A DNA stretch of 64,000 nt from NCBI GenBank assembly GCA_009729775.1, contig GCA_009729775.1_4081.1. The stretch is one strand, 5' to 3'. Positions 1-64,000 of this stretch are shown one piece after another. The position numbers were made by a program, and so were the translations under genes. Source of the DNA: Escherichia coli (GTDB lineage Bacteria; Pseudomonadota; Gammaproteobacteria; Enterobacterales; Enterobacteriaceae). Within the stretch, counting starts at the first letter, position 1; every line of letters starts with the position of its first letter. A model generated the notes under the pieces. That model was given only the letters and a program-made list of their open reading frames with translations, searched no databases and had not been told where the DNA came from.

Positions 1-74
1 TGTTGAACTGTATTGAACAGTGCGTCCTGGATAAAATAATTTGCAGTATCGATGTTTCCTAAAATATCTAACAT
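1..74 (-). CDS. hypothetical protein, 5' part only (continues beyond window start)
   Basis: ATG at 72-74 on minus strand, open to coordinate 1; overlaps stop of upstream gene (ATGTTAG coupling). Confidence 0.3.
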   Translation of the reverse strand, partial: MLDILGNIDTANYFIQDALFNTVQ

Positions 75-604
75 AACTTCTCCTTTATAGCTGTCATATT
101 TAGAAGAAATTCAGTAAGCAATTCCTCCGTAACATGCTCTGTATACCAGAATATCACAATATCTTTTGAAAGTCTAGTATTCATAAAAATATCTACTAAC
201 TCTTTGTAGTACTCTAGCGTTTCGAGATTTGTGAGAATTAACGAGTACTGAAAGAGTAATTCTTCAGTTAGATTAAATTCTGGATAAAGTAAATCATTGA
301 ACTCATGTGATGCAGTTTGAACTTGAATTCGGTCAAAGTTATTGGTTATACAACCGGAATAACTATTTCTGTACAACGCTCTGTACAACGCAGCATAATC
401 TATGAATTTTGCTTTAGGGTTAAAATCAAGAACACTTTCACCTTTATATGACAATCGGTGGAACGCCGAGAACATAGTCACTTCCCACGGTTGCTTAATA
501 TCTAGCTCAGTGATATCAATATTATTGGACAGAAGAACCGTAAAAATCTCACCAATCTTTAATAGTAATTTTGTACGTGCCAGTGCTACCATCGGATCAG
601 ACAT
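68..604 (-). CDS. family A paralog (hypothetical)
   Basis: 178 aa ORF; core motif EELLFQYSLI. Confidence 0.7.
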   Translation of the reverse strand: MSDPMVALARTKLLLKIGEIFTVLLSNNIDITELDIKQPWEVTMFSAFHRLSYKGESVLDFNPKAKFIDYAALYRALYRNSYSGCITNNFDRIQVQTASHEFNDLLYPEFNLTEELLFQYSLILTNLETLEYYKELVDIFMNTRLSKDIVIFWYTEHVTEELLTEFLLNMTAIKEKLC

Positions 605-1017
605 TATACACCTTCATATTCATCAAGAAAATCTTCGATAATCATTTCAGCTTCATCCATATGCATAGCATCAACTTCAATGATGCGAACTTTAGATGCA
701 TCCCAAATCATATAACTAGGAACATTATCAGGCTCGTAGTCATTTTTGTACTGAACAGCATCATAACCTTGAGCAGTGCAATTCTCAATAAGTGAACGCC
801 ACTCATCATCACTGCCTAAATCTTCACACAGAAGCACGTTATCAACATCAACTTCTAAGGTATGCAAGTATACTGTACATGCGTCTACTACGTTCAGTGG
901 GCTTCTCAGCTTGCGTAATGCAGCTTCCAAAGCACTGTGTTTACCTCCCATATGAAGACCACCATACGGGATATAAAAGTTATCAATTTTTACAGTACTC
1001 GCATGATACAGTTTCAT
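604..1017 (-). CDS. hypothetical protein
   Basis: 137 aa ORF in operon context, no family motif. Confidence 0.55.
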   Translation of the reverse strand: MKLYHASTVKIDNFYIPYGGLHMGGKHSALEAALRKLRSPLNVVDACTVYLHTLEVDVDNVLLCEDLGSDDEWRSLIENCTAQGYDAVQYKNDYEPDNVPSYMIWDASKVRIIEVDAMHMDEAEMIIEDFLDEYEGV

Positions 1018-1026
1018 ATTTCATTC

Positions 1027-1611
1027 CTATTTCAGTACTTTAGTCAATGCTTTCACAGCGGTTTCGAGTTGAGCATAGTCGTTAATTGTAAGGTAATGAA
1101 TACCATGTGCCTTCATTTCAGCATCTATTTTACTATATAAATCAAACATGTCAAGGATATGATTGTATGCATATGAAGTATTTGAAACACACAATTCTTG
1201 GAACAAACGTTCTTCCAAGTCATTCACAACTTCTCCATGAATATCAAGTACTACACCATCTTTGTAAGTGTAGTACTCTTCACTCCACTCTTCAGAAAGT
1301 CGGAACAGTAACGGATTCCCGCCGAACACTTCCATGTCATAGGAATTTATCTCACTAAGTAGTGTTTCACCTGGTTCTGGTGTGAAGTCAAAATATGCGA
1401 GTGTTGTACCATCATAGTCCTTGAGTGATATACCAGTATGATTTAAGGTTACTTCACCATAATTATTATTCTTGAACTTGATTTTGATATTAATCTCAAT
1501 GTATTTTATTGTCTCATCATCACTGAAATTGTAATCAACTTTATACTTTTTCCAAAGAAGTTTGATATCTTTGAAGTACTTTAATTTACTTTCAATTTCT
1601 TTAAAGTCCAT
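1027..1611 (-). CDS. hypothetical protein (possible divergent family A)
   Basis: 194 aa ORF, acidic, contiguous with array. Confidence 0.55.
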   Translation of the reverse strand: MDFKEIESKLKYFKDIKLLWKKYKVDYNFSDDETIKYIEINIKIKFKNNNYGEVTLNHTGISLKDYDGTTLAYFDFTPEPGETLLSEINSYDMEVFGGNPLLFRLSEEWSEEYYTYKDGVVLDIHGEVVNDLEERLFQELCVSNTSYAYNHILDMFDLYSKIDAEMKAHGIHYLTINDYAQLETAVKALTKVLK

Positions 1612-2203
1612 CTGGAACCACCATTTCTTGAATGTGCTTACATTTTATATTTGCCATATTGGTATGTAATATAATGCTGTGTTTACGCAATGATTTTACT
1701 TTGTAGCACTCATTGAGTACTGAAATAATTCCCCATAACTCTTCTACACTAATAGTGATAGGTTCACTTGTACTCAGTTGCATCAGTGCTGCTTGAACAT
1801 CATCTTTGTTATTAATAGTGAACTGGATTCCTCTTTTGAGAATTTTAGTTTTTGGATTGTACTCAGCTAATACATCACCTTCTGGATAACCCTCATGAAG
1901 TAATAATGTTGTTTCAAAATCACCGCAGTTGAAGTTAATTTCATCATAATCAGGTACACAAATGTTCCCTTCCCCGTACTCATTAGGTTCAGATTCTAGT
2001 GTTAAAATACGCTGAGTCTCATTGCTCAGGATGATAGAATCATTCCAGTACTGGGTAGTGAATGCTCTACGTTTCTTTTGAAAGCACATACTCGACATTG
2101 AACCATACTTCTTGTATATGGACTTCTTGAACTCAATAGCAGCAGGAGCCACCTTGATAACTTCACGAATTAAGTCAATAGCTTCTTGATAACTTTTTCT
2201 CAT
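1601..2203 (-). CDS. hypothetical protein
   Basis: 200 aa ORF, overlaps neighbours by few nt. Confidence 0.55.
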   Translation of the reverse strand: MRKSYQEAIDLIREVIKVAPAAIEFKKSIYKKYGSMSSMCFQKKRRAFTTQYWNDSIILSNETQRILTLESEPNEYGEGNICVPDYDEINFNCGDFETTLLLHEGYPEGDVLAEYNPKTKILKRGIQFTINNKDDVQAALMQLSTSEPITISVEELWGIISVLNECYKVKSLRKHSIILHTNMANIKCKHIQEMVVPDGL

Positions 2204-2751
2204 TTATCGTATCCATATAAAATATGATCTAGTGTACTTTGTACTTCTTCATGAAAGAATGAAGGGTAAACTTGTATCAATTTATCTTTAAGTTCAAGGG
2301 AATGGCATAGTTCTAATGTTTTGTAACAATCCTCGTACTGTGCCAGATCATGTAATGTACTTAACTGAAAATGTTGTTCTTCGGAGTACAATAAATCATA
2401 AACCATATTATCGGATAAAAGATTAGATTTGATTGAAGGATCAAGTACTGTCTGGTGGTGACCAACCCAAAAGATAGCTTTTGAGTTAATGTTATTACAA
2501 CCCCATCCTTTCCCCATCTTTTGGTGAATAGCAAATACACAGGAATCATACAAATTAATGCTCAGACGTTCTTCGTCTGCATGGATAGTTACACCATCAA
2601 TAGATAGTGTATATTTGAAATCCATAGCCCCCTCACTTCGTGCACGAGAACTAAAGACCAGATATCGATGAATTATGGTATTGATTTTATCTGTCCATCC
2701 ATCAACACATTTGGATGCACATAATGTAAAAAGATCATGATTGTAGTTCAT
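2200..2751 (-). CDS. family A paralog
   Basis: core EEQHFQLSTL. Confidence 0.7.
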   Translation of the reverse strand: MNYNHDLFTLCASKCVDGWTDKINTIIHRYLVFSSRARSEGAMDFKYTLSIDGVTIHADEERLSINLYDSCVFAIHQKMGKGWGCNNINSKAIFWVGHHQTVLDPSIKSNLLSDNMVYDLLYSEEQHFQLSTLHDLAQYEDCYKTLELCHSLELKDKLIQVYPSFFHEEVQSTLDHILYGYDK

Positions 2752-2812
2752 AAAATTCTCCTTTAGGACAATGTATCATACAAAAATACCAGAGTCAACC
2801 CCTGGTACGAAT
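2752..2812 (-). promoter_or_regulatory. putative sigma70-like promoter (TTGACT-17-TACATT) and GGAG RBS
   Basis: read on reverse complement of intergenic gap upstream of 2200..2751. Confidence 0.3.
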
Positions 2813-3394
2813 TTAATCCATCATAAGTGGGATAATTGCCCATATCTTTTTCATAATCATATCTTCAGTAAAAACAAATGTTTTAGGAGCAGTATATGAT
2901 ATTGACACACCAAATGGAAGTTTGATTGCATCATCAATTATATTATGAATATCAAACCATGTTTTAACATAATCATACGGTGGAAGTTCATGAATTGTAC
3001 TTAACTGAAAGTAATTCTCTTCACCAAAATCACTATATTCAATTTCACAAATTTTAGTGAATTGATGATTCCATTTAGATATAATACTATTTTTATTATT
3101 GTACATAGTAGTTCTATGCATAAAACCATTTTTGCTAGTATGATTTGATATTACGTTTTCTTCAATGTCAGTATCTATTTTAAAATTCATATCAAAGTTG
3201 TAGTACGGACTTGACGATTCTTTGAATTTTAAATGTAAATTGCGATTGTTATTAATTTCAATTTCAATACAAAACACATCTGAATCAAAACGATTAAACT
3301 TGTAATCGTTATCTTCCGGTAGATTCTGTATTTTTTTCATAATACTAAGCATAGGGTGTACTACACTTTTAATAAAATCATTTGTTATTTTCAT
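2813..3394 (-). CDS. family A paralog
   Basis: core EENYFQLSTI. Confidence 0.7.
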   Translation of the reverse strand: MKITNDFIKSVVHPMLSIMKKIQNLPEDNDYKFNRFDSDVFCIEIEINNNRNLHLKFKESSSPYYNFDMNFKIDTDIEENVISNHTSKNGFMHRTTMYNNKNSIISKWNHQFTKICEIEYSDFGEENYFQLSTIHELPPYDYVKTWFDIHNIIDDAIKLPFGVSISYTAPKTFVFTEDMIMKKIWAIIPLMMD

Positions 3395-3887
3395 AGTATT
3401 CCTTTAGAACTTTATATGATTCAACAATACTATCTTGTGTATAATTTGAACTATATACAACAGCACTTGTTTTAGTTGACCATAGATATGACATAAAGGT
3501 TATAACACTACTACATGGACTTAATGTATTGTTTTGAAATTCAATTTCTTCAATGTTATCAGTACTGGTATAGATGAATTGGAAAGTATCCATTGATTTA
3601 TTGGACAGCGATACTATAGTAGAATCCGTACCAGGACTATACATGAATGTCTCATTGCTAATAGTACTATCATTAGTATATGATGGTTTAGGAATATAAA
3701 TCAAACGCATGATATCACGCTCCAGACCTGACTTATTACTTTCCACCAAAGAAATCATATCTATATTTGTTATATGTTCAACACTGACATGGAACTTTTT
3801 GTTTAGAATTACATCTTTTGGTGAATTTTTATATGAAGACAAAATCTCATACAGCTCAACCAATTCTCGTGCATTTAATAAACTCAT
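3378..3887 (-). CDS. family A paralog (divergent)
   Basis: core EEIEFQNNTL. Confidence 0.6.
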   Translation of the reverse strand: MSLLNARELVELYEILSSYKNSPKDVILNKKFHVSVEHITNIDMISLVESNKSGLERDIMRLIYIPKPSYTNDSTISNETFMYSPGTDSTIVSLSNKSMDTFQFIYTSTDNIEEIEFQNNTLSPCSSVITFMSYLWSTKTSAVVYSSNYTQDSIVESYKVLKEYYENNK

Positions 3888-4312
3888 GTTTTGTCTCTTA
3901 ATGAAAGAATATCCTTAGTATAAACTGAAACAGAAATATGATTATATTTCATCATTAATTTATACACATAAGAAGCTAGTACTAAATCGTAAATTAATTT
4001 AGTATTATACAGTACTTGGTATTGTAACGCAAGTGAATCAATATCATCTTTACTTTCAATATCCAGAAATGTACCAAAAATTGTAGTACCGTGTAGATGA
4101 AAAGTGGAATTAATGCAATCAATGCATTCATTGTCCAATAGAGTAGATGATGATGCCCTCGGTGAATCCCAAATAGTCACTGCGTGTATGCCCTCAACGA
4201 ACAAATCTATCCATATTTTGTGTCGTTGTCTTTTTTTTGTTTTATAATTTTCTGGATTTGAAAGTGTAGTTTCAATTATATCCCATATGTACAAACAATC
4301 ATCTCTTGTCAT
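3884..4312 (-). CDS. hypothetical protein (possible divergent family A)
   Basis: 142 aa ORF, ATGA overlap with neighbours. Confidence 0.55.
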   Translation of the reverse strand: MTRDDCLYIWDIIETTLSNPENYKTKKRQRHKIWIDLFVEGIHAVTIWDSPRASSSTLLDNECIDCINSTFHLHGTTIFGTFLDIESKDDIDSLALQYQVLYNTKLIYDLVLASYVYKLMMKYNHISVSVYTKDILSLRDKT

Positions 4313-4890
4313 TATAGAACCTTATCCATTGCTGCATTTAATGCTTTTAAACGATCTACATTCAAATTATTGAAGATGTATGTTCCTAACATGTGGAAAT
4401 CGAACTGGTACTTTTTGTATTCATGATAAATTAAACTACAAAAAATAACAGTACTAAGAACCTCTTCAGGTATAACAGTGCTCATCTGGAACAGGTCTTC
4501 TTCAACTGTACTTGATTCTGGATCGATAGCTTTTAACTCATACTCTTCATCACCGAATAGTACTTTAATATTATATAAAACACCAACAGTACTAATATGG
4601 AATGGGTGGTGTGAAAAACTTCCATCATCCTTAATTTGTATATCGGTTCTAATCTCACACTCTTGATTACTTTTATTTTTATTTTTTACAATACAAATAT
4701 TTCTAGCCCCAGAAATAGTAAGAATGCCGTGATCGTAATATTCATTGGACCAACATTTAGATGAAATTGCTACATCACGGATGAGGTATTGTTTTTCAAT
4801 TTCTTTTGAACTACTAACAATTGATAACATTTTTGTACTGATATCATATAATAACTGATGGCGTTCTGTCATATAACTATAAGCGTTCAT
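4312..4890 (-). CDS. family A paralog
   Basis: core EEDLFQMSTV. Confidence 0.7.
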   Translation of the reverse strand: MNAYSYMTERHQLLYDISTKMLSIVSSSKEIEKQYLIRDVAISSKCWSNEYYDHGILTISGARNICIVKNKNKSNQECEIRTDIQIKDDGSFSHHPFHISTVGVLYNIKVLFGDEEYELKAIDPESSTVEEDLFQMSTVIPEEVLSTVIFCSLIYHEYKKYQFDFHMLGTYIFNNLNVDRLKALNAAMDKVL

Positions 4891-5461
4891 ATTTTTCCTT
4901 AACCAATTCTATATTTTGAAGTAGTGTATTCAGAACATCAGTCTTGTAATTGATAAAATCATTGTACATAACTAGTTCACCACAATCAAGAACTTTTGCA
5001 GTATCGTAACAAAGCATTAAGTACTCGAATTCTTTGTAATTGTCCAACAATGATTTCTGGAAAATGAATGCATCTCGAATATCTTCACTTTGGTCTAATT
5101 CTGGTGGAACATCCAACCCAATAAAACCATCATCTTCACTGAAATCAGATTCTACAATTTTATTAATTTTTTCATGTAATGCATTCGCAAATACCATATT
5201 AGAAGAAATAGAACCAATACGTTCACGATTTCTGGATGTGCGAATGTACATAGTAATCGTATCCCATGAACTTTTAATTTTTTTAGAAAATTCATAAGTT
5301 TTATATACATCCAACTGAACTGATCCAAAACGATGTTTGGATTTGTTTTCAATTTTCAATCGATAATCATCAAATTCAACAATTTCTGTAATGTCATGAA
5401 TCTCTGAAAGTTCTGCAATGTCATGCATGAGTCTCAAAATTTTAGTTCTGATATGGTTCAT
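4877..5461 (-). CDS. family A paralog
   Basis: core DAFIFQKSLL. Confidence 0.65.
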   Translation of the reverse strand: MNHIRTKILRLMHDIAELSEIHDITEIVEFDDYRLKIENKSKHRFGSVQLDVYKTYEFSKKIKSSWDTITMYIRTSRNRERIGSISSNMVFANALHEKINKIVESDFSEDDGFIGLDVPPELDQSEDIRDAFIFQKSLLDNYKEFEYLMLCYDTAKVLDCGELVMYNDFINYKTDVLNTLLQNIELVKEKYERL

Positions 5462-6036
5462 TGTGCATCCTCGAATTTAACAGGTACATGTTCATTAATG
5501 AAATTCTTAAGAGCCTGTACTAAATCCTCTAATTCTTTTGTACTGTATTTTAAAATAGTTTTAAAGTGAATCAAATCTTTTCTTTCCATGATCTTTGGAA
5601 TTTTATATGCTAACTCTAAACAGCGTACAGTACTGGCATCATACAAAAGGTTTGCGTTGAACATTAGAACATTGTATTCATCAGATGAAATTTTATAATT
5701 ATATGTATCAATCACTTCATGTGTGTATAAATTCTTATACACAATTTTATTCTCACTGAAGTTTGAGCAAACGCACAGATAATCGTTGTAAAATGAAGAA
5801 CGATAATCTTGTTTACGTTGTACATCTGCTATGATTTGTAATACTGTATATTTTTCTTCAGAATCCAACTCAATGTTAGCATAACTGCTCGCAGTTTCAG
5901 ATACAAGGATATTGATGTTATATTTCTCATTAACTTTAATGTACTGGCGTGAGCCAGTATCAGGAATGAACTTAAAACAATGCTTCAGAAGTAATGTGAC
6001 TTCTTTAATTAATTCAGTACTCATAGATTCCTCCAA
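5458..6036 (-). CDS. hypothetical protein (possible divergent family A)
   Basis: 192 aa ORF; RBS GGAGG upstream. Confidence 0.55.
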   Translation of the reverse strand: MEESMSTELIKEVTLLLKHCFKFIPDTGSRQYIKVNEKYNINILVSETASSYANIELDSEEKYTVLQIIADVQRKQDYRSSFYNDYLCVCSNFSENKIVYKNLYTHEVIDTYNYKISSDEYNVLMFNANLLYDASTVRCLELAYKIPKIMERKDLIHFKTILKYSTKELEDLVQALKNFINEHVPVKFEDAQ

Positions 6037-6041
6037 CTCTA

Positions 6042-6080
6042 GTTAAAATCAAGTATAACACACCTGAATGCTCTTGTAAA
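6042..6080 (-). promoter_or_regulatory. putative sigma70-like promoter (TTTACA-17-TATACT)
   Basis: reverse complement of gap upstream of 5458..6036. Confidence 0.35.
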
Positions 6081-6081
6081 G

Positions 6082-6111
6082 CCATAAACACAAAAAGACC
6101 CATACGGGTCT
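6082..6111 (-). terminator. rho-independent terminator
   Basis: hairpin AGACCC-atac-GGGTCT directly after stop of 6112..6678, followed by U-tract on minus strand. Confidence 0.55.
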
Positions 6112-6678
6112 TTATTTTGGTAAAACACTGTCAATGTACGCTAGAACCTCATCTCGAAGGTACGTTCCATCTATAGTTAGGTAATAGTTCATGGGAATAT
6201 CACTCCCAACCTTCTCATAAATTTTCATACATGATATCACATCTTCATCACAAATGGTACTCAATTGAAAAAGAACTTCATCGGTTAACGGTACGATATC
6301 ATGTTTAGATAGGGGATTTGTATTTTCATTCAACACAATATTAATCAAGTTAGGAGTATTCTTTGACGAAATATAACGATGCTTACTACGAATTACCATT
6401 CTCGATAGTGAAATACTGGAACTCCATCTTGGATCAACATCTTCATATGATAACGATATTAACATCTCGTGAAAATCTTGAAATTTCATTGACGCATAAT
6501 ATGTTTTATCCTCACCGTACATACCAAATGATTTAAATTCAATATCCCCCACTTTGTATGTATCGACATCATTATTTGAGAACTTTATTAAACTATTAAT
6601 TAGTCTAATTAGAATATCATCTTTATCCATTCTTAAATAACTCCAAGTGCATGTCGTATAAATCTCTGAAGTCTTCAT
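6112..6678 (-). CDS. family A paralog
   Basis: core DEVLFQLSTI. Confidence 0.7.
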   Translation of the reverse strand: MKTSEIYTTCTWSYLRMDKDDILIRLINSLIKFSNNDVDTYKVGDIEFKSFGMYGEDKTYYASMKFQDFHEMLISLSYEDVDPRWSSSISLSRMVIRSKHRYISSKNTPNLINIVLNENTNPLSKHDIVPLTDEVLFQLSTICDEDVISCMKIYEKVGSDIPMNYYLTIDGTYLRDEVLAYIDSVLPK

Positions 6679-7186
6679 AGAAATCTTTTTCTTCGAGAAT
6701 ATTCTTTAAACTGGGAATCTCTTCCATAATTTCATCTATATCTGATTCTATGAAAAATCCTGATGGATTATCGTAGTTTTGTAACAGATAACTGAAAGTA
6801 ATAATGTAAAGAAGTTCATTAGGATTGTGAATTAAACTTAGCTGGAACATAGCTGATTCTAAATCTGATTCAGTACTAAGATCAACCCAACGTGAATTTC
6901 TATAATCAACTCGTACTTGACTTGTATTTGGATTCCATGTGAAGCAATGTGTACCAATATGACCTATACAACCAACCCTTGTACTGTCTCCGGTATCAAC
7001 ACTGATATCAACAAATAGTTCAATACCGATATCGGTTGATGTTACACGACCTTTTTTCAGAAATAAATCATTATCCTTACGAAATTGTTTGGATGAAAGA
7101 GTGTCAATGATGCACATCAATGTTTTTGCAAATGCAACACAATGACGAAATTCAAGCCTATGAAATTGGTAATCATTGATATTCAT
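6623..7186 (-). CDS. family A paralog
   Basis: core ESAMFQLSLI; start approximate. Confidence 0.65.
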   Translation of the reverse strand: MNINDYQFHRLEFRHCVAFAKTLMCIIDTLSSKQFRKDNDLFLKKGRVTSTDIGIELFVDISVDTGDSTRVGCIGHIGTHCFTWNPNTSQVRVDYRNSRWVDLSTESDLESAMFQLSLIHNPNELLYIITFSYLLQNYDNPSGFFIESDIDEIMEEIPSLKNILEEKDFYEDFRDLYDMHLELFKNG

Positions 7187-7725
7187 AATTCAACCCTCAA
7201 TATTTTATCAGCAATTGATATAACCTTATCATTGAATACATTACCAATCTCAATCCTTATATACATAGCAGGTGGAATCTTTCCTTGTAGTGAATAATAT
7301 GTTTGTATACCTAAGTACTCATTATCTGATAATGAAAATTTGATTCTCTCCATATCAATGTCTGTTACTGGTAAATCTATCATTTCATAATGGTAGTCAA
7401 CGTTTTCAGTGTATATTTTATCGAAGTAATTTGAATAATCACTACTAATATAGATGCTATCATCACGAATAATCACTTTATAATCAGAAGGTTCAAATTT
7501 ATCTTTAGAAGAAAAGAATGCATCATCTATCTTCTCTTCTCTTATACCGAATAACATTTTACCATCATATTTTACATCAAGAATACTACCTAGTATATTA
7601 ATGGTACAATGCTCATCAATATTATGACGTAAAGAACGAGTCTTGTATTTTGGGTTAATGAAAATTTTCATTAATTTTATACAAATTTCAGTAATGCATT
7701 TTACATTCTCATTTTCTATGTACAT
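7183..7725 (-). CDS. hypothetical protein
   Basis: 180 aa ORF. Confidence 0.55.
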   Translation of the reverse strand: MYIENENVKCITEICIKLMKIFINPKYKTRSLRHNIDEHCTINILGSILDVKYDGKMLFGIREEKIDDAFFSSKDKFEPSDYKVIIRDDSIYISSDYSNYFDKIYTENVDYHYEMIDLPVTDIDMERIKFSLSDNEYLGIQTYYSLQGKIPPAMYIRIEIGNVFNDKVISIADKILRVEL

Positions 7726-8212
7726 TAAAAGCCCTCTTTAATTCTTTTACATTTTTAATGAATACTTTCATTGCAGAAATCTCAAAAGATAATGTATTAA
7801 ATTTGCAGTACTTTTTAAAGTACGACATAATATATAACATTTTGAGTTCTTTTTCTGTATAAATTAAACTGTTTTGAAAGTAACTTTCTTCGGAAATGTC
7901 CGTAAGAAAAGAATAAAATGTATTTTGCTTGTGCACAATTTTAATACTATCAGACCAAGATTTGTAAGAAACGTAATCAGTACGTGCAAAATCATATAGT
8001 GAATTAGATGTATCTGTGTATGTTTCCGAGAACACAATCTTATATATCTTATCTTGAATTCGAGAACATATGTACCTATGGTCATCTGTCTCACTGATTG
8101 CAATGTATCTATGGAGTAAATCTTTATGAGCATTGATGAACTCAAACACTTCTAAACACTCCCTAGCGAACTTCATAGTTTCTCTGTACTTTCGGTTCAT
8201 TAGTCTCTCCAA
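7709..8212 (-). CDS. family A paralog
   Basis: core EESYFQNSLI. Confidence 0.7.
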   Translation of the reverse strand: MERLMNRKYRETMKFARECLEVFEFINAHKDLLHRYIAISETDDHRYICSRIQDKIYKIVFSETYTDTSNSLYDFARTDYVSYKSWSDSIKIVHKQNTFYSFLTDISEESYFQNSLIYTEKELKMLYIMSYFKKYCKFNTLSFEISAMKVFIKNVKELKRAFNVHRK

Positions 8213-8613
8213 ACTTTACCAGGGAAGTGTTTCTCGTAGTACTCATCATCACTTAACATATAATCAGGAGTTTCTACTTCTATGGTTTTGAAGATTGTTT
8301 CTGGAATGTGTGTGACTTTATTGGGTTGTACTTTATGTTCGCGTAAAACCTTCTGTATCGCTCCTAGACGTTGTAAATCGATACATGTAGGAAAGACTAA
8401 GCTGTACTGAAATAACTCATCAGGGGTCATTATAGACACATCTTTAGCTTGTTTGATTTGATAATTAGTACTAATGAATATATCAAATCCTTGTACAGCA
8501 TTATAGCTTACATAGGTTGTTTTATTTTTGTCAATAGGAGCACTTAAACGATATCCATATATCCCGTGTTGGTCAACAACACATCGTTGCATAATTTTAA
8601 TCATTTCGAACAT
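8200..8613 (-). CDS. family A paralog
   Basis: core PDELFQYSLV. Confidence 0.7.
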   Translation of the reverse strand: MFEMIKIMQRCVVDQHGIYGYRLSAPIDKNKTTYVSYNAVQGFDIFISTNYQIKQAKDVSIMTPDELFQYSLVFPTCIDLQRLGAIQKVLREHKVQPNKVTHIPETIFKTIEVETPDYMLSDDEYYEKHFPGKVWRD

Positions 8614-8959
8614 AATTTACCTCGTGTGTGATATAACTCCACGCAGTAAGAATATCTATTTGTATATCCTGTACTTCATGAAAATATTTAAGTACCTTCT
8701 GGTATTCCATTATTTTGTACACATCTTCAGTACTGATAGTGCTCTGCTGAAACAATTCCTCTTCTGATAAAGTACTATAATCAGGGATTTTTATTTCTGA
8801 ATATATATCATTTATCTTTCCATTGTCTTGATAAATCTGGATATAAAATTGATTGTATTCTGGAATATAGGTTACATAATGATTGTGTCTGATTACATAT
8901 CTTGAAACAAAGTATTCAGTACCATCAGTCATGTACTGAATTGTTGTCGTATTTTGCAT
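8597..8959 (-). CDS. family A paralog
   Basis: core EEELFQQSTI. Confidence 0.7.
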   Translation of the reverse strand: MQNTTTIQYMTDGTEYFVSRYVIRHNHYVTYIPEYNQFYIQIYQDNGKINDIYSEIKIPDYSTLSEEELFQQSTISTEDVYKIMEYQKVLKYFHEVQDIQIDILTAWSYITHEVNYVRND

Positions 8960-9419
8960 TCAAATAATCCACGCATTTATAGTATACTACTAAATCTAAA
9001 AAGAATCGTTGTTTGTATTTGTAATGATGAAGTAGTGCACCATAAAATAACATAGCATTAAGTACTTTTACATCATGAATACAAGAACCCTGAAAGTACA
9101 TTTCCTCTGACATGAACACTAAATCATCATACTTAACAAATACTGCTTCTCTATAATTGTCAATATTAATCTTCAAATCAGACCCAGGGCAATATGAAAT
9201 GTATCCGGCTTTGTAATGAAAGTCATTGTCATCAAAGTACTCGGTATAGATTTGATTACCTCTTTCATTAGTAAATGCAAGTCTTCCGTTGGATGAACTA
9301 AACTCATCGTATTCGAACATACCACCAAATGGGTCAGGACTTCTGAACTCCTTTGCAATGCGATAGATATTTTCTGCAAATTCTAAAACACCATCGTAAT
9401 CATATTCTGTAGTAATCAT
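8925..9419 (-). CDS. family A paralog
   Basis: core EEMYFQGSCI; start approximate. Confidence 0.65.
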   Translation of the reverse strand: MITTEYDYDGVLEFAENIYRIAKEFRSPDPFGGMFEYDEFSSSNGRLAFTNERGNQIYTEYFDDNDFHYKAGYISYCPGSDLKINIDNYREAVFVKYDDLVFMSEEMYFQGSCIHDVKVLNAMLFYGALLHHYKYKQRFFLDLVVYYKCVDYLNAKYDNNSVHD

Positions 9420-9892
9420 AAACCATTTTTCTCCAGGTACTCAATAATACAATCGAGATTGTTCAGGTCCAAGTAGAAATGATCACTATCTGAATTTAGT
9501 TCATTTTTAAGGGCAGTGTAAATCACTGAACTGAAAACAATCCTCTCTGGATACACAGTACTGTACTGGAAGAACTCTTCTTCAGTGTTAATTTCAGCCG
9601 TATCAAATCCTTCATTTATAAGATGATGATTGTAGTATTTGAAATTATCTGAACTTGGGAAATGGTATGAAATAAAATCACCACTTGGTACTTCATCAAG
9701 CACTCTAATACTACAAGTTGATTCATCTGAACTATAGAGTAACACATCCATAAAGGAAAGGTATCCATTTCGTTTTTTGACTGTATGTTTGCCTACGGAA
9801 AAATCTTCAGTAACATTTGTAAGGAATTTATAAACCCTGATAATGTCTTTTGCTATTTTTTGTGCATTGCTAAATGATAGGTCTTTGGACAT
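9416..9892 (-). CDS. family A paralog
   Basis: core EEEFFQYSTV. Confidence 0.7.
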   Translation of the reverse strand: MSKDLSFSNAQKIAKDIIRVYKFLTNVTEDFSVGKHTVKKRNGYLSFMDVLLYSSDESTCSIRVLDEVPSGDFISYHFPSSDNFKYYNHHLINEGFDTAEINTEEEFFQYSTVYPERIVFSSVIYTALKNELNSDSDHFYLDLNNLDCIIEYLEKNGL

Positions 9893-9951
9893 TGTGATAT
9901 AACCCTTTACAATTAATATAAAGAGATTATATCACAAAGAATCGGAGGGTG

Positions 9952-10536
9952 TCAAGATGGGTTGCGAAGTTCTACCATTTCTTTCCAAACTAATTGGTAA
10001 TCTTCTAAGTCCAGATAGAAGTCTTCATTCCAGTGCTCATGAAAGTACTTATACATGAATAGAACTCCTAAATCGTATGCAGGAAACAATAATGATAGTT
10101 GAAAGTAGTATTCCTGATTTAAAACTATATCAATAAACTCTAATGTACGTATGCCACCTTTCGATGAACGTATCTCAATGTGTGAGGTATCCTTCATACA
10201 GTAACACATGAAACCACCTCTAAATTCTGGATCATATTCACATTCGAACTGCTCACTGTTGTTATAGAAATCTCTCCCACTTTCTTGATCTTTCGGTCTA
10301 CGTACTGATACATGAATATTTTTATCACGGTACATTGAACGATTTAGTATTTTCAAACATTTGAACTTATCTTCTTTAATGAACTTGATAATATCAATTA
10401 TATCTTGTGCTGTACTGATAGCTGATTCGAATGTATCCAACTTAAGATGATTATATTGGGTTCCAGAGTTCATTTTTTTATCTAACATATAAACCTCATA
10501 ATTCATACATTTTTGATTTGAACTGCATATGACCAC
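9952..10536 (-). CDS. family A paralog
   Basis: core QEYYFQLSLL. Confidence 0.7.
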   Translation of the reverse strand: MVICSSNQKCMNYEVYMLDKKMNSGTQYNHLKLDTFESAISTAQDIIDIIKFIKEDKFKCLKILNRSMYRDKNIHVSVRRPKDQESGRDFYNNSEQFECEYDPEFRGGFMCYCMKDTSHIEIRSSKGGIRTLEFIDIVLNQEYYFQLSLLFPAYDLGVLFMYKYFHEHWNEDFYLDLEDYQLVWKEMVELRNPS

Positions 10537-10837
10537 CTATTTCACATGGATAACAATTCATAATTTTGTTCAATAGAATCTGGTATTTTTTAATAACTTC
10601 TATATCAATTTTTATATTACTATTAAAAACTAATGATTCTTGAAATAATTCCCCCTCGTCAAGTGAAGTAAAATCATTTATCTTCAAGGGTATATTGTTG
10701 CATCGCAAGGAGAATGTATTTTCATCACGAATTAAAGTATAGAAATCATTATGTTTTTTATTATAATCAAATTTAACAAGTAGTAGTTTAATATGAGTAG
10801 CGTACATTACTTTAACTAATTCAGATTCACGTCGCAT
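10496..10837 (-). CDS. family A paralog
   Basis: core EGELFQESLV; start approximate. Confidence 0.65.
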   Translation of the reverse strand: MRRESELVKVMYATHIKLLLVKFDYNKKHNDFYTLIRDENTFSLRCNNIPLKINDFTSLDEGELFQESLVFNSNIKIDIEVIKKYQILLNKIMNCYPCEIGGHMQFKSKMYEL

Positions 10838-11259
10838 ACCATACCTCTCTTATGATGCAAACATTCTTGCATAATGTGTTGTATTTTTCGTAACAGAAAC
10901 ACATCCAGTTCATTAAAAACAGTACTGTACTGGAACATCTCTTCTTCCCCGTACTCAGTTAAATCATCAATTTCATCTCTAGAAACAGCTACAATATTAA
11001 AACCACGTGTACTACAATAACCCTTAGTAAGATAATATATGTACTTGTACTCTCCGTTGATATCTAAGAGATCTTGTGTGATACAGAAGCTTTTGGGTGA
11101 CAGTTTATCATCAGGAACCATATGCCTTGCTTGTACATAGCAACGGATACCATCACCTATACTATATGTAATAACTTCAAATTCAATCTTCATAGGTGAA
11201 TATAATCCTTTTATATTGCTCAGGTGCAGTACTGAAACGTTTGATTGGATAATTATCAA
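10816..11259 (-). CDS. family A paralog
   Basis: core EEEMFQYSTV. Confidence 0.65.
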   Translation of the reverse strand: MIIIQSNVSVLHLSNIKGLYSPMKIEFEVITYSIGDGIRCYVQARHMVPDDKLSPKSFCITQDLLDINGEYKYIYYLTKGYCSTRGFNIVAVSRDEIDDLTEYGEEEMFQYSTVFNELDVFLLRKIQHIMQECLHHKRGMVCDVNLN

Positions 11260-11545
11260 AGATTCTTTTCATTTCTTTCTGGATTAAACATAAGAAATCA
11301 AAGTTACAATCGTACTTATTATCCCATACTAAACTTTCTTGGAATAACTCATCCTCTTGCATTAGTGTAGTGTCAATTACATCTTCACGGACATAGCTAT
11401 ATACTTCATAGCTCTTGAAGCCATCTTCTGATAATTCTAATTCATATGCAGCCATATCAAACATATCATCATGGTTTGTCTTCAAAGATATTAAACAAGT
11501 AACTAATTTTTTAGTTGTATAGTATGTAATACTTAATGTGTTCAT
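11183..11545 (-). CDS. family A paralog
   Basis: core EDELFQESLV. Confidence 0.7.
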   Translation of the reverse strand: MNTLSITYYTTKKLVTCLISLKTNHDDMFDMAAYELELSEDGFKSYEVYSYVREDVIDTTLMQEDELFQESLVWDNKYDCNFDFLCLIQKEMKRIFDNYPIKRFSTAPEQYKRIIFTYED

Positions 11546-11550
11546 TTGTT

Positions 11551-12153
11551 TTATACCTCAGTATATAGCTTACAATAGCTTTCATCGAAATTACAAACAC
11601 TTCTCAAGTACTGACACAGGTCATTGAAAATATTTACATTTGATATATATACATTATCAAATTCTGTTCGTTGAAAGAATGTATGCATAGAATTTGTAAT
11701 ATATCGCATTGCATCTTCACGTCCCATAGTTATATCATTTGTGAACATTGCATCTTCATCAGTACTGATGTGTTCTATTTTAAATGATTTCATAAATGGA
11801 ATACTCTTTCCTAGGGCATAACCATCACCATATGATGCTTCTACTGCACCTTTAGAATAAAGGAATTGATATAAGTCCGAATCACGATTATAAAAAGTAC
11901 GACATACGGAGGAACATAATTTATTATCTATATGAAATAAAAATCTTTTAGCATTTTTGTCTAATACTATTCGCAATGCATCACTCTCTAGAAATATATC
12001 ACCATCAAGCATAAATGAGAACTGTACTAATGCTTTTTCTAAATCCGCTCGTTTGTGATAAATCATTTCCTGCATATATATAATATCATTTGCTAATTTC
12101 TTAAAAAACAAATGCACATCTGCACTACAACATTTATTTGCATTTATTGACAT
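11551..12153 (-). CDS. hypothetical protein
   Basis: 200 aa ORF. Confidence 0.55.
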   Translation of the reverse strand: MSINANKCCSADVHLFFKKLANDIIYMQEMIYHKRADLEKALVQFSFMLDGDIFLESDALRIVLDKNAKRFLFHIDNKLCSSVCRTFYNRDSDLYQFLYSKGAVEASYGDGYALGKSIPFMKSFKIEHISTDEDAMFTNDITMGREDAMRYITNSMHTFFQRTEFDNVYISNVNIFNDLCQYLRSVCNFDESYCKLYTEV

Positions 12154-12704
12154 AATAGTTCCTTATACATATGATGTACTTTACAAATCTCATTATAGTA
12201 TTTCATATCAATGTCATTTGTATTAAAAACGGAAACAGACAATACTGCTAACTTATCAATTAAGTAATTATTATCGGCGTACTCTTTTAACTTATTGAAC
12301 ATATAGATGCATTTTATGCTTAATTCATCATGCAACACACTGTTCTGAAAAATATTCTCTTCAGTATTAGGAGATAAGTAATCTTCAATTATATACGATA
12401 AACTACTATCGCAATCTTTATAGATTGAAATTGATGGATGTAATGTGTCATACATTACACTAAACAGAACACCGTCATATGTGGATATTAAACTATTATT
12501 GGAAACAGTAGGATGATAATATTTCAGTACTGAAAACTTTGAACAATCAGTGCAGTAAAAATGATCCATCCCTCGACGACTTTCGTATGAGAATAGTTTA
12601 CTTGTATATTCAATCCCTTTGGTGCGACGGATTGTTTCATGCATTTCTGCACATTGCATTAAAATTACCATACGTTCAAACGCAATATCTAAATCATCGT
12701 ACAT
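12144..12704 (-). CDS. family A paralog
   Basis: core EENIFQNSVL. Confidence 0.7.
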   Translation of the reverse strand: MYDDLDIAFERMVILMQCAEMHETIRRTKGIEYTSKLFSYESRRGMDHFYCTDCSKFSVLKYYHPTVSNNSLISTYDGVLFSVMYDTLHPSISIYKDCDSSLSYIIEDYLSPNTEENIFQNSVLHDELSIKCIYMFNKLKEYADNNYLIDKLAVLSVSVFNTNDIDMKYYNEICKVHHMYKELLCQ

Positions 12705-12885
12705 AACGGATATCCTTCTTCAGCGAATTAATATATTCCAAAATAACTTGTTCCTGATATTGGGTTCCCAAGTACATCAGGACTTTCAACTCTTTGAATT
12801 CAGTACTATATGAGTCTGTTTGCATCATTCTAGTAGAATATATATTGAATAGTTTAGCAATGTCATTTTGGTCTATTATTTTCAT
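12694..12885 (-). CDS. family B paralog (small protein)
   Basis: 63 aa; motif YLGTQYQEQV; isolated inside family A array. Confidence 0.65.
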   Translation of the reverse strand: MKIIDQNDIAKLFNIYSTRMMQTDSYSTEFKELKVLMYLGTQYQEQVILEYINSLKKDIRYVR

Positions 12886-13084
12886 ATATTCTCTTCTGGA
12901 TTAGTTCCTGTAAGTGCTGAATATAACCCTTCATTGCAACATCCTGTTTGTTAGAGCCAACGAAGAACAAGAGCTTAAAGTCATGGTAATCCATTTTTGG
13001 TTTAGTAGTGAACCATATGTCCCACACTGCACTCACAGTTCTCATGTATTCAATTCGATTAAATGTTTTTGAATACTTCATCAA
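12863..13084 (-). CDS. family B-like small protein (divergent)
   Basis: 73 aa; FVGSNKQDVAMKGYIQHL. Confidence 0.5.
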   Translation of the reverse strand: MMKYSKTFNRIEYMRTVSAVWDIWFTTKPKMDYHDFKLLFFVGSNKQDVAMKGYIQHLQELIQKRIYENNRPK

Positions 13085-13595
13085 TGTTAATCGCCAATAA
13101 GTTAATATACAAATTACTGTTAAATGCTATCTGCAATTCCATATAGAACTGAATGATAGCATAGTCAGGGTCAGTACACGATAGTTGAAAACACTGTTCG
13201 TCAAATGCATTGTAATTGTACTTAGGGATGTGAATTTCACGCTTCAAATCAGGTTGACCCCACTTCATCGCATACACACCAATGTTATTGTTCTTTTTCC
13301 TTTTCTTAAATGTTAATTGTTGAATATTTCCAGCGTTGTCTAGGAAAATAGTATTATTCGACACAGGTGCACCAATAGAAAACAATGATGTATCAATTAC
13401 GTGTGTCTCACGCACCTCACACTTCTGGAATGCCCCAGTACCCTGTAATACATAATGAAAATTGTACTTCTCATTAACAACAGTACTAGGATCGATTAAA
13501 CCAGTACTGCATTTTTTGAGTACTGGTACAATGGTGCGAATCTTTTTTGATAAATCTTGTAATGCATCAAAGTCATTGATGTTAACTTTCATCAC
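13059..13595 (-). CDS. family A paralog
   Basis: core DEQCFQLSCT. Confidence 0.65.
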   Translation of the reverse strand: MMKVNINDFDALQDLSKKIRTIVPVLKKCSTGLIDPSTVVNEKYNFHYVLQGTGAFQKCEVRETHVIDTSLFSIGAPVSNNTIFLDNAGNIQQLTFKKRKKNNNIGVYAMKWGQPDLKREIHIPKYNYNAFDEQCFQLSCTDPDYAIIQFYMELQIAFNSNLYINLLAINIDEVFKNI

Positions 13596-14041
13596 TCGAA
13601 TGTAGCCTCTTCAGTAGTAACAAAATTGGTTAGTGTATCCAGTTCAGCAGTGTCAAGATAAAATACATCTAGTACAGATTTCTGATATATTACACTGAAT
13701 GTGCATAGATTGTCAAGTGTCCCTTGTTCATAAACAGTACTACCCTGGAAGTACCCTTCTTCAGTACTCAGGGATAAAATATCTGAAATTTTAAAAGATT
13801 CTTCAGTTGCATGTCTTTCTATATTAACTATATTGCCGTTTCGGTTCAATGAAATATAATCGTATGCTAACTCAATTAGACTATAATTATCCGCATTAGT
13901 GTCAAATAAAGCGACAATTTTTCGTCTCAATCTCTCATCGTGATCATGGTTTTCATCAGCTAAGTATTCAGGATTTTCTTTGAAGAATTTAACGACGCGT
14001 AGAATATCATTTGCTTTCTTGATTGCACTTTCGTAACTCAT
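13592..14041 (-). CDS. family A paralog
   Basis: core EEGYFQGSTV. Confidence 0.7.
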   Translation of the reverse strand: MSYESAIKKANDILRVVKFFKENPEYLADENHDHDERLRRKIVALFDTNADNYSLIELAYDYISLNRNGNIVNIERHATEESFKISDILSLSTEEGYFQGSTVYEQGTLDNLCTFSVIYQKSVLDVFYLDTAELDTLTNFVTTEEATFE

Positions 14042-14346
14042 AATAATTCAACCACTCCATCTCTAAAGTACATATAACTACCACCATTGGATACTGTGAA
14101 TTCTATTGTCCCCAATAATATATTATATTTTTTTATTTCACATGTAGTACTTGTAGTGTAAGGCTCACCATCTCCTAAGTACATTGACATATGACATAGA
14201 ACTTTTCTACCAGCATATTTCTCTTCAAACGATTGTTCAAAACTATGCATAATTTGATTTAAAGCTGAAATGTAATTAATAAAGTCAGGTATTTCTGTTA
14301 ATGAATTATAAACCGTACAAAGTGAATCAAATTCATTTTTAGTCAT
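14038..14346 (-). CDS. hypothetical protein
   Basis: 102 aa ORF. Confidence 0.55.
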   Translation of the reverse strand: MTKNEFDSLCTVYNSLTEIPDFINYISALNQIMHSFEQSFEEKYAGRKVLCHMSMYLGDGEPYTTSTTCEIKKYNILLGTIEFTVSNGGSYMYFRDGVVELL

Positions 14347-14660
14347 TATATTTCTATCTCAATGTAATCCTGTGTGATTAAGTAATTCCAATGATACTTC
14401 ACCTGCTTTTGTAATTCAATTAACGTAAAGAAGTTGATCGATTTATCCCACACGAGCGATTCCTGGAAAATAAATGATTCATGTTCATCGTAATAATCAC
14501 ACTCTAAAAAATCAGGTATATATTCACTATCGTGAATGTATTCAACAAATGAACTAGCTTGGCATTTCTTTACTACTAGTAATAATGAATTATCATGATC
14601 AAACAGATACAATAAACTAATTTCACCAGGGACGTACTGAACACTGAATAAGTTTTTCAT
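14346..14660 (-). CDS. family A paralog
   Basis: core ESFIFQESLV. Confidence 0.7.
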   Translation of the reverse strand: MKNLFSVQYVPGEISLLYLFDHDNSLLLVVKKCQASSFVEYIHDSEYIPDFLECDYYDEHESFIFQESLVWDKSINFFTLIELQKQVKYHWNYLITQDYIEIEI

Positions 14661-15109
14661 TCTATACCTTCTGGATCTTTACGAAGTTCTTCGAAATCCA
14701 AATAAAATCGAGGACAGTTAACACTCTTTAAGTACCACATAATAACTAATGCTTCAAGTACTTCATCATCGTAAACAGTACTGTTTTGGAAGTAATACTC
14801 TTCACTATCCCACGGACCTTCCAGTACTTCATAATTCAAAATTAATGGTTTTTTGCGATTAATAAAACGAATGCTACCATTTTCAACATAACTAATAAAT
14901 TCTGCATCTCTATTGTATTCAGAAAACGATATAGGACTATTGGAATTCAACCCAAGAATAACCCTTACACCAACGGAGTTATTATACATTTCATCCTTGT
15001 AGTAGTTGCCGTTCTCGGCTTTGTACACTTCTTTGAACTTTCCTGCCTTTATATCGTCAAAGTATCCATGTAGTTCTTTTGCTTTTTCAAGAGCACTTTG
15101 TAATGACAT
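14657..15109 (-). CDS. family A paralog, MSLQSAL subfamily
   Basis: N-term MSLQSALEKAK; core EEYYFQNSTV; VIMWYLK. Confidence 0.75.
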   Translation of the reverse strand: MSLQSALEKAKELHGYFDDIKAGKFKEVYKAENGNYYKDEMYNNSVGVRVILGLNSNSPISFSEYNRDAEFISYVENGSIRFINRKKPLILNYEVLEGPWDSEEYYFQNSTVYDDEVLEALVIMWYLKSVNCPRFYLDFEELRKDPEGIE

Positions 15110-15575
15110 TACCTTCTCCTACAGTATTCTCTACATATTCATAATCAAAATAGAAACTACTGGAGTCAATACTTTTGAAATACCACATAATTACAATAAC
15201 ATCTAATTCTTCTTCATTGTACAACGTACTATTCTGGAAGTAATATTCTTCACTATCCCACGGTCCTTCCAGTACTGAATAAGGAATGATAGTGTCATCA
15301 GCATCACTATCTGTGTTGTAGATGGTAATATCTTCATTACGACAATAACTAATGTACTGATTGTACATATGATATTCACAGTTATCACTGTCACCAGTAT
15401 CAGTGTGCAGTACTAATGTTTCTGCACATATCTCGGACTCGTCATAATCGTCACGGTCTTTTACAAAAAATTCAGTATCAGATGTTTTATATACACCTGG
15501 TACTGAACCTTCCTGTACCATAATCATGTACTCATGAATCTTCTTTGCTTCTTTCAATGCACTTTGTAATGACAT
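15087..15575 (-). CDS. family A paralog, MSLQSAL subfamily
   Basis: N-term MSLQSALKEAK; core EEYYFQNSTL. Confidence 0.75.
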   Translation of the reverse strand: MSLQSALKEAKKIHEYMIMVQEGSVPGVYKTSDTEFFVKDRDDYDESEICAETLVLHTDTGDSDNCEYHMYNQYISYCRNEDITIYNTDSDADDTIIPYSVLEGPWDSEEYYFQNSTLYNEEELDVIVIMWYFKSIDSSSFYFDYEYVENTVGEGNVITKCS

Positions 15576-16018
15576 TACAAATCCCCTGTACTTAAATATT
15601 CACATGCTCCCCAGTCAAGAAAGAATGGTTCAAAATTCAATTCCTTAAAGTACCACAACACAACCAAGGAATCAAGAATTTCTTGGTTAAAAATGAGACT
15701 CTGTTGGAAGTAATACTCTTCAGTACCCCACGGGCCATCAAGTACCCCGAAGTCAACAGGTGTATTTGTTGTGTCAAAAGTAATCTTAGTACCTGGAATA
15801 TATACAAAAAAATTAGTATATTGACTACATGAAGAGTACTGTATAGTATTGTCTTTATCCTGTCCCATAAGTAAAATATCATCAGAGTATGTCTTTATAC
15901 CTGATAGATAATACTCATCACCAAATGCACTTACTTTATCACCATAGAAACCACTTTTTATGTTATCGTGGAAGTGATGTATTCTGTGTGCTAGTTCAAG
16001 TGCACTTGCTAAACTCAT
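15575..16018 (-). CDS. family A paralog, MSLQSAL subfamily
   Basis: N-term MSLASALELAH; core EEYYFQQSLI. Confidence 0.75.
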   Translation of the reverse strand: MSLASALELAHRIHHFHDNIKSGFYGDKVSAFGDEYYLSGIKTYSDDILLMGQDKDNTIQYSSCSQYTNFFVYIPGTKITFDTTNTPVDFGVLDGPWGTEEYYFQQSLIFNQEILDSLVVLWYFKELNFEPFFLDWGACEYLSTGDL

Positions 16019-16485
16019 ATATCCTCTTTAATAACTCGTAGTAGATCCAAGTCCAAATAGAAGCTAGGACAATCTGTATTATTAAAGTACCACAGAATGA
16101 CAAGCTTGTCAAGTACATCTTCCTCGTAGATAGTATTCTGCTGGAAGTAGTACTCTTCACTTCCCCAGTCATTATCCAGTACTGAATACGGAAGATGTTT
16201 CTCTGCTGCACCAGATATAATGTCAGAATCTTGTATTAAAATATCAGCATCACGACAGAAGTACATGTAATTATCTTCCAAATTAACATCACACCCATTG
16301 AGTGTTGTTTCAGAAGAATCTAAGTTTTCTTCATACATGTGAATGTACTCACTACTGTCATCGTATCTCATTCGACAATATGATTTACCTTCCTTGAATA
16401 GATATCCATTAAGACAATTTGCTACAATTTCTTTGCTGCATAAATCAATTAACTTCGCAATCTCTAATGCTCTTTCTAAACTCAT
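16015..16485 (-). CDS. family A paralog, MSLQSAL subfamily
   Basis: N-term MSLERALEIAK; core EEYYFQQNTI. Confidence 0.75.
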   Translation of the reverse strand: MSLERALEIAKLIDLCSKEIVANCLNGYLFKEGKSYCRMRYDDSSEYIHMYEENLDSSETTLNGCDVNLEDNYMYFCRDADILIQDSDIISGAAEKHLPYSVLDNDWGSEEYYFQQNTIYEEDVLDKLVILWYFNNTDCPSFYLDLDLLRVIKEDI

Positions 16486-16486
16486 T

Positions 16487-16978
16487 TCAACCCCTGTTAA
16501 TACCGTTATCTACAGTTTTCTTTACGTATTTGTAATCGAAATAGAAGTTCCCAGAACCAATACTTTTAAAGTACCACATAATTATAATAACATCAAGTAC
16601 TTCATTATCATATACAGTACTTTGTTGGAAGTAATACTCTTCACTATCCCACGGACCTTCCAGTACTTCACTCGGAATTATAATGTCATTGGAATCGCTG
16701 TCAGTACTGTTGATGGTATCTGTATCATTAATATAGACCATGTACTCATTATGCATATTAATGAAGCATTCATAATCATTAGGGTCGGTATCTAGTATGC
16801 ACGTTTCTGTATCCAGTACGCACGTTTCTGTATCTGAGCAGTCATTATAAAGGAGGTTATCCGGTACATAATATTGAGTACTTGTGTCTTTGAAAACACC
16901 GTAAACTGAACCTTCTTTTGCCATATTCATGTACTCATGAATCTTCTTTGCTTTTTCCAATGAACTCTGTAATGTCAT
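16487..16978 (-). CDS. family A paralog, MSLQSAL subfamily
   Basis: N-term MTLQSSLEKAK; core EEYYFQQSTV. Confidence 0.75.
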   Translation of the reverse strand: MTLQSSLEKAKKIHEYMNMAKEGSVYGVFKDTSTQYYVPDNLLYNDCSDTETCVLDTETCILDTDPNDYECFINMHNEYMVYINDTDTINSTDSDSNDIIIPSEVLEGPWDSEEYYFQQSTVYDNEVLDVIIIMWYFKSIGSGNFYFDYKYVKKTVDNGINRG

Positions 16979-16987
16979 TTTATAATC

Positions 16988-17347
16988 TCATATATTGAAA
17001 TAATAATTATTCGTTCTTGATGGGGATGGATTAAATACGTTTTCTTTTTCAAATCTCTTCATTTCATTTTGCAAAGAAACCATTTCTTCAAATGTACAGG
17101 AGTACTTATTCTTATCAAACACTAATGCAGCCTGAAATAGTTCACCATCGTCCAGTACTGTATAATCTATAAGACTCTCAGATTCATAGTCATAGTCGTC
17201 ATGTGATACATGAATAAATTTAAAACAAGAATCTTTGTAATGCATATATAAACTCAACTCATGTTCCGAGTCGCCCTTAATAAGATTACAGCACAAGTCC
17301 CATCCTTTAGGTAACTTATAATAGTACATAGAATAATCATATGTCAT
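16988..17347 (-). CDS. family A paralog
   Basis: core DGELFQAALVFDKNKY. Confidence 0.7.
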   Translation of the reverse strand: MTYDYSMYYYKLPKGWDLCCNLIKGDSEHELSLYMHYKDSCFKFIHVSHDDYDYESESLIDYTVLDDGELFQAALVFDKNKYSCTFEEMVSLQNEMKRFEKENVFNPSPSRTNNYYFNI

Positions 17348-17700
17348 TCTTGAATTCCTAAATTGAATTTGTATTCTTGATTAATACTTGCATTGGGTTT
17401 ATGCAAAGCAGCATACTCTTTCATTTCATTTTGTATTGCAATAACTTCTTCAAATGTACACAAGTACTTCTTATCAAATACTAATGATTCTTGGAATAGT
17501 TCTGCGGTATCCATTAATGTATAGTCCGGCATATCTTGGTGTGGATACTGTAATGAACTGTAATCAATGAATGTAAATTTACCCTGAGTGTAATGAATAT
17601 ACTCATTTGCACTGTGCATTAAATCACCTTTGTTTAAATTACAAAAGTACTGATAACTGTGCTTGAAAGTATGTACTGATATTAAAAAATCAAATTCCAT
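17344..17700 (-). CDS. family A paralog
   Basis: core TAELFQESLVFDKKY. Confidence 0.7.
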   Translation of the reverse strand: MEFDFLISVHTFKHSYQYFCNLNKGDLMHSANEYIHYTQGKFTFIDYSSLQYPHQDMPDYTLMDTAELFQESLVFDKKYLCTFEEVIAIQNEMKEYAALHKPNASINQEYKFNLGIQE

Positions 17701-18071
17701 CAGTACTCAACCTCTACATAAATAGATTCAGGAAACTTAGTCATATAATCTTCTGGATAGTTCTGCATTACTTTGATCATTTCTGCCTGTGTAGCACGGA
17801 CGTATTCAATTGGTGCTCCTGGTAAATTCCAGACAGTACTTTCCTGAAAGAATTCCTCTTCTGACAGTACTGTCAGATTTACAAAATCATTACGGTAATT
17901 TTTTGAATCATCATATGTGAAGATTTTAAAAGACCCATTTTCATATAGTACAAGAACAAAATGGGAGAATTTTTGTAATGCACCACCAAGGCTTTCCACG
18001 ACCGCATGATTCAGTGTACAGATGACCTCTTTTTTCCTCATACCGAATTGAATTCTAATTTCTTTTTTCAT
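17700..18071 (-). CDS. family A paralog
   Basis: core EEEFFQESTV. Confidence 0.7.
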   Translation of the reverse strand: MKKEIRIQFGMRKKEVICTLNHAVVESLGGALQKFSHFVLVLYENGSFKIFTYDDSKNYRNDFVNLTVLSEEEFFQESTVWNLPGAPIEYVRATQAEMIKVMQNYPEDYMTKFPESIYVEVEY

Positions 18072-18129
18072 AAAATCTCCTTCAGATTAGTACTGAATTT
18101 GTACAGAATATTAGAACTGTATACAGCCT

Positions 18130-18228
18130 CTGTATCTGTATCCATAATCAAATCACCTTTGTTTAAATTACAAAAGTACTGATAACTGTGCTTAAAAGAA
18201 TGTACTGATATTAAAAAATCAAATTCCA
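18130..18228 (-). pseudogene. truncated duplicate of the 5' end of gene 17344..17700
   Basis: about 85 bp near-identical to 17620-17700 (N-terminal codons MEFDFLISVH...) followed by unrelated sequence and early stop. Confidence 0.5.
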
Positions 18229-18606
18229 TCACTCTTCCCCTAGATTGAAATGATTACAAAAATCATCTTCACCAGTACTGCACCAGATGTCTATACATTC
18301 TCTGTGAATACATTTAATTCTACGCTGTAATTCAATCATCTCTTCTAATGTACAGATGTACTTCTTATCAAATACTAATGCCGCCTGAAACAGTGCAGCA
18401 TCATCAAGTACTGTATAGTCCAACATCTCGGTTGCTTTACCCCTAAACCCAGTACTAAAATCCATCAAATAAAAGTCAGCATTCCAGTACTTTAAAATCT
18501 TGTCCCTAGCGTAGTTTAAATCACCCTTGTATAAGTTAGAGTGCGTAACTAACTCACCAGTGTACATCCATGTCCTTGCACAAAATTCATTATATTTTAT
18601 TTCCAT
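18229..18606 (-). CDS. family A paralog
   Basis: core DAALFQAALVFDKKY; start moved to internal Met (MEIKYNEF); track N-terminal extension runs through an intergenic region. Confidence 0.6.
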   Translation of the reverse strand: MEIKYNEFCARTWMYTGELVTHSNLYKGDLNYARDKILKYWNADFYLMDFSTGFRGKATEMLDYTVLDDAALFQAALVFDKKYICTLEEMIELQRRIKCIHRECIDIWCSTGEDDFCNHFNLGEE

Positions 18607-18801
18607 CTTAATCTCTACTATAATTAATAAGGTAAACTCCAATATAAGGAGAACGTTCGGCGGCGGGGTATTTTTTGTTTCAAGAAACATGAACTGTACT
18701 CTGAAAAACACAATATAAAACTTTATATTAAACATATACCTTAGCATGTTTTTCAGCGGAAATTTTTTTGACCCCCTGCGGCCTGTCAAAATGAAACGTC
18801 T

Positions 18802-19026
18802 CTATTTATTCAGCATAGAAAGCTTGATTTCTTCAATCCTTTTCATTGCACAAAGCCTTCGACTCGTCCTCTCGTATATATTCAATACTCGCTGTAATGC
18901 ATTATCTGTATTATCTGGAACTGCAATCTGAACCAAATATGTATCCTTCAAAATAGAATCCATCATGAATTCAAAACCTTTCACACTAAAGCAATATGCC
19001 ACTTCCGGCTCTTCAAACGTAATCAT
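18802..19026 (-). CDS. hypothetical protein
   Basis: 74 aa ORF. Confidence 0.45.
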   Translation of the reverse strand: MITFEEPEVAYCFSVKGFEFMMDSILKDTYLVQIAVPDNTDNALQRVLNIYERTSRRLCAMKRIEEIKLSMLNK

Positions 19027-19243
19027 AATTCCAATCCCCTATTCCCTCTAACCTTCTAAGATATCTTGCGTAAATTATTTCGAAATATCTGTGCAACGAA
19101 ATTACGGATTGCTCATAATCATCATTCCTGTACATTGTGCATGTCAGAAAATCATTTAACCCAAAATCTAAACTGCACTTGAACTTCTCCTTTGCAATAT
19201 CACTATTACTTGCACTTTTCATAATAAACCCTTTGTACCGCAT
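19013..19243 (-). CDS. hypothetical protein
   Basis: 76 aa ORF. Confidence 0.45.
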   Translation of the reverse strand: MRYKGFIMKSASNSDIAKEKFKCSLDFGLNDFLTCTMYRNDDYEQSVISLHRYFEIIYARYLRRLEGIGDWNYDYV

Positions 19244-19397
19244 TGGTGTACTGTGAACTCAGCACCACTAATAGGTAATCTATATTGTAAGCACGATTTC
19301 CTCGTTGACTAGCACGGCTGGAATAAAGAATATTATCCACATATGTATTGAACTGATCTTCAAATAACTCTTTCATCAGCATTATCCCATCACATAA

Positions 19398-19940
19398 TCA
19401 TACATTAACAACTTTATCGATGTAATCTTCTAACATATCAATATATCTGGTATTGGTTCTAACTAAAAGGTATGCAAATCCAGAAAACTCCTGTGTATAA
19501 TGCTTTACAGCGTACATACAACGAAGCTTATCATTGTCATACATTGTACTGTACTGAAACAAACTCTCGTCTGATAGCTCTAATAACGCTTGGGCTTCAC
19601 TTCTCGTGAACTTCATAGGGTCATGTACTGCATCACAAAAACAAACCTGTGTCTCGCTATTGAAACCCTGTGATAGATATATACCTTCACACTCTGAACG
19701 CACCGATACTGCATTATAACTATGTGTTGCCCCCATCATATCTGAACTCAAAACTAAAATCAACCCATTTTTATTTTTAATCAACAAATCTGACTTAAGG
19801 GATTTGATCTCCGTATGGGAAATATCACCAAATCTTCCTGGAACTTCAAACTTATCAACGTTGTATACAATCTTTTGTACTTGCTCTTTTAAACGCTTAA
19901 TTGCACTTCTGTCTTTTTCTAATGTATCTAATAAACTCAT
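19398..19940 (-). CDS. family A paralog
   Basis: core DESLFQYSTM; start set at MSLLDTLEK by analogy with MSLQSAL subfamily. Confidence 0.6.
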   Translation of the reverse strand: MSLLDTLEKDRSAIKRLKEQVQKIVYNVDKFEVPGRFGDISHTEIKSLKSDLLIKNKNGLILVLSSDMMGATHSYNAVSVRSECEGIYLSQGFNSETQVCFCDAVHDPMKFTRSEAQALLELSDESLFQYSTMYDNDKLRCMYAVKHYTQEFSGFAYLLVRTNTRYIDMLEDYIDKVVNV

Positions 19941-19950
19941 TGTACTTTCC

Positions 19951-20295
19951 TTACATATTTGTACCGAACAAAACGGAACTTTGAATGCCATTAATCGACA
20001 CTTCATGTACATATATATTTTGTCTGAATACCTGAAGCAATTGAACTAAACTTTGTTGCATAATAATATGCATATGTACATTATCAAAGGCCGTTTCGTA
20101 TTGGAATCGTGCAGCTTCATCTTCTATGAAATTCGGAACTTGGACTGGATTTTCAAAATTTGTCCTTGTACTGAACTGTACATCATTGTCCTGTACCTTA
20201 ATACCATATGAATTATCATTGTTATCAACTACATCAAATTCAATTAAACTACCATCTTTACTGACGTTTACTATATAAACCGAAAATCGACTCAT
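19951..20295 (-). CDS. family A paralog (divergent)
   Basis: core EAARFQYETA. Confidence 0.55.
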   Translation of the reverse strand: MSRFSVYIVNVSKDGSLIEFDVVDNNDNSYGIKVQDNDVQFSTRTNFENPVQVPNFIEDEAARFQYETAFDNVHMHIIMQQSLVQLLQVFRQNIYVHEVSINGIQSSVLFGTNM

Positions 20296-20807
20296 AAACC
20301 TATTTCCTCTAAATCTTTGACAAATGTATCATAATCCGATAATGACAAAAATATGTCTGTACTGATGTTTTGACGTAATGTATTAAACAAATTATGTACC
20401 TGTAATAAATCAGGTGCATAAATCAGGGATTGCTGGAAATACGATTCTTCTGTATCTAATATATCCCTGCACTCTATTTCACGAACTCGTTGGTATATTG
20501 AATTTAATAATACATTTTCATCTTTGAGCATTGGAAGGTATCGGATGTACATGTGCTCCATCATCTCATCCTGGATTGAACCCCTGAACTGCAACACGTA
20601 TTCAAAACACATCACTACATCTTGTAGGTAATTGGCACTGTAATTATTGCTGTAAACAATCTTATGACTTCTGAACTCATCATCATTTCTGAACCAATTG
20701 TCACCTACTTTGGTGTACTTATGACTAAGCTTCCCATCCTCCAACGCTCGAATGAACTTCATAATGTTAATTGCAAAATCATATGAATGATGCTTGTGTT
20801 GATGCAT
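20292..20807 (-). CDS. family A paralog
   Basis: core EESYFQQSLI. Confidence 0.7.
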   Translation of the reverse strand: MHQHKHHSYDFAINIMKFIRALEDGKLSHKYTKVGDNWFRNDDEFRSHKIVYSNNYSANYLQDVVMCFEYVLQFRGSIQDEMMEHMYIRYLPMLKDENVLLNSIYQRVREIECRDILDTEESYFQQSLIYAPDLLQVHNLFNTLRQNISTDIFLSLSDYDTFVKDLEEIGL

Positions 20808-20815
20808 TTTTTACC

Positions 20816-21010
20816 TCAATTCTGTCCGAAAAAATAACCAAAATGTTTAAAGCAAGAAAGCATTACTATGTTCATCACTCTATCATCAAATTCATCTTGT
20901 GTTTCTGCACATAATGTTTCACAGATATTCAAATGTAATAATTCAAGCTGGAAACTGTCGGTGAACCAATCAAACTTACGGTATTTTTGTTTAACATCAA
21001 CTGTAAGCAT
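20816..21010 (-). CDS. hypothetical small protein
   Basis: 64 aa ORF. Confidence 0.4.
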   Translation of the reverse strand: MLTVDVKQKYRKFDWFTDSFQLELLHLNICETLCAETQDEFDDRVMNIVMLSCFKHFGYFFGQN

Positions 21011-21011
21011 A

Positions 21012-21635
21012 CTATATATCCAACCCTTTTACAACATCTACGAAATGTTCAAACACTTCTTTTGAAAAATAACCACCTTCACAAAAAAGCATACTAAACG
21101 GTGGCAGCATGTCCGATAACTCTTTAGCTAAATTGATTTCTGCTCTTAACTCTTGAACATCAATGATATCATGTACTAAAGATAATTGAAACATGAATGC
21201 ATCTACATCTTCATTCATTTCTGAATTGTAATATAACTCTTCAGGGAATTTGTCGGTTTCGTAATAATAAAAAACTTTATTGTTGAACACACCACTAATA
21301 GGAACATCATTTTCATCTTTCTTTGAAATGTTTGTTTCCCATGACTCTATATTATTAGGAACAAAAAAATCATAGGCTGACTTTGAACCCTGTACTGAAT
21401 CCAACTTTATTCCATAATATTCCGTATCCATGTATTTCTGCTGTAATGTAATACCACGTGTACTGACATTCACTTGGAATATATCATCTTTATCTGGAAC
21501 ACTAAATGGAATACATAACACTGAATTCTCAGGGTATTTGGCAATGAATGCATCCAGCACTTTATTAAGCACCGGAATGGCAATTTTACTGTACTGCATC
21601 AAATCATACATTTTAATTCTGGTCATATCATTCAC
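21012..21635 (-). CDS. family A paralog
   Basis: core DAFMFQLSLV. Confidence 0.7.
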   Translation of the reverse strand: MNDMTRIKMYDLMQYSKIAIPVLNKVLDAFIAKYPENSVLCIPFSVPDKDDIFQVNVSTRGITLQQKYMDTEYYGIKLDSVQGSKSAYDFFVPNNIESWETNISKKDENDVPISGVFNNKVFYYYETDKFPEELYYNSEMNEDVDAFMFQLSLVHDIIDVQELRAEINLAKELSDMLPPFSMLFCEGGYFSKEVFEHFVDVVKGLDI

Positions 21636-22167
21636 CTGTGTATGTTTTCACCCTTAGCGATTCAAAATCCCATACATCACTGATTGTACCATTGTGCCTG
21701 TAATCATAATATTCTACTAATACATTATACAATAACTTCAACGATACAAATTCATGATTCCACGGAGCTTTATTCTCATGAACACATTTGGTGATATAAG
21801 GTATAATATATAAACTAAACAACACTAATGGTGAATGTATACATTGCATTTGAAAATATTCTTCTTCTTGCATACAATGTTCAGGAATAATTAGATCATA
21901 ATGTGTCTCAAATAAATGTAAACCTATTGTGGTTTTTTTCGTATCACATGCGTACCATATTGTACTATCCGAAATAAATGGAATGATACCATTATTGTTT
22001 GCAATGTACATCATATGGTAAGAGCGATTTGTCTTGTTAAATATCTCGATACTTTCGATATTACTACAAATCATGTATTCAAGGCAATCAATGATCTTAT
22101 CTTTAAATGTACCAATTTCATTGAATGACATTGCTTTCTGTACTTTTGATACTGTTGTACTGCTCAT
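21628..22167 (-). CDS. family A paralog
   Basis: core EEEYFQMQCI. Confidence 0.65.
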   Translation of the reverse strand: MSSTTVSKVQKAMSFNEIGTFKDKIIDCLEYMICSNIESIEIFNKTNRSYHMMYIANNNGIIPFISDSTIWYACDTKKTTIGLHLFETHYDLIIPEHCMQEEEYFQMQCIHSPLVLFSLYIIPYITKCVHENKAPWNHEFVSLKLLYNVLVEYYDYRHNGTISDVWDFESLRVKTYTGE

Positions 22168-22838
22168 ATGTTATCCTTAAAAAAATCCAAATACTCTTCA
22201 TTGAAAGCATATGTATCATCTTTTTTGTTATGCACCACATAATCATAAAGAGCTATGAATGCAGGGATTATGATCTTACATGATTTATTATTGTATTTGT
22301 GGTACTCCAAATCAACGGTGTTCAATTTAGCAATAAGCATAGCAACAAAGATATCTTCATGGCGATGTACTGTACTGTACTGAAAATACTCATCCTCTCC
22401 AATATCTGGATGATATAACGGTATAACCAAATTATTACGAATTGACATCTTATATTTTTGTAATGCAGCTAAATGTATGAACCACAATCTATCTTCATTG
22501 AAATATGGAAAAATAATTTTGTCTGTGCTAATAAAAATTTCTTCATTTCGATTATTTGTCACAAGAGGTGCATACATTTTAATTTTTGCAGATCTAATAA
22601 TTAAATTAAAAATATAATGAATCTTATGAACTGCACTTGATGCATCTTCGTATGTACTTGGGATTATGAAACTCACTATATGTTCTCCTTTAAAATGATT
22701 ACACATGATAACAGCTTTGCACTTCTTTGTCAATACCAAAACGAAAAAAGCCCATATCTTACGATACAGGCGTGCTGGGAATGTTGATTTGGATTTCATT
22801 GTACAAATCATCAATATATAGACATGAAAAAAACACAC
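22164..22838 (-). CDS. family A paralog
   Basis: core EDEYFQYSTV; start probably at an internal Met (track start overlaps upstream gene by about 80 nt). Confidence 0.6.
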   Translation of the reverse strand: MCFFHVYILMICTMKSKSTFPARLYRKIWAFFVLVLTKKCKAVIMCNHFKGEHIVSFIIPSTYEDASSAVHKIHYIFNLIIRSAKIKMYAPLVTNNRNEEIFISTDKIIFPYFNEDRLWFIHLAALQKYKMSIRNNLVIPLYHPDIGEDEYFQYSTVHRHEDIFVAMLIAKLNTVDLEYHKYNNKSCKIIIPAFIALYDYVVHNKKDDTYAFNEEYLDFFKDNI

Positions 22839-23265
22839 TATCTTTTAATATATTGTTGTGATAAAGCATTTTAAATACTACATAAAAAAATAAATCAATA
22901 TCATCGTGGACTAAATTCTGCTGGAACCACCACTCGTCTGTTAAATCTTGTGCATTAAAATCATCAGGAACTTCAATGAACGACATATCACAATCTTCTT
23001 TGTACTCAAACCACATGTCGTCATTCGGATAACGTTCATGCTTCTCTGGGTAACAATTGCTGGGATTAAATGTTAAAATATTAAACCCCGTAGAGCAACG
23101 TTCTTTATTTAAAAATGTATTATTCCATACCTGATATTTTTCACCAACATCAAGCTCTTCTGTTACTGATTTTATTGCACATAATGTACTGTATATTGTT
23201 TCTATCTTGTGAACATATTTAAATGCAGCATCTAAGCTGAACTCTAAATCATACATGTACTGCAT
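22759..23265 (-). CDS. family A paralog
   Basis: core DEWWFQQNLV. Confidence 0.65.
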   Translation of the reverse strand: MQYMYDLEFSLDAAFKYVHKIETIYSTLCAIKSVTEELDVGEKYQVWNNTFLNKERCSTGFNILTFNPSNCYPEKHERYPNDDMWFEYKEDCDMSFIEVPDDFNAQDLTDEWWFQQNLVHDDIDLFFYVVFKMLYHNNILKDSVFFSCLYIDDLYNEIQINIPSTPVS

Positions 23266-23585
23266 AAAATTACCTCAACTAAAGCAAGGACTGTATTGAA
23301 TTCCACTATACTTGTAATTCCTTGAAGGTACATGTACTTTGCTACTACATATTTCTGTACTAAATTATAATTTTTAAATTCCTCAAAATTGTAATTCAAA
23401 ATGAAATTTGTACTCAAAAATAACTTATGCATCTCTAATGCACTCTGATAATATTGGTACAACTCTCTGATATCAATACTTTGTAAATCACTTTGTTCAT
23501 ATGTATGATAAGGAATGGCTTCAATTTCAATACGATGAAACCATTCTCTTAACTTATTAATATCAAATGTATTATTCAGCTTCAT
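23244..23585 (-). CDS. hypothetical protein
   Basis: 113 aa ORF. Confidence 0.5.
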   Translation of the reverse strand: MKLNNTFDINKLREWFHRIEIEAIPYHTYEQSDLQSIDIRELYQYYQSALEMHKLFLSTNFILNYNFEEFKNYNLVQKYVVAKYMYLQGITSIVEFNTVLALVEVILCSTCMI

Positions 23586-24138
23586 AACTCAATATCTCCA
23601 TTAAACACTCATAAACACCATCAATCGCATAAGCACAAAAATTGAAATTAATTTTATGATTCTTGTGTAATGGACTATTGTGTACTGTACTAATAAGGAC
23701 ATTATAAAACAACAAACGCACTGGCACAAGCAATGAACCTTGGAAAAATTCTTCCTCTGATTTATATGTATTGTACTCTATTGTTTTGTTCGTTTCTGTA
23801 TCATATTTTACCATTACTAATGGGGAATTTTTATTATACCATGCGTACTCTAAATCATTCTTTCCAATAACAGCACCAGGTGCGAAATCCAAAAGACCAA
23901 TAACACTATGGGCATTTGGTGTATCAGGTGTATTGAATCGTTTATCAAAATGACTCGTGCACGCAATATATGTATTGTACTTCGATGGAATGATACCAAT
24001 ACATTTGTGGATGTGACGCTTGTAATCTTTCTGGGCATTATATAAGGCTGCAACAATACAAGCTAACTTTTGTCCCATAAGGATTGCATTAGCGTAGGTG
24101 TACTGAATTTCATTGCTGGTACGGTACTTCGAGGTCAT
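23572..24138 (-). CDS. family A paralog
   Basis: core EEEFFQGSLL. Confidence 0.7.
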   Translation of the reverse strand: MTSKYRTSNEIQYTYANAILMGQKLACIVAALYNAQKDYKRHIHKCIGIIPSKYNTYIACTSHFDKRFNTPDTPNAHSVIGLLDFAPGAVIGKNDLEYAWYNKNSPLVMVKYDTETNKTIEYNTYKSEEEFFQGSLLVPVRLLFYNVLISTVHNSPLHKNHKINFNFCAYAIDGVYECLMEILSYEAE

Positions 24139-24421
24139 AATATTTCCTTTGCCATATCATGGGCTTAAAATCAATAACAGCTTTCTGTATCTTTTTTAAT
24201 AATAAGACATCATAACCACCCGTATCAATCACTAATTGCTGTTGGAACAATTCTTCATCGGATAATGTATTGAAATCTACAAAATAATCTGTGACTATCG
24301 AATCATTTAAATGTGCCATGTACCAACCTGAACTTCTTGAATAAATCAAATTCCACCCATCGTCATTGTCTTCTAATTCAACATAAATCATATCTGGGGT
24401 ATACATCATTTTATACTTCAT
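24110..24421 (-). CDS. family A paralog
   Basis: core DEELFQQQLV. Confidence 0.65.
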   Translation of the reverse strand: MKYKMMYTPDMIYVELEDNDDGWNLIYSRSSGWYMAHLNDSIVTDYFVDFNTLSDEELFQQQLVIDTGGYDVLLLKKIQKAVIDFKPMIWQRKYYDLEVPYQQ

Positions 24422-24965
24422 AACTATATCCTTGCATTAATAAATCATAAACTACATGGACTAAATTTAATTGAATATAAAATTTTAAACCTTTAATTAA
24501 TGGATTCAAATGCATTGTACTGAATAACATTAGATACATCATCTCATGCGGTTTTGTGATTAATGATTTTTGAAATACTTCAGCTTCATCATAAGGGTCT
24601 ATGAACTGAAATTTGTCTTCATCATAATTTGTATTGGAATGCTGATATATAAAATAATCATCATTGGTATTGTACCACAAATACCCTTCGAATCCTGTAC
24701 TAACACCTTTGGTCAATGGGGATGCTGATACTGGATTTGAACTGATTAATGCACCTACATCAACAATCCCCGTTGTATCATATTCGATTTCAACATCAAT
24801 GTCAATATCAATGTATTTCCTTGCGATATCTGCGTTTATGGACAAATACAAACTACCACCTGTCCTCTGACTCAGGATTCCATCTATCTGCGATATAGGA
24901 TGGTTGTTATTGAGGATAAGCATTATTGTACTTATCTTGTGTGCTAATAACTCTATCTCATTCAT
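24411..24965 (-). CDS. family A paralog
   Basis: core EAEVFQKSLI. Confidence 0.65.
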   Translation of the reverse strand: MNEIELLAHKISTIMLILNNNHPISQIDGILSQRTGGSLYLSINADIARKYIDIDIDVEIEYDTTGIVDVGALISSNPVSASPLTKGVSTGFEGYLWYNTNDDYFIYQHSNTNYDEDKFQFIDPYDEAEVFQKSLITKPHEMMYLMLFSTMHLNPLIKGLKFYIQLNLVHVVYDLLMQGYSYEV

Positions 24966-25298
24966 AATTTACCTTATGGATTCGGGTGCAATAAATGATC
25001 TTGATAACTTAAATGCTCTTGTGATATTGCACTTAAATAATAACTAAAATTTTCAATACCACCCTTTAAATGTATATTGTAATACAACTTAATACTTACT
25101 AATAAAGAATCATTTAAATCATTTATTGCTTTTGTATTAACCACTTTCATTAATGTTCTTCTCTTAAAAATCGTTTGATAGCATAATCTAAATAAAATTC
25201 ATAACACATGCTATCTCTGTTCTTTATCCATATTTTGTAATCGGATTTTATATTACTTAACAAATAATTTGTATTAATTGTGTAATAATCTAATCGCC

Positions 25299-25688
25299 CT
25301 AATCGTGCCATTTAATAGGATACTCCTTTCCTTGTACTACATAAGATATAATCCATCCGTAATGAATAGGACTATTCTTTTCTCCTTTAGGAATAAAATA
25401 TAAAGATGTACTAGGATTATAACTGAATAAATCATTATTGTCAAATGTAAAATGAGATAACGTTATCTTCCTTGTACTTGGACTAATAACATTCTTAACA
25501 CCAAACACGGTATCTTGATATTTCTCTGAAAATTCAAACAATGCATCTGTAATTAAATCATTGAATTCTATACATAATGGTTTAAAAGAACCATCATTAT
25601 CTTTGAATTCCTTATATAAAGAGCTTCTTGTATTCAAAAGAAATATTACTTTTTTAAGATCCTGAACTATTTCTGGATTCATATTCAT
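25299..25688 (-). CDS. hypothetical protein
   Basis: 129 aa ORF. Confidence 0.5.
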   Translation of the reverse strand: MNMNPEIVQDLKKVIFLLNTRSSLYKEFKDNDGSFKPLCIEFNDLITDALFEFSEKYQDTVFGVKNVISPSTRKITLSHFTFDNNDLFSYNPSTSLYFIPKGEKNSPIHYGWIISYVVQGKEYPIKWHD

Positions 25689-25920
25689 TTATCTCATTCT
25701 GTATCTTAAGCATCAAAATTTGCATATTAATTTTTTGTACAAGGTGCTTGATAAATTTCTGTGCCATTTCTTCTTGTTCTTTTGTACCAAGATAAAATAA
25801 CAGATTAAATTCTGATAATCGCAAAGAAAAATCTTCATCACCACCCTTTAAACAAAAATCCCTGTACTTTGTAGCGTACAAATATTGGTTTACCTTTTTA
25901 TAATACCCTGTGTTTTGCAT
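25654..25920 (-). CDS. family B paralog
   Basis: motif FYLGTKEQEEMA. Confidence 0.6.
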   Translation of the reverse strand: MQNTGYYKKVNQYLYATKYRDFCLKGGDEDFSLRLSEFNLLFYLGTKEQEEMAQKFIKHLVQKINMQILMLKIQNEINEYESRNSSGS

Positions 25921-26108
25921 ACTATCTCCGTTCGCAACGAATTTATATAATAATGAACAAATTGTTCTTGTGAACGTGTTCCAAGAAAAATAAACATATC
26001 AAACTCTGTTGTTTTTAAATTCAATGCATCTTTTGTAAAATTCCTGTTGAATTCCCTGTACTTTTGGGTCTTCCATTCTTGATTAATTGTCTTGTATATC
26101 GATTTCAA
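25890..26108 (-). CDS. family B paralog
   Basis: motif IFLGTRSQEQFV. Confidence 0.6.
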   Translation of the reverse strand: MKSIYKTINQEWKTQKYREFNRNFTKDALNLKTTEFDMFIFLGTRSQEQFVHYYINSLRTEIVCKTQGIIKR

Positions 26109-26409
26109 TGATTCTCCCTGACATACCTTGTATTAGCTTATCATACATATCGAGCATCACTTTTTGAATATTAATTAGTACTGGCATCGTGCAAATATCA
26201 ATGTCGTATACTAAGCTGTACTGGAATAATTCATCTTCCTGCATTTGTACTAAATTAGGTAAAGGATAATTGTCTGCCTCTTCATCCTGATACTTGAAAT
26301 GCATAACACCATCCTTTTTGTACAAAAGAATGTCAATATCACCTAACTCTTCTGCATAACCAAAAATACATATACTCGATGTTTTTGCTATATTAAATTT
26401 CATATACAT
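26083..26409 (-). CDS. family A paralog
   Basis: core EDELFQYSLV. Confidence 0.7.
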   Translation of the reverse strand: MYMKFNIAKTSSICIFGYAEELGDIDILLYKKDGVMHFKYQDEEADNYPLPNLVQMQEDELFQYSLVYDIDICTMPVLINIQKVMLDMYDKLIQGMSGRIIEIDIQDN

Positions 26410-26411
26410 CC

Positions 26412-26753
26412 TTATACATAAATTTGATAGACATTTTGAACAAAATACTTTGGAAGACTACTATATGATATCATCTGCCTTTGTACTTCCTTCATCTCTT
26501 CCAATGTCAATCCCAAAGAATCATCGTGTACTATCATGTACTGAAACTCGTCTTCTTCAGAGATATCAAATAAATTCGGTACTGCAATTATATCAATACC
26601 TACCATCCAAAAAAAAGAATTATTACTTTTTCTGTACTCAAAAAAATTCAAAGAAGAACCACTCTGTAAATCAGATACCATAATGGAACATTCATCGTTA
26701 CGTACAATACAATTGAATTTACGCATTATCTCCACCTCTCTCCGTCTGTACAA
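26412..26753 (-). CDS. family A paralog
   Basis: core EEDEFQYMIV. Confidence 0.65.
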   Translation of the reverse strand: MYRRREVEIMRKFNCIVRNDECSIMVSDLQSGSSLNFFEYRKSNNSFFWMVGIDIIAVPNLFDISEEDEFQYMIVHDDSLGLTLEEMKEVQRQMISYSSLPKYFVQNVYQIYV

Positions 26754-26971
26754 GAGTACTGGTACGTTGTCGTTAGGGTAGGGACCATGTTTGTAATGGG
26801 CATGTTGTTAACAATAACCGTAACAGGCATAAGAATCGTCTCTTCTCTACTCTGTCCTGTCCTTGTGCAATTCATCTTTTGCATTTCATCTGAATCCATG
26901 AAATACAATACAAATGGTGCAATCCCAAGAACAATACACAAGACGATAAGGAAATTTAAAAAATTTAACAT
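26726..26971 (-). CDS. hypothetical small protein, possible membrane protein
   Basis: 81 aa; hydrophobic N-terminus MLNFLNFLIVLCIVLGIAPFVLYF. Confidence 0.4.
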   Translation of the reverse strand: MLNFLNFLIVLCIVLGIAPFVLYFMDSDEMQKMNCTRTGQSREETILMPVTVIVNNMPITNMVPTLTTTYQYSCTDGERWR

Positions 26972-27030
26972 AATTTTTACCCTATGATTAACGTTAGTGT
27001 ACTATATCAGTAATGAAAAGTACTATCAAG

Positions 27031-27417
27031 CTAGTATTGCACTGTTCTAATGAAAGTGCCTGAACTCATGGATTTAAGCTTATGAACCTCTTCCTGTATA
27101 CCCTTGATTAACCCTAAAGGTATAGGTACATCATGTACTAAGCTGTACTGAAAGTATTCTTCTTCAGATAAAGTACTAACATCTGGAACTCCAATTTTAG
27201 TTAGATAATCTTGATGTGTTGACCAATAAATTATATCTTCAGTAGAATTGTACTCCCCATATACTGAACAATATTGATGAATATCTTTCCTGTACCCTTG
27301 AGCAATAAAGAACTTATCTACTGCATTACCAGCATTAATAGAATTCACTTCGATTGTCACAGTACTTGAGCTTGTATAACTCTTAATACTCAACTGTGTG
27401 TTCTTCATAATCACCAT
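27031..27417 (-). CDS. family A paralog
   Basis: core EEEYFQYSLV. Confidence 0.7.
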   Translation of the reverse strand: MVIMKNTQLSIKSYTSSSTVTIEVNSINAGNAVDKFFIAQGYRKDIHQYCSVYGEYNSTEDIIYWSTHQDYLTKIGVPDVSTLSEEEYFQYSLVHDVPIPLGLIKGIQEEVHKLKSMSSGTFIRTVQY

Positions 27418-27727
27418 TAGGCTCCTGTTTAGATTCTTTCATTAGTACTATCATCTTATGTACTAATGGCATAGGGAACTCTAAATCCCATACTAATGAT
27501 TCCTGGAAGTATTCCTCTGGTGATAAAGTACTTAAATCTTTAATATCAACGTGCTTGTATATTTTATTTTCGTAATTAACAAATGATATATATAAATCAC
27601 TAACATAAGAATCATAGGTAATTGTGAATGGCTTACCCTTGTAATCCATTACATCTCTACATAGACTACTTTTGATATATGTATGTTCAAATGATTTATA
27701 TACCTTGAGTTGTATATTAGTTTTCAT
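27383..27727 (-). CDS. family A paralog
   Basis: core PEEYFQESLV. Confidence 0.7.
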   Translation of the reverse strand: MKTNIQLKVYKSFEHTYIKSSLCRDVMDYKGKPFTITYDSYVSDLYISFVNYENKIYKHVDIKDLSTLSPEEYFQESLVWDLEFPMPLVHKMIVLMKESKQEPNGDYEEHTVEY

Positions 27728-27992
27728 ATTTCTCTTTATTAGCTTGTTTGGTTTTATAGTGAATTAAATCTATTAATGTAATCAAGTACAACTTCAAAAA
27801 GTACTCTTGATGGTTCGTACCTAATGATACAAAGAATTTATGCTCATAAATTAAAACCTGTTTCACTTCAAAAGGACACTTAATCCTCTGTATAGGTTTA
27901 AGTAAATGGTAGTACTTGTATAATCTATTATGCATTTCTAATTCAGATAGTACTTTCATATTAAACACATACTCCATTAGCTGTAGCATCAC
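27717..27992 (-). CDS. family B paralog
   Basis: motif FVSLGTNHQEYF. Confidence 0.65.
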   Translation of the reverse strand: MMLQLMEYVFNMKVLSELEMHNRLYKYYHLLKPIQRIKCPFEVKQVLIYEHKFFVSLGTNHQEYFLKLYLITLIDLIHYKTKQANKEKYEN

Positions 27993-28182
27993 GTAAAGCT
28001 GTCAAATACTTCTGTACTGCTTGCTCTTGCTTATTTGTACCTAAAAGTATATACATCCATAATTCACTGTAATGTACATCTTGTGTATAAGGGTTGTTGT
28101 AACTTTTTGATAATATAGCATCAAATTCAGATGCATGAACCCTTGTGAACTTAAGCATATCTTGTTGTGTTATGATTCTCAT
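27961..28182 (-). CDS. family B paralog
   Basis: motif ILLGTNKQEQAV. Confidence 0.7.
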   Translation of the reverse strand: MRIITQQDMLKFTRVHASEFDAILSKSYNNPYTQDVHYSELWMYILLGTNKQEQAVQKYLTALRDATANGVCV

Positions 28183-28394
28183 ATCTTTTCCTGTATAAGC
28201 TTCTTAAGAATCTCAATATATGAATTAACAGTTCTCTCTTGATGCTGTGTTCCTAAGAGTGTCAGTACTATCATATCTGAACGCAAAAGATTTTTTTCAA
28301 GTTCACTTATATCAGTTCTTGAATCAAGTGCCATATATTTGTGATTATTCTTCCTGAATAGTGCCAAGTACTCTTGATTTGATATTTCCTTCAT
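28179..28394 (-). CDS. family B paralog
   Basis: motif LTLLGTQHQERTV. Confidence 0.7.
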   Translation of the reverse strand: MKEISNQEYLALFRKNNHKYMALDSRTDISELEKNLLRSDMIVLTLLGTQHQERTVNSYIEILKKLIQEKI

Positions 28395-28618
28395 AGTCTA
28401 TCCTTGATGCCATTTAAAAGTGCTCTAATATGCTCATTGACAAAACGCTCTTGGGAATCTGTGTTTAGAGTGAGAAGCATTCTTAAATCTGAACTTTTTA
28501 TATGATATTCTAAATCATTCTTTGATTCTCGCATAAGTTTCTGAAAGGATGAGAAGTGTAATCCCATGAGTTCAATGTATTCTGCTGTTCCTAGGGGTTT
28601 GTGTATATGTTTGTGCAT
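28391..28618 (-). CDS. family B paralog
   Basis: motif LTLNTDSQERFV. Confidence 0.65.
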   Translation of the reverse strand: MHKHIHKPLGTAEYIELMGLHFSSFQKLMRESKNDLEYHIKSSDLRMLLTLNTDSQERFVNEHIRALLNGIKDRL

Positions 28619-28830
28619 TTTAATTGTATTACCCTTTTGAGTGTATTAATGTAATTATACACATTGGCTTCTTGATAGTTAGTTCCTAGAGTAGCTTGAA
28701 CGTAGATTTCATTTAACTTAATGATTTTATCAGTATCTGGTAGTTTTGATGTGTTAATGGCAAATAACTTCAAAAACAGTCCATTTATGATTGTTAGGTA
28801 TTCTTCTTCTGTAATGATTTTCATTTGCAT
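28591..28830 (-). CDS. family B paralog
   Basis: motif ATLGTNYQEANV. Confidence 0.7.
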   Translation of the reverse strand: MQMKIITEEEYLTIINGLFLKLFAINTSKLPDTDKIIKLNEIYVQATLGTNYQEANVYNYINTLKRVIQLKCTNIYTNP

Positions 28831-29036
28831 TTTCTCAGTACTGATTCTTTAAGTTCATTGATGTAGTCCTCAATGTATTGCTCTTGTAAGTTAGTTCCAA
28901 CATATAAAAGAACTCTTAAATCGGCTCTAAGTACTTCTTTGTCATCATCATCTATATCAGACAGTGTTATGTTTAAGAATTTACTTGCATTCTCTATAAG
29001 TAATATTACTGAATCACCTTCGCTTAAAATTTTCAT
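28821..29036 (-). CDS. family B paralog
   Basis: motif LYVGTNLQEQYI. Confidence 0.7.
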   Translation of the reverse strand: MKILSEGDSVILLIENASKFLNITLSDIDDDDKEVLRADLRVLLYVGTNLQEQYIEDYINELKESVLRKCK

Positions 29037-29244
29037 AATCTCTTTTTGCTTTCCTCGCCAAAAGGTACATATACGATTCTTCGTATTGTGCTTGATAGTT
29101 TGTGTTTAAGAGTCGAAACAACTTCTGTTCTGCTAGAACGAGTTGCTTATCTTCATAACAACGATAGCGTATCAACTTTTTGTATTCGATGTTGATTACA
29201 TCCATTACTATAAGCCCATGTTCATCATCTGTCAAGTGTTTCAT
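29014..29244 (-). CDS. family B paralog
   Basis: motif RLLNTNYQAQY. Confidence 0.65.
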   Translation of the reverse strand: MKHLTDDEHGLIVMDVINIEYKKLIRYRCYEDKQLVLAEQKLFRLLNTNYQAQYEESYMYLLARKAKRDYENFKRR

Positions 29245-29470
29245 GTATCTTTTCCTTAATAGTGATTTTAAGAGATTTAATTATACGTTCAACGTGATAC
29301 TCCTGTCTATCAGTTCCAAGAAGGTATGGTAGTGCTTGGAATAGAGCTTCCGCATTCTTTTCCTCTGGGGTTTGGTTTGGATCATTAGGAAGTTGATTGG
29401 CATATCTCTTGGCACTAACTAATCTCTCGACGTATTCATTATATGTTAAGTATATCATTTCATTTTGCAT
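29225..29470 (-). CDS. family B paralog
   Basis: motif YLLGTDRQEYHV; near-identical to next gene. Confidence 0.7.
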   Translation of the reverse strand: MQNEMIYLTYNEYVERLVSAKRYANQLPNDPNQTPEEKNAEALFQALPYLLGTDRQEYHVERIIKSLKITIKEKIHETLDR

Positions 29471-29696
29471 TTACTTTTTCCTTAATAGTAATTTTAAGAT
29501 ATTTAATTATACGTTCAATGTGATACTCTTGCCTATCAGTTCCAAGAAGGTATGGTAATCTTTGGAATAAAACTTCTGCACTCCTTTCTGCTGGGGTTTG
29601 GTTTGTGTTGTGAGGAAGTTTATTTGTAAGTCTTTTGGATTTATCTAGTCTTTCTGTTAACTCATCATGTGTTAAGTATATCATTTCCTTTTGCAT
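29460..29696 (-). CDS. family B paralog
   Basis: motif YLLGTDRQEYHI; near-identical to previous gene. Confidence 0.7.
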   Translation of the reverse strand: MQKEMIYLTHDELTERLDKSKRLTNKLPHNTNQTPAERSAEVLFQRLPYLLGTDRQEYHIERIIKYLKITIKEKVNAK

Positions 29697-29923
29697 TTAA
29701 TGTTCCTTACGTAAATTGTCTGGATTAAACAATCAATCCACGTTTGAATATATTGGTTTTGATACTGTGTGCCTAAAAGACTCTGCATTTTAAACTCTGC
29801 TTCAAGTTCATATCTCTTTTCTATAGAAAAGCTTAAATGACCATATTCCCTATCGTATCTTCTATGAGCTTCGCCAAGTCTATCAAATCTTTCTGATAAT
29901 CTGATGTTATTAATTTTATTCAT
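29681..29923 (-). CDS. family B paralog
   Basis: motif SLLGTQYQNQYI. Confidence 0.7.
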   Translation of the reverse strand: MNKINNIRLSERFDRLGEAHRRYDREYGHLSFSIEKRYELEAEFKMQSLLGTQYQNQYIQTWIDCLIQTIYVRNIKCKRK

Positions 29924-30210
29924 CGCTCAGTACACCTTAGTGGACGGGTCATTTGATAAAAGTACAGCTTACCTCTGATTTCCATTAGTAATTCATTTAA
30001 TACGCGTTCTACCTCTTGTTCTTGATAGTTCGTGCCTAACAATGCACCCATCTTTAACTCACGCATCATAATCATCTTCTTACTGTGTTGAATTTCTGGG
30101 TTGTGATAGATTGTATTACGTTTAAGAGTAATTTTTGCCATACGCTCGGTATATTCATCTTTACTTAAATTAATCATTTTCATGTTAATTACCCTTACAT
30201 TTATTTTCAA
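29920..30210 (-). CDS. family B paralog
   Basis: motif ALLGTNYQEQEV; start may be internal Met. Confidence 0.65.
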   Translation of the reverse strand: MKINVRVINMKMINLSKDEYTERMAKITLKRNTIYHNPEIQHSKKMIMMRELKMGALLGTNYQEQEVERVLNELLMEIRGKLYFYQMTRPLRCTER

Positions 30211-30415
30211 TACTATTCATGAGTTCTATAAGATAGTTTTCTACCTTACCTTCCTGATAGTTAGTCCCTAGGAAGTTGCACAACACGGCTTCTATAATTT
30301 TGATTTTCCTGATATCCGACTTCAATCTTTTGTTATTGAATATTTGAATCCTTATATCTCTGGATGCATTTAAACGTTTTTGATAGTCATGGTAAGTTAA
30401 ATGAATCATTTTCAT
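30185..30415 (-). CDS. family B paralog
   Basis: motif NFLGTNYQEGKV. Confidence 0.7.
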   Translation of the reverse strand: MKMIHLTYHDYQKRLNASRDIRIQIFNNKRLKSDIRKIKIIEAVLCNFLGTNYQEGKVENYLIELMNSIENKCKGN

Positions 30416-30630
30416 TTACGTTTAACCTCTCGCTGGAGGGCATCAATTAACATTAGTACAGCATTCTCTTGATAGTTTGTTCCTAAGACTGAAAGCATCT
30501 TTATCTCATTTACTAAAATCAACTTCTTTGAGGGTTCAATAATGTGACTATCATAAACGGCCTTACGTGCTGGATAAGTTTTCGCCAGTATAACATAAAA
30601 TTCGTCTTTACTTAAATTAATCATTTGCAT
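30412..30630 (-). CDS. family B paralog
   Basis: motif SVLGTNYQENAV. Confidence 0.7.
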   Translation of the reverse strand: MQMINLSKDEFYVILAKTYPARKAVYDSHIIEPSKKLILVNEIKMLSVLGTNYQENAVLMLIDALQREVKRK

Positions 30631-30839
30631 TTACTTTTAACCTCTTTCTGTAGAGCGTCAATCCATAGATCTACATACATTTGTTGATAGTTTGTGTCTA
30701 TTAGTGCACCTACATAGAGTTCAGCTACCATTGCGTGCTTTATGTCAATAGGGATGCTCTTATCAGATTGAATCTTTCTCCTTCTGCTTCCACATGTTTT
30801 CAGGAGCCTGATGTATTCAAAACCTTGTAAATTTCTCAT
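30621..30839 (-). CDS. family B paralog
   Basis: motif ALIDTNYQQMYV. Confidence 0.65.
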   Translation of the reverse strand: MRNLQGFEYIRLLKTCGSRRRKIQSDKSIPIDIKHAMVAELYVGALIDTNYQQMYVDLWIDALQKEVKSKCK

Positions 30840-31051
30840 ATTTTGGATACCACCTTGTTACGTAAGGAACTTAATAATACGTCAGTGTAGATGTTTTGAT
30901 AGTTTGTTCCTACGAATGCACCCAACTTCATTTCAGCTATTATAACACATTTGTCCTCTTGTGCAATAGACTTGTCTAAAGAAATACTAACAACTTTCCC
31001 TCTTATAGTTTGTAACCTCCAATGATACTGATACTCATTAAGGATTATCAT
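30836..31051 (-). CDS. family B paralog
   Basis: motif AFVGTNYQNIYT. Confidence 0.7.
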   Translation of the reverse strand: MIILNEYQYHWRLQTIRGKVVSISLDKSIAQEDKCVIIAEMKLGAFVGTNYQNIYTDVLLSSLRNKVVSKI

Positions 31052-31298
31052 TCTCTCGTCTCCAGATTTCGGTTCTCATGTGTTGGCAGTGTGCATCAAT
31101 ATATTGCTCTATCGATCTGGCGATTGCTGTTTTATCAGTGCCTGTCATCAGTACAAGCATCTCTGCCTCACTATGAATTAAACGCATGATATCATAGGGT
31201 AATATTTCAGATACTGTATCATAGTGTTTGTGTGTCAGTGTCTGCAATAGTTTACAATACATTTTGTGATTTAGTCTTTGTCGCATTGTTTCTTCCAT
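31038..31298 (-). CDS. family B paralog (divergent)
   Basis: motif region LMTGTDKTAIA, same size and position in array. Confidence 0.5.
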   Translation of the reverse strand: MEETMRQRLNHKMYCKLLQTLTHKHYDTVSEILPYDIMRLIHSEAEMLVLMTGTDKTAIARSIEQYIDAHCQHMRTEIWRRENDNP

Positions 31299-31543
31299 TC
31301 TCTTCTGGCTTGACGGGTTTTTTCTGATATTTCGTTTCTCAATGCAGAGATATATCGTAGAGTGAACAGTTCTTGATAGTTAGTCCCTATGAATTTATTA
31401 AGATATACATCAGCGTTGACGATATCAGCTTCACGGGAATTATAAAGTTTATTGTTCGTGCGAAGGGTGTTTAGAAGAGAGAAGAGGGCAGTCTGATACT
31501 CAGTGCTTGATAAAGTTTTCATATTTTTCCACAATTCGTTCAT
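31271..31543 (-). CDS. family B paralog
   Basis: motif KFIGTNYQELFT. Confidence 0.65.
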   Translation of the reverse strand: MNELWKNMKTLSSTEYQTALFSLLNTLRTNNKLYNSREADIVNADVYLNKFIGTNYQELFTLRYISALRNEISEKTRQARREWKKQCDKD

Positions 31544-31757
31544 TTAGTTTTATCTGTATAAGATCCATTAGTTGTTCAAGATAATCGGTACAATATTTCT
31601 CTTGATATTGGGTTCCCACAAAGTACAGCAACCATAGCTCATGAACTTTAACTTTCATCTCGTTCCATGAAAGTGCATCGTCATCGTAGATTACTCTTGC
31701 TTCTGGGGTGAGCTTTCTAACTCTAATTGAATATTCATCGTCAGTTAAGTGTTTCAT
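31500..31757 (-). CDS. family B paralog
   Basis: motif YFVGTQYQEKYC. Confidence 0.65.
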   Translation of the reverse strand: MKHLTDDEYSIRVRKLTPEARVIYDDDALSWNEMKVKVHELWLLYFVGTQYQEKYCTDYLEQLMDLIQIKLNERIVEKYENFIKH

Positions 31758-31972
31758 TTACATTTATCCCTTATTAGATTTGTGAGGGCAACTATGTGTG
31801 CAACAACATACTCTTCCTGAAAGTTCGTCCCCAGTACAGCCATCATGCGTATATCGGTGGTGTTTATCCTGTGTTCCCTTACACATAAACCTTCTTTGTG
31901 AGGAAGTGTAAAATATTTGTTTATTGCAGCAATGACAATTTTATTCTTCTCGGTGATACTTAAATGTTTCAT
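31754..31972 (-). CDS. family B paralog
   Basis: motif AVLGTNFQEEYV. Confidence 0.7.
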   Translation of the reverse strand: MKHLSITEKNKIVIAAINKYFTLPHKEGLCVREHRINTTDIRMMAVLGTNFQEEYVVAHIVALTNLIRDKCK

Positions 31973-32181
31973 AGTTTACTCCTGATATAATTCTGAAGTG
32001 CAATTAAGTATTCCCCTACATAATACACCTGAAAGTCTGTATCAAGGAATGCACCCATAAGTAAATCTTTTTCTAATACCCTTGATAAGTTAAGGTCTGC
32101 ATTTGAAAGGTATATAAGTAAGATTTCACCCTGTGCGGAATTGAAACGTTTCTTATATTCTTCTGGTGTTAAAAAAATCAT
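31969..32181 (-). CDS. family B paralog
   Basis: motif AFLDTDFQVYYV; close paralog of next gene. Confidence 0.65.
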   Translation of the reverse strand: MIFLTPEEYKKRFNSAQGEILLIYLSNADLNLSRVLEKDLLMGAFLDTDFQVYYVGEYLIALQNYIRSKL

Positions 32182-32393
32182 AATTTGCTCCTGATATATT
32201 TCTCAAGAGATGACAAATACTTTTCCTCATAATACTTCTGATAGTCTGTTCCTAAGAATGCACCCAATAGTATATCATTTTCCAATACCTCGGCTAAGTT
32301 TAAATCAGAAGTCTCTTCGTATATTATGAGGATTTCAAGTTGTCTGGCAGCGATGCGTTCAGTATATTGATATGAGTTTTCTATAATAATCAT
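32178..32393 (-). CDS. family B paralog
   Basis: motif AFLGTDYQKYYE. Confidence 0.7.
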   Translation of the reverse strand: MIIIENSYQYTERIAARQLEILIIYEETSDLNLAEVLENDILLGAFLGTDYQKYYEEKYLSSLEKYIRSKL

Positions 32394-32599
32394 AATTTAC
32401 TCTTTATATCTTCTATTAAAAATCGAATCCATTCTTCAACATAATCTTCCTGATGGTTTGTGTTCAGTACAGCCAACATGCGGATCTCTGCTCTTGCAAC
32501 TTCAATTTCAGTTTTAGGAAGGTCTTTGCTGATATCCACCATTAAGTCCATGTATTTCAAGATAAGTCCGAATGATTGGGTTCGTGTTATAGTTTTCAT
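32390..32599 (-). CDS. family B paralog
   Basis: motif AVLNTNHQEDYV. Confidence 0.65.
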   Translation of the reverse strand: MKTITRTQSFGLILKYMDLMVDISKDLPKTEIEVARAEIRMLAVLNTNHQEDYVEEWIRFLIEDIKSKL

Positions 32600-32796
32600 T
32601 GTTTCCTCGTGGACAATGTTTTATTTTTCAATGTATCCACATATTTCGTTACCCATGCATCCTGATAGTTAGTTCCCAATGTAATCAAAAGGTATAACTC
32701 CATTCGTTCTACGTGTGAGTCTGTATTATAAATCTTTGTGAAGTTTTTACGTAACAGTGCTTGATATTCTTTTTCGGTTAATTTACGCATTTTCAT
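32596..32796 (-). CDS. family B paralog
   Basis: motif ITLGTNYQDAWV. Confidence 0.7.
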   Translation of the reverse strand: MKMRKLTEKEYQALLRKNFTKIYNTDSHVERMELYLLITLGTNYQDAWVTKYVDTLKNKTLSTRKQ

Positions 32797-32990
32797 AGTT
32801 TACTCGTTACATCTTCAATTAAATACCAAATCCAATCGTTGACATACCTTTCCTGAAAGTTAGTTCCAATGAATAGTGCCATAATTAATTCACGCTTATA
32901 GGCAATACCACGGTCATGGGACTTATACATTATCATAGCCATGTTATTGATAAGTCTTTCGTGGTGTTCTGCTTGAGTTAAAATACGCAT
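32793..32990 (-). CDS. family B paralog (first gene of array)
   Basis: motif LFIGTNFQERYV; start set at internal Met (MRILTQ) with AAGGGAG RBS; the track start at 33020 would lie inside the promoter. Confidence 0.6.
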   Translation of the reverse strand: MRILTQAEHHERLINNMAMIMYKSHDRGIAYKRELIMALFIGTNFQERYVNDWIWYLIEDVTSKL

Positions 32991-33020
32991 AGGGACTCCC
33001 TTAAAATTAATATCAATCAT

Positions 33021-33048
33021 ATTTTATACGATTTGTATAAAAAGTCAA
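33021..33048 (-). promoter_or_regulatory. sigma70-like promoter for the family B array (TTGACT-16-TAAAAT)
   Basis: read on reverse complement immediately upstream of first family B gene. Confidence 0.45.
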
Positions 33049-33239
33049 TAACATTTTATTCGTAATACCCCTTTATCGAAGTCGCTAAGGTTACCCGCCC
33101 TTTAGCCCCCTACGCATTTTGCCATAGTCCAATCCCTTTTATTTCAAAAAAGTCAAGGGATTACCTATGCATTTTTTTAACGCATAATTTTAAAAACGCC
33201 TTGACTTTTTTCTGAATCAGTACTAGATCCCTTTACGCA

Positions 33240-33449
33240 TTAATCCTTCGTTACGCTAACGATTATCTGTGTATCCCCGTAGTCCTGCCATACTTCCACG
33301 CCATCCGTCGCCCTGGTTAGTCGTGCTGTCATCTGCTTAACAGTCTTAGGCTTTAGTGGAACCTGTTGCAGTACTGTACGCATAGCATCACTGACGTTAT
33401 CATGTACGCCAGCAATAGTACCTAGAACGCTGTATACTGTATAGAACAT
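33240..33449 (-). CDS. hypothetical protein
   Basis: 69 aa ORF. Confidence 0.5.
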   Translation of the reverse strand: MFYTVYSVLGTIAGVHDNVSDAMRTVLQQVPLKPKTVKQMTARLTRATDGVEVWQDYGDTQIIVSVTKD

Positions 33450-33517
33450 ATGTATGCCCTCCTGATATAGTTAAGGCCGCTAGAGAGCGGCCTATGATGT
33501 TTGGTGATGTGTAATGC

Positions 33518-33919
33518 TTATAGTCCTAAGATAGTGCGTGCTTCGTTACGTTCCGTCCATAGCTGCATGATGTGAGCAAGTAAGTCCTTACTAATGTATC
33601 CGGTGTTCATAGCTTCACGGATAGATACATCATAAGCACCGAACCCCGTGCGAACGATACGCACATCATTTAGGTTAGTGTTATAGATACCGCCAAGATC
33701 AACGGCTTCGAATACTGCATCAACTGAATACTCATTGTTACCATCGTTGAAGTTTTCTAGTGCAATAGTATTGGATACCGCCCAACGTTTGCAGTTTCCA
33801 ATGATGCGGCATTGTTCCGGTTGGAGAGTGCCATTACTTACAGCGTACTCCAGTGCATCTTTACCAAAAGTCCGAGCCAGTACTAAAACGTCAGCGAAGG
33901 AAGTGATTGAGAAGGTCAT
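33518..33919 (-). CDS. hypothetical protein
   Basis: start at MTFSITSF with GGAG RBS; track MVLP extension is translation of 5' hairpin. Confidence 0.6.
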   Translation of the reverse strand: MTFSITSFADVLVLARTFGKDALEYAVSNGTLQPEQCRIIGNCKRWAVSNTIALENFNDGNNEYSVDAVFEAVDLGGIYNTNLNDVRIVRTGFGAYDVSIREAMNTGYISKDLLAHIMQLWTERNEARTILGL

Positions 33920-33939
33920 GATAAAACTCCTTAATTTAG

Positions 33940-34010
33940 GAGGGAGAACCATTTCCCCCTCTCTATGTAAAACATTATACTTGATTCTAAGTACTATGCA
34001 AGTACTTTTT
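33940..34010 (-). promoter_or_regulatory. early promoter cassette: TTGCAT-16-TATAAT followed by GC-rich 5' hairpin
   Basis: reverse complement reads TTGCAT..TATAAT then GGGGGAAATGGTTCTCCC stem-loop then RBS. Confidence 0.55.
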
Positions 34011-34335
34011 ACATTTTAATACCTGGATTCAGGTAGCGGTGAGATCCGTATTCTGGATCTGTTTCGGTCCAGTACTGTAAATCTATAGTACCCTTTGCGT
34101 TAATCTTGTCTACTAGCTTATTCATCTTAGTGTAGACTACTTCGCTAGGGATGTAGTGTAATCCTTTATTATAGAAGTAGTGGTTAGCTTCACTATCGTT
34201 TAAGATATAGCGTGCACCGTTTGCGGTTTGTGCAACAATGAAAGAGTATTCTACTTCCCGATCATTACCATCAACAGTAATGCGGTCGAAATTGGTACGG
34301 ATGAAAGCTTTAACGATAGCGATTGAAGTACTCAT
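34009..34335 (-). CDS. hypothetical protein
   Basis: 108 aa ORF. Confidence 0.55.
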   Translation of the reverse strand: MSTSIAIVKAFIRTNFDRITVDGNDREVEYSFIVAQTANGARYILNDSEANHYFYNKGLHYIPSEVVYTKMNKLVDKINAKGTIDLQYWTETDPEYGSHRYLNPGIKM

Positions 34336-34469
34336 GGTGAATCTCCTAACTTTGTGGGCCGTCGCACCATTGCCGCCCTACGAGATACATTATTGCAGTA
34401 CTGATATACTTTGTCAATACTTTTTTTGAAATAGTTTTGAGTACTGGAATTACATCCACCAGCAGATAG

Positions 34470-34590
34470 TTACTCACCGTTATGAACTATCTTACAGATA
34501 CTTCTCTGCACCCTGTGGGCTAGTTTTTGTCTATGCGTATATAATAGCAAAGGGACTGACCGGAGTCAATCCCTTTTTTTATTCTTTTTT
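34470..34590. repeat. repeated intergenic composite element (GCACCCTGTGGGCTAG core and AAGGGACTGACCGGAGTCAATCCCTTTTTT hairpin)
   Basis: near-identical copies at about 36390-36510, 39760-39870, 43790-43920. Confidence 0.6.
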
Positions 34591-34591
34591 G

Positions 34592-34792
34592 TTAGATGAT
34601 TCTCCAATCTTCTACCAGGATTTTAATATACCGTACCAGTGATTCGAGTGATTCCACTTCCCGATAATCGGTAGCCGTTTGCACGGAACAAGTACAGCCG
34701 ATCAAGCCATTGCCAAGCTCTTTGATCTGTACATCGATGCAGTTGGCTTTTGCTTCATTCAGTACTGCAACCAATTCGTTAGCGATTGACAT
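34592..34792 (-). CDS. hypothetical protein
   Basis: 66 aa ORF with upstream promoter cassette. Confidence 0.5.
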   Translation of the reverse strand: MSIANELVAVLNEAKANCIDVQIKELGNGLIGCTCSVQTATDYREVESLESLVRYIKILVEDWRII

Positions 34793-34810
34793 AATGTTTT
34801 ACTCCTAAAG

Positions 34811-34875
34811 GTGCGGGAGAACTATTCCCCCGCTCTATGTAAAACATTATACATTATCTTGTAGTACTGTCAAAT
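34811..34875 (-). promoter_or_regulatory. early promoter cassette (TTGACA-16-TATAAT) and 5' hairpin
   Basis: reverse complement of intergenic region. Confidence 0.55.
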
Positions 34876-34880
34876 AGTTT

Positions 34881-35138
34881 TTATGAGATATCTTCGATAT
34901 AGTCGGCCCATGTCATTTGTTCAGTACTATCGAGTGCACCAGGATTATTTGGATCAAACCATTCGCCATCCCCTAAGTACATTGCAGCGGATACCGCTTT
35001 ATAGCCATTATAGGCGTTATTCCACTGCATAGCACGATAGATATGGCCTTTAATTGGTGTTAGTACTGGTAACGTTTTATGGTCTTCTACGTAGGCTGTA
35101 GCGATTGGATTTACCCGATACGTTTTGAACTGTTCCAT
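34881..35138 (-). CDS. hypothetical protein
   Basis: 85 aa ORF. Confidence 0.5.
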   Translation of the reverse strand: MEQFKTYRVNPIATAYVEDHKTLPVLTPIKGHIYRAMQWNNAYNGYKAVSAAMYLGDGEWFDPNNPGALDSTEQMTWADYIEDIS

Positions 35139-35212
35139 GATGTTTCCCCTTTAGTTAGTAAAGTTAATACAACAGTACTATCACGCATTGTCAATAGTAC
35201 TGAAATAAAACT

Positions 35213-35437
35213 TTAGATTAGATTATTGATGCCGTTGATGGTAGACTCGCTTTCTTCTTTCTCCCATTGGCGGTAATACTTCCATGCTTCATGATAGGTG
35301 GCGATCAGTTCATCTTTTTGATCCTGAGTACATGCCAGTACTGAATCACTGTAAGCGGTGTTATAGATAGAATCAAATGATTTCTTCTCTTCTGCCAGGG
35401 TAGCTACTTCCCGCATCAGTTCATCAAAGTTAGCCAT
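35213..35437 (-). CDS. hypothetical protein
   Basis: start at MANFDELM; track extension covers 5' hairpin. Confidence 0.55.
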   Translation of the reverse strand: MANFDELMREVATLAEEKKSFDSIYNTAYSDSVLACTQDQKDELIATYHEAWKYYRQWEKEESESTINGINNLI

Positions 35438-35454
35438 TTTAGTACTCCTTATTA

Positions 35455-35520
35455 GTGGGGGAGGATATCTCCCCCTATGCAAAACATTATACTTTGTTTT
35501 ACTTACAATGCAAGTACTTT
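35455..35520 (-). promoter_or_regulatory. early promoter cassette (TTGCAT-16-TATAAT) and hairpin GGGGGAG-atat-CCTCCCCC
   Basis: reverse complement of intergenic region. Confidence 0.55.
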
Positions 35521-35712
35521 TTAAATTTTATTTCCGATATAGTCCGGCCTGTTCTTTTCGGTCATACGCTTAAGCATTTTTTGCATATGGCTTATTGCTT
35601 GTAGTGTATCCTCTTCCAGCGATGAATCAAGATAATCAGGATCATTCTTCACCTTACAATGATTATGATAGCGTAGTACTGCCAGTACTTTTTTAACTTC
35701 TTCAACTGTCAT
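35521..35712 (-). CDS. hypothetical protein
   Basis: 63 aa ORF. Confidence 0.45.
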   Translation of the reverse strand: MTVEEVKKVLAVLRYHNHCKVKNDPDYLDSSLEEDTLQAISHMQKMLKRMTEKNRPDYIGNKI

Positions 35713-35981
35713 AATAAGTATTCCACTTCGTTTGCTTTCAGGTTAGTATCAATCATCAGTGGCTTTTTGTAGTCCACAAAACGATTAGTTTTTTCGATAG
35801 CGAAGCCCATATAATCCAGCTTGCTTACCGTGCATTCATTCTTAAAAACTTCTTTCGCTGCATTGATGGCTGATTGCAATGTTAACCGACCATCTAAGTT
35901 AATGTTTCCAAATGATCCACCAGCAGAAGTAGGATTACCGTTCATATCTTTAATGATCATAGTTGCGGAGTAGCTAGACAT
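35709..35981 (-). CDS. hypothetical protein
   Basis: 90 aa ORF. Confidence 0.55.
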   Translation of the reverse strand: MSSYSATMIIKDMNGNPTSAGGSFGNINLDGRLTLQSAINAAKEVFKNECTVSKLDYMGFAIEKTNRFVDYKKPLMIDTNLKANEVEYLL

Positions 35982-36002
35982 AATTTTGTTTCCTTTTAGT
36001 AT

Positions 36003-36062
36003 CGGGGAGAACTATTCTCCCCTTGATGTAAACTATTATACAGTACTGATATACTTTGTCAA
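36003..36062 (-). promoter_or_regulatory. early promoter cassette (TTGACA-16-TATAAT) and hairpin GGGGAGAA-tagt-TCTCCCC
   Basis: reverse complement of intergenic region. Confidence 0.55.
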
Positions 36063-36065
36063 TAC

Positions 36066-36287
36066 TTAATTACGTTTAAAATGATATGTACCTTTATCAT
36101 CCTGTACGCCCCATACTGATTTACCATCAACGCCAGTGAAGCCGGATTGCAATTCAATATGGAAACCATTATTATCAACTACAAAAACTTTTTTATTTTC
36201 ATCCCGATAACATTGATATTCTGAATCAACATTAAAGGCCGCATCATTCAGAAGATTGGAAGCGTAAATGCAAGTCATTGTAGTCAT
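36066..36287 (-). CDS. hypothetical protein
   Basis: start at MTTMTCIY; track MVLP extension is hairpin. Confidence 0.55.
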   Translation of the reverse strand: MTTMTCIYASNLLNDAAFNVDSEYQCYRDENKKVFVVDNNGFHIELQSGFTGVDGKSVWGVQDDKGTYHFKRN

Positions 36288-36389
36288 GATTTTATTCCTT
36301 ATTCTTTGAGGGAGAACCATTTCCCCCTCTCGATATAAAACATTATACTTGATTCTAAGTACAATGCAAGTACTTTTTTAAAAATAGTT

Positions 36390-36510
36390 TTCAGTACTGA
36401 ATACTTATATAATAGATACACTTCCGCACCCTATGGGTCAGTGAGTTATCTCTCAATGAATATATAATAGCAAAGGGACTGACTGGAGTCAATCCCTTTT
36501 TTAATCTTTT
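36390..36510. repeat. repeated intergenic composite element, copy 2
   Basis: as above. Confidence 0.6.
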
Positions 36511-37095
36511 TTATCGTGTTATAGTTATCGCGTTAACATCACGTTTTTTATAGTACTGATTCCAGATATTGCGGGTTAAACCGTAATCAAGTACTTTAAT
36601 CAAGCCGTTGCGATCCTGGCCGATATTCTGTTTTCTGATATCTCTTATCGTTAGTGTGGATAATGTATCATCAACGTGATTGAGAGCATCAGCGAAATGG
36701 TGATGGCGTTCAATAGTGTTACGTTTAATATTGTACTTTAACTCATTACATGCGGTTACGTGCTTTACACTGCCTTTGCTTGCAGTACTCAAACGATCCA
36801 TAACAATAAACAGATTATCAGGATCGCATAAATGCATATGCACCTTGGCAAAGAACTGTTTAAGGTGCGGACGGTCATAATCTAAAAAATTCCATACCTT
36901 ACATTCAGTTTCATTTTGTTCTACACCCGCATCACAATTCGCGACCTTAATCACTAACCGATCATTTAAAGCGAATACAATACGGGAAGAACCCGCACCG
37001 ACGATCTCCAGTCCAGCTAACCGACAAGCTGAAAGGATCTCTTTGTTGGTTTCCATTGCATGAAGTGAACGGATGAATTTAGTATAGTTACGCAT
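36511..37095 (-). CDS. putative protein kinase-like protein
   Basis: Gly-rich loop GAGSSRIV, VIKV lysine, IRDIRKQN (HRD-like), DYG (DFG-like); start at MRNYTKF with GGAG RBS. Confidence 0.45.
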   Translation of the reverse strand: MRNYTKFIRSLHAMETNKEILSACRLAGLEIVGAGSSRIVFALNDRLVIKVANCDAGVEQNETECKVWNFLDYDRPHLKQFFAKVHMHLCDPDNLFIVMDRLSTASKGSVKHVTACNELKYNIKRNTIERHHHFADALNHVDDTLSTLTIRDIRKQNIGQDRNGLIKVLDYGLTRNIWNQYYKKRDVNAITITR

Positions 37096-37126
37096 TGTGT
37101 TGACTCCTTGAGTTAATGAAACTATA

Positions 37127-37369
37127 TTACAGTACTTTACTATCAATGGCAACTACTTTTTTTACTTGAACTGCGTGGAATACTTCACGCGTATTTTTAG
37201 TACTGAATACTTTTGCCGTACCTTGTTCGACCGCAATACGATAGCGACCGTTAACGTCCACCATGTTGATAAAGTCCGGTGTACTGAATGGAGTTACCCG
37301 GCATTTAAGAACGGTTAACAGTTCCACCAGCGTGGTAGTCTCTTTGATACGTTTTTCTAAAGTAATCAT
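37127..37369 (-). CDS. hypothetical protein
   Basis: start at MITLEKRIKE downstream of TTGACA-17-TACTAT. Confidence 0.5.
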   Translation of the reverse strand: MITLEKRIKETTTLVELLTVLKCRVTPFSTPDFINMVDVNGRYRIAVEQGTAKVFSTKNTREVFHAVQVKKVVAIDSKVL

Positions 37370-37426
37370 TTTGTTTTCCCCGTGTTGGTATGCATTCATA
37401 GTACTAAAACATTTGAGTACTGTCAA

Positions 37427-37645
37427 TTAGATAATAGAATATTTCTTTAGTGATAATGCGTCTTCTGTCGGTTGATATTCTACACCGTTCCCGTTATCAA
37501 CCTTAGTGAGTAAACCTTTATCAATGAGTTTTTTGATGGTACGGTTTCCCTGTTGAAAACTAGTGAAGTGTGAATCATTACGAAAGGTATAACCGTGCTT
37601 CACTGCTTCATCAATAGTTTTCTTTTCGATTTTAGATAATTTCAT
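37427..37645 (-). CDS. hypothetical protein
   Basis: 72 aa ORF. Confidence 0.5.
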   Translation of the reverse strand: MKLSKIEKKTIDEAVKHGYTFRNDSHFTSFQQGNRTIKKLIDKGLLTKVDNGNGVEYQPTEDALSLKKYSII

Positions 37646-37703
37646 TTTGTTTCTCTCTCTCTGTGTTGGTATAGATACATAATACTAAAACATTTGAGTA
37701 CTG

Positions 37704-37958
37704 TCAACGTGATATTAGTTTTATTTTTTTATTGTATTGTTGGTGTTCATATAGATTAATTTTTCCAGTACTCTCGATCACTATTCTATTGTTAGTGTCT
37801 ACATCGATAACACGTAGTTTCCCGTTGCTTAACTTCCTAGGCAATAGACTACCATTAATAAACTCATTAGCAAGCTGTACGGCCTTTGTGATGATTCTCT
37901 GTGGTGCTTTATAGTGTACCCGCAAGATATTATCTTTAGATAGTTGTACCTTCATCAT
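37704..37958 (-). CDS. hypothetical protein
   Basis: 84 aa basic ORF. Confidence 0.5.
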   Translation of the reverse strand: MMKVQLSKDNILRVHYKAPQRIITKAVQLANEFINGSLLPRKLSNGKLRVIDVDTNNRIVIESTGKINLYEHQQYNKKIKLISR

Positions 37959-37973
37959 TTTAGTTTATCCTAT

Positions 37974-37998
37974 AAAAAAGGCGGGAACTGAACCCGCC
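37974..37998 (-). terminator. rho-independent terminator
   Basis: GGCGGG-aactgaa-CCCGCC hairpin followed by U-tract on minus strand, after stop of 38022..38426. Confidence 0.55.
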
Positions 37999-38021
37999 GT
38001 GTTGTTAGTACTGCAAAGTTA

Positions 38022-38417
38022 TTAGATAACCTGGCGGCGTTTACTGTATACTGTTACACGGTTTCCTTTACGGTCATGACGGATCTCTTTCTGGTTACGA
38101 ATCAGTTCACTTGGACGCTTAAGGTTTGCCAGGTGATCCGCGTGAGTCCATGCATTACTATTCACTTGTACTTGAATATCAGAACCTTCCAAGAAGTCAT
38201 CTTGAGCGTTCAGTACTTCAGCCAGTTCTTGAGCTTTCTTCAGTTCTGCTTCAGTAAGTACTGGTTCAGGTGAATTCACAATATCAGAGATCTCTTTGAA
38301 CTGTACCGCCCAGCGTTGTCCTTTCGGTGCATCTTTGCCCATGTCTTTAAATGTTTCACCTTCTTCACGGGCAACGATGCGAGCTTGTTCACGGGTAGCG
38401 AAGAATTTAGTAATCAT
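38022..38417 (-). CDS. hypothetical protein, paralog of 50213..50479
   Basis: shared FATREQARIVAREEGETFKDMG and HDRKGNRVTVYS segments. Confidence 0.6.
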   Translation of the reverse strand: MITKFFATREQARIVAREEGETFKDMGKDAPKGQRWAVQFKEISDIVNSPEPVLTEAELKKAQELAEVLNAQDDFLEGSDIQVQVNSNAWTHADHLANLKRPSELIRNQKEIRHDRKGNRVTVYSKRRQVI

Positions 38418-38516
38418 GGTGTACATCCTATTAGTTAAGTTAATTAGTACTACAAGTTAGAGTCTATTATAAAGTACTATCTGGGTAATGTCAAATAGTA
38501 CTTTAAATGGATTCTA

Positions 38517-38840
38517 TTACATGTCTTTCTTACGTTTTACATCGTAGTAACGAACTGTAATTTCTTTGTTGATCTCTTCCTCAATTCTGTGTAGTACTTT
38601 CTCTTTCGGGTTGAAACCTATTACAGTTTCTTTAATGATCTCCAAGCCCGTGTATTCGCCTTGTGTACCGTAACCGTAAGTAAAGGTTTCATGTCCCAGG
38701 TCTTCCCAGCGGTCACCAATCAATGCAGACACGTAGCATGAGTGGTAAGTATTGCCGTGGCTATCAGTCCACCGATTAACTTTAATGTCAAAGGAAGTTA
38801 CAATTTTCATTTCTACTTTCTGGGTAAGGATCATAGCCAT
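38517..38840 (-). CDS. hypothetical protein, paralog of 45141..45485
   Basis: shared GNTY, YGYG and C-terminal VKRKKD motifs. Confidence 0.6.
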   Translation of the reverse strand: MAMILTQKVEMKIVTSFDIKVNRWTDSHGNTYHSCYVSALIGDRWEDLGHETFTYGYGTQGEYTGLEIIKETVIGFNPKEKVLHRIEEEINKEITVRYYDVKRKKDM

Positions 38841-38861
38841 TTTAATTTCTCTCTTTTAGTT

Positions 38862-38927
38862 AGGAGGGGAACCATTCCCCTGCCTTGATGTAAACTATTA
38901 TACAGTACTAAGATACTTTGTCAATAC
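38862..38927 (-). promoter_or_regulatory. early promoter cassette (TTGACA..TATAAT) and 5' hairpin
   Basis: reverse complement of intergenic region. Confidence 0.5.
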
Positions 38928-39129
38928 TTATTTGTTTTCTTTTCGTAATTTCTTTTCAGCTTCAACTACATTCTTATTTGTGCAAACTACTTCATCGGAT
39001 AAATCTAACTTCCATCCAGACAGGGGTTTGGTTTGTTTCTTTGCTGCTTTGTTCGCTTTCATGATGTTTCCTTTTTAATTAAGATGTAAACTATTATACA
39101 GTACTAAGATACTTTGTCAATCTATTTTA

Positions 39130-39330
39130 TTAGATAGTTTCCCATTTCATGTTACCCGCTTTACGCTGTGAAACAGGAATAAACATGTTATTAATGTTAC
39201 TAATATAACCGACCTGTAAGTCACGCTGTGAACCATATGCCCGACTTGCTGCATTTTTAGCACCGCGTTCTGATTTATAAACGCCGCTGGATACTGTAAA
39301 GCCTACTACACCGAAAGTAAAATGTTTCAT
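39130..39330 (-). CDS. hypothetical protein
   Basis: 66 aa ORF; two tandem promoters upstream. Confidence 0.5.
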   Translation of the reverse strand: MKHFTFGVVGFTVSSGVYKSERGAKNAASRAYGSQRDLQVGYISNINNMFIPVSQRKAGNMKWETI

Positions 39331-39524
39331 TTTGTATTCCTCTTTGTGGTTGATGTAAGTATTATACTCGTTTACTTTCTATTGTCAATCTTTTTTATCA
39401 GGGGAGTTTTTCGTATGTCTTACTCCTGGACTACTTAACGGGGTTACTTGTTTCGTTCCCCGTCCTGATGTAAAACATTATACTTGATTCTAAGTACAAT
39501 GCAAGTACTTTTTAAAAATAGTTT

Positions 39525-39689
39525 TCACTTACTCATATTAACAGGCTTAAACGGTGGCAATGTAAGATCATGCGGGGTTAAACTGTCATGCTTTGCCCAC
39601 ATACCAGAATCCCTACGGAATAATACCTTATTGTTTTTTATACGATAAAAGTTACCATTATCAGTGTTTTTATACCATACCATTTTCAT
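39525..39689 (-). CDS. hypothetical small protein (not in ORF track, below 60 aa)
   Basis: 54 aa ORF MKMVWYKNTDNG... with TTGCAA-16-TATAAT and GGAG RBS upstream. Confidence 0.4.
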   Translation of the reverse strand: MKMVWYKNTDNGNFYRIKNNKVLFRRDSGMWAKHDSLTPHDLTLPPFKPVNMSK

Positions 39690-39759
39690 TTACTCCTGGT
39701 TATGTCGTTATTAAACATTATACGGGGTTATAGATAGTTTGCAATTAGTTTTTCAGTAC

Positions 39760-39870
39760 TAGCCACCAGCATATAATAGATACATTTATGCACCCTGTGG
39801 GCTGATTTGTTTCTATGCGTATATAATAGCAAAGGGACTGACCGGAGTCAATCCCTTTTTTAATTCTTTT
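39760..39870. repeat. repeated intergenic composite element, copy 3
   Basis: as above. Confidence 0.6.
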
Positions 39871-40019
39871 TAAACTTGTTTTGGGTTGCGATATGTGATA
39901 GCGTTCGGGTACATTTGTTTAATGTTATTCCATGCCTGGTTAACATTGTAACCACTTGAGCGAATCAGTTGGTTACTACCGACACCTTGAAACACTACTT
40001 CGAATAAGAATTCTTTCAT
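39870..40019 (-). CDS. hypothetical small protein (below track cutoff)
   Basis: about 49 aa ORF MKEFLFEVVFQG...; ATGA overlap with upstream ORF. Confidence 0.3.
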   Translation of the reverse strand: MKEFLFEVVFQGVGSNQLIRSSGYNVNQAWNNIKQMYPNAITYRNPKQV

Positions 40020-40189
40020 GCTTTCACCTCGCGATCTGCTTTACCTTTACGCCACGCTGTTGCTAATTGTTCGCGTTGCCATAAGTCGAGTGATACGTAA
40101 AGTTTTGCATTATCACCCTTCGGATACTCGCCAGTAGTACCAATCCGATAAAACAGATCTTTCAGTACTGATAATTCCACCTGGATCAT
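40016..40189 (-). CDS. hypothetical small protein (below track cutoff)
   Basis: about 57 aa ORF MIQVELSVLKDL... Confidence 0.3.
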   Translation of the reverse strand: MIQVELSVLKDLFYRIGTTGEYPKGDNAKLYVSLDLWQREQLATAWRKGKADREVKA

Positions 40190-40297
40190 TGTATTACTCC
40201 TGATTGTGTTAGTACTTCTACGATGGCATGAATGATCATAAGTACAGCTAACACAACAATCATCGGATTCATTTGCATAAGCTGTACTCCTTATATA

Positions 40298-40510
40298 TTA
40301 ATCTTTCAGCCAATGATCTTGAATGAATTTTTCACAGAATCCCTGTTTCATAGATTCTAACAGGCGTTCACGGTGAGCGGCGGCATATTGCTCAGTACTA
40401 TGCGTTACGCCAGGTTGATAACGTGAAACACCGTCTGGTCCGATATATTGAACATCCCACGGTTTTTCGTTAGTATCAGACCATTTACGAACGATTAGTT
40501 GACCTTGCAT
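40298..40510 (-). CDS. hypothetical protein
   Basis: 70 aa ORF with promoter cassette and AGAGGA RBS. Confidence 0.55.
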   Translation of the reverse strand: MQGQLIVRKWSDTNEKPWDVQYIGPDGVSRYQPGVTHSTEQYAAAHRERLLESMKQGFCEKFIQDHWLKD

Positions 40511-40527
40511 GTTTCTTTCCTCTTAGT

Positions 40528-40587
40528 GGGGAGAATCATTTCTCCCCTTCATGTAACTTATTATACAGTACTAGATTACATTGTCAA
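40528..40587 (-). promoter_or_regulatory. early promoter cassette (TTGACA-16-TATAAT) and hairpin GGGGAGAA-tcat-TTCTCCCC
   Basis: -35 at 40582-40587, -10 at 40560-40565, hairpin 40528-40547 (coordinates on plus strand). Confidence 0.6.
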
Positions 40588-40593
40588 TAGTTT

Positions 40594-40917
40594 TTATTCA
40601 CCTTGTTTGAATATAGTTTTCTCCATTGATTCCATGATTGCAACCAATACAGCATGGATCTCACTTAACGCGGCATCACTAAAAGCATTAATGAATAGGC
40701 AATCATTCTCGCGAATATTTTTAATGTACTTATCAGCAGTGGTTGCGAATTCATTCAACGGCAGATCAAATGCTTTATCCCATAATGGATGGCGTAACTG
40801 TAACAGTACTGGATTATCACGGTCACCAGGTGAGAAAGTGCCTGTAATGAAACATACACCAGGGATACTTTCGAATTGACAACGAACTTCTTTTGTGATA
40901 GTAGTATGAATATACAT
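40594..40917 (-). CDS. hypothetical protein
   Basis: 107 aa ORF. Confidence 0.55.
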   Translation of the reverse strand: MYIHTTITKEVRCQFESIPGVCFITGTFSPGDRDNPVLLQLRHPLWDKAFDLPLNEFATTADKYIKNIRENDCLFINAFSDAALSEIHAVLVAIMESMEKTIFKQGE

Positions 40918-40944
40918 TTATTTTTATCCTCTATTAAATTAATA

Positions 40945-41133
40945 TTACAGTTTATGAATCAATTCTTTATCCAAGCGATAGCGAACATTATTGATTGTAA
41001 CTGCATTGTTTTTAATGCTACGCTGTACAGGTCCACCAGCAATAACAAACGTTGCCTTATTGCCCCGAACGATGATAGCACTTCCAGGATTACCGAAATC
41101 ATCTTGTACTAAAATGCTTGATAAGTTTTGCAT
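40945..41133 (-). CDS. hypothetical protein
   Basis: 62 aa ORF. Confidence 0.45.
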   Translation of the reverse strand: MQNLSSILVQDDFGNPGSAIIVRGNKATFVIAGGPVQRSIKNNAVTINNVRYRLDKELIHKL

Positions 41134-41149
41134 TTGTCTTTCCTTGTAG

Positions 41150-41208
41150 TGGGGAGAACTATTCTCCCCTTCATGTAAACAATTATACAGTACTGAAAAC
41201 TAATTGCA
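41150..41208 (-). promoter_or_regulatory. early promoter cassette (TTGCAA..TATAAT) and hairpin
   Basis: reverse complement of intergenic region. Confidence 0.5.
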
Positions 41209-41212
41209 AGTA

Positions 41213-41569
41213 CTATGATAAAATCATTATAGGATATTCACTATCAATCAGTACTTCAAAACCAAAACTTTCATACCATTCTTTAAGATTAAATGAGTTA
41301 TCTTCTCCCGTATCGCATTCTAAGATGATACAATCTGAATCATCGGCCGCATCAATAAAGGCATTCATTAATTCAGTACCTTCACCGTTACCGCGATTAT
41401 CGGGATCAACATAAAGAGAATCAATAAACGCTACACGATCATAATCAAGATCTGGTGCAACAATGCCACGTTTAACAAACCAGTACTGCAATTGTGCTAC
41501 TTTGCCTTGTACTTGATAGCCAGTGATCTCACCATTGTCTGTAGTACGCGTGATATGTTGTATACCCAT
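41213..41569 (-). CDS. possible GNAT-like acetyltransferase (weak)
   Basis: segment VAFIDSLYVDPDNRGNGEGTELMNAFIDAA resembles GNAT acetyl-CoA binding motif. Confidence 0.35.
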   Translation of the reverse strand: MGIQHITRTTDNGEITGYQVQGKVAQLQYWFVKRGIVAPDLDYDRVAFIDSLYVDPDNRGNGEGTELMNAFIDAADDSDCIILECDTGEDNSFNLKEWYESFGFEVLIDSEYPIMILS

Positions 41570-41632
41570 GATTTCAATCCTCAGTTAAGATATAAAATAT
41601 TATACACTAACTAACAGTACTGTCAATACTTT

Positions 41633-41890
41633 TTATCTCATAGATCTATGCCAACAATTACGCGGTTGACGTTTAAAAATACTATCATGATCCTCCTGGC
41701 AAGTTATGCAGTACTTACATCCCTTAACGGCCTGGCGACGTTTCTCAGGGATTATATCACCGCAGTCGAGGCAATGTATCAGTGATTCTATTTGTGCGTT
41801 AATTTGCGTTCTAGCGTGGTTAACAGCGGCCTGAATCACTGCGTTAATCTCGTCTTGCTCGGCCCCATCTTTCGTGAATCCTACAGCCAT
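41633..41890 (-). CDS. TraR/DksA-family C4 zinc-finger protein
   Basis: CLDC-x17-CITCQ (C-x2-C-x17-C-x2-C) signature in 85 aa protein. Confidence 0.6.
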   Translation of the reverse strand: MAVGFTKDGAEQDEINAVIQAAVNHARTQINAQIESLIHCLDCGDIIPEKRRQAVKGCKYCITCQEDHDSIFKRQPRNCWHRSMR

Positions 41891-42119
41891 TATTTTAACC
41901 TCATTATAAAAATACTATAGTACTGTAATGCGACAATAATATTACTTGTTCTTACTTTTTCCAATCCACATGATACAACATATTCATCCCCATATGTTCG
42001 AAACGAAACACCATGAAAATTTTTATACACTTGCACTTCTAATCATAACCTTTTGTCTAACCAACTGCGTAGAATTATACTACTTTACGCAAATTGATCA
42101 AGTATTGATCAGATCATTT

Positions 42120-42200
42120 TTTGATCAATATTATACAGTTACATTTGTGCACCCTATGGGTTAGTGCCTTGTGTCCGGCTTATGTACTTATTATACAGTA
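42120..42200. repeat. variant element with GCACCCTATGGG core and CCGGCTT hairpin
   Basis: similar to 50110-50200. Confidence 0.4.
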
Positions 42201-42221
42201 CTTGATGATATTGTCAATAGT

Positions 42222-42419
42222 TTATTTTAATTTTTTTCTGTCATTGATTAATGCTTTCAGTACTATACTAATAACTTGCAATGATTCATCAATGACTATA
42301 AAATTATTTTCTTTCATTAGATGATAGTTACCATTGATTGTATATTCTAATGAGTACTGTTTACGTTTAATTTTTGATAATGTATCAATTTGTTTTTGTA
42401 CTGATTTCATGCTAATCAT
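42222..42419 (-). CDS. hypothetical protein
   Basis: 65 aa ORF. Confidence 0.45.
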   Translation of the reverse strand: MISMKSVQKQIDTLSKIKRKQYSLEYTINGNYHLMKENNFIVIDESLQVISIVLKALINDRKKLK

Positions 42420-42526
42420 TGTTAAACGTCCTGTAATGCATTCTAACGAGATAAACGGTTTAGTACTGGCATTGTATAGGGTAAATGATTAAAGCCCACC
42501 AGCGTTAACCAGTGGGCTATAATCTT

Positions 42527-42670
42527 ACATCTTGCGGATAATCTTAACAGTATCTTTCACCGATTTACCGTCTTGCTGACATTGTTCGATCATCGCGTAT
42601 TGTTCTGCGGTCAGATCCTCGCCAGTTTTTGCCAGTACTGCGTCGATGAATGAATCCAGTGCGATCATTT
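42527..42670 (-). CDS. hypothetical small protein (below track cutoff)
   Basis: 47 aa ORF MIALDSFIDAVLAK... Confidence 0.3.
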
Positions 42671-42767
42671 TATTTCTCTCTTAGGTTAAGTTAACTACTG
42701 TTGATAAAAGTTATTATACAGTACTATCAAACATTGTCAATAGATTTAATAGTACTGGTAATATATT

Positions 42768-42947
42768 TTAGCGGTAATCGTCGTATGCTTTATTAACCTG
42801 GCGAATGTAACTTTCAAAGGCTTCGTCTACCGTTTCATACTCCCGAACATAATCACCATAGGAAACTACATACATCCCTTTTTGATCTTCAAACGTCATG
42901 ATGATAGAATCCAGTCCGATGATTTCAGTTTTTGCGATAATAGCCAT
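42768..42947 (-). CDS. hypothetical protein
   Basis: start at MAIIAKTEI; repeated promoter cassette upstream. Confidence 0.5.
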   Translation of the reverse strand: MAIIAKTEIIGLDSIIMTFEDQKGMYVVSYGDYVREYETVDEAFESYIRQVNKAYDDYR

Positions 42948-43038
42948 TTTAGTATTCCTTAAATTAATATGCGTTGTCTTGATAAAAGTTATTATGCCAG
43001 TACTATCAAACGTTGTCAATAGTACTGTGATAATATTT

Positions 43039-43251
43039 TTAGTTAATGATAGTCAGTGTAAAATTGTAATCCCCTGCCTGGTATAGTACTTTATCGCCGA
43101 ACGTGCCAACACGTTTCATATTGCAATAGATACCCATAACATTTTTTACATCTTTGATATTCCGAACGCCAGTGATATCCTTGTTGAAATTTTCATGATC
43201 AGAAAATAAAACTTGTTTTGCATTTTTCAGTACAGTGCAGATATTAGCCAT
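43039..43251 (-). CDS. hypothetical protein
   Basis: 70 aa ORF. Confidence 0.5.
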   Translation of the reverse strand: MANICTVLKNAKQVLFSDHENFNKDITGVRNIKDVKNVMGIYCNMKRVGTFGDKVLYQAGDYNFTLTIIN

Positions 43252-43270
43252 TTCGATTTCTCTCTGTTAG

Positions 43271-43338
43271 TAGGGAAGTACTGTTACTTCCCGTGCCTTG
43301 ATGTAAACTATTATACAGTACTATAATCTATTGTCAAA
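43271..43338 (-). promoter_or_regulatory. early promoter cassette (TTGACA-16-TATAAT) and hairpin GGGAAGTA-acag-TACTTCCC
   Basis: reverse complement of intergenic region. Confidence 0.5.
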
Positions 43339-43351
43339 CTATTTTTTAATA

Positions 43352-43693
43352 TTATTCAAAATCTTCTGGACCGGACTGATAATCATCCTCACCGTATGCA
43401 CTTTCTAACTTCTCGCCAGTGTAATCATCAGTTAGTGAGTCATCCTCATAGTTCACGTCTACGCCCGTGATGTAAAACTGGCTATCGTCTGGATCATTGA
43501 AATTAATTTTCTGAATGTTTACAATAACTGTATTGATACCCAGGACACAGCCATCAGCCGTTACAAAGTACTGATATTTTTCACATCCACCACTATTGAA
43601 ACCGTAATTGATTTCGGCCCGACCATCATTTAAACGCAGTGCCTGAGCGATGATTTCGTTTTCAAAGTTAGATTGAGCAATTGCAATAGTCAT
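43352..43693 (-). CDS. hypothetical acidic protein
   Basis: 113 aa ORF. Confidence 0.55.
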   Translation of the reverse strand: MTIAIAQSNFENEIIAQALRLNDGRAEINYGFNSGGCEKYQYFVTADGCVLGINTVIVNIQKINFNDPDDSQFYITGVDVNYEDDSLTDDYTGEKLESAYGEDDYQSGPEDFE

Positions 43694-43789
43694 GATTCGT
43701 TTCCTTATTACCAGGGGAAACCGTTTCCCCTTGCGATGTAAAACATTATACGCCTATTGATATAGTTTGCAAGTACTTTTTATCAAATA

Positions 43790-43920
43790 CTTTAAAATAG
43801 TTTTCAGTACTCAATCATTATACAATAGATACACTTATGCACCCTGTGGGCTAGTGAGCTATCTCTCAATGAATACATAATAGCAAAATGGCTGACCGAA
43901 GTCAACCACTTTTTTTCATT
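43790..43920. repeat. repeated intergenic composite element, copy 4 (more diverged hairpin)
   Basis: as above. Confidence 0.5.
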
Positions 43921-44054
43921 TATTTTTAGCTTTTAGAATCGCCGCCTTTCGCGTCATGCCTTGCTTGATGTACTCCTTTACTTTCGCTTTACGTGCTTTC
44001 GCTTTATCTGCTTTCGTTTTAGGAGTACTGTAAATTAAACCGTTAGGATTCATT
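43917..44054 (-). CDS. hypothetical small basic protein (below track cutoff)
   Basis: 45 aa Lys-rich ORF MNPNGLIYSTPKTKADKAKARKAK... Confidence 0.3.
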
Positions 44055-44139
44055 TAAATCACCATAAAGAATAGATAGGTTACTAACAATGCCGCCAGTA
44101 CTGCACCGACCAGGGCCGAACTATAGTAAGCTAATGATT

Positions 44140-44292
44140 TCATTTTTTAGCCTGAAAGTAATGTTTAATTTGTGCGGCGGTCAGTGCACAATTACGCAGG
44201 AAGTTTTCTGTATAACTTTTACGAGTACTGAAAGAGTACTGACCTTTCCCGTTACCGATAGTAACATCAAACCGAGCGTTATATTGTTTCAT
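44140..44292 (-). CDS. hypothetical small protein
   Basis: start at MKQYNARFD; track MVLP extension is hairpin. Confidence 0.45.
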   Translation of the reverse strand: MKQYNARFDVTIGNGKGQYSFSTRKSYTENFLRNCALTAAQIKHYFQAKK

Positions 44293-44309
44293 TTTGTTTC
44301 TCCTAGTAT

Positions 44310-44382
44310 CGGGGAGAACCATTCCCCCCCTCTATGTAAACAATTATACAGTACTGAAAACTAATTGCAAGTACTTTCTAAG
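44310..44382 (-). promoter_or_regulatory. early promoter cassette (TTGCAA..TATAAT) and 5' hairpin
   Basis: reverse complement of intergenic region. Confidence 0.5.
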
Positions 44383-44567
44383 TAATGTTTATAAGCTGAA
44401 TCAACCACTCTTTCGATAACATACGCTAACGGCACGTATCCAACTACATGACTACAATAAAAAGGACTACGATTAGAATCATCGTATGCAAATACTTTTT
44501 CAGGATCTGCATCAATCACATACATATTAACCTTTAAGATGTCTATCTTATCCTGTACAGTAAGCAT
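44361..44567 (-). CDS. hypothetical protein
   Basis: start at MLTVQDK; upstream part of track ORF overlaps another small ORF in a different frame. Confidence 0.45.
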   Translation of the reverse strand: MLTVQDKIDILKVNMYVIDADPEKVFAYDDSNRSPFYCSHVVGYVPLAYVIERVVDSAYKHYLESTCN

Positions 44568-44571
44568 ATTA

Positions 44572-44742
44572 CGCCGCCTTATCAGTACTGGCAACCGGAC
44601 GGATACGGGCCATTTCATGGGCTTGTTCCACACTGTAACGCTCATAAAGGCGGCATTCTTCCGGTGTAGGAACAGCATCAATACGTTTCATTGGTTTAAT
44701 GATGCTTTCAACTTCATTCAGTACTTGATTAACGTTCATGGT
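44572..44742 (-). CDS. hypothetical small protein (below track cutoff)
   Basis: 56 aa ORF MNVNQVLNEVES..., stop 2 nt before next ATG. Confidence 0.35.
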
Positions 44743-44790
44743 ATAATCCCCAATATAAGCGGCCTAAATCGACCGCTAACGATGTTTTGA

Positions 44791-45060
44791 TTAATAGGTG
44801 TATGGTTGACGCTCAAACAATGATTGCACGTTGTACGCCCCGCTAATGGGCTTTGCTGGCAAATCAATTTTATATTGTTCACGCTTAAAAATAATAAAAC
44901 GGCAATTGTTTTTAACATCAAAATTGATTGAACGTTCCAATAGCTTTCCTTCGTGTACAAATACAAGATAACCGCTTGCTACTTGTTTTGTAGTACTGGT
45001 TGCAACCATTGACCGACGAACATGAGTACCTGCATCGATTAAAGTACTGATATTTTTCAT
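44791..45060 (-). CDS. hypothetical protein
   Basis: 89 aa ORF. Confidence 0.5.
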   Translation of the reverse strand: MKNISTLIDAGTHVRRSMVATSTTKQVASGYLVFVHEGKLLERSINFDVKNNCRFIIFKREQYKIDLPAKPISGAYNVQSLFERQPYTY

Positions 45061-45140
45061 TTTACTATCCTCTTAATTTGATTTAATTTCTTTCCCCTAT
45101 GCAGACACTATATCAAAGTATCTGCATAAAGTAAAGCTAA

Positions 45141-45485
45141 TTAAAGATCTTTTTTGCGTTTAACATCAGTTACCGAACTGTAAACAGTGATATTATTGTC
45201 ACGGCAAAAACGGGAAAGATAAGAACCGCGTAAAAACTCTTTATCTTCCATATTAATAACCTTGCTAAATTCTTCCATTGCTACAGTGTCAAAGTGATCC
45301 CCGTATCCATATTGGAACGGCACGTTTACTACTTCAATAAAATTACCATCAATTTCTACGTCTACACTTAAAGAGAAATAAGTGTTACCATATGAAGCCT
45401 GGAACCAACGCCGAGCGGCAATATGTACAACTTCAACAGAAGACAGGTTGATATTTTGTGCTGAGATAGTGTTGATGTTAGCCAT
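45141..45485 (-). CDS. hypothetical protein, paralog of 38517..38840
   Basis: shared motifs, C-terminal VKRKKDL. Confidence 0.6.
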   Translation of the reverse strand: MANINTISAQNINLSSVEVVHIAARRWFQASYGNTYFSLSVDVEIDGNFIEVVNVPFQYGYGDHFDTVAMEEFSKVINMEDKEFLRGSYLSRFCRDNNITVYSSVTDVKRKKDL

Positions 45486-45566
45486 TTTAATTTCCTCTTA
45501 GTTGTCTTGATAAAATCTATTATGCCAGTACTATCAAACTATGTCAATAGTACTGTGATAATAATT

Positions 45567-45779
45567 TTACTTACTTTGCTTTGATGCTTTATGTTGTGCA
45601 ACTGCCATCACTACATCAGCACGAACAAAGTTAGCAACCGTATCAGTATAATATTTGATTGCATCGTCAATATCTGCGAACATCCGATACATTCCGCACC
45701 ATGATACTTTATAACCCGCTTTCACTTGTTCCAGTTTAACCAGTGAATTGTTTACTTTGATTTTTGTAATGATAGCCAT
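45567..45779 (-). CDS. hypothetical protein
   Basis: 70 aa ORF, N-terminus MAIITK similar to 42768..42947. Confidence 0.5.
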   Translation of the reverse strand: MAIITKIKVNNSLVKLEQVKAGYKVSWCGMYRMFADIDDAIKYYTDTVANFVRADVVMAVAQHKASKQSK

Positions 45780-45862
45780 TTTTGTTTCCTCTTAGTTGTC
45801 TTGATAAAATCTATTATGCCAGTACTATCAATCTATGTCAATAGTACTGTGATAATAATTTT

Positions 45863-46006
45863 ACTTACTTTTTGCTTTCTTTATTGCTTCCACCTGGTCG
45901 GCCCACTCTTTACCCCATACTTGAGCGTTATAGTGATACTGACAAAGAGCAACGCCCCGTTTCAAACCAGTGATAGATTTTTTACCACATTGACAAGTTT
46001 TCATTT
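45863..46006 (-). CDS. hypothetical small Cys-containing protein (below track cutoff)
   Basis: 47 aa ORF MKTCQCGKKS...CQYH with its own promoter-hairpin cassette and RBS. Confidence 0.4.
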
Positions 46007-46020
46007 TTAGTTTCCTCTTA

Positions 46021-46086
46021 GTGGGGAGAATCATTTCTCCCCTTGATGTAATGTATTATACTTTATCCGATTTACTTTGCAAGTAC
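46021..46086 (-). promoter_or_regulatory. early promoter cassette (TTGCAA..TATAAT) and hairpin GGGGAGAA-tcat-TTCTCCCC
   Basis: reverse complement of intergenic region. Confidence 0.5.
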
Positions 46087-46089
46087 TTT

Positions 46090-46317
46090 TTAGTTTAATT
46101 CATCCAGGCATAAGATACGATCTACGCCGAGATCCGTTAAGCTAATGGTTGGCACTTGATAGGTTTCAATGTATTCTACACTAGCCCACTGACCGAACTC
46201 ATTCACCGCCCAGGTATTCATTGCAAAATGTAATTCCGCACCTTTCTTATTAGTAATTACAGCAACAGTAGAAGAATTGCCAGTAGTACCAGATACGCGA
46301 GTGATTACGATAGCCAT
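46090..46317 (-). CDS. hypothetical protein
   Basis: 75 aa ORF. Confidence 0.5.
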   Translation of the reverse strand: MAIVITRVSGTTGNSSTVAVITNKKGAELHFAMNTWAVNEFGQWASVEYIETYQVPTISLTDLGVDRILCLDELN

Positions 46318-46750
46318 TGTTTTGATTCCTATTCAGTAGTTGATGTATGTATTATGTCAGTACTTAAAACTATTGTCAAACTATTTTTTAAAGACTATCT
46401 ACGATAGCTGCCGTTTCAATAATAGACTTACCTTTTTTTGAACATGCAATAACTGCTTTAAATTCCTTTGATGACCATTCTTTTTTACTGCATACTAACA
46501 TTACTTGCATAGTGAAACAATCCAGTTCATAAGTATTCATCTTTAAATCCTCAGTTAGTTAAGGTGTCTTGCCTTGATGTAACTAATTATACGCCTTTCT
46601 CTTAATCGTGCAAGTACTTTTTATTACTTTTTGCAAAATACTTTAAACGCTCTCAATCGCATTCTAACGGCCTTAACTCCACCAGCTAGGGCGATGCATC
46701 AGATAATCAGTTTAATGCGTTAGAATCGATTCTATGAGGTGCTGACGGTC

Positions 46751-46786
46751 TGGAATGCAATAAAAACAAAAAAGCCCACTGCTTAT
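46751..46786 (-). terminator. rho-independent terminator
   Basis: AGCCCAC-N8-GTGGGCT hairpin with long U-tract on minus strand after stop of 46816..47313. Confidence 0.6.
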
Positions 46787-46815
46787 AGTGGGCTAGTGAT
46801 TCAGTACTTTAAATG

Positions 46816-47298
46816 TTATGCTTCAATTTTGCGGTGAGATTCGATCCATTCCTCGCGAGTCATACCGCTTTCTTTGATAGCATCCAGTACTACCGCAATG
46901 CAGTTACCGCGTACAGGAATCAAATGTTCTTCCCCGTTATCAAGGACAACCGTAACACGTTCTTGAATCCATTTTTTAGGCTTAGATTCCGGCTTATCTT
47001 CACCGTACTTAACCGCCAGGGCTTTATGTGCCATTTCAATAACCACTTCCAGATCTAAACCAGACACCGCCGCCTGAATACTTTCTATTGTTGCTTGCAG
47101 TTCTGCTTCACGGGCTTTTTTCTGTTCTTCCAGTTCTGCTACCTTTTTGGCTTGTAGTTCTTTCGCTTCACTGTAAGCAATGTTAAAATTGTTGCGTACT
47201 GCTTTCATGGTATCATTATCCAGGTCAGCCAGCAATTCAGCAGCAATCACAGTATCGTTAGAAATCAGTGCTTTCAGAAATGATTTTACATTAGCCAT
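46816..47298 (-). CDS. hypothetical protein, predicted coiled-coil
   Basis: start at MANVKSFLK; Ala/Glu/Lys-rich heptad-like segment. Confidence 0.55.
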   Translation of the reverse strand: MANVKSFLKALISNDTVIAAELLADLDNDTMKAVRNNFNIAYSEAKELQAKKVAELEEQKKAREAELQATIESIQAAVSGLDLEVVIEMAHKALAVKYGEDKPESKPKKWIQERVTVVLDNGEEHLIPVRGNCIAVVLDAIKESGMTREEWIESHRKIEA

Positions 47299-47482
47299 TT
47301 TATAAATCCTCAATTAAAGTTTAAGTTAGTTTATCAAAGTTTGTTTGACGTGTCCAGTTTTTCATTCGACTTACTGGCGGTCTACTTAATGTTCCCCGTC
47401 TTGATGTAATACATTCTACGCTTTTCCCTGGTAATGTCAACTACTTTTTTAAAACTATTTTCAAAGTATACCAGTACTACGA

Positions 47483-47520
47483 TAATACAAAAACAAAAAA
47501 GCCCACTGTTTAAGGTGGGC
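47483..47520 (-). terminator. rho-independent terminator
   Basis: GCCCAC-N8-GTGGGC hairpin with U-tract on minus strand after stop of 47539..47838. Confidence 0.6.
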
Positions 47521-47538
47521 TAGTGATTCAGTACTAGA

Positions 47539-47838
47539 TTATAAACAGTTAATTACTCCGGTGTGCGTTACTTTCTCAGTATCCATCACAGTGACCGAAC
47601 CGCGTTTAGTACTGGCATCATAATAAATTGTTGTGCTACCGTTTTTGTCTTCTTCATGGAACGGGCCGTTTTTAAATGCTTCCGGCTGGATCTCTAAATC
47701 CTTTAATACAATCTCGCCAGTTCTTTCATCGGTCATTGCAACAGTGCACTGAATGAATTTTTCACTACTTACATCTAATGACGCATTAACAGCGAAAGAG
47801 GAAACAGATAAAGCCAGGGCGATGATTGCAATTTTCAT
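47539..47838 (-). CDS. secreted protein with N-terminal signal peptide
   Basis: MKIAIIALALSVSSFAVNA signal-like N-terminus. Confidence 0.55.
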   Translation of the reverse strand: MKIAIIALALSVSSFAVNASLDVSSEKFIQCTVAMTDERTGEIVLKDLEIQPEAFKNGPFHEEDKNGSTTIYYDASTKRGSVTVMDTEKVTHTGVINCL

Positions 47839-47922
47839 TTGATTATCCTTAGTTACCAGGGGGAACCGCTCCCCCTTGCTATGTAAAATATTATACAGTA
47901 CTAAAAACTAATTGCAAGTACT

Positions 47923-48159
47923 TTATGATTTTTTATAAAACATTTCGGCAGTGATATTTTTACCCGTTGGCTGTACTTTATCCAGAATTTTTTGATGCCC
48001 TGGCCGTCCAAATGAATATGATCCGTAAACCGTAAACCAGTAGTTACCCTCAGTGTTTACATGTACAGCACAATAGGGAACGCCCCGCGATTCATCACTA
48101 GTAAAGTGTGCTACCGTTCCCGTTACATTCGAAGTCGTTGATTTGATTTGTTCAAGCAT
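47923..48159 (-). CDS. hypothetical protein
   Basis: 78 aa ORF. Confidence 0.5.
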   Translation of the reverse strand: MLEQIKSTTSNVTGTVAHFTSDESRGVPYCAVHVNTEGNYWFTVYGSYSFGRPGHQKILDKVQPTGKNITAEMFYKKS

Positions 48160-48266
48160 TTTCTTATTCCTTAGTTACCAGGGGAACCGCTCCCCTATGC
48201 AAAACATTATACGCGTTTAAAAACTATTGTCTAGTATTTTAATAAAAAGTATTTGAAAAATAGTTG

Positions 48267-48396
48267 TTGACAAGTGCATCCAGTACTGGCATAATACTTA
48301 CATAAAGACGAGATAGTCACTAACCCACAGGGTGCATAGATCCGTCTATTAAATGATTCAGTACTGCAAAATAAAGGGGATCAATTGATCCCCTCT
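48267..48396 (+). ncRNA. candidate small RNA unit: plus-strand promoter (TTGACA-17-CATAAT), conserved CCCACAGGGTGCAT core, hairpin
   Basis: promoter at 48267-48295, no ORF, ends at palindromic hairpin; core shared with other copies. Confidence 0.25.
48365..48396. terminator. palindromic hairpin, possible bidirectional terminator
   Basis: GGGGATC-aatt-GATCCCC with T-rich flanks on both sides. Confidence 0.4.
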
Positions 48397-48399
48397 GTA

Positions 48400-48621
48400 T
48401 TACTTAGTAAGGTATAAACAGAAGTCACCTTTATTTGCTACGCCGCCAGTGTAACGCGATGAATAGTTAGAAACGTCCTGGACTTCTGCTATTACCAGTG
48501 TATCATCATTCAATTCGTCGCAGAAGCAAACGGCTGGATCTTTTACGCCGATATTGTCGGCATGTTCCCGCATAGATTTAACCAGTGCTTCAAGTTGGGA
48601 AAGAGTAGTGATATTAGCCAT
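48400..48621 (-). CDS. hypothetical protein
   Basis: start at MANITTLSQ; track MVLP extension is hairpin. Confidence 0.5.
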   Translation of the reverse strand: MANITTLSQLEALVKSMREHADNIGVKDPAVCFCDELNDDTLVIAEVQDVSNYSSRYTGGVANKGDFCLYLTK

Positions 48622-48708
48622 TTTATTTTCCTCATTACCAGGGAGAACCATTTTCTCCCCTCTATGTAAACCATTATACAGTACTAAAAACTAATTGCAA
48701 GTACTTTT

Positions 48709-48912
48709 TTAATTTAATTGCTTTAAAACATACTCAAAGACACCACGCACATCATTGATCATCGCCTGGCGGTTAGCAGGTAACGCATCAGGATCGCCAC
48801 TATCCCAGGCATTGATAAAACTCCCCAAATCATGATAGATTTTATTCTGTAAGCCGATCAACTGCAATTCTTTTTCTTCAAGCTCTTTGATACGTTCAAT
48901 TAAATCACTCAT
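48709..48912 (-). CDS. hypothetical protein
   Basis: start probably at MSDLIERIKE. Confidence 0.5.
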   Translation of the reverse strand: MSDLIERIKELEEKELQLIGLQNKIYHDLGSFINAWDSGDPDALPANRQAMINDVRGVFEYVLKQLN

Positions 48913-48929
48913 TATATAATCCTTAGTAC

Positions 48930-49211
48930 TTAATTGTAAGATCCGCAACGGTCGCAGTAGTGCCCCTCGTCATCGTCAACGAATTGACCAACGAAATTAT
49001 CTACTTTCGCTTTCAGGTTATTATAATCGTTTTCTACTTCCTTTAAACGCTTCTGGTAGTATTCCAGTGCTTTAAGATATGCCGCATCAGTAGTTTTCTC
49101 CTGCATAGCTAAATTCATGCCACGCGTTTCATCATAAAGCCAATAACCATCAGTACATTGGCTAATAGACAATGACTTGCTTAACACTGTATAGTTAATT
49201 ACTTTGCTCAT
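48930..49211 (-). CDS. hypothetical protein
   Basis: start probably at MSKVINYTV; C-terminal CDRC pair. Confidence 0.5.
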   Translation of the reverse strand: MSKVINYTVLSKSLSISQCTDGYWLYDETRGMNLAMQEKTTDAAYLKALEYYQKRLKEVENDYNNLKAKVDNFVGQFVDDDEGHYCDRCGSYN

Positions 49212-49301
49212 TAGATAACCCTCAGTAAAGGCGGGAACCACTCCCCGCCTCGATATAAAGTATTATACGCTTTTAAACTTAGTATGCAAGTACTTTTTAA
49301 A

Positions 49302-49913
49302 TTAATATGCGATAGATTCTACTACATCGTCGATAACGTTAAATTGATATTCGTTACCCTCAATCAGTCCTACAATGTTTTCAGTAGTAAACTGGTCTTC
49401 ATAAGCATTTTCTAAATCACGGTACAGCTTACAAGATAATTCTCGGATAGTATCAGTCAGTAAGTTTTCCAGATCCTCAGCTAATGCAGCCTGTTTTACA
49501 GTTAAATCAGTGTAGCGAGTATCAACGCAACCGCCTACCGTGTTTTCGTGAGCGTAGCGTGATTGGGAACGTTCTACACTCATTTCCAAATCATCTTCGT
49601 TCAACAGGTGACGGATGGAACGATATTTCGTTAACGCCTTAACCTTGCGTAAAAACTTCTCAGCGTCAACGTGGTCAGTACTGATTGATGCACCGTCACC
49701 TTGCGACCAAAAACCACTGTATTGCAATTCAGCTTCATCTATGCCGTATTCTGGCAGTACTGTTTCTTTATAGTATTCCAGTACTGATTCAGCAAAGAAA
49801 TTATCCTCACTTGCACGTTCCCGATCCCGAACCAGTTCGATAGCCGCCGCTTGTTGTTCTGCGTTCAGTTCAGAAAAATCCATAACGAAAGTAGTAGTAG
49901 TGATAGTTTTCAT
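49302..49913 (-). CDS. hypothetical acidic protein
   Basis: 203 aa ORF; promoter TTGACA-16-TATAAT upstream. Confidence 0.6.
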   Translation of the reverse strand: MKTITTTTFVMDFSELNAEQQAAAIELVRDRERASEDNFFAESVLEYYKETVLPEYGIDEAELQYSGFWSQGDGASISTDHVDAEKFLRKVKALTKYRSIRHLLNEDDLEMSVERSQSRYAHENTVGGCVDTRYTDLTVKQAALAEDLENLLTDTIRELSCKLYRDLENAYEDQFTTENIVGLIEGNEYQFNVIDDVVESIAY

Positions 49914-50109
49914 TTTGTAACCCTCATTCAGTAGTTGATGTAAGTATTATACGCTTTTAAAAACAATTGTCAAACTATTTTATCAGGGGAGTTTTTCGTG
50001 TGCCTTACTCCTGGGCTACTTAACGGGAAGTTACTTATTTCGTTCCCCGTCCTGATGTAAAACATTATACGCCTTTAAACATAGTTTGCAAGTACTTTTT
50101 GAAAATAGT

Positions 50110-50200
50110 TTTTATCTCTTTCATATAGATACATTCCCGCACCCTATGGGCTATCGCCTTGTGTCCGGCTTGTAAGTATTATCTCACTAAGCCGGATAAC
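50110..50200. repeat. variant element with GCACCCTATGGGCTA core and CCGGCTT...AAGCCGG hairpin
   Basis: similar to 42120-42200. Confidence 0.4.
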
Positions 50201-50212
50201 GGTCAAGTACTT

Positions 50213-50479
50213 TTATTCAAGTACTGCAATCTTTTTAGTACTGTATACAGTAACGCGGTTGCCCTTTCGGTCGTGCTTTATTTCTACCACTCGACGCGAT
50301 ACACTATCAGGACTTTTTAAAACCGATCTCCAGTACTGAATTGATCGGGCTGTACTTTGCTTTACTACGGCCCAACGTTTACCACGTTCAGAATGTACGC
50401 CCATATCTTTAAACGTCGCCCCGTCCTGGCGTGCGGCAATCCGAGCAAGTTCACGCGTTGCAAAGTATATAATATTCAT
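50213..50479 (-). CDS. hypothetical protein, paralog of 38022..38417
   Basis: start at MNIIYFATREL; shared FATRE..FKDMG..HDRKGNRVTVYS. Confidence 0.6.
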   Translation of the reverse strand: MNIIYFATRELARIAARQDGATFKDMGVHSERGKRWAVVKQSTARSIQYWRSVLKSPDSVSRRVVEIKHDRKGNRVTVYSTKKIAVLE

Positions 50480-50561
50480 GCTGTTACCCCTATCGTTGTT
50501 GTATAAAAGAAATCTATTATAAAGTACTATCACCGTGCAATAGTACTTTTAATCTATTCTC

Positions 50562-50801
50562 TTACATTCCAACCATCGCCGCACGGATCGCAGTAGTGCT
50601 ATACTTAAAGCCGTCCGGTGTTTTATCTTGTCCAGTCTGTTCTAAAAATAGCATCATATGACGGGCCGCATCATTACGATTAGTGTTAGCGGCAATAAAG
50701 TCCTGGGCCAACCGGTATAATGATTCGTCGTTATTAATCCAAAGGCTTACATTCCATTGAGTTTTGTTTTTGTGACCTAAGAACATTTTTGATTTAGCCA
50801 T
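50562..50801 (-). CDS. hypothetical protein
   Basis: start at MAKSKMFLG; track extension covers hairpin. Confidence 0.5.
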   Translation of the reverse strand: MAKSKMFLGHKNKTQWNVSLWINNDESLYRLAQDFIAANTNRNDAARHMMLFLEQTGQDKTPDGFKYSTTAIRAAMVGM

Positions 50802-50814
50802 TTTTTTAATCCTC

Positions 50815-50885
50815 TTATATAGTGGGGAACTATTCCCCACCTGATGTAAAACATTATACGCTTTTAAACTTAGTTTGCAAGTACT
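50815..50885 (-). promoter_or_regulatory. early promoter cassette (TTGCAA-16-TATAAT) and hairpin GGGGAA-tagt-TCCCC
   Basis: reverse complement of intergenic region. Confidence 0.55.
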
Positions 50886-50894
50886 TTATTAAAC

Positions 50895-51257
50895 TTATTC
50901 GTAAATCTTTCCACTATCAGCCCATACCAGGAAACGAGGCATATTATCCCATGCATCTTGTTTTAAATTTAAACCGTGTAATACTTCTGTACTTTCCATT
51001 CCTGGTACTGGTTTACTATACACCGCGAACATTTCGCCCATGTACTGATAAGCCATCGTTAAATCACTGGCGATCATCTTATGAATCATCGCATCAAGCA
51101 TCACGGTAGCGGCGTATTGTTCACGCTTAAGCGGTAACATTGCAATAAGTTCCCGATAAGCTGAAATGTGAATTTTTACCGTTTCAGCCGGAAGATCTTT
51201 CATCTCTTCACGGAAGTTAACCAGGTTAGCAATAATTTTAGTGATTTGAGTAGCCAT
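50895..51257 (-). CDS. hypothetical protein
   Basis: start at MATQITKII. Confidence 0.55.
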   Translation of the reverse strand: MATQITKIIANLVNFREEMKDLPAETVKIHISAYRELIAMLPLKREQYAATVMLDAMIHKMIASDLTMAYQYMGEMFAVYSKPVPGMESTEVLHGLNLKQDAWDNMPRFLVWADSGKIYE

Positions 51258-51280
51258 CGTTTTAATCTCTCTTAAAGTGT

Positions 51281-51345
51281 AGCGGGAAGTGTTCCCGCTC
51301 TCGATGTAAAACATTATACGCCTATCGGGATAGTATGCAAGTACT
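51281..51345 (-). promoter_or_regulatory. early promoter cassette and hairpin GCGGGAA-gtg-TTCCCGC
   Basis: reverse complement of intergenic region. Confidence 0.5.
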
Positions 51346-51563
51346 TTCTACTAATACTTTTAAAATAGTTTTCTTTCTATATAGGAGTACTATCATTCAG
51401 TACTGAATCAACCAAATCACTACTATACCCCATAAAACGGCCTCAGCCGCTTTCTAACGCATTAATACACCTAAGCTATACATTTGCACCGCCACCAGCT
51501 AACCAGGGCTTTATAGGCCGTTTAAGGGCGTTAAATTATTTTCAATTATTTTGTTTTTAGCTA

Positions 51564-51700
51564 TTGACTCAGTACAAAAAAAGCGTATAATTACTACATA
51601 GACGCGAGAAAGCGGATACCCCAGGGGGTGGGAAGATCCGTCCAAAATTCATATAATTTAAAAAGGATACACTCCCGCACCTTAGCAGGTCATAGCACTT
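51564..51700 (+). ncRNA. candidate small RNA unit driven by TTGACT-16-TATAAT
   Basis: promoter 51564-51591 in non-coding region; downstream GACGCGAGAAAGCGG...GATCCGTC element related to 48300 copy. Confidence 0.2.
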
Positions 51701-51778
51701 TCTCAGTACTGAATCATAGTACCATAGTACGCCCCTGGATGGCAAGCAAATTAATTAAAACTTTTTACATCCAGGGTA

Positions 51779-51870
51779 TTGCTTTATTTTTCCAGTACTG
51801 TATAATAGTTTCATCAAGTCGAGAAAGACTCAAGCCCACCGGGTGCATAGTTGTATCTAAAATTCAGTAC
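51779..51870 (+). ncRNA. candidate small RNA unit driven by TTGCTT-16-TATAAT
   Basis: promoter 51779-51806; downstream GTCGAGAAAGACTCAAGCCCACCGGGTGCATAG element. Confidence 0.2.
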
Positions 51871-52029
51871 TGAATTATTTTTTAAAAATATCCATCCAGG
51901 CGGTTGACATATCCATCAAAAAGATAGATAATGATTCCAGATTCAGAAAAATCTAACTCCAGATACTGCGGGGAAACCATCCCCACGCGGTAGGGGAACT
52001 ATTGGAAAAAACAAAATAAAAATTTTGAT

Positions 52030-52150
52030 TTAGCCGTCTGTACTTCCAGACGTGTAACCATCTAGCCGTTTAGCCGTCCAAACGTCTAGCCATCCAGCCG
52101 CCTAGAGGGATAGCCATCTTTACTTCCAGACTTCTGGAGGGCTAGACATA
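52030..52150. repeat. iteron-like short direct repeats (AGCCGTC / AGCCATC / ACTTCCAGAC)
   Basis: at least 7 copies of AGCC[GA]T[CT] within 120 bp, non-coding. Confidence 0.5.
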
Positions 52151-52742
52151 TCTACGTCCAAAATCCACCCAGGGTAACTACGCCCAAAATCCGTCAGTAC
52201 TATACTATAGATCTATCTTTTGAAAGGGAGTATTCAGTACTGCCACAATAGCCCTCACTGTTACTGTAGGAGGATGAAGACTATCATGTAGTACTGAATA
52301 CTGTTAGAGGGAATCCACCAGCTTGTGCTGGTGGCATAATGCATTAGATTAAAATCAGTACTGACACCATTCTGTTAATATCAGTACTGTTTATATTACG
52401 AAAAAAGAGGTTATAAAAAGATGTACCACCCATAGGAGGAACTATCCTTTCAGTACTGTCTCACGACAGGAGGTAGAGTGAATGAATTGTTTGCGGCAAC
52501 TCATCTCTCTATGTAGAACATTATACAGTACTGAATCATAATGTCAATAGCTTTCTTTCATTATTCAGTACTGAAATCGTATAATCTGTATCGCTACAAA
52601 ACTCATTATATCCCACAAATCCTATATGTCCCAACGTAAATTTCAACTTTCGAAGATCCAACTTTTATTTCATAGGTACTCCAAATTTTTTACGATCCAG
52701 ATTTAGGATGGAGTACTAACCAACTTTTTGCTGGAGCCTCAA

Positions 52743-52790
52743 GGGGTAATTGAATTTTACCCCGAATGGTAAAGGGGTAATTGAAATTAA
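52743..52790. repeat. GGGGTAATTGAA direct repeat x2, first copy part of a palindrome
   Basis: GGGGTAAttgaattTTACCCC then aaaGGGGTAATTGAAA. Confidence 0.45.
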
Positions 52791-52820
52791 GGTGAAAGTA
52801 ATAATTCAGTACTAATCATT

Positions 52821-53052
52821 GCGTGATTACTTTTGATTACATTTGATGTAATTTGCAAAATGGAAAAGGAGCTTGGAAACTACAAAGTACGGCAGACTTC
52901 CTCTGCCTACTTAGTGGCATATCAGTACTGCTACGTTCTTGATTAAACGTGAACATTCCTGTACTCTAGTACTCACTACTGATCACTACAGTGATTATAA
53001 ATGATTACTTAAATGTTTATATATGATTACTTATGACTACCTATGATTACGG
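52821..53052. repeat. TGATTAC phased direct repeats (two clusters)
   Basis: TGATTAC x2 plus inverted GTAATC at 52821-52850; 5 copies of TGATTA[CT]/TGACTAC at roughly 10-bp spacing in 52990-53052. Confidence 0.5.
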
Positions 53053-53164
53053 GGTTTAGCCTGGGGAGAATCCTAGTGATCGCATTTGTCCAGGCTGAAT
53101 TTTAACAATTCGCCTGTACATAAAGGTTGTTCACTAGGAGCTTCCCCTGTCTACTTGTGTTTAA

Positions 53165-53356
53165 TTACTTCCTATATATAAGCATTAAGATATAGTAGTA
53201 CTGATTATACTGTACATTCTCTTTAATATTATAAGGGTCTATCGCAATCTCGGTACATCTGTTAAATGCATATCTATTAAATGCCAGTGGAATTATAGAT
53301 CTAATCCATACTTGTTCATTTTCTTTTAGTTTACTTATATAGAAGTTTTTATACAT
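53165..53356 (-). CDS. family D small protein
   Basis: 63 aa; C-terminal YYYILMLIYRK. Confidence 0.55.
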   Translation of the reverse strand: MYKNFYISKLKENEQVWIRSIIPLAFNRYAFNRCTEIAIDPYNIKENVQYNQYYYILMLIYRK

Positions 53357-53371
53357 AGTATTCTCTATTAA

Positions 53372-53599
53372 TTAATATGATAGTACTAGTGTTAGTACTG
53401 AGCACAATTGTTCTTTATAGTTCTTAGGGTATATAGAATCTTTTATGCACTCATTGAAGTGCCATAGGTATAATCTTGGGTCGCATTCTTTATATATTCT
53501 TACGGGGACGAATGTTAGTTTTCGTATATAGAATTCTTTATGTTCTTTATTCATATTAGTACCTGAATATAAGTAGGATAGTGTTATATAGCTGGTCAT
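53372..53599 (-). CDS. family D small protein
   Basis: likely start at MNKEHKEFY; C-terminal LCSVLTLVLSY. Confidence 0.55.
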   Translation of the reverse strand: MTSYITLSYLYSGTNMNKEHKEFYIRKLTFVPVRIYKECDPRLYLWHFNECIKDSIYPKNYKEQLCSVLTLVLSY

Positions 53600-53744
53600 A
53601 TGTACTACTATTTTCTATACTTCGTTCTATGCAGTTATTGAATCCCAGTACTGCCAAATCGTTATCCAGGGGGACTTTGTATCTGGCGTAGTGTTCAAAA
53701 ATGCTGGGGAGAAATTGTTTGTAGTATTCTTTGTGGTTATTCAT
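53556..53744 (-). CDS. family D small protein
   Basis: MNNHKEYY...NNCIERSI...LYNTILLIFRY. Confidence 0.6.
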   Translation of the reverse strand: MNNHKEYYKQFLPSIFEHYARYKVPLDNDLAVLGFNNCIERSIENSSTYDQLYNTILLIFRY

Positions 53745-53745
53745 A

Positions 53746-53991
53746 TTAGTACCTGAATGTTAGCATTACTACGTAGTACAGCATATATGGATTATCATCG
53801 TATATGAGCGTGTACTTAGTACATTGTTGGAACATTATCTTTGCGTGATCTTTTATTCCTATTGGTTCTGTTGGTATATGGTGCTGGAGATGCATAGGGA
53901 TTTTATCCCTGTAGTATTCTTTATGCATAGTTTGTAATATACGTAATGAGGTGATGCATTTTCTTATTAGTACTGATAAGTTCCTGTACAT
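53746..53991 (-). CDS. family D small protein
   Basis: likely start at MHKEYYRDK; C-terminal YVVMLTFRY. Confidence 0.55.
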   Translation of the reverse strand: MYRNLSVLIRKCITSLRILQTMHKEYYRDKIPMHLQHHIPTEPIGIKDHAKIMFQQCTKYTLIYDDNPYMLYYVVMLTFRY

Positions 53992-54580
53992 GTTTTGTTA
54001 GTTTGTACGCGTTTTTATAGAGTCCTGGATTATCGATTACAGTACTGTACATGAATTCTTCTTCTGGTGTTAATTCTTTGTTTTGTAGTTCTTTTAGGAA
54101 TTGCAGTACTGTATCAGTTTCGTTAGTACGTTGCTTTTGGAAGAAGTGCATGTTATCGTGTATTTTTTCTGAACCCATGCAGTACATATCGCCGATTTGG
54201 AATTGTGCAGTACTGATATCATGGGTGCTATTACAATTCCCGAAGAAGTATACATTCCCGAAAGATAGAATTATAGTGCACGGGATATTATCCATGTGTA
54301 TATAGATAGATGCATTCTTTAGTGCTTTTGTGCTGGTATTAGTACTCAATACTTTTAAATCAGTATTATAGATATTAATAAAAGCAAGAGCTATATTATT
54401 TTTCTTCAAGTACGATTTGAGGTTCTTAGATACGAGAACATTTCTGGATTTTTTCTTTTTATTTCGTTTCTTTAGTACATTTGGGTGATACATATATGCA
54501 GATGTAATAGATTCTGCTTGAATACTGTTGAGGTACTTAAAGTGCTTAAGGTATTGTTTGCTGTGTGCATTAAGTTTCAT
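53921..54580 (-). CDS. hypothetical protein with family A-like core
   Basis: 219 aa; EEEFMYSTVI resembles family A core with M in place of Q. Confidence 0.55.
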   Translation of the reverse strand: MKLNAHSKQYLKHFKYLNSIQAESITSAYMYHPNVLKKRNKKKKSRNVLVSKNLKSYLKKNNIALAFINIYNTDLKVLSTNTSTKALKNASIYIHMDNIPCTIILSFGNVYFFGNCNSTHDISTAQFQIGDMYCMGSEKIHDNMHFFQKQRTNETDTVLQFLKELQNKELTPEEEFMYSTVIDNPGLYKNAYKLTKHVQELISTNKKMHHLITYITNYA

Positions 54581-54593
54581 TTGGTTTCCTTTA

Positions 54594-54773
54594 TACAGAT
54601 GCCAGGGCGAGGATTTCCCTGTAGGGATTATCTTGTGTTAGTACAGCATAAATGCAGCTATTGAGATTAATATTTTTAGTACTTTTTGTTCCTAGGTTGT
54701 AGTACTTCACGAAGGTGTCGTACATGAAACGGTCGTTAATGCTTATTCTTTCTATATAGTATTCTTGCATAGT
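54594..54773 (-). CDS. family D-like small protein (below track cutoff)
   Basis: 59 aa ORF MQEYYIERIS...NSCIYAVL. Confidence 0.35.
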
Positions 54774-54778
54774 GTACC

Positions 54779-54961
54779 TTAAATAGCGATTAGTTTCATT
54801 ACTTCTCTGTATGTATACTTTTCGTTTTGTGCATCTCTTGTGACGACATATAGGAAGGTGTGTTTATCTTTTTTGTTCCCGCAATTGTAGAAAATATTGA
54901 ACTTATTGAAGTTGAATCTTTCGGCGTGTTGTAGTTTAGTTAAATAGAATTCTATGTTCAT
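54779..54961 (-). CDS. family D small protein
   Basis: MNIEFYLTKL...YREVMKLIAI. Confidence 0.55.
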   Translation of the reverse strand: MNIEFYLTKLQHAERFNFNKFNIFYNCGNKKDKHTFLYVVTRDAQNEKYTYREVMKLIAI

Positions 54962-54969
54962 TTTATTCC

Positions 54970-55155
54970 TTACATTTCAATAAGTTTCAGTACTGCTCGG
55001 TACGTGTACTTAGTTGTCAGTGCTTCTTTAATAGAAATACAGAAGTAATGTTGTTTGTCTCTTATACTGCCGCGTTTGTAGTACCACACATGGGAGTTGT
55101 GACTGTACTTGTCTCTGTCGGATAGTTGTTGGTAGTAGTAGCTTATATGATTCAT
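54970..55155 (-). CDS. family D small protein
   Basis: MNHISYYYQQL...YRAVLKLIEM. Confidence 0.55.
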   Translation of the reverse strand: MNHISYYYQQLSDRDKYSHNSHVWYYKRGSIRDKQHYFCISIKEALTTKYTYRAVLKLIEM

Positions 55156-55207
55156 TGTAATGCAATTATCCTTACTATATTAAAGTACTCGATCCTTGGT
55201 GTACTTT

Positions 55208-55402
55208 TTAGAACTTAAAGATGAGGTTCAGGATAGAGCGGTACTTAGTTGCAGGGAACGTATGTTCTATTGCATCACGTGTCTCCATCCTGAAATCGTA
55301 ATTGTAATATAGATTATTCTTTCTCATAGGTCGTGCTAAAGAGAATGATAGCTGTTCTTGCTTGTGTAGTTTACTACAATAGAAATCTTTATGATTATTC
55401 AT
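55208..55402 (-). CDS. family D small protein
   Basis: MNNHKDFYCSKL...YRSILNLIFKF. Confidence 0.6.
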   Translation of the reverse strand: MNNHKDFYCSKLHKQEQLSFSLARPMRKNNLYYNYDFRMETRDAIEHTFPATKYRSILNLIFKF

Positions 55403-55604
55403 AGAAGTAGATTAGTCCTATTAAACCTGAGTACATAATATTTTTGTTATTGCATTCGATTGCTTCTAGAGTACTACGTATACAATTATTAAAGCAATCT
55501 CTACCGAAGTGAGTATTGGTACTTACAGGTGATACACTCCTTAGAAACAATTGTTCTTCGTTGCTAAGGTATTTGGTGTAGAATTCTTTATGTTCAGTAT
55601 TCAT
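55395..55604 (-). CDS. family D small protein
   Basis: MNTEHKEFYTKYL...NNCIRSTL...LIGLIYFYE. Confidence 0.6.
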   Translation of the reverse strand: MNTEHKEFYTKYLSNEEQLFLRSVSPVSTNTHFGRDCFNNCIRSTLEAIECNNKNIMYSGLIGLIYFYE

Positions 55605-55605
55605 A

Positions 55606-55809
55606 TTAGTGCTCGATTAATAGGGTCAGGATATAATAGTATTGCATACTTTCTGCCCCTTGTAAAGCATTTCTTATTTTATTATTCCTGTACGAGTTCA
55701 GGAGTTTAGGACAACGTTTGTAGTCTATAAAAGTATTTTGTGTATACAGTAGGCTTTCTCGTAGACCTTTTGTTGGTAGTGCATCGATGTAGTACTGTTC
55801 AATGTTCAT
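55606..55809 (-). CDS. family D small protein
   Basis: MNIEQYYIDAL...YYYILTLLIEH. Confidence 0.55.
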   Translation of the reverse strand: MNIEQYYIDALPTKGLRESLLYTQNTFIDYKRCPKLLNSYRNNKIRNALQGAESMQYYYILTLLIEH

Positions 55810-56033
55810 ATAGATAGCAGTACTAAGATTTTTGATAATTGTTTATTGCTATCCCCGCAGATGTTGCTGTGTAAAATACTCACAATGAGGGTATCAATTG
55901 CATTGTTCATCATAAGGGTGCATCCTGGACTATTATAATTTTTTAGCTCAATTAGCCACGAACTATCCGCGAGAAATTCCCCGTACTCTAGTTCATTTAG
56001 AGTATTGAGGTAGTACTTAAGAGTATTTGTCAT
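55806..56033 (-). CDS. family D small protein (first gene of operon)
   Basis: MTNTLKYYLNTL...; promoter TTGACA-17-TACTAT and GGAG RBS upstream. Confidence 0.55.
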   Translation of the reverse strand: MTNTLKYYLNTLNELEYGEFLADSSWLIELKNYNSPGCTLMMNNAIDTLIVSILHSNICGDSNKQLSKILVLLSI

Positions 56034-56135
56034 GTGTAGTTCTCCTTATATTCCTTCTATAGTACACCAGTACTGAAAGGATGTCAAGGGTTTTCTTTAT
56101 GGGGTAAATATGATATAATGAATAAGGAGGGATTT
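56034..56135. promoter_or_regulatory. divergent promoter region
   Basis: minus-strand TTGACA-17-TACTAT for family D operon; plus-strand TATAAT and AAGGAGG RBS for first RCC1-like gene. Confidence 0.45.

Positions 56136-64000: not shown

What the first reader, a model, noticed from the sequence alone, without database searches (positions are those of the whole stretch)
33960..39520. Near-identical 45-bp promoter segment in three places
The segment GTAAAACATTATACTTGATTCTAAGTAC[AT]ATGCAAGTACTTTT occurs almost identically at about 33965-34010, 36335-36380 and 39475-39520, in front of unrelated genes. Longer blocks are shared between 36300-36510 and 43700-43920. This indicates recent duplication or recombination of regulatory cassettes.
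Basis: seen in the sequence. Interest (0 to 1): 0.5.

Follow-up and report, generated by a model that had tools for sequence, protein, structure and literature searches.

The report
Repeated early-promoter cassettes in jumbo phage
The three near-identical 43-base segments are three of about forty host-type (sigma-70) early-promoter cassettes packed into the 20-kb terminal repeat of a 121Q-like jumbo coliphage, and these cassettes are also where small early genes are gained, lost and swapped between related phages.

Summary
The 43-nt segment occurs at 33967-34009, 36335-36377 (1 mismatch) and 39470-39512, with 0 matches expected by chance. Spacer and flanks are shared, not only the hexamers.

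The window is from an Asteriusvirus jumbo coliphage (121Q/G17-like). On the minus (gene) strand the segment reads A-tract/AGTAC, -35 TTGCAT, 16-nt spacer, -10 TATAAT, GTTTTAC, +1 A.

It is one spacer subtype of about 40 co-oriented cassettes. All lie in about 33.1-52.9 kb, which maps onto the roughly 20.7-kb direct terminal repeat. About two thirds carry a G-rich 5'-UTR hairpin before the ribosome-binding site. Wobble-pair counts (48 G.U, 0 A.C) and compensatory changes indicate the hairpin is selected in the RNA.

Recombination between cassettes is supported. In 121Q the copy-2 ortholog has a different 16-nt spacer between identical flanks. Also, 35 of 47 synteny-block edges against three relatives fall at cassettes (8.8 expected).

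"Recent duplication" is not supported: the copies sit at orthologous sites in relatives about 7-10% diverged.

The closest known kind is the PeSL cassettes of T4-like phages. This is a variant with the stem-loop inside the transcript.

Seen in passing: extreme AGTACT enrichment, oriented Chi sites confined to the repeat, and two unassigned RNA elements.

The parts
33920..34010 (-). Cassette copy 1. UP-like AAAAAGTAC 34010-34002; -35 TTGCAT 34001-33996; 16-nt spacer; -10 TATAAT 33979-33974; discriminator GTTTTAC; inferred +1 A at 33966; 5'-UTR hairpin 33965-33937; SD AAGGAG. The ATG of the 133-aa gene (33518-33919) follows directly.
   Evidence: hairpin -15.9 kcal/mol, z -2.0; antisense -11.9, z -1.0
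36288..36378 (-). Cassette copy 2. UP 36378-36370; -35 36369-36364; -10 36347-36342; inferred +1 at 36334 (transcript starts AUCGAGAGGG, as at T7 A1); hairpin 36329-36308; SD. The 73-aa gene 36066-36287 follows.
   Evidence: hairpin -14.2 kcal/mol, z -3.0
39470..39513 (-). Cassette copy 3, promoter part only. UP 39513-39505; -35 39504-39499; -10 39482-39477; inferred +1 at 39469.
39392..39469 (-). 78-nt structured non-coding leader transcribed from copy 3. Predicted three-way junction: closing stem AUCAGG/CCUGAU, hairpin ACGGGG/CCCCGU, hairpin GGAGU/ACUCC with a 14-nt loop AAGNCNNANGAAAA. Paralogs lie at 49977-50056 and 47322-47405.
   Evidence: 2 compensatory pairs; -20.9 kcal/mol, z -2.8; no Rfam match
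39331..39388 (-). Second, hairpin-less promoter in tandem behind the leader (TTGACA-16-TATAAT, 12/12; -35 39388-39383, -10 39366-39361) with SD. It drives the 66-aa gene 39130-39330.
36379..36512 (-). The 'longer block' next to copy 2. Order on the minus strand: A-run; terminator hairpin AAAGGGATTGACTCCAGTCAGTCCCTTT (36499-36472) whose 5' arm holds a -35 TTGACT; TGc-TATTAT extended -10 (36469-36464); a short transcribed unit with the conserved 12-mer CCCATAGGGTGC (36437-36426).
   Evidence: (D11, D16)
43782..43928 (-). Paralog of the longer block (85% identical to 36378-36502). The terminator hairpin 43912-43885 has two compensatory pair changes relative to the other copies. 12-mer at 43850-43839.
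   Evidence: hairpin pair changes read directly from the sequences
43694..43781 (-). Cassette of another spacer subtype (TTGCAA-ACTATATCAATAGGCG-TATAAT, -10 at 43750-43745) with hairpin. It drives the 113-aa gene 43352-43693.
33087..52911 (-). The whole array: about 40 co-oriented sigma-70 cassettes (-10 positions 33979 to 52525), about 10 intrinsic terminators and small, mostly ORFan genes. It is co-extensive with one copy of the direct terminal repeat.

Best explanation
What it is. The three segments are members of one spacer subtype of a family of about 40 strong, host-RNA-polymerase (sigma-70) early-promoter cassettes. The cassettes fill the roughly 20-kb direct terminal repeat of an Asteriusvirus (121Q/G17-like) jumbo coliphage.

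Anatomy, read on the minus strand. Each cassette has an A-tract plus GTA that resembles a proximal UP subsite. It then has a -35 TTGCAa or TTGACA, a 16-17-nt spacer, an invariant G followed by TATAAT, and a 7-nt AT-rich discriminator ending in TAC. The inferred start is an A, so transcripts begin AUCGAG, AUAGAG or AUCAAG. In about two thirds of cassettes a 7-9-bp G-rich/C-rich hairpin begins at +2 to +7. A Shine-Dalgarno sequence and the start codon of a small early gene follow.

How it works (inferred). On infection, host RNA polymerase fires all of these promoters in one direction. About ten terminators then produce nested early transcripts. The hairpin acts in the RNA. Its most likely role is to stabilise or insulate the 5' end of each mRNA, and it may also damp read-through from upstream promoters.

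Why three copies are near-identical. The cassettes share 50-100 nt of sequence, so they serve as homology for recombination. Short patches such as the 16-nt spacer are copied from one cassette to another. Single genes with their cassettes are inserted or deleted between neighbouring cassettes. The three copies share descent or conversion within one subtype; no requirement for that particular spacer sequence need be assumed.

Shown here: the anatomy, the copy number, the location in the terminal repeat, RNA-level selection on the hairpin, the patch swap, and the placement of breakpoints at cassettes.

Inferred, not shown: promoter activity and timing, the exact start site, and what the hairpin does.

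The confidence of 0.8 applies to the identification (an early-promoter cassette family in the terminal repeat that recombines). For the proposed role of the hairpin alone I would give about 0.4.
For: Promoter anatomy and copy number:
- 13 perfect 12/12 TTGACA-N16/17-TATAAT matches, all on the minus strand.
- 38 cassettes by a strict pattern, about 41 with degenerate ones.
- The information profile shows conservation beyond the hexamers: the A-tract, GTAC, G at -13 and TTTACAT.
- Every cassette precedes a minus-strand ORF or a structured leader.

Start site:
- T7 A1 (T7 462-527, annotated as a promoter) has the same 7-nt discriminator length and the same first ten transcribed bases, ATCGAGAGGG, as cassettes 36347 and 51318.

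Context:
- 96% identity to 121Q.
- G17 carries both repeat copies, offset 350,149, giving a 20,668-bp repeat that maps to window ~33087-52911.
- The copy-2 ortholog lies inside the annotated 'Direct Terminal Repeats' 1-21525 of vB_Ec-M-J.
- Published repeat lengths are 20,668 and 20,993 bp (PMC11895373, PMC13070987).
- Klebsiella phage fENko-Kae01 shows the same architecture inside its PhageTerm-defined repeat.
- Repeat genes include a GNAT acetyltransferase, a DksA/TraR zinc finger and a weak kinase-like protein, which fits early host-takeover functions.

Hairpin in RNA:
- 23 of 35 window cassettes have a hairpin of -8 kcal/mol or better (most -10 to -17.5).
- In 56 distinct hairpins there are 433 Watson-Crick pairs, 48 G.U pairs and 0 A.C mismatches. 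The sense RNA is more stable than the antisense in 37, equal in 12 and less stable in 7.
- All 7 consensus pairs show compensatory double changes.
- Sense versus antisense folding of copies 1 and 2 agrees.

Recombination:
- The spacer patch swap at copy 2 in 121Q.
- The G17 ortholog of cassette 51318 carries the spacer of cassette 50069.
- Orthologs are mosaic, switching at the -35 or at the start site.
- One window cassette aligns to two cassettes flanking an extra gene in a relative at 34364-34425, 35475-35522, 35969-36067, 43687-43781, 44311-44375, 49233-49303 and 50806-50885.
- 35 of 47 block edges lie within 45 nt of a -10, against 8.8 expected; 0 of 20,000 randomisations reach this.
Against: - No transcript data exist for this phage group in the searched library. 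Promoter use, timing and +1 therefore rest on consensus and on analogy with T7 A1 and T5.
- The -35 of the finding's own subtype (TTGCAT) matches only 3 of 6 consensus positions. The tool's promoter scan does not list these three copies.
- If +1 is as inferred, most hairpins start 4-6 nt from the 5' end. From memory, 5'-end protection needs a hairpin closer than that (no more than about 2-4 unpaired nt).
- One third of cassettes have no hairpin, so it is not essential for expression.
- Almost every intergenic gap holds a cassette. Any gene-sized indel would therefore end near one, so the breakpoint statistic alone does not prove cassette-mediated exchange. The overlap signature and the patch swap carry that claim.
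- The hairpin set was selected by folding the sense strand, which biases it somewhat towards G.U pairs. Seven other 1x1 mismatches were nevertheless found and no A.C.
Confidence: 0.8

Rival explanations
1. Canonical PeSL reading. The stem-loop is mainly a transcription terminator or attenuator for polymerases arriving from upstream promoters. It keeps expression from piling up along the array. The cassette is then a promoter-terminator unit, not a promoter plus 5'-UTR stabiliser.
For: - In RB49/phi1 a Gn-loop-Cn stem-loop from a PeSL reduced lacZ expression about as much as rrnB T1 (PMC2839356).
- The hairpins here have the same G-run/C-run style.
- ARNOLD, as used by the G17 annotators, called one cassette hairpin a terminator (L002 33234-33253).
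- There are about 40 promoters but only about 10 canonical terminators, so some damping of read-through is plausible.
Against: - The hairpin lies downstream of the cassette's own inferred start. An efficient terminator there would also stop the cassette's own transcript, 15-25 nt before its ribosome-binding site.
- No U-tract follows the stem. The tails read CCUAAAUUAAGG, GAUACUAAAAGG and ACUAAGAGG.
- The tool's terminator scan lists none of the cassettes' G-rich 5'-UTR hairpins, whereas the true terminators with U-tails are found.
Confidence: 0.25
2. The near-identity of the three copies reflects selection on every position of a composite binding site, with no recombination involved. In this reading the spacer and flanks carry operators for a phage or host regulator, for example at the embedded AGTACT/TGTACT motifs.
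For: - AGTACT sits at fixed registers in 33 of 41 cassettes: start positions -27 and -7/-8 relative to the first base of the -10.
- It is 12-fold over-represented in the window.
- It is conserved above background between relatives.
- Orthologous spacers are mostly unchanged between genomes.
Against: - At least four unrelated spacer subtypes serve equally conserved cassettes.
- The copy-2 site tolerates a completely different spacer in 121Q.
- Excluding swaps, spacer divergence between orthologs is about 4-5%, not far below that of neighbouring DNA (hand tally from the table; overall identity).
- Indel junctions with duplicated cassettes require recombination.
Confidence: 0.15
3. The inverted repeat after the promoter is a DNA-level operator: a palindrome bound by a dimeric repressor or roadblock that shuts off early transcription. 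It is not an RNA hairpin.
For: It lies at about +5 to +27, a classic roadblock position, and it is present at most early promoters.
Against: - The arms differ widely in sequence between cassettes while staying complementary. A single protein would not recognise them all.
- The 48 G.U against 0 A.C asymmetry, and the lower stability of the opposite strand, point to selection on the sense RNA.
Confidence: 0.04
4. Assembly or annotation artefact, or a mobile element (MITE-like) that has recently spread in this one genome.
For: Short repeats of 45-125 nt can be collapsed or duplicated by assemblers.
Against: - The same copies occur at the same places in independently sequenced genomes: 121Q, G17, EC22.5-2, Turkey3, BF17, vB_Ec-M-J and others.
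- The repeats have no terminal inverted repeats or target duplications. They are always co-oriented with the genes and in register with start codons.
Confidence: 0.01

Closest known systems
PeSL (promoter-early stem-loop) cassettes of T4-like phages RB49/phi1, PST/T4 and nt-1/KVP40 (Arbiol et al. 2010, PMC2839356; Comeau et al. 2014, PMC4122927)
   Same: - A near-consensus sigma-70 promoter with an AT-rich upstream region.
- An adjacent Gn-loop-Cn stem-loop, with SD and start codon at the 3' end.
- Tens of copies concentrated in regions of small ORFan early genes.
- Single-gene insertions, deletions and replacements between close relatives end in the cassettes.
- A second cassette type here (TTGACT inside a terminator hairpin, then TGcTATTAT) matches the RB49 class with the stem-loop between or overlapping the -35 and -10.
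   Different: - The host phage is a Rak2-like jumbo phage (Asteriusvirus), not one of the T4-like myoviruses in which PeSLs were described.
- The array fills the direct terminal repeat. It is not spread over internal hyperplastic regions.
- In the main type the stem-loop always lies downstream of the inferred start, inside the 5' UTR, and has no U-tract. The five described PeSL classes all place it upstream of the start.
- Mini-circle formation and terminator activity are untested here.
- No paper in the searched library reports PeSLs in this phage group.
Strong early promoters of coliphages T7 (A1) and T5 (PN25, P26)
   Same: - Use of host sigma-70 polymerase, an A-rich upstream block and a perfect or near-perfect -10.
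- The 7-nt discriminator and the initial transcribed sequence ATCGAGAGGG are identical to T7 A1.
- There is weak BLAST similarity of the UP/-35/-10 part to T5-like phages.
- TTGC-type -35 boxes and GTATAATAGATTCAT-like -10 regions are known in T5 promoters (from memory).
- Early genes sit at, and are transcribed inward from, a genome end or terminal repeat, as in T7 and T5.
   Different: - T7 has three such promoters and T5 a few tens over a larger region. Here there are about 40 in 20 kb, roughly one per gene.
- The stereotyped 5'-UTR hairpin and the embedded AGTACT motifs are not features of the T7 or T5 promoters.
RpoD-like early promoters with UP-like element predicted in the Rak2-like jumbo phage vB_PcaM_CBB (Buttimer et al. 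2017, PMC5259590)
   Same: - The same wider phage group.
- Promoters are concentrated upstream of short hypothetical early genes, some of them on the terminal repeat.
   Different: - Only 18 were predicted there, by MEME.
- That paper mentions no hairpin or stem-loop (one search found 0 occurrences of either word), and the passages read describe neither subtypes nor a role in recombination.
5'-terminal stem-loop mRNA stabilisers in E. coli (ompA 5' UTR type; protection from RppH/RNase E 5'-end-dependent decay; recalled from memory)
   Same: A stable hairpin close to the 5' end of the transcript, upstream of the ribosome-binding site, selected at the RNA level.
   Different: With the inferred start site, most of these hairpins leave 4-6 unpaired nucleotides at the 5' end. 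Stabilisation has not been measured.
Host-takeover module in the terminal redundancy of Bacillus phage SPO1 (recalled from memory)
   Same: A terminal repeat packed with small early genes, many strong host-sigma promoters and a few terminators.
   Different: A Gram-positive host and unrelated sequences. No repeated promoter-plus-hairpin cassette has been reported there as a recombination substrate.

Membership tests
PeSL cassettes (T4-like phages) | [quoted passage not shown] | tested here: met
   Consensus aaaAAAgtacTTGcaa-N16-G-TATAAT. 13 perfect 12/12 matches and about 30 more at 10-11/12 on the gene strand. Promoter activity was not measured.
PeSL cassettes (T4-like phages) | Adjacent stable stem-loop, typically Gn-loop-Cn | tested here: met
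   23 of 35 cassettes have such a hairpin, of -8 kcal/mol or better, with compensatory changes. The four terminator-embedded promoters have the stem-loop between the -35 and -10.
PeSL cassettes (T4-like phages) | Stem-loop placed upstream of the transcription start (in the AT-rich region, overlapping or between the boxes, or just before +1), so that it acts only on incoming transcription | tested here: not met
   In the main cassette type, including the finding's three copies, the stem begins at +2 to +7 of the inferred transcript. The feature is met only by the four terminator-embedded promoters at 34546, 36469, 39828 and 43882.
PeSL cassettes (T4-like phages) | SD and start codon of a (mostly ORFan) gene at the 3' end; copies clustered in plastic regions | tested here: met
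   Most products have no Pfam match. The region aligns to relatives in 9-17 blocks separated by indels.
PeSL cassettes (T4-like phages) | Indels and replacements between close relatives have their junctions in the cassettes | tested here: met
   (35 of 47 edges; seven sites with a duplicated-cassette overlap; a spacer patch swap).
PeSL cassettes (T4-like phages) | Stem-loop terminates or attenuates transcription; cassettes form excised mini-circles | not testable with these tools
   This needs reporter assays or Term-seq, and inverse PCR on infected cells. The absence of a U-tract argues against efficient intrinsic termination.
PeSL cassettes (T4-like phages) | The phage is a T4-like myovirus | tested here: not met
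   GenBank taxonomy of the closest records is Caudoviricetes; Asteriusvirus. The group is only distantly related to T4-like phages, through core virion genes (PMC5259590).
E. coli sigma-70 promoter with UP element | -35 TTGACA-like, 16-18-nt spacer, -10 TATAAT-like, A/T-rich proximal UP subsite (AAAAAARNR, from memory) | tested here: met
   In the finding's subtype the -35 TTGCAT matches 3 of 6, the -10 matches 6 of 6 and the spacer is 16 nt. The UP region is AAAAAGTAC in all three copies. Copy 2 has one more A upstream, which gives AAAAAAGTA and fits AAAAAARNR exactly.
5'-terminal stabiliser hairpin | Hairpin within a few nucleotides of the 5' end, selected in the RNA | tested here: inconclusive
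   RNA-level selection is shown. The distance from the 5' end depends on an unmapped start site; it is inferred as 1-6 unpaired nt.
Direct terminal repeat (long DTR) early region of Asteriusvirus | The sequence is present at both ends of records that keep both copies, and lies within annotated DTRs | tested here: met
   G17 carries two copies at offset 350,149. DTR features are annotated in vB_Ec-M-J and fENko-Kae01. The termini of this particular phage were not determined.

The most novel reading that the evidence does not exclude
The cassettes may be more than strong promoters with recombinogenic homology. They may be wired into a phage-specific DNA code based on the palindrome AGTACT/CAGTACTG.

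What the data show. The motif is 12-fold (6-mer) and about 94-fold (8-mer) over-represented. It occurs in all three reading frames. It is conserved above background between relatives. It is equally enriched in a Klebsiella jumbo phage of another genus. It sits at two fixed registers that abut the -35 and the -10 in 33 of 41 cassettes.

The reading this allows. A still unidentified phage factor, or a site-specific DNA modification, at AGTACT could switch the whole early-promoter array off or on at once. The same factor or modification could also act genome-wide, for example to mark phage DNA as self or to organise it.

The evidence neither shows nor excludes this.
Probability: 0.15. Interest if true: 0.75.

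Novelty: new variant of a known kind. Interest (0 to 1): 0.45.

Why it matters
- Annotation. The public Asteriusvirus records examined here annotate no promoters. This gives a concrete map of about 40 early promoters and about 10 terminators for the terminal repeat, which is the likely host-takeover region.
- Genome evolution. It extends the PeSL idea of regulatory cassettes as homology for gene shuffling beyond T4-like phages. It adds a case where a 16-nt promoter spacer has been exchanged between otherwise identical flanks.
- Phage comparison. It explains why the early region is the most mosaic part of these therapeutic-candidate phages.
- Assembly. The repeats are a practical warning for short-read assembly.
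- RNA biology. The stereotyped 5'-UTR hairpin, selected in the RNA, provides many natural variants of a candidate mRNA stabiliser or insulator in E. coli.
- Synthetic biology. The cassettes are candidate strong promoters for engineering.

Tried and rejected
- Rfam. No match on the whole window at gathering score, or on 33.0-53.5 kb at E<=1. No tRNAs were found. The hairpins, the 78-nt leader and the 12-mer units are not known RNA families.
- Gram-positive origin. My first guess, from the low G+C and the strong promoters, was an SPO1/Herelleviridae-type phage. BLAST to 121Q excluded this.
- Plus-strand small RNA in the longer blocks. This was tempting because the plus strand shows a TATAAT and a strong T-run after the hairpin. 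I rejected it as the main reading for three reasons. The plus-strand -10 is degenerate in some copies. The hairpin has U.G and G.U pairs on the minus strand that would be C.A and A.C mismatches on the plus strand. The 12-mer always has the same orientation relative to an upstream promoter.
- Small ORFs. A short ORF across the 12-mer unit exists in one copy only. An in-frame AUG in the hairpin loop is not consistent between cassettes and lies too close to the G-run to be a start.
- SlmA or LexA sites as an explanation for AGTACT. The core is shared with the SlmA site (from memory), but the flanks do not fit: G is the rarest base at -1. Only half of a LexA box is present.
- AGTACT pair spacing. 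There is only a modest excess at 20-24 nt, and it is mostly promoter-linked.
- IMG/VR scan for the 33-mer. It found only 121Q itself.
- Automatic ortholog comparison. It missed the 121Q copy-2 swap because the gene-start anchor was too diverged. The swap was confirmed by alignment.
- Literature. I found no transcriptome or start-site mapping for this phage group.

Full report
**1. The observation**

None is expected in shuffled sequence.

An alignment of the three sites with 150-nt flanks shows uninterrupted identity over about 47-50 nt. Copies 1 and 2 also share the next 45 nt or so. Copies 2 and 3 also share about 15 nt on the other side.

The longer block is also real. 36378-36502 and 43791-43915 are 85% identical, and two more copies lie near 34.5 and 39.8 kb (families D11 and D16).

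**2. What the window is**

The region is about 96% identical to Escherichia phage 121Q and about 90% identical to G17, EC22.5-2, PBECO4 and others. All are Asteriusvirus jumbo phages of 350-385 kb. All ORFs from 28 to 52 kb are on the minus strand (GC skew). The segment therefore has to be read as its reverse complement.

**3. Anatomy on the minus strand**

Copy 1 reads AAAAAGTAC, TTGCAT (-35, 34001-33996), a 16-nt spacer, TATAAT (-10, 33979-33974) and GTTTTAC. Then comes A (33966), the hairpin GAGGGGGAAAUGGUUCUCCCUC, AAGGAG and ATG.

A simple pattern finds 38 such units on the minus strand between 33979 and 52525, and about 41 with degenerate ones. The tool's consensus scan finds 13 perfect 12/12 TTGACA-N16/17-TATAAT sites in this interval, all on the minus strand.

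Aligned on the -10, 29 cassettes give the consensus aaaAAAgtacTTGcaa-N16-G-TATAAT-nnTTTacATc. High information content lies outside the hexamers: the A-tract, an invariant G at -13, and the TTTACAT around the start.

The A-tract plus GTA fits the proximal UP-element subsite AAAAAARNR. I recall that consensus from memory.

The start site is inferred. T7 promoter A1 has a 7-nt discriminator and a transcript beginning AUCGAGAGGG. I confirmed the sequence at T7 462-527, where it is annotated as a promoter. Cassettes 36347 (copy 2) and 51318 have a 7-nt discriminator followed by ATCGAGAGGG and ATCGAGAGCG.

The cassettes fall into at least four spacer subtypes (families D1-D7). The finding's three copies are the subtype T(A/T)GTACTTAGAATCAAG.

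**4. The hairpin**

Of 35 cassettes in the window, 23 have a 7-9-bp hairpin of -8 kcal/mol or better (most -10 to -17.5), starting 2-7 nt after the inferred start.

I collected 56 distinct hairpins from the window and three relatives. They contain 433 Watson-Crick pairs, 48 G.U pairs and no A.C mismatches. The sense RNA is more stable than the antisense RNA in 37 cases, equal in 12 and less stable in 7. If the palindrome were selected as DNA, transitions should give G.T and A.C juxtapositions about equally often.

In an alignment of 29 hairpins, all seven consensus pairs include sequences changed on both sides with the pair kept. For copies 1 and 2 the sense 5' UTR folds at -15.9 and -14.2 kcal/mol (z -2.0 and -3.0). 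The opposite strand folds at -11.9 and -9.9 (z about -1). The hairpin is thus selected in the mRNA.

No U-tract follows it, and the terminator scan does not list these G-rich hairpins. That scan does find about ten U-tailed terminators on the minus strand.

What the hairpin does is inference. I favour protection and insulation of the mRNA 5' end. Attenuation of read-through is the main rival.

**5. What each copy drives**

- Copy 1 drives a 133-aa ORFan.
- Copy 2 drives a 73-aa ORFan. Neither product gives a BLASTP hit to the other or to the copy-3 gene, and none has a Pfam match.
- Copy 3 is different. Its transcript begins with a 78-nt structured RNA of -20.9 kcal/mol, z -2.8. A second, hairpin-less 12/12 promoter follows, and only then a 66-aa gene.

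The leader after copy 3 has paralogs at 50056 and 47405. In the 47405 type one hairpin has changed from GGAGU/ACUCC to CCAGU/ACUGG, which is two compensatory pairs, while its 14-nt loop AAGNCNNANGAAAA is kept. It has no Rfam match.

**6. The longer blocks**

On the minus strand each block has the following order:

- the stop codon of the upstream gene and an A-run;
- a terminator hairpin, AAAGGGATTGACTCCGGTCAGTCCCTTT;
- GC-TATTAT;
- a short unit containing the invariant 12-mer CCCAYAGGGTGC;
- the next cassette.

The hairpin's 5' arm contains TTGACT. Seventeen nt downstream lies TGc-TATTAT, an extended -10. This is a promoter embedded in a terminator. It matches the RB49 PeSL class with the stem-loop between the boxes.

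The copy at 43912-43885 has two compensatory changes. Its wobble pairs exist only on the minus strand, so the terminator works on the gene strand. This is read directly from the sequences.

**7. Genomic context**

G17's record keeps both terminal repeat copies. The same genes occur at 18621 and at 368770, which gives a 20,668-bp repeat. Through the alignment diagonals this maps to window ~33087-52911.

- The ortholog of copy 2 lies inside the annotated Direct Terminal Repeats (1-21525) of vB_Ec-M-J.
- Published repeat lengths for this genus are 20,668 and 20,993 bp (PMC11895373, PMC13070987).
- All cassettes lie inside this interval.
- Its genes include a GNAT acetyltransferase, a DksA/TraR-type zinc finger and a weak kinase-like protein. 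fENko-Kae01 annotates a putative protein kinase in the same place.
- In fENko-Kae01, a Klebsiella phage of another genus with PhageTerm-defined ends, the repeat has the same architecture. About 40 co-oriented cassettes are transcribed inward from the physical end. Intergenic gaps occur only inside the repeat.

**8. Recombination**

I chained BLAST alignments of the repeat against 121Q, G17 and EC22.5-2. This gives 9, 12 and 17 blocks.

Of 47 distinct block edges, 35 lie within 45 nt of a cassette -10. Random placement gives 8.8, and 0 of 20,000 trials reach 35. Nearly every intergenic gap has a cassette, so this statistic alone is weak. Three further results are stronger.

- At seven sites one window cassette aligns to two cassettes that flank an extra gene in the relative. 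The overlaps are 47-99 nt, for example 35475-35522 and 35969-36067. This is the signature of gene gain or loss between direct repeats.
- The window has its own inserts bounded by cassettes: 39527-39728, directly upstream of copy 3, then 40595-40945, 41178-41616 (the acetyltransferase) and 41901-42222.
- Patch exchange is visible. At copy 2, the window and 121Q are identical for about 95 nt upstream through TTGCA and for about 45 nt from GTATAAT through the hairpin. The 16-nt spacer between them differs at 12 positions. It equals the spacer of a 121Q paralog about 7 kb away. G17 and EC22.5-2 have the finding's spacer.

Likewise, G17's ortholog of cassette 51318 carries the spacer of cassette 50069. 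Several other orthologs switch partner exactly at the -35 or at the start site.

**9. Age of the copies**

Copies 1 and 3 are present and nearly unchanged in all three relatives. Copy 2 is present in two of them. The aligned DNA overall is 91-93% identical. An IMG/VR scan finds the 33-mer twice in 121Q, as expected. The triplet is therefore old and maintained, not a recent duplication.

**10. Comparison with what is known**

The closest described kind is the PeSL of T4-like phages (PMC2839356, PMC4122927).

| Feature | Status here |
|---|---|
| Sigma-70 promoter with AT-rich upstream region | met |
| Gn-loop-Cn stem-loop | met |
| SD and ATG at the 3' end | met |
| Clustering with ORFans | met |
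| Junctions at cassettes | met |
| Stem-loop upstream of the start | not met in the main type (stem-loop lies inside the transcript) |
| Phage is T4-like | not met |
| Terminator activity | not testable with these tools |
| Mini-circle formation | not testable with these tools |

I therefore describe the array as working like PeSLs and as a new variant. I do not file it as a plain member.

The library search found no report of PeSLs in this phage group. A related jumbo phage paper predicted 18 RpoD-like promoters with UP elements in the early region (PMC5259590). That paper mentions no hairpin or stem-loop (0 occurrences of either word). The passages I read describe neither subtypes nor a role in recombination. 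No start-site or transcriptome data exist for the group.

**11. Things seen in passing**

- AGTACT occurs 253 times against 21.6 expected. CAGTACTG occurs 60 times against 0.64 expected.
  - It is found in all three frames of ORFs (64, 36 and 60 sites) and is three times denser in non-coding DNA.
  - Sites are conserved in 86-93% of cases, against 68-75% for other hexamers.
  - It sits at fixed registers next to the -35 and the -10 in 33 of 41 cassettes.
  - It is absent from 19-26 kb and 29-33 kb.
  - It is 14-fold enriched in fENko-Kae01 as well.
- Chi (GCTGGTGG) occurs 10 times against 0.57 expected.
  - All ten lie inside the repeat. Nine are on the gene strand. One is on the opposite strand, in an inverted pair about 0.6 kb from the mapped right boundary.
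  - The pattern is conserved in 121Q, G17, EC22.5-2 and fENko-Kae01.
  - By the orientation rule quoted in PMC12315714, each physical end would meet a correctly oriented Chi within about 0.4-1.4 kb.
  - Terminally clustered Chi sites are known for P1 and some lambdoid phages.

**12. Verdict**

The finding is a real feature and its promoter reading is correct. It is best explained as part of a PeSL-like early-promoter cassette array in the terminal repeat of a jumbo coliphage.

Interest is moderate. It is a new variant of a known kind, with clean evidence for cassette-mediated exchange and for RNA-level selection on the hairpin. It also raises several unexplained motifs that deserve follow-up.

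Noticed in passing
whole window; densest 33-56 kb; none in about 19000-26000 and 29000-33000: The palindrome AGTACT occurs 253 times against 21.6 expected. CAGTACTG occurs 60 times against 0.64 expected. It is found in all three reading frames of ORFs and is 3x denser in non-coding DNA. Sites are conserved between relatives in 86-93% of cases, against 68-75% for other hexamers. It abuts the -35 and the -10 in 33 of 41 cassettes. It is 14x enriched in Klebsiella phage fENko-Kae01 too. Two stretches of 7 kb and 4 kb have none. No known factor fits.
   Followed up: partly
34456, 35917, 37324, 39763, 41033, 42496, 46679, 51492, 52315 (minus strand); 52327 (plus strand): Ten Chi sites (GCTGGTGG) against 0.57 expected. 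All lie inside the terminal repeat. Nine are on the gene strand. One is on the opposite strand and forms an inverted pair (CCACCAGC-TTGT-GCTGGTGG) about 0.6 kb from the mapped repeat boundary. The same pattern is present in 121Q, G17, EC22.5-2 and fENko-Kae01. The orientation fits protection of both physical DNA ends from RecBCD.
   Followed up: partly
12-mer starts: 34519, 36437, 39801, 42160, 43850, 50150 (minus strand); 48324, 51619, 51835 (plus strand): Nine short promoter-driven units share an invariant core, CCCAYAGGGUGC, in which only the two middle bases vary. A 3-4-bp hairpin with a purine-rich loop (GAGAAA or GAGAUA) often precedes the core. The units sit at transcription-unit borders, after terminators. 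They are conserved in relatives, and fENko-Kae01 also has nine copies. There is no Rfam match and the function is unknown.
   Followed up: partly
39392-39469, 49977-50056, 47322-47405 (minus strand): A 78-84-nt structured leader RNA lies directly after three promoters, one of them copy 3. It has a conserved 14-nt loop, AAGNCNNANGAAAA, on a stem that covaries (GGAGU/ACUCC versus CCAGU/ACUGG). It is a candidate cis-regulatory or small RNA with no Rfam match.
   Followed up: partly
about 51320-53160: A stretch of about 1.8 kb has no convincing ORF, and the 121Q record leaves it unannotated. It holds promoter-like sites on both strands, the Chi inverted pair, many CAGTACTG copies and the mapped repeat boundary (~52911). 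GC skew changes sign here. It may contain the physical terminus and perhaps an origin.
   Followed up: no
about 28000-33020, minus strand: A tandem array of about 20 overlapping small ORFs of 66-96 aa lies just outside the repeat boundary. The ORFs share internal repeats, so they look like a paralogous family (families D9, D15, D18). They have no cassettes between them and almost no AGTACT.
   Followed up: no
36511-37152, 41213-41569, 41633-41890 (minus strand): Three genes in the repeat have recognisable domains. There is a weak protein-kinase-like match below Pfam's cut-off, and fENko-Kae01 annotates a putative kinase in the same region. There is a GNAT acetyltransferase, which is absent from G17 and EC22.5-2 at this site. 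There is a DksA/TraR C4 zinc-finger protein. All are plausible host-takeover functions.
   Followed up: partly
36334-36325 and 51305-51296 (minus strand): The first ten transcribed bases inferred for two cassettes (ATCGAGAGGG; ATCGAGAGCG) match the initial transcribed sequence of T7 promoter A1, and the discriminator has the same 7-nt length. This could be convergence on an efficient start or shared ancestry; it is unresolved.
   Followed up: partly

What the first reader, a model, noticed from the sequence alone, without database searches (positions are those of the whole stretch)
34470..43920. Repeated 100-170 bp intergenic element with conserved GCACCCTGTGGGCTAG core and embedded promoter
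At least four near-identical copies (about 34470-34590, 36390-36510, 39760-39870, 43790-43920) and two variants (42120-42200, 50110-50200) carry TATAATAGATACA, then GCACCC[TG]TGGGCT, then a hairpin AAGGGACTGACCGGAGTCAATCCCTTTTTT. On the plus strand the hairpin looks like a terminator; on the minus strand its loop supplies a TTGACT -35 spaced 17 nt from TATTAT. The element could be a bidirectional terminator-promoter module, a conserved mRNA leader, a small RNA, or a protein-binding site.
Basis: seen in the sequence. Interest (0 to 1): 0.8.

Follow-up and report, generated by a model that had tools for sequence, protein, structure and literature searches.

The report
Early leader RNA motif, jumbo phage
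The repeat is real. It is a previously undescribed two-hairpin RNA, made at the very start of transcripts from strong host-type promoters in the terminal repeat of RaK2/121Q-like giant phages, probably as a protein-binding early RNA whose partner is still unknown.

Summary
The window holds 9 copies, not 6, all between 34.49 and 51.86 kb, which is the roughly 20-kb direct terminal repeat of an Asteriusvirus-like jumbo phage.

On the other strand every copy has the same layout:
- a near-consensus sigma70 promoter;
- a start site at an A, followed by 2 nt;
- hairpin P1, whose stem covaries and whose loop is A-rich (GAGAAA, GCGAAA, AGAUAA, AGAACAA);
- a 3-nt linker;
- the invariant hairpin P2, R-CCC/3-4 nt loop/GGG-U, followed by GC;
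- a UNNRUCYRU motif.

Across 80 distinct copies from at least 5 phage genera, 95% of pair cells are paired, against 74% in shuffles. All four P1 pairs show compensatory changes. G·U wobbles number 54 on this strand and 4 on the other.

The "plus-strand terminator with a -35 in its loop" exists in four copies. It is a PeSL-like terminator-promoter cassette. TATAATAGATACA is not a general promoter.

About 45% of copies are stand-alone units: roughly 95-nt sRNA genes or convergent pairs. The rest lead into genes. There is no Rfam match, no literature match and no match in E. coli genomes.

The function is inferred: an immediate-early protein-binding RNA acting as a decoy or recruiter. No transcript data exist.

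The parts
34492..34576 (-). Copy 1. Terminator-type hairpin 34550-34575 carrying the -35; promoter TTGACT-17-TATTAT 34541-34569; predicted start site A 34534; weak P1 (UAG/CUA); P2 34510-34520 plus GC to 34508; downstream motif 34492-34507. A second promoter at 34389-34417 and the gene 34009-34335 follow.
36410..36499 (-). Copy 2. Hairpin 36473-36498; promoter 36464-36492; start site A 36457; P1 36442-36455 (UGAG/AGAUAA/CUCA); P2 36428-36438 (ACCC-AUA-GGGU) plus GC; downstream motif 36410-36425. The gene 36066-36320 follows.
39774..39858 (-). Copy 3. Hairpin 39832-39857; promoter 39823-39851; start site A 39816; A-rich segment without a clear P1 stem; P2 39792-39802; downstream motif 39774-39789. 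A second promoter at 39717-39744 and the gene 39525-39689 follow.
42133..42217 (-). Copy 4, which has no terminator hairpin. Promoter TTGACA-16-TATAAT 42190-42217; start site A 42183; P1 42165-42179 (GCC/GGACACAA/GGC); P2 42151-42161; downstream motif 42133-42148. The next promoter is at 42074-42101. Downstream lie ORF 41890-42036 (GTG start, 48 aa) and the DksA/TraR-like ORF 41633-41890.
43823..43912 (-). Copy 5. Diverged hairpin 43886-43912; promoter 43877-43905; start site A 43870; P1 43855-43868 (UGAG/AGAUAG/CUCA); P2 43841-43851; downstream motif 43823-43838. A second promoter at 43745-43772 and the gene 43352-43693 follow.
48267..48405 (+). Copy 7, a stand-alone unit antisense to the surrounding genes. 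Promoter TTGACA-17-CATAAT (TG-extended) 48267-48295; start site A 48302; P1 48306-48319 (GAC/GAGAUA/GUC); P2 48323-48333; downstream motif 48336-48351; shared terminator hairpin GGGGATCAATTGATCCCC 48376-48393 followed by a U-rich tail. The predicted product is an sRNA of about 95-100 nt.
50123..50206 (-). Copy 6. Promoter TTGACC-17-GATAAT 50178-50206; start site A 50171; P1 50155-50169; P2 50141-50151; downstream motif 50123-50138. Further promoters at 50064-50091 and 49946-49973 and the gene 49302-49913 follow.
51564..51647 (+). Copy 8, a weak variant (17 bits). Promoter TTGACT-16-TATAAT 51564-51591; start site A 51598; P1 51602-51615 (CGC/GAGAAA/GCG); variant P2 51619-51629 (CCCC-AGG-GGGU, then GG). 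It points toward the physical genome end about 1.3 kb away.
51779..51862 (+). Copy 9. Promoter TTGCTT-16-TATAAT 51779-51806; start site A 51813; P1 51817-51830 (AGUC/GAGAAA/GACU); P2 51834-51844 (GCCC-ACC-GGGU); downstream motif 51847-51862. Another plus-strand promoter at 51904-51932 follows. The copy points toward the physical genome end, which lies near window position 52,911.

Best explanation
Anatomy (shown; about 0.9 confidence). Each copy is a small early transcription unit in the phage's direct terminal repeat. It consists of:
- a strong sigma70-type promoter, in some copies fused to the terminator of the preceding gene so that the -35 lies in the hairpin's 5' arm;
- a start site at an A in a CA context;
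- after 2 nt, hairpin P1, with 3-5 covarying base pairs and an A-rich, GNRA-like 6-8 nt loop;
- a linker of about 3 nt;
- the invariant hairpin P2, (G/A)CCC, a loop of 3-4 variable nt, GGGU, then GC;
- a purine-rich stretch and the motif UNNRUCYRU.

The structured strand is the transcribed sense strand.

Mechanism (inferred; about 0.4 confidence). The RNA is made within the first minutes of infection by host RNA polymerase. P1, which starts at +3, shields the 5' end from 5'-end-dependent decay. This rests on established knowledge of 5' stem-loops such as the ompA leader. P2 has an invariant stem sequence and invariant 3' GC but a free loop. It is read sequence-specifically by a protein, either a conserved enterobacterial factor or a phage early protein. 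About half of the copies are free-standing RNAs of about 95 nt or convergent pairs with no gene behind them, and there are about 10 copies per repeat, roughly doubled in the virion because the repeat is present twice. The simplest reading is therefore a multi-copy decoy or recruiter RNA that acts by binding that partner. The same tag on mRNA leaders would give those transcripts the same partner.
For: Structure:
- The model finds 97 hits, 80 distinct, in the window plus 18 related loci.
- 95.3% of pair cells are paired, against 74.0% in shuffles (0 of 500 reach the observed value) and 22-54% when the partners are slid.
- All 4 P1 pairs have double changes, 121 cells in total.
- The P2 closing pair alternates between G·U (39) and A-U (37). 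Its innermost pair shows C-G to U-A in two lineages.
- The P2 loop is 3 or 4 nt long and free in sequence. This fits a hairpin and not a double-stranded DNA operator.
- RNAalifold, run on the model-fitted alignment A2, predicts the same two helices.

Strand: 54 wobble pairs on the transcribed strand, against 4 A·C/C·A pairs, which would be wobbles on the other strand.

Promoter:
- 80 of 85 copies score at least 9 of 12.
- The -10 ends exactly 8 nt before P1 in 58 of 85.
- The spacer is 17 nt in 63 of 85.
- The -35 is TTGACA or TTGACT in 71 of 85.
- Annotators of phage fHe-Yen9-03 marked the same -35 and -10, and annotators of G17 marked the hairpin as a gene-strand terminator.

Autonomy. Among 82 distinct contexts:
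- 13 run into a terminator hairpin 13-16 nt after the model end; U-rich tails were seen in the examples examined;
- 24 form convergent pairs at fixed gaps of 14, 25 or 32 nt;
- the rest precede genes, and in the window each co-directional copy is followed by another promoter.

Selection rather than homogenisation: copies within one genome have many different P1 stems, while P2 is identical across Asteriusvirus, Alcyoneusvirus, Mimasvirus, Eneladusvirus and uncultured relatives.

Restriction:
- A whole-genome scan of TH47 (352 kb) finds 10 hits, all within 16 kb.
- All window copies lie in the terminal repeat, mapped with fEgEco12 to about 33,090-52,911.
- Collection scans find true hits only in Rak2-like contigs of about 350 kb, plus one 109-kb contig.
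Against: - No transcript, 5'-end or 3'-end data exist for any phage of this clade in the searched library. The start sites and RNA ends are predictions.
- No partner is identified. There are no homologues of Hfq, CsrA, ProQ, RfaH, NusG, lambda N, T4 RegA, T4 RegB or CspA in a complete relative. No arginine-rich N-like ORF occurs in the repeat.
- P2 has only 4 base pairs, and its stem almost never varies. Pairing there rests on the closing pair, two double changes and the variable loop length.
- More than half of the copies lie upstream of genes, so a purely cis role is not excluded.
- The non-template DNA strand has the same sequence as the RNA and cannot be told apart from it by these tests.
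- Single-sequence folding energies are unremarkable, with z-scores from -0.1 to -2.5.
Confidence: 0.4

Rival explanations
1. The RNAs form a sibling family of base-pairing sRNAs. The conserved single-stranded part (P2 if it opens, or GC-RRRR-UGUAUCUAU) would be a seed that pairs with host or phage mRNAs. P1 and the terminator would be stability or chaperone modules.
For: The stand-alone copies have the classic sRNA layout: a promoter, a structured 5' part, an AU-rich single-stranded stretch, and a terminator hairpin with a U-rich tail. Multi-copy sRNA families that share one conserved segment are known, for example Qrr and OmrA/B (own knowledge).
Against: - The most conserved segment shows signs of being paired: the closing pair alternates G·U and A-U, there are compensatory U-A changes, and the loop length is free.
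- No complementary target exists in the window or elsewhere in the 352-kb TH47 genome.
- The downstream motif is degenerate, occurring as GUAUCU, CCGUCU or CUGUCC.
- Host targets could not be searched with these tools.
Confidence: 0.18
2. The element is a cis-acting processive antitermination or anti-pausing signal, working like HK022 put (RNA alone) or lambda nut/N. The nascent P1-P2 RNA, alone or with a factor, would stay bound to the RNA polymerase that made it and carry it through the many intrinsic terminators of the repeat.
For: - The element starts at +3 of early promoters and consists of two adjacent hairpins. putL also starts at its transcript's 5' end (PMC9378689).
- P1 loops are GNRA-like, in the manner of boxB.
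- The region is dense in terminators.
Against: - 13 of 82 contexts place a terminator about 30 nt after P2, and 24 of 82 are convergent pairs with nothing to read into. That is hard to reconcile with a read-through signal.
- No boxA-like sequence occurs in any of 85 copies.
- No N-like arginine-rich ORF is present in the repeat.
- No similarity to any Rfam family was found.
Confidence: 0.12
3. The element acts at the DNA level as a PeSL-like cassette. The repeats would be terminator-promoter insulators and recombination substrates that shuffle small ORFs. The core would be an operator or recombination site, or would simply be kept alike by gene conversion. Only P1 would be an RNA feature, serving as a generic 5' stabiliser.
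For: - The terminator-plus-promoter part matches the PeSL description, including an A3G3-loop-C3T3 stem-loop like those of phage nt-1.
- The region is hyperplastic. Relatives share only about 50% of it.
- Other promoters in the repeat also carry a 5' hairpin.
Against: - P2 tolerates 3- or 4-nt loops and shows strand-specific G·U pairs, which a duplex operator would not.
- P2 is invariant across genera while the flanks and the P1 stems differ within each genome. This is the opposite of the pattern that gene conversion produces.
- The position of P2 relative to the start site is fixed even though the promoter sequences differ in type.
Confidence: 0.12
4. The element is purely a cis mRNA leader. 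P1-P2 would stabilise the mRNA of the gene downstream or set its translation, for example through SD-like GGGUG and GGAG sequences acting as a ribosome standby site.
For: - More than half of the copies lie 76-270 nt upstream of an ORF on the same strand.
- P1 at +3 is well placed to protect a 5' end.
- GGGUG and GGAG resemble Shine-Dalgarno sequences.
Against: - In the window, every co-directional copy is followed by another strong promoter, and at least some of these carry their own 5' hairpin and RBS. The gene therefore does not depend on the element.
- 37 of 82 contexts have no gene downstream.
- A start codon sits at the fitting distance in only 46 of 85 copies, and the ORFs it would open are 1-30 codons long.
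Confidence: 0.1
5. One reading: a small RNA starting at TATAATAGATACA, running through GCACCC..GGGCT, and ending at the AAGGGAC...CCCTTTTTT terminator.
For: In three window copies a TTTTCA-16-TATAAT or TACAAT match precedes the core, and the hairpin is followed by 6-7 T on that strand.
Against: - Promoter scores on that strand average 6.0 of 12 over 85 copies, the same as random positions at 5.4.
- The hairpin is absent from most copies.
- On that strand 54 pairs would be A·C mismatches.
- The mini-ORF MHPVG* has an ATG in only 14 of 85 copies.
Confidence: 0.03

Closest known systems
PeSL (promoter-early stem-loop) cassettes of T4-type phages (Arbiol 2010, PMC2839356; Comeau 2014, PMC4122927)
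   Same: Both are composite intergenic units with a near-consensus sigma70 early promoter and a G/C-tract stem-loop that terminates upstream transcription. Both are repeated many times between small ORFan genes in a hyperplastic region. The stem-loop form A3-4G3-loop-C3T3-4 described for phage nt-1 matches AAAGGG...CCCTTT here.
   Different: - PeSLs are defined by promoter plus stem-loop only. No conserved structured leader is described for them.
- Here the invariant part is the transcribed P1-P2 RNA. The stem-loop is optional, present in about a quarter of copies.
- The host phages are Rak2-like jumbo phages, only distantly related to T4.
- Recombination or mini-circle formation was not tested.
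HK022 put RNA (putL/putR)
   Same: Both are two-hairpin RNA elements encoded directly downstream of phage early promoters recognised by host RNA polymerase. putL, like this element, begins at the transcript's 5' end.
   Different: - put is about 70 nt long, has a triple helix and occurs in two copies, each upstream of long operons.
- This motif is about 35-50 nt long, occurs in about 10 copies, and is often followed at once by a terminator or a convergent twin.
- No sequence similarity was detectable, and no binding to RNA polymerase has been shown.
Lambda-type nut sites (boxA plus boxB) with N protein
   Same: Both have a small hairpin with a purine-rich, GNRA-like loop in the early leader. 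The stems vary while the loops are kept.
   Different: - No boxA occurs in any of 85 copies.
- The invariant hairpin here (P2) has a variable loop, the reverse of boxB.
- No arginine-rich N-like ORF was found in the repeat.
Protein-sponge and sibling sRNAs (for example CsrB/RsmY for CsrA; Qrr and OmrA/B families)
   Same: Both provide many copies of one short conserved RNA module from strong promoters, partly as free sRNAs with their own terminators.
   Different: - Here each RNA carries one site, and copy number comes from gene number.
- The motif lacks GGA (CsrA) sites.
- No partner protein or target RNA is known.
REP/BIME (REPIN) elements
   Same: Both are short intergenic imperfect palindromes that often occur as inverted pairs next to gene 3' ends.
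   Different: - Every copy here is locked to a promoter at a fixed distance, and the promoter types vary.
- The element is restricted to one 16-20 kb region.
- There is no GTAG head, and no RAYT gene was sought.

Membership tests
PeSL cassettes | Strong sigma70-like early promoter | tested here: met
   80 of 85 copies score at least 9 of 12. The -35 is TTGACA or TTGACT in 71 of 85.
PeSL cassettes | Adjacent stem-loop that can terminate upstream transcription | tested here: inconclusive
   The stem-loop is present in 4 of 9 window copies. Across phages there are 17 distinct versions with covarying outer stems. It is annotated as a terminator in G17 and GAP32. It is absent from most copies, and termination itself was not measurable.
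PeSL cassettes | Located between small ORFan genes in a hyperplastic region | tested here: met
   The flanking ORFs are small, 40-200 aa. Related genomes cover only 45-57% of the 10-kb stretch.
PeSL cassettes | Mediates recombination and mini-circle formation | not testable with these tools
   Testing this needs junction sequencing of natural variants or PCR on phage DNA.
HK022 put RNA | Two stem-loops transcribed just downstream of an early promoter | tested here: met
   P1 starts at +3 and P2 at about +22.
HK022 put RNA | Specific put sequence and fold (about 70 nt, triple helix) and binding to the RNA polymerase beta' zinc-binding domain | not testable with these tools
   No put sequence or model was at hand for a direct comparison. 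The Rfam scan of the region found nothing. The motif is much shorter than put.
HK022 put RNA | Lies upstream of terminators that are read through | tested here: not met
   37 of 82 contexts end in a terminator or a convergent twin with no gene beyond.
Lambda nut/N | boxA (CGCUCUUA or UGCUCUUUA) next to the hairpin | tested here: not met
   0 of 85 copies.
Lambda nut/N | boxB hairpin with a conserved GNRA-like loop | tested here: inconclusive
   The P1 loops GAGAAA, GCGAAA, AGAUAA and AGAACAA are purine-rich and begin like GNRA loops, but they are 6-8 nt long and heterogeneous.
Lambda nut/N | Cognate arginine-rich N protein among the early genes | tested here: not met
   No ORF in 33-56 kb has an arginine-rich motif. 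tblastn with lambda N against the TH47 genome gave no hit (weak negative).
Any Rfam 15 family | Match to a curated covariance model | tested here: not met
   There are 0 matches at gathering thresholds over the whole window. In E-value mode over 33.5-52.5 kb there are 3 matches, with E-values of 2.1-3.8 and far below their gathering scores. None covers the P1-P2 core; one (36471-36601) overlaps the terminator hairpin of copy 2.
Free-standing bacterial-type sRNA gene | Own promoter, short non-coding transcript, intrinsic terminator | tested here: met
   This holds for 13 of 82 contexts, including window 48267-48405, by prediction only. It does not hold for the copies that run into genes.
Small protein-coding gene (mini-ORF) | Conserved start codon, frame and length | tested here: not met
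   On the sense strand 46 of 85 copies have ATG, GTG or TTG at the fitting position, opening ORFs of 1-30 codons. On the antisense strand an ATG occurs in 14 of 85.

The most novel reading that the evidence does not exclude
P1-P2 is a new class of immediate-early host-takeover RNA. It would be a multi-copy tag, encoded in the terminal repeat and transcribed by host RNA polymerase in the first minutes of infection. It would bind and either sequester or redirect a protein conserved across Enterobacterales, such as an RNA decay or chaperone factor, a defence sensor, or RNA polymerase itself. It would act both as free RNAs of about 95 nt and as a tag on selected early mRNAs.
Probability: 0.3. Interest if true: 0.8.

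Novelty: new variant of a known kind. Interest (0 to 1): 0.55.

Why it matters
Rak2/121Q-like jumbo phages are used as therapy candidates, yet no transcript maps of them turned up in the library searched here. This element provides three things:
- a concrete, testable map of immediate-early start sites in the terminal repeat;
- a covariation-supported RNA family absent from Rfam;
- a defined bait, the invariant P2 hairpin, for finding what the phage RNA binds.

If the partner is a host factor or a defence protein, this would be an RNA-based takeover or counter-defence device conserved across phages of E. coli, Klebsiella, Salmonella, Cronobacter, Pectobacterium, Yersinia, Serratia and Erwinia.

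If the partner turns out to be trivial, the motif is still useful for annotation. At least one annotated ORF (CBB_7) overlaps an element pair and is probably spurious.

Tried and rejected
1. **tRNA, tmRNA or known RNA family.** ARAGORN found none. Rfam found none at gathering thresholds or in E-value mode.
2. **Plus-sense promoter at TATAATAGATACA.** Scores are at the random level.
3. **Mini-ORFs.** MHPVG* on the plus sense and MYL* on the RNA sense are both not conserved.
4. **A long-range helix or pseudoknot** between the 5' end or P1 loop and the downstream UAUCU motif. It appears in several single-sequence minimum-energy folds. Partner permutation gives no support: longest complementary run 4.88 against 4.89, and duplex energy -4.45 against -4.15 kcal/mol, p about 0.06.
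5. **The late promoter idea.** The antisense of the downstream motif, TATAGATA, resembles the T4 late promoter TATAAATA, but the late motif of this clade is ATAAATA, found upstream of structural genes (PMC5259590). The strand test also argues against it.
6. **PA5oct ncRNA001 and ncRNA002,** the terminal-repeat ncRNAs of a related Pseudomonas phage. They do not carry the motif.
7. **Host mimicry.** There is no blastn match in 5,426 E. coli genomes. This search is insensitive to matches shorter than about 20 nt.
8. **An isolated P2 hairpin acting as a translational operator elsewhere in the genome.** None was found in the 352-kb TH47 genome. The only other matches are one palindromic terminator and one site (177,166) whose context was not examined.
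9. **Similarity to known binding sites.** CsrA sites (no GGA in P2), ops/RfaH, CRISPR repeats of types I-E, I-F and I-C, ToxI and boxC were compared from memory only. No convincing similarity emerged.
10. **Phage-encoded homologues** of Hfq, CsrA, ProQ, RfaH, NusG, N, RegA, RegB and CspA. tblastn against TH47 found none.
11. **Literature search** for the core strings. Only unrelated primer sequences matched.

Full report
**What the window is.** The stretch 34-44 kb matches E. coli jumbo phages of the 121Q/PBECO4/G17 group (Asteriusvirus) at 88-96% identity. Only 45-57% of it is covered in any relative, so the region is hyperplastic. Genes between 33 and 52 kb are small ORFs on the minus strand.

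Phage fEgEco12 has termini determined experimentally and a direct terminal repeat of 20,993 bp (PMC13070987). Mapping it onto the window places genome position 1 at window 52,911 and position 19,500 at window 34,586. The terminal repeat therefore spans about 33,090-52,911, and the finding lies wholly inside it.

**The observation.** The core pattern gives 10 matches at up to 3 mismatches against 0.57 expected, with 0 of 100 shuffles reaching that. Two of the good matches lie on the opposite strand, at 48320 and 51831. A covariance model finds nine copies in the window, all between 34,492 and 51,862.

**Which strand matters.**
- a sigma70-type promoter;
- about 8 nt ending in CAT or CAA;
- a short hairpin, P1;
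- 2-5 nt (consensus UA, about 3);
- (G/A)CCC, 3-4 nt, GGGU, then GC (P2);
- a purine-rich tetramer;
- UNNRUCYRU.

Over 85 distinct copies the promoter on this strand scores 10.3 of 12 on average. The -10 ends exactly 8 nt before P1 in 58 copies and the spacer is 17 nt in 63. The opposite strand scores 6.0, indistinguishable from random positions at 5.4. The predicted start is always an A preceded by C, so P1 begins at +3. Independent annotators placed -35 and -10 signals at the same spot in fHe-Yen9-03.

**RNA structure.** On 80 distinct sequences, 95.3% of pair cells form standard pairs, against 74.0% after shuffling (0 of 500 reach the observed value) and 22-54% when the partners are slid by 1-3 columns. 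All four P1 pairs show changes on both sides, 121 cells in total. Examples of P1 stems are UGAG/CUCA, GGAG/CUCC, AGCA/UGCU, ACCAC/GUGGU, GCCG/CGGC and ACAAA/UUUGU.

The three C-G pairs of P2 are nearly invariant. Its closing pair is G·U in 39 copies and A-U in 37. Its innermost pair changes to U-A in two lineages. Its loop is free in sequence (ACA, AUA, AUU, ACC) and in length (also UAUA, UAGA, UCAA, UUUA).

Wobble pairs number 54 on this strand. Only 4 A·C/C·A pairs occur, which would be wobbles on the other strand. RNAalifold, run on the model-fitted alignment A2, returns the same two helices.

The structured molecule is therefore the sense transcript. Strictly, it could also be the non-template DNA strand, which has the same sequence.

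**The terminator hairpin.** In four window copies, and in 17 distinct versions elsewhere, the -35 TTGAC lies in the 5' arm of a hairpin. This hairpin is flanked by an A-tract and a T-tract, and its outer stem covaries. G17 and GAP32 annotate it as a terminator of the preceding gene. This composite matches the PeSL cassettes of T4-type phages, including the A3-4G3-loop-C3T3-4 form. It is optional. Other copies use TTGACA promoters with a CAGTACTG spacer.

**Contexts.** There are 82 distinct contexts.
- 24 are convergent pairs with fixed gaps of 14, 25 or 32 nt.
- 13 are single units antisense to the local genes. They run, 13-16 nt after the motif, into the back of the neighbouring gene's terminator. 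In the examples examined that hairpin is followed by a U-rich tract on this strand too. These are predicted sRNA genes of about 95 nt. The window example is 48267-48405.
- The remainder lie 76-270 nt upstream of an ORF. In the window each of these is followed by another strong promoter, and many promoters of the repeat carry their own 5' hairpin and RBS.

The motif therefore does not depend on a downstream gene.

**Distribution.** BLAST finds the element in 111 phage records, 472 places. The inspected hits belong to Asteriusvirus, RaK2/K64-1, GAP32/CBB, Munch, fHe-Yen9-03, Serratia BF and Erwinia relatives.
- In CBB all copies lie in the annotated 22,456-bp terminal repeat.
- In the complete TH47 genome (352 kb) the model finds 10 hits, all within 16 kb.
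- A regex for P2-like hairpins finds nothing else of note in TH47.
- Two scans of IMG/VR return true hits only in contigs of 345-378 kb and one 109-kb contig. Fifteen other contigs were chance matches.
- There is no match in E. coli genomes, none in Rfam, and none in the literature.

**Mechanism.**
- Shown: the anatomy, the strand, the covariation, the promoter linkage, the contexts and the distribution.
- From established knowledge: a hairpin 2 nt from the 5' end protects an RNA from 5'-end-dependent decay.
- Inferred: the invariant stem sequence and 3' GC of P2, combined with a free loop, point to sequence-specific recognition of a hairpin by a protein. The roughly 10 copies (doubled in the virion), the strong immediate-early promoters and the many gene-less units point to an RNA that works by binding a partner, as a decoy or a recruiter.

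I put this at about 0.4. The antitermination rival is weakened by terminators and convergent twins directly downstream and by the absence of boxA.

**Limits.** No expression data exist for this clade. Host targets and host proteins could not be searched. BLAST hits of the 121-nt query in Vibrio and Brochothrix phages were not examined.

Noticed in passing
whole window; densest 32-56 kb; also TH47 (L050-L057): The palindrome AGTACT occurs 253 times in the window against about 22 expected, and CAGTACTG 60 times. In the 352-kb TH47 genome it occurs 917 times against 119 expected, all along the genome with a peak in the terminal repeat. It sits directly upstream of -10 boxes (CAGTACTG-TATAAT, CCAGTACTGGCATAAT), overlaps -35 boxes (AAGTACTTGCAA), and lies 12-30 nt downstream of most copies of the motif. 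Other AT-rich palindromes are not enriched. It may be a protein-binding or promoter-architecture signal. It is not mentioned in the CBB paper.
   Followed up: partly
window 51,315-53,164: This stretch of about 1.8 kb has no credible ORF. It contains the position equivalent to the physical left genome end of fEgEco12 (window about 52,911) and short TAGCCGT/CCAGAC-type repeats around 52,030-52,160. The window therefore spans the junction between the terminal repeat and the right end of the genome. Copies 8 and 9 and a third plus-strand promoter (51904-51932) fire toward this end. The region may have a role in end, origin or packaging functions.
   Followed up: partly
window 33,938-52,554 (13 copies, e.g. 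44307-44377, 47854-47924, 48637-48707): A second repeat family lies on the minus strand. It consists of the promoter TTGCAA/TTGACA-16-TATAAT, a G/C-tract hairpin a few nt after the start (GGGGAGAACCATTCCCCC type), then the RBS and start codon. It looks like the standard early mRNA 5' end of this phage. It resembles RB49-type PeSLs, but the hairpin lies downstream of the promoter.
   Followed up: no
window 41633-41890 (-): An 85-aa ORF in the unit that follows copy 4 (after the 48-aa ORF 41890-42036) has a DksA/TraR C4 zinc finger (PF01258, E = 1.6e-10). It is a candidate early modulator of host RNA polymerase. ORF 36511-37152 has a weak, sub-threshold protein-kinase match.
   Followed up: no
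window 42925-43049, 45453-45577, 45747-45871: A three-copy 125-nt repeat (66-89% identity) contains a TTGACA-17-CATAAT promoter bracketed by inverted CAGTACT sites.
   Followed up: no
window 30,016-32,891: Repeats of 40-54 nt recur at spacings of about 210-920 bp just outside the terminal repeat. They correspond to the tandem run of roughly 70-aa ORFs g057-g063 of fEgEco12, which look like paralogues.
   Followed up: no
window 46773-46794 and 47500-47521 (-): Two terminators share nearly the same stem, AGCCCAC...GTGGGCT, followed by TTTTTTGTTTT.
   Followed up: no
L002 (CBB) 33531-33704, annotated CDS CBB_7: The only opposite-strand CDS annotated in this part of the CBB terminal repeat coincides exactly with a convergent pair of the RNA motif (33585-33638 plus strand, 33652-33705 minus strand). 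It is probably a spurious gene call.
   Followed up: partly
L050 (TH47) 7117-7145: A perfect palindrome, GCACCCATTGGGTGC, flanked by an A-run on one side and a T-rich stretch on the other, looks like a bidirectional terminator and shares the GCACCC/GGGTGC arms with the core. It lies far from the repeat region. Whether it is related or a chance match is unknown.
   Followed up: no

What the first reader, a model, noticed from the sequence alone, without database searches (positions are those of the whole stretch)
38022..50479. Dispersed paralog pairs within the early region
38022..38417 and 50213..50479 share FATRE[QL]ARI.AR..G.TFKDMG...RWAV and HDRKGNRVTVYS. 38517..38840 and 45141..45485 share GNTY, YGYG and a C-terminal VKRKKD. 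Duplicated genes separated by 7-12 kb support dispersed duplication in this region.
Basis: seen in the sequence. Interest (0 to 1): 0.4.

Follow-up and report, generated by a model that had tools for sequence, protein, structure and literature searches.

The report
Duplicated and swapped early phage genes
Both gene pairs are truly related small early genes of a jumbo E. coli phage, but only one pair looks like a duplication inside this phage lineage; the other results from swapping one gene version for a very different one at a fixed slot, which is ordinary modular phage evolution apart from a possible new antitoxin-like family.

Summary
A1 (38022-38417) and A2 (50213-50479) are 34% identical (BLASTP E=8e-20). 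B1 (38517-38840) and B2 (45141-45485) are 31% identical (E=8e-11). Each pair falls into a single PHROG family. The window comes from an Asteriusvirus jumbo coliphage, and the region maps inside the ~21-kb direct terminal repeat, which is packed with sigma70-consensus promoter cassettes.

Pair A fits an old duplication within the lineage: every Asteriusvirus has both copies and related genera have one. A1 holds the ancestral position, directly upstream of a ParE-like toxin-domain gene (37704-37958). That pairing is conserved in at least 7 jumbo-phage lineages, so family A may be an antitoxin-like partner and A2 an orphan copy.

Pair B is not a duplication in this genome. B2 groups with genes of ~150-kb Stephanstirmvirinae phages (79-84% aa; 200/200 bootstraps). 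It occupies a two-form slot that in about three quarters of Asteriusvirus genomes holds a different gene (121Q gp282, 34% identical to B2). The swap is limited to the coding sequence, with near-identical flanks.

Homology breakpoints across the region fall at gene boundaries (41 of 45), as in the PeSL cassette shuffling of T4-type phages. The function of both families is unknown.

The parts
38022..38417 (-). A1, 131 aa (the ORF extends to 38426 from an upstream ATG). It is a family A (phrog_8127) gene at the ancestral syntenic position. It has an N-terminal ~42-aa beta-alpha-beta-beta module, a long linker and a basic C-terminal hairpin motif HDRKGNRVTVYSKRR.
   Evidence: orthologs 121Q gp304 and phAPEC6 gp504c at 96%; dN/dS 0.17-0.26
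38466..38494 (-). A1 promoter, TTGACA-17-TATAAT (12/12 match to consensus).
37980..37998 (-). Terminator-like hairpin (GGCGGG..CCCGCC followed by T6) between A1 and the ParE-like gene. No separate promoter was detected for the downstream gene.
   Evidence: the GAP32 record annotates a rho-independent terminator at the equivalent place
37704..37958 (-). ParE-like toxin-domain gene (84 aa), immediately downstream of A1.
   Evidence: Pfam PF24732, E=3e-10, 40.4 bits against a cut-off of 24.4. It is the only such gene in the window. It lies adjacent to the family A gene in at least 7 jumbo-phage lineages.
38517..38840 (-). B1, 107 aa, a family B (phrog_6246) gene restricted to and conserved in Asteriusvirus.
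   Evidence: (37 records, 94-98% identical)
38897..38924 (-). B1 promoter, TTGACA-16-TATAAT (12/12), followed by a 5'UTR G/C hairpin.
45141..45485 (-). B2, 114 aa, a family B gene of the Stephanstirmvirinae (phi92 gp231 / rV5-like) type, occupying the two-form slot.
   Evidence: AF2 model pLDDT 86.7
45165..45500 (-). The segment that is unalignable with 121Q, i.e. the replaced coding sequence. The 5' junction lies just after the shared promoter. The 3' junction lies at the last eight codons (VKRKKDL*), which are identical at the DNA level in both alleles.
45519..45547 (-). Promoter of the B2 slot (TTGACA-17-CATAAT with a TG extension). It is native Asteriusvirus sequence, 97-100% identical to 121Q, and nearly duplicated upstream of the genes starting at 45779 and 42944.
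50213..50479 (-). A2, 88 aa, a family A copy with the shortest linker of the family. It has no ParE-like neighbour. Its ortholog is the third gene from the physical genome end in fEgEco12.
50516..50540 (-). A2 promoter-like element (TTGCAC-13-TATAAT). It is homologous to the A1 promoter but has a shortened spacer.
33090..52911 (.). Region equivalent to the 20,993-bp direct terminal repeat of fEgEco12. The boundaries are approximate and set by homology. It is an array of single-gene promoter / stem-loop / ORF cassettes.
   Evidence: PMC13070987

Best explanation
The four ORFs are real, maintained small genes. They lie in the terminal-repeat early region of an Asteriusvirus jumbo phage, where almost every gene is a self-contained cassette: a strong sigma70 promoter, a G/C hairpin, an RBS and an ORF. 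Recombination at these repeated regulatory cassettes and at conserved gene ends moves, duplicates and replaces single genes. Pair A came from one old cassette duplication inside the Asteriusvirus lineage. A1 stayed at the ancestral site, upstream of a ParE-like toxin-domain gene. A2 moved near the genome end, lost most of its linker and evolved faster. Pair B was not made by duplication in this genome. B1 is the native gene. Its likely in-lineage paralog is the gp282-type gene that most Asteriusvirus genomes carry at the second slot. In this genome and about a quarter of its relatives, that slot instead holds a deeply divergent family member (B2) whose closest relatives are in Stephanstirmvirinae phages of E. 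coli. Function is inferred, not shown. Family A is probably an antitoxin-like binding partner of the ParE-like protein, with a folded N-module, a flexible linker and a C-terminal binding hairpin, and A2 is an orphan copy. Family B is an uncharacterised, widespread phage early protein, plausibly a host-takeover or counter-defence factor, and its two-form slot reflects selection for alternative alleles.
For: Genome identity and position: 90-93% nt identity to Asteriusvirus genomes; fEgEco12 position 1 maps to window ~52911 and the repeat end to ~33090.

Cassettes: 10 perfect and many near-perfect sigma70 promoters on the coding strand (85 sites against 53+/-7.5 in shuffles; per-gene upstream sequences); hairpins in 10/10 folded 5'UTRs.

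Modular exchange: of 45 homology breakpoints against 121Q, phAPEC6 and fEgEco12, 24 are intergenic and 17 lie within 30 nt of a gene's 3' end. Only 2 are internal, against 57% expected.

Pair A: two copies in every Asteriusvirus record, one in RaK2, GAP32 and four metagenomic contigs. A1 and A2 types are monophyletic in 143/200 bootstraps, with A2 on a long branch. Their upstream regions are reciprocal best matches. The A-then-ParE-like order is conserved in 121Q, RaK2, K64-1, RCIP0023, phiKp_21, GAP32, fHe-Yen9-04, Serratia BF, pEa_SNUABM_12/47, Hallingskeid, L013 and L015.

Pair B: B2 is 79% identical to phi92 gp231 and 80-84% to Phapecoctavirus proteins, but 34% to 121Q gp282, which sits in the same slot between 86-100% identical neighbours. 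B2 groups with the Stephanstirmvirinae clade in 200/200 bootstraps, B1 with the gp282 type in 170/200, and B1 with B2 in 0/200. B2 is nested within that clade. The junctions are precise to the coding sequence. A B2-type gene also occurs behind a different cassette in contig L005.
Against: The trees are neighbour-joining on 88-110 columns. Support is only 72% for A1+A2 and 85% for B1+gp282, and A2's long branch could mislead the tree.

The direction of the B-slot replacement is not settled. B2 vs phi92 has dS~1.5. Five other genes in this region are also 58-76% identical to the phi92 gp225-234 block. So the B2 type could be as old in Asteriusvirus as the gp282 type.

The A1/A2 promoter similarity margin is small (score 34 against 26-32).

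The antitoxin idea has no direct support. Family A matches no known antitoxin family. A terminator-like hairpin separates A1 from the ParE-like gene. Family A genes occur without a ParE-like neighbour in L016, L017 and the Vequintavirinae.

No transcription data show that these genes are early.
Confidence: 0.7

Rival explanations
1. Both pairs arose by dispersed duplication within this genome's lineage and then diverged.
For: Both pairs are significant homologs in the same 12-kb region, on the same strand, inside similar cassettes. Paralog families are abundant in the window and in related jumbo phages (PMC5259590; PMC7247149).
Against: B2 is far closer to proteins of a different phage subfamily (79-84%) than to B1 (31%) or to the gene occupying the same slot in 121Q (34%). 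B1 and B2 were never sisters in 200 bootstraps. The slot exists in two forms with sharp junctions at the ends of the coding sequence.
Confidence: 0.1
2. No duplication occurred in this lineage. All four genes were acquired independently from a shared pool of small early genes that circulates among coliphages, and A1/A2 are xenologs too.
For: The region shares at least six genes with the phi92 gp225-234 block and exchanges genes cassette by cassette. Family A N-modules occur in Vequintavirinae and other phages. The A1+A2 grouping has only 72% bootstrap support.
Against: A2-type proteins were found only in Asteriusvirus-size genomes. A2 shares both the N- and C-terminal modules with A1, and its nearest relatives are A1-type proteins. 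Outgroup genera have a single copy at the A1 position. The A1 and A2 promoter regions are reciprocal best matches.
Confidence: 0.12
3. The B slot is not a replacement. The gp282 type and the B2 type are one orthologous gene that diverged extremely fast under diversifying selection.
For: They occupy the same slot, share the same promoter and have identical last eight codons. Counter-defence genes can evolve quickly.
Against: Within each allele class the protein is conserved (95-98% identity). dN/dS is low where divergence is enough to measure it (0.14-0.19 against L005 and phi92). B2 is 79% identical to phi92 gp231, with 75-82% nt identity confined to the coding sequence, which in-place divergence cannot explain. 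No intermediates were seen among 37 records.
Confidence: 0.04
4. The similarities are chance or compositional matches between non-coding ORFs.
For: The ORFs are short and lie in AT-rich DNA. No function is known.
Against: Pairwise E-values are 8e-20 and 8e-11. The families have hundreds to more than 1000 members. The AF2 models are confident. The genes are under purifying selection. Each has its own promoter and RBS.
Confidence: 0.01

Closest known systems
PeSL (promoter-early stem-loop) mediated modular shuffling in the hyperplastic regions of T4-type phages (Arbiol et al. 2010, PMC2839356; Comeau et al. 2014, PMC4122927)
   Same: Both have strong sigma70-consensus early promoters combined with G-tract/C-tract stem-loops, repeated upstream of small ORFan genes in a plastic region. 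In both, insertions, deletions and replacements between close relatives break at these cassettes (paper text).
   Different: This is a different phage group (Rak2-like jumbo phage, genus Asteriusvirus), and the cassettes lie in the direct terminal repeat. The hairpin sits in the 5'UTR downstream of the -10 and mostly lacks a T-run. AGTACT motifs flank the hexamers. At the B slot the 3' junction lies inside a conserved C-terminal coding motif and not in a cassette. Promoter and terminator activity and mini-circles were not tested.
Type II toxin-antitoxin modules of the RelE/ParE superfamily (relBE / parDE / dinJ-yafQ layout; Gerdes 2025, PMC11980606)
   Same: A small gene (A1) lies directly upstream, on the same strand, of a gene with a ParE-like toxin domain (PF24732). 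The downstream gene has no promoter of its own. The upstream protein has a folded N-module, a flexible linker and a conserved C-terminal motif, as many antitoxins do. The pairing is conserved down to ~40% identity.
   Different: Family A matches no known antitoxin family or DNA-binding fold. A terminator-like hairpin sits between the two genes. The module is in a lytic jumbo phage's terminal repeat, not on a plasmid or chromosome. Toxicity and neutralisation are untested. A2 and the Vequintavirinae homologs have no ParE-like neighbour.
Paralog families in Rak2-like jumbo phages (CBB: 22 paralogous ORFs, PMC5259590; phAPEC6 gene arrays, PMC7247149)
   Same: Small hypothetical genes of the presumed early region are multiplied within the genome. 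RpoD-like promoters are concentrated over them, partly on the terminal repeat.
   Different: Those papers list paralogs without separating duplication from replacement. Here one pair is shown to be an allelic (xenologous) replacement.
phi92 gp231 / rV5-like and PVP-SE1 gp197 hypothetical proteins (phrog_6246)
   Same: B2 is 79% identical to phi92 gp231. PVP-SE1 gp197 and Av-05 0032 are family members.
   Different: None of them has a described function. B1 and the gp282 type form a separate Asteriusvirus-restricted branch.

Membership tests
phrog_8127 (family A) and phrog_6246 (family B) | Significant full-length match to the family profile | tested here: met
   A1 1.7e-37 and A2 1.4e-26 to phrog_8127; B1 3.6e-37 and B2 6.4e-43 to phrog_6246
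Recent intragenomic (segmental) duplication | Nucleotide-level similarity between the copies, extending into the flanks | tested here: not met
   The coding sequences are not alignable beyond the conserved motifs. pS is 0.79 and 0.85. The downstream flanks are unrelated. Only a weak A1/A2 promoter similarity was found.
In-lineage paralogs (pair A) | The copies are each other's closest relatives compared with homologs from other lineages, and outgroups have a single copy | tested here: met
   143/200 bootstraps. There is a single copy in RaK2, GAP32 and L013-L017. Support is moderate only.
In-lineage paralogs (pair B) | The copies are each other's closest relatives compared with homologs from other lineages | tested here: not met
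   B1+B2 as sisters 0/200. B2 groups with Stephanstirmvirinae in 200/200 and B1 with the gp282 type in 170/200.
PeSL-type regulatory cassettes | A sigma70-consensus promoter repeated upstream of small ORFs in a plastic region | tested here: met
   10 perfect and more than 20 near-perfect sites on the coding strand; 30 on the minus strand against 4 on the plus strand across the window
PeSL-type regulatory cassettes | An associated stable stem-loop with G and C tracts | tested here: met
   10/10 folded 5'UTRs give a 7-10 bp G/C hairpin, z-scores -0.9 to -3.3
PeSL-type regulatory cassettes | Indel and replacement breakpoints between close relatives coincide with the cassettes | tested here: met
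   41 of 45 breakpoints are intergenic or within 30 nt of a gene's 3' end; 2 are internal against 57% expected. The breakpoints are not all independent.
PeSL-type regulatory cassettes | Demonstrated promoter and terminator activity; formation of mini-circles | not testable with these tools
   These require reporter assays and PCR on phage DNA.
Type II TA module, RelE/ParE superfamily (A1 + 37704-37958) | A toxin gene with a RelE/ParE-fold domain | tested here: met
   PF24732 ParE_like, 40.4 bits against a cut-off of 24.4. The K64-1 ortholog is annotated as a YafQ-like ribonuclease toxin.
Type II TA module, RelE/ParE superfamily (A1 + 37704-37958) | An adjacent small partner gene on the same strand, with the pairing conserved across lineages | tested here: met
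   They are adjacent in at least 7 jumbo-phage lineages. The partner is absent next to family A genes in L016, L017 and the Vequintavirinae.
Type II TA module, RelE/ParE superfamily (A1 + 37704-37958) | Co-transcription as a bicistronic operon | tested here: inconclusive
   No promoter was found in the 63-nt gap, but a terminator-like hairpin lies there.
Type II TA module, RelE/ParE superfamily (A1 + 37704-37958) | The partner belongs to a known antitoxin family or DNA-binding fold | tested here: not met
Type II TA module, RelE/ParE superfamily (A1 + 37704-37958) | Toxicity of the toxin and its neutralisation by direct binding of the partner | not testable with these tools
It needs co-folding and experiments.

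The most novel reading that the evidence does not exclude
Family A is a previously unrecognised antitoxin-type family that neutralises a ParE/RelE-fold protein encoded in the terminal repeat of Rak2-like jumbo phages. The Asteriusvirus-specific orphan copy A2, and the stand-alone N-modules in other phages, would then act as decoy antitoxins against host toxin-antitoxin defences. The two-form family B slot would be a balanced counter-defence polymorphism, exchanged between unrelated coliphage groups through shared promoter cassettes.
Probability: 0.15. Interest if true: 0.65.

Novelty: new member of a known kind. Interest (0 to 1): 0.35.

Why it matters
As stated, the finding is ordinary: jumbo phages are full of paralogous small genes. 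Three things give it modest value.

1. It shows that sequence-level "paralog pairs" in phage early regions can hide two different processes, duplication and replacement of one allele by a distant homolog. Synteny and a tree can tell them apart.

2. It extends PeSL-like cassette shuffling, described for T4-type phages, to the terminal repeat of Asteriusvirus, and suggests exchange with unrelated coliphages that use the same kind of cassettes.

3. It flags a conserved pairing of an unknown small protein family with a ParE-like toxin-domain gene in lytic jumbo phages. This is a cheap, testable lead on phage-encoded toxin-antitoxin-like modules and possible counter-defence.

Tried and rejected
- Function by sequence: Pfam, NCBIfam and PADLOC on the four proteins, and Pfam on all aligned members, gave no consistent hits. 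Profile searches against PDB sequences also found nothing.
- P0207 (630 aa, six repeats) was dismissed as a false family A hit. It carries a different GKHKGRTFADL repeat.
- A general A-B functional linkage was considered, because B1 precedes A1 here and A precedes B in PVP-SE1, Av-05 and TH18. It does not hold in RaK2, GAP31, GAP32, pEp_SNUABM_01 or four metagenomic contigs, so it is kept only as a side note.
- A recent transfer of B2 from phi92-like phages was rejected because dS is about 1.5.
- A second ParE-like gene near A2 was searched for and not found.
- Literature searches for the PHROG identifiers and for PF24732 found nothing specific.
- The first tree attempt with Biopython timed out.

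Full report
**What is there**

- A1, 38022-38417: 131 aa from the ATG used in annotated orthologs. The ORF extends to 38426.
- A2, 50213-50479: 88 aa.
- B1, 38517-38840: 107 aa.
- B2, 45141-45485: 114 aa.

BLASTP gives A1 vs A2 34% identity, E=8e-20, with a ~45-residue linker present only in A1. B1 vs B2 gives 31% identity, E=8e-11. Each pair belongs to one PHROG family: phrog_8127 for A and phrog_6246 for B. In an all-against-all comparison of 337 window ORFs the partners are each other's only hits, but the window also holds many other paralog families. The DNA of the pairs is not alignable outside the conserved motifs, and synonymous sites are saturated (pS 0.79 and 0.85). All four genes show dN/dS of 0.10-0.26 against orthologs wherever divergence is sufficient.

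**Genomic setting**

The region is 90-93% identical in DNA, in a mosaic pattern, to Asteriusvirus jumbo coliphages such as PBECO4, 121Q, phAPEC6 and fEgEco12. The physical left end of fEgEco12 maps to window ~52,911. The end of its 20,993-bp direct terminal repeat, which was confirmed by restriction digests (PMC13070987), maps to ~33,090. The whole finding therefore lies in the terminal-repeat equivalent. The A2 ortholog is the third gene from the genome end.

The coding strand carries ten perfect TTGACA-N16/17-TATAAT promoters and many near-perfect ones: 85 sites against 53+/-7.5 in shuffles, and 30 strong sites on the minus strand against 4 on the plus strand across the window. Extracting the upstream sequences shows that almost every gene is its own cassette. 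The cassette consists of AGTACT-flanked -35 and -10 hexamers, a TTACATC motif, a G-tract/C-tract hairpin, an RBS and the ORF. Ten out of ten folded 5'UTRs give the hairpin.

The neighbours include a DksA/TraR zinc-finger protein, a GNAT acetyltransferase and a weak kinase-like protein. The CBB paper read the equivalent promoter-rich stretch of short ORFs as the early host-takeover region, and listed 22 paralogous ORFs (PMC5259590). "Early region" is thus plausible but inferred.

**Pair A**

Every Asteriusvirus record has two family A places, or four where both terminal repeats are included. RaK2, GAP32 and four metagenomic relatives have one. The family is small: 69 cluster representatives among 1.84 billion proteins.

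A neighbour-joining tree on 88 columns puts A1-type and A2-type proteins together, to the exclusion of homologs from other phages, in 143/200 bootstraps. A2 sits on a long branch. Their upstream regions are reciprocal best matches among 32 cassettes. The margin is small, and the A2 promoter has a 13-nt spacer.

A1 keeps the ancestral position. The gene immediately downstream (37704-37958) is conserved next to the family A gene in RaK2 (ORF354), GAP32 (031), L013 and L015. So pair A is best read as an old duplication in the lineage, after which the relocated copy lost most of its linker. Moderate bootstrap support and long-branch effects are the caveats.

**An unexpected partner for A1**

The conserved downstream gene matches Pfam PF24732, "ParE-like toxin domain", at 40.4 bits against a cut-off of 24.4 (E=3e-10). 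Its counterparts in RaK2, GAP32 and L013 match too. Comparing the tblastn positions for A1 and for this gene shows same-strand immediate adjacency in the following records, with protein identity falling to ~40%:
- 121Q
- RaK2
- K64-1, where RefSeq calls the gene a YafQ-like ribonuclease toxin
- RCIP0023
- phiKp_21
- GAP32
- Yersinia fHe-Yen9-04 (g013, g014)
- Serratia BF
- Erwinia pEa_SNUABM_12 and pEa_SNUABM_47
- Hallingskeid

In a region that otherwise exchanges single genes freely, this persistence argues for functional coupling.

The layout is that of relBE/parDE-type modules, with the small partner upstream (background: PMC11980606). Several features fit:
- The downstream gene has no promoter of its own.
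- Family A has a folded N-module, a linker of variable length and a conserved basic C-terminal hairpin. The AF2 model has pLDDT 83.4 but pTM 0.42, so the modules are well defined but their relative orientation is not.

Against a simple toxin-antitoxin reading:
- Family A matches no known antitoxin or fold.
- A terminator-like hairpin lies between the two genes. GAP32 is annotated the same way.
- A2, L016, L017 and the Vequintavirinae homologs lack a ParE-like neighbour.

I rate "family A is an antitoxin-like partner" at roughly one in three.

**Pair B**

Family B is large: 1,022 proteins at E<=1e-3. It is spread over many phage groups and entirely unnamed. B1 is confined to Asteriusvirus and highly conserved there (37 records, 94-98% identical).

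B2 is different. Only about 9 of those records carry it at 90% identity or more. Some 130 Stephanstirmvirinae-type records of ~150 kb carry proteins 60-90% identical to it, with 74-80% nt identity.

Gene-by-gene comparison shows that B2 lies between genes 86-100% identical to 121Q gp281 and gp283. Yet 121Q gp282 in that slot is only 34% identical to B2 and 39% to B1.

Bootstrapped neighbour-joining on 122 sequences groups B2 with phi92 gp231 and its relatives in 200/200 replicates. It groups B1 with the gp282 type in 170/200, and B1 with B2 in 0/200. B2 is nested inside the clade whose other members with known context come from 140-155-kb genomes.

Base-level alignment places the window/121Q junctions just after the shared promoter (~45501) and at the last eight codons (45164; VKRKKDL*, identical DNA in both alleles). 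Similarity to phi92 is confined to the coding sequence. A B2-type gene also sits behind a different cassette in contig L005, and that cassette's hairpin matches phi92 intergenic DNA.

Hence B1 and B2 are members of one family but not duplicates of each other in this genome. The slot exists in two forms, and this genome carries the Stephanstirmvirinae-type allele.

The direction and age of the replacement are uncertain. B2 vs phi92 has dS~1.5. Five other genes here are 58-76% identical to the phi92 gp225-234 block. Both allele classes may therefore be old, with the near-identical flanks reflecting ongoing recombination among Asteriusvirus genomes. Consistent with that, the window is 121Q-like at some genes and phAPEC6-like at others.

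**Mechanism of dispersal**

There are 45 homology breakpoints between the window's 36.5-51.3 kb region and 121Q, phAPEC6 and fEgEco12. Of these, 24 are intergenic (27% expected), 17 lie within 30 nt of a gene's 3' end (8% expected), and 2 are in gene interiors (57% expected). The breakpoints are not all independent.

Together with the repeated promoter/hairpin cassettes, this matches PeSL-mediated modular shuffling as described for T4-type phages. There, sigma70-like early promoters plus G/C stem-loops upstream of ORFans act as recombination sites for insertion, deletion and replacement (PMC2839356; PMC4122927).

The differences here are the phage group, the location in the terminal repeat, the 5'UTR position of the hairpin, the AGTACT motifs, and one junction that uses a conserved coding motif. 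I found no paper describing this for Rak2-like phages, but the search library is incomplete.

**Function**

**Verdict**

The phenomenon is a new instance of known kinds of phage genome evolution: paralogy, and cassette-wise replacement by a distant homolog. It comes with one moderately interesting lead, the conserved pairing of family A with a ParE-like gene.

Noticed in passing
window 37704-37958 (-): This 84-aa gene has a ParE-like toxin domain (PF24732, above the curated cut-off). It lies directly downstream of A1, and the pairing is conserved in at least 7 Rak2-like jumbo-phage lineages. K64-1 RefSeq calls the ortholog a YafQ-like ribonuclease toxin.
   Followed up: partly
window 27700-33020 (-): About 25 tandem paralogous ORFs of ~70 aa (25-50% identical) begin right after the terminal-repeat-equivalent boundary (~33,090).
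   Followed up: no
window 7709-18789 and 27383-27727 (-): There are further paralog families here: a ~150-aa family (13592-16978, plus 7709 and 9416) and a ~120-aa family (10496-18789, plus 27383).
   Followed up: no
window 56118-63443 (+): Five to six consecutive paralogous genes of 360-450 aa (25-45% identical) lie on the opposite strand, beyond the strand switch.
   Followed up: no
whole window, densest at 32-56 kb: The palindrome AGTACT occurs 253 times against ~22 expected from base composition. It flanks the -35 hexamer and sits just before the -10 hexamer of the early promoters (..AGTACTTGCAA..AGTACTGTATAAT..).
   Followed up: partly
window 36500-51500 (-): Ten perfect TTGACA-N16/17-TATAAT promoters lie in this stretch. 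A 7-10 bp G-tract/C-tract hairpin was found in the 5'UTR of 10 out of 10 cassettes folded. The stems differ in sequence but stay complementary.
   Followed up: partly
window 43039-51314 (-): Six genes (43039, 45141, 46090, 48930, 50562, 50895) are 58-79% identical to the contiguous phi92 block gp225-gp234, but are scattered and reordered here.
   Followed up: partly
window 42945-43030, 45486-45580, 45780-45870 (-): Three nearly identical ~90-nt promoter cassettes (TTGACA-17-CATAAT type) lie within 3 kb. They are ready-made substrates for deletion or duplication of the genes between them.
   Followed up: partly
window 38928-39062, 39525-39689, 40594-40917 (-): These three gene cassettes are absent from both 121Q and phAPEC6. 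The last is DUF7247 and is probably shared with fEgEco12 (a same-length gene, g033, at the collinear position). At the first, 121Q has a different gene (gp302) instead.
   Followed up: partly
window ~52,000-52,911: The GC-skew sign change and coding-strand switch coincide with the position that is homologous to the physical left end of the fEgEco12 genome.
   Followed up: partly
L007 1992-2743 (PVP-SE1 gp198, gp197); L008 1983-2732 (Av-05); L011 2001-2733 (TH18): In Vequintavirinae, a family A gene lies directly upstream of a family B gene. This is the reverse of the B1-then-A1 order in Asteriusvirus. The adjacency is absent in RaK2, GAP31, GAP32, pEp_SNUABM_01 and four metagenomic contigs.
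   Followed up: partly
window 36511-37152 (-): This 213-aa protein has sub-threshold protein-kinase matches and weak PD-T4-6 hits. It is conserved downstream of the A / ParE-like pair in four metagenomic contigs (39-45% identity).
   Followed up: no
window 47539-47838 (-): This 99-aa protein has an N-terminal signal-peptide-like sequence. The fEgEco12 record annotates its ortholog as 'protein spackle'. It has no Pfam match.
   Followed up: no
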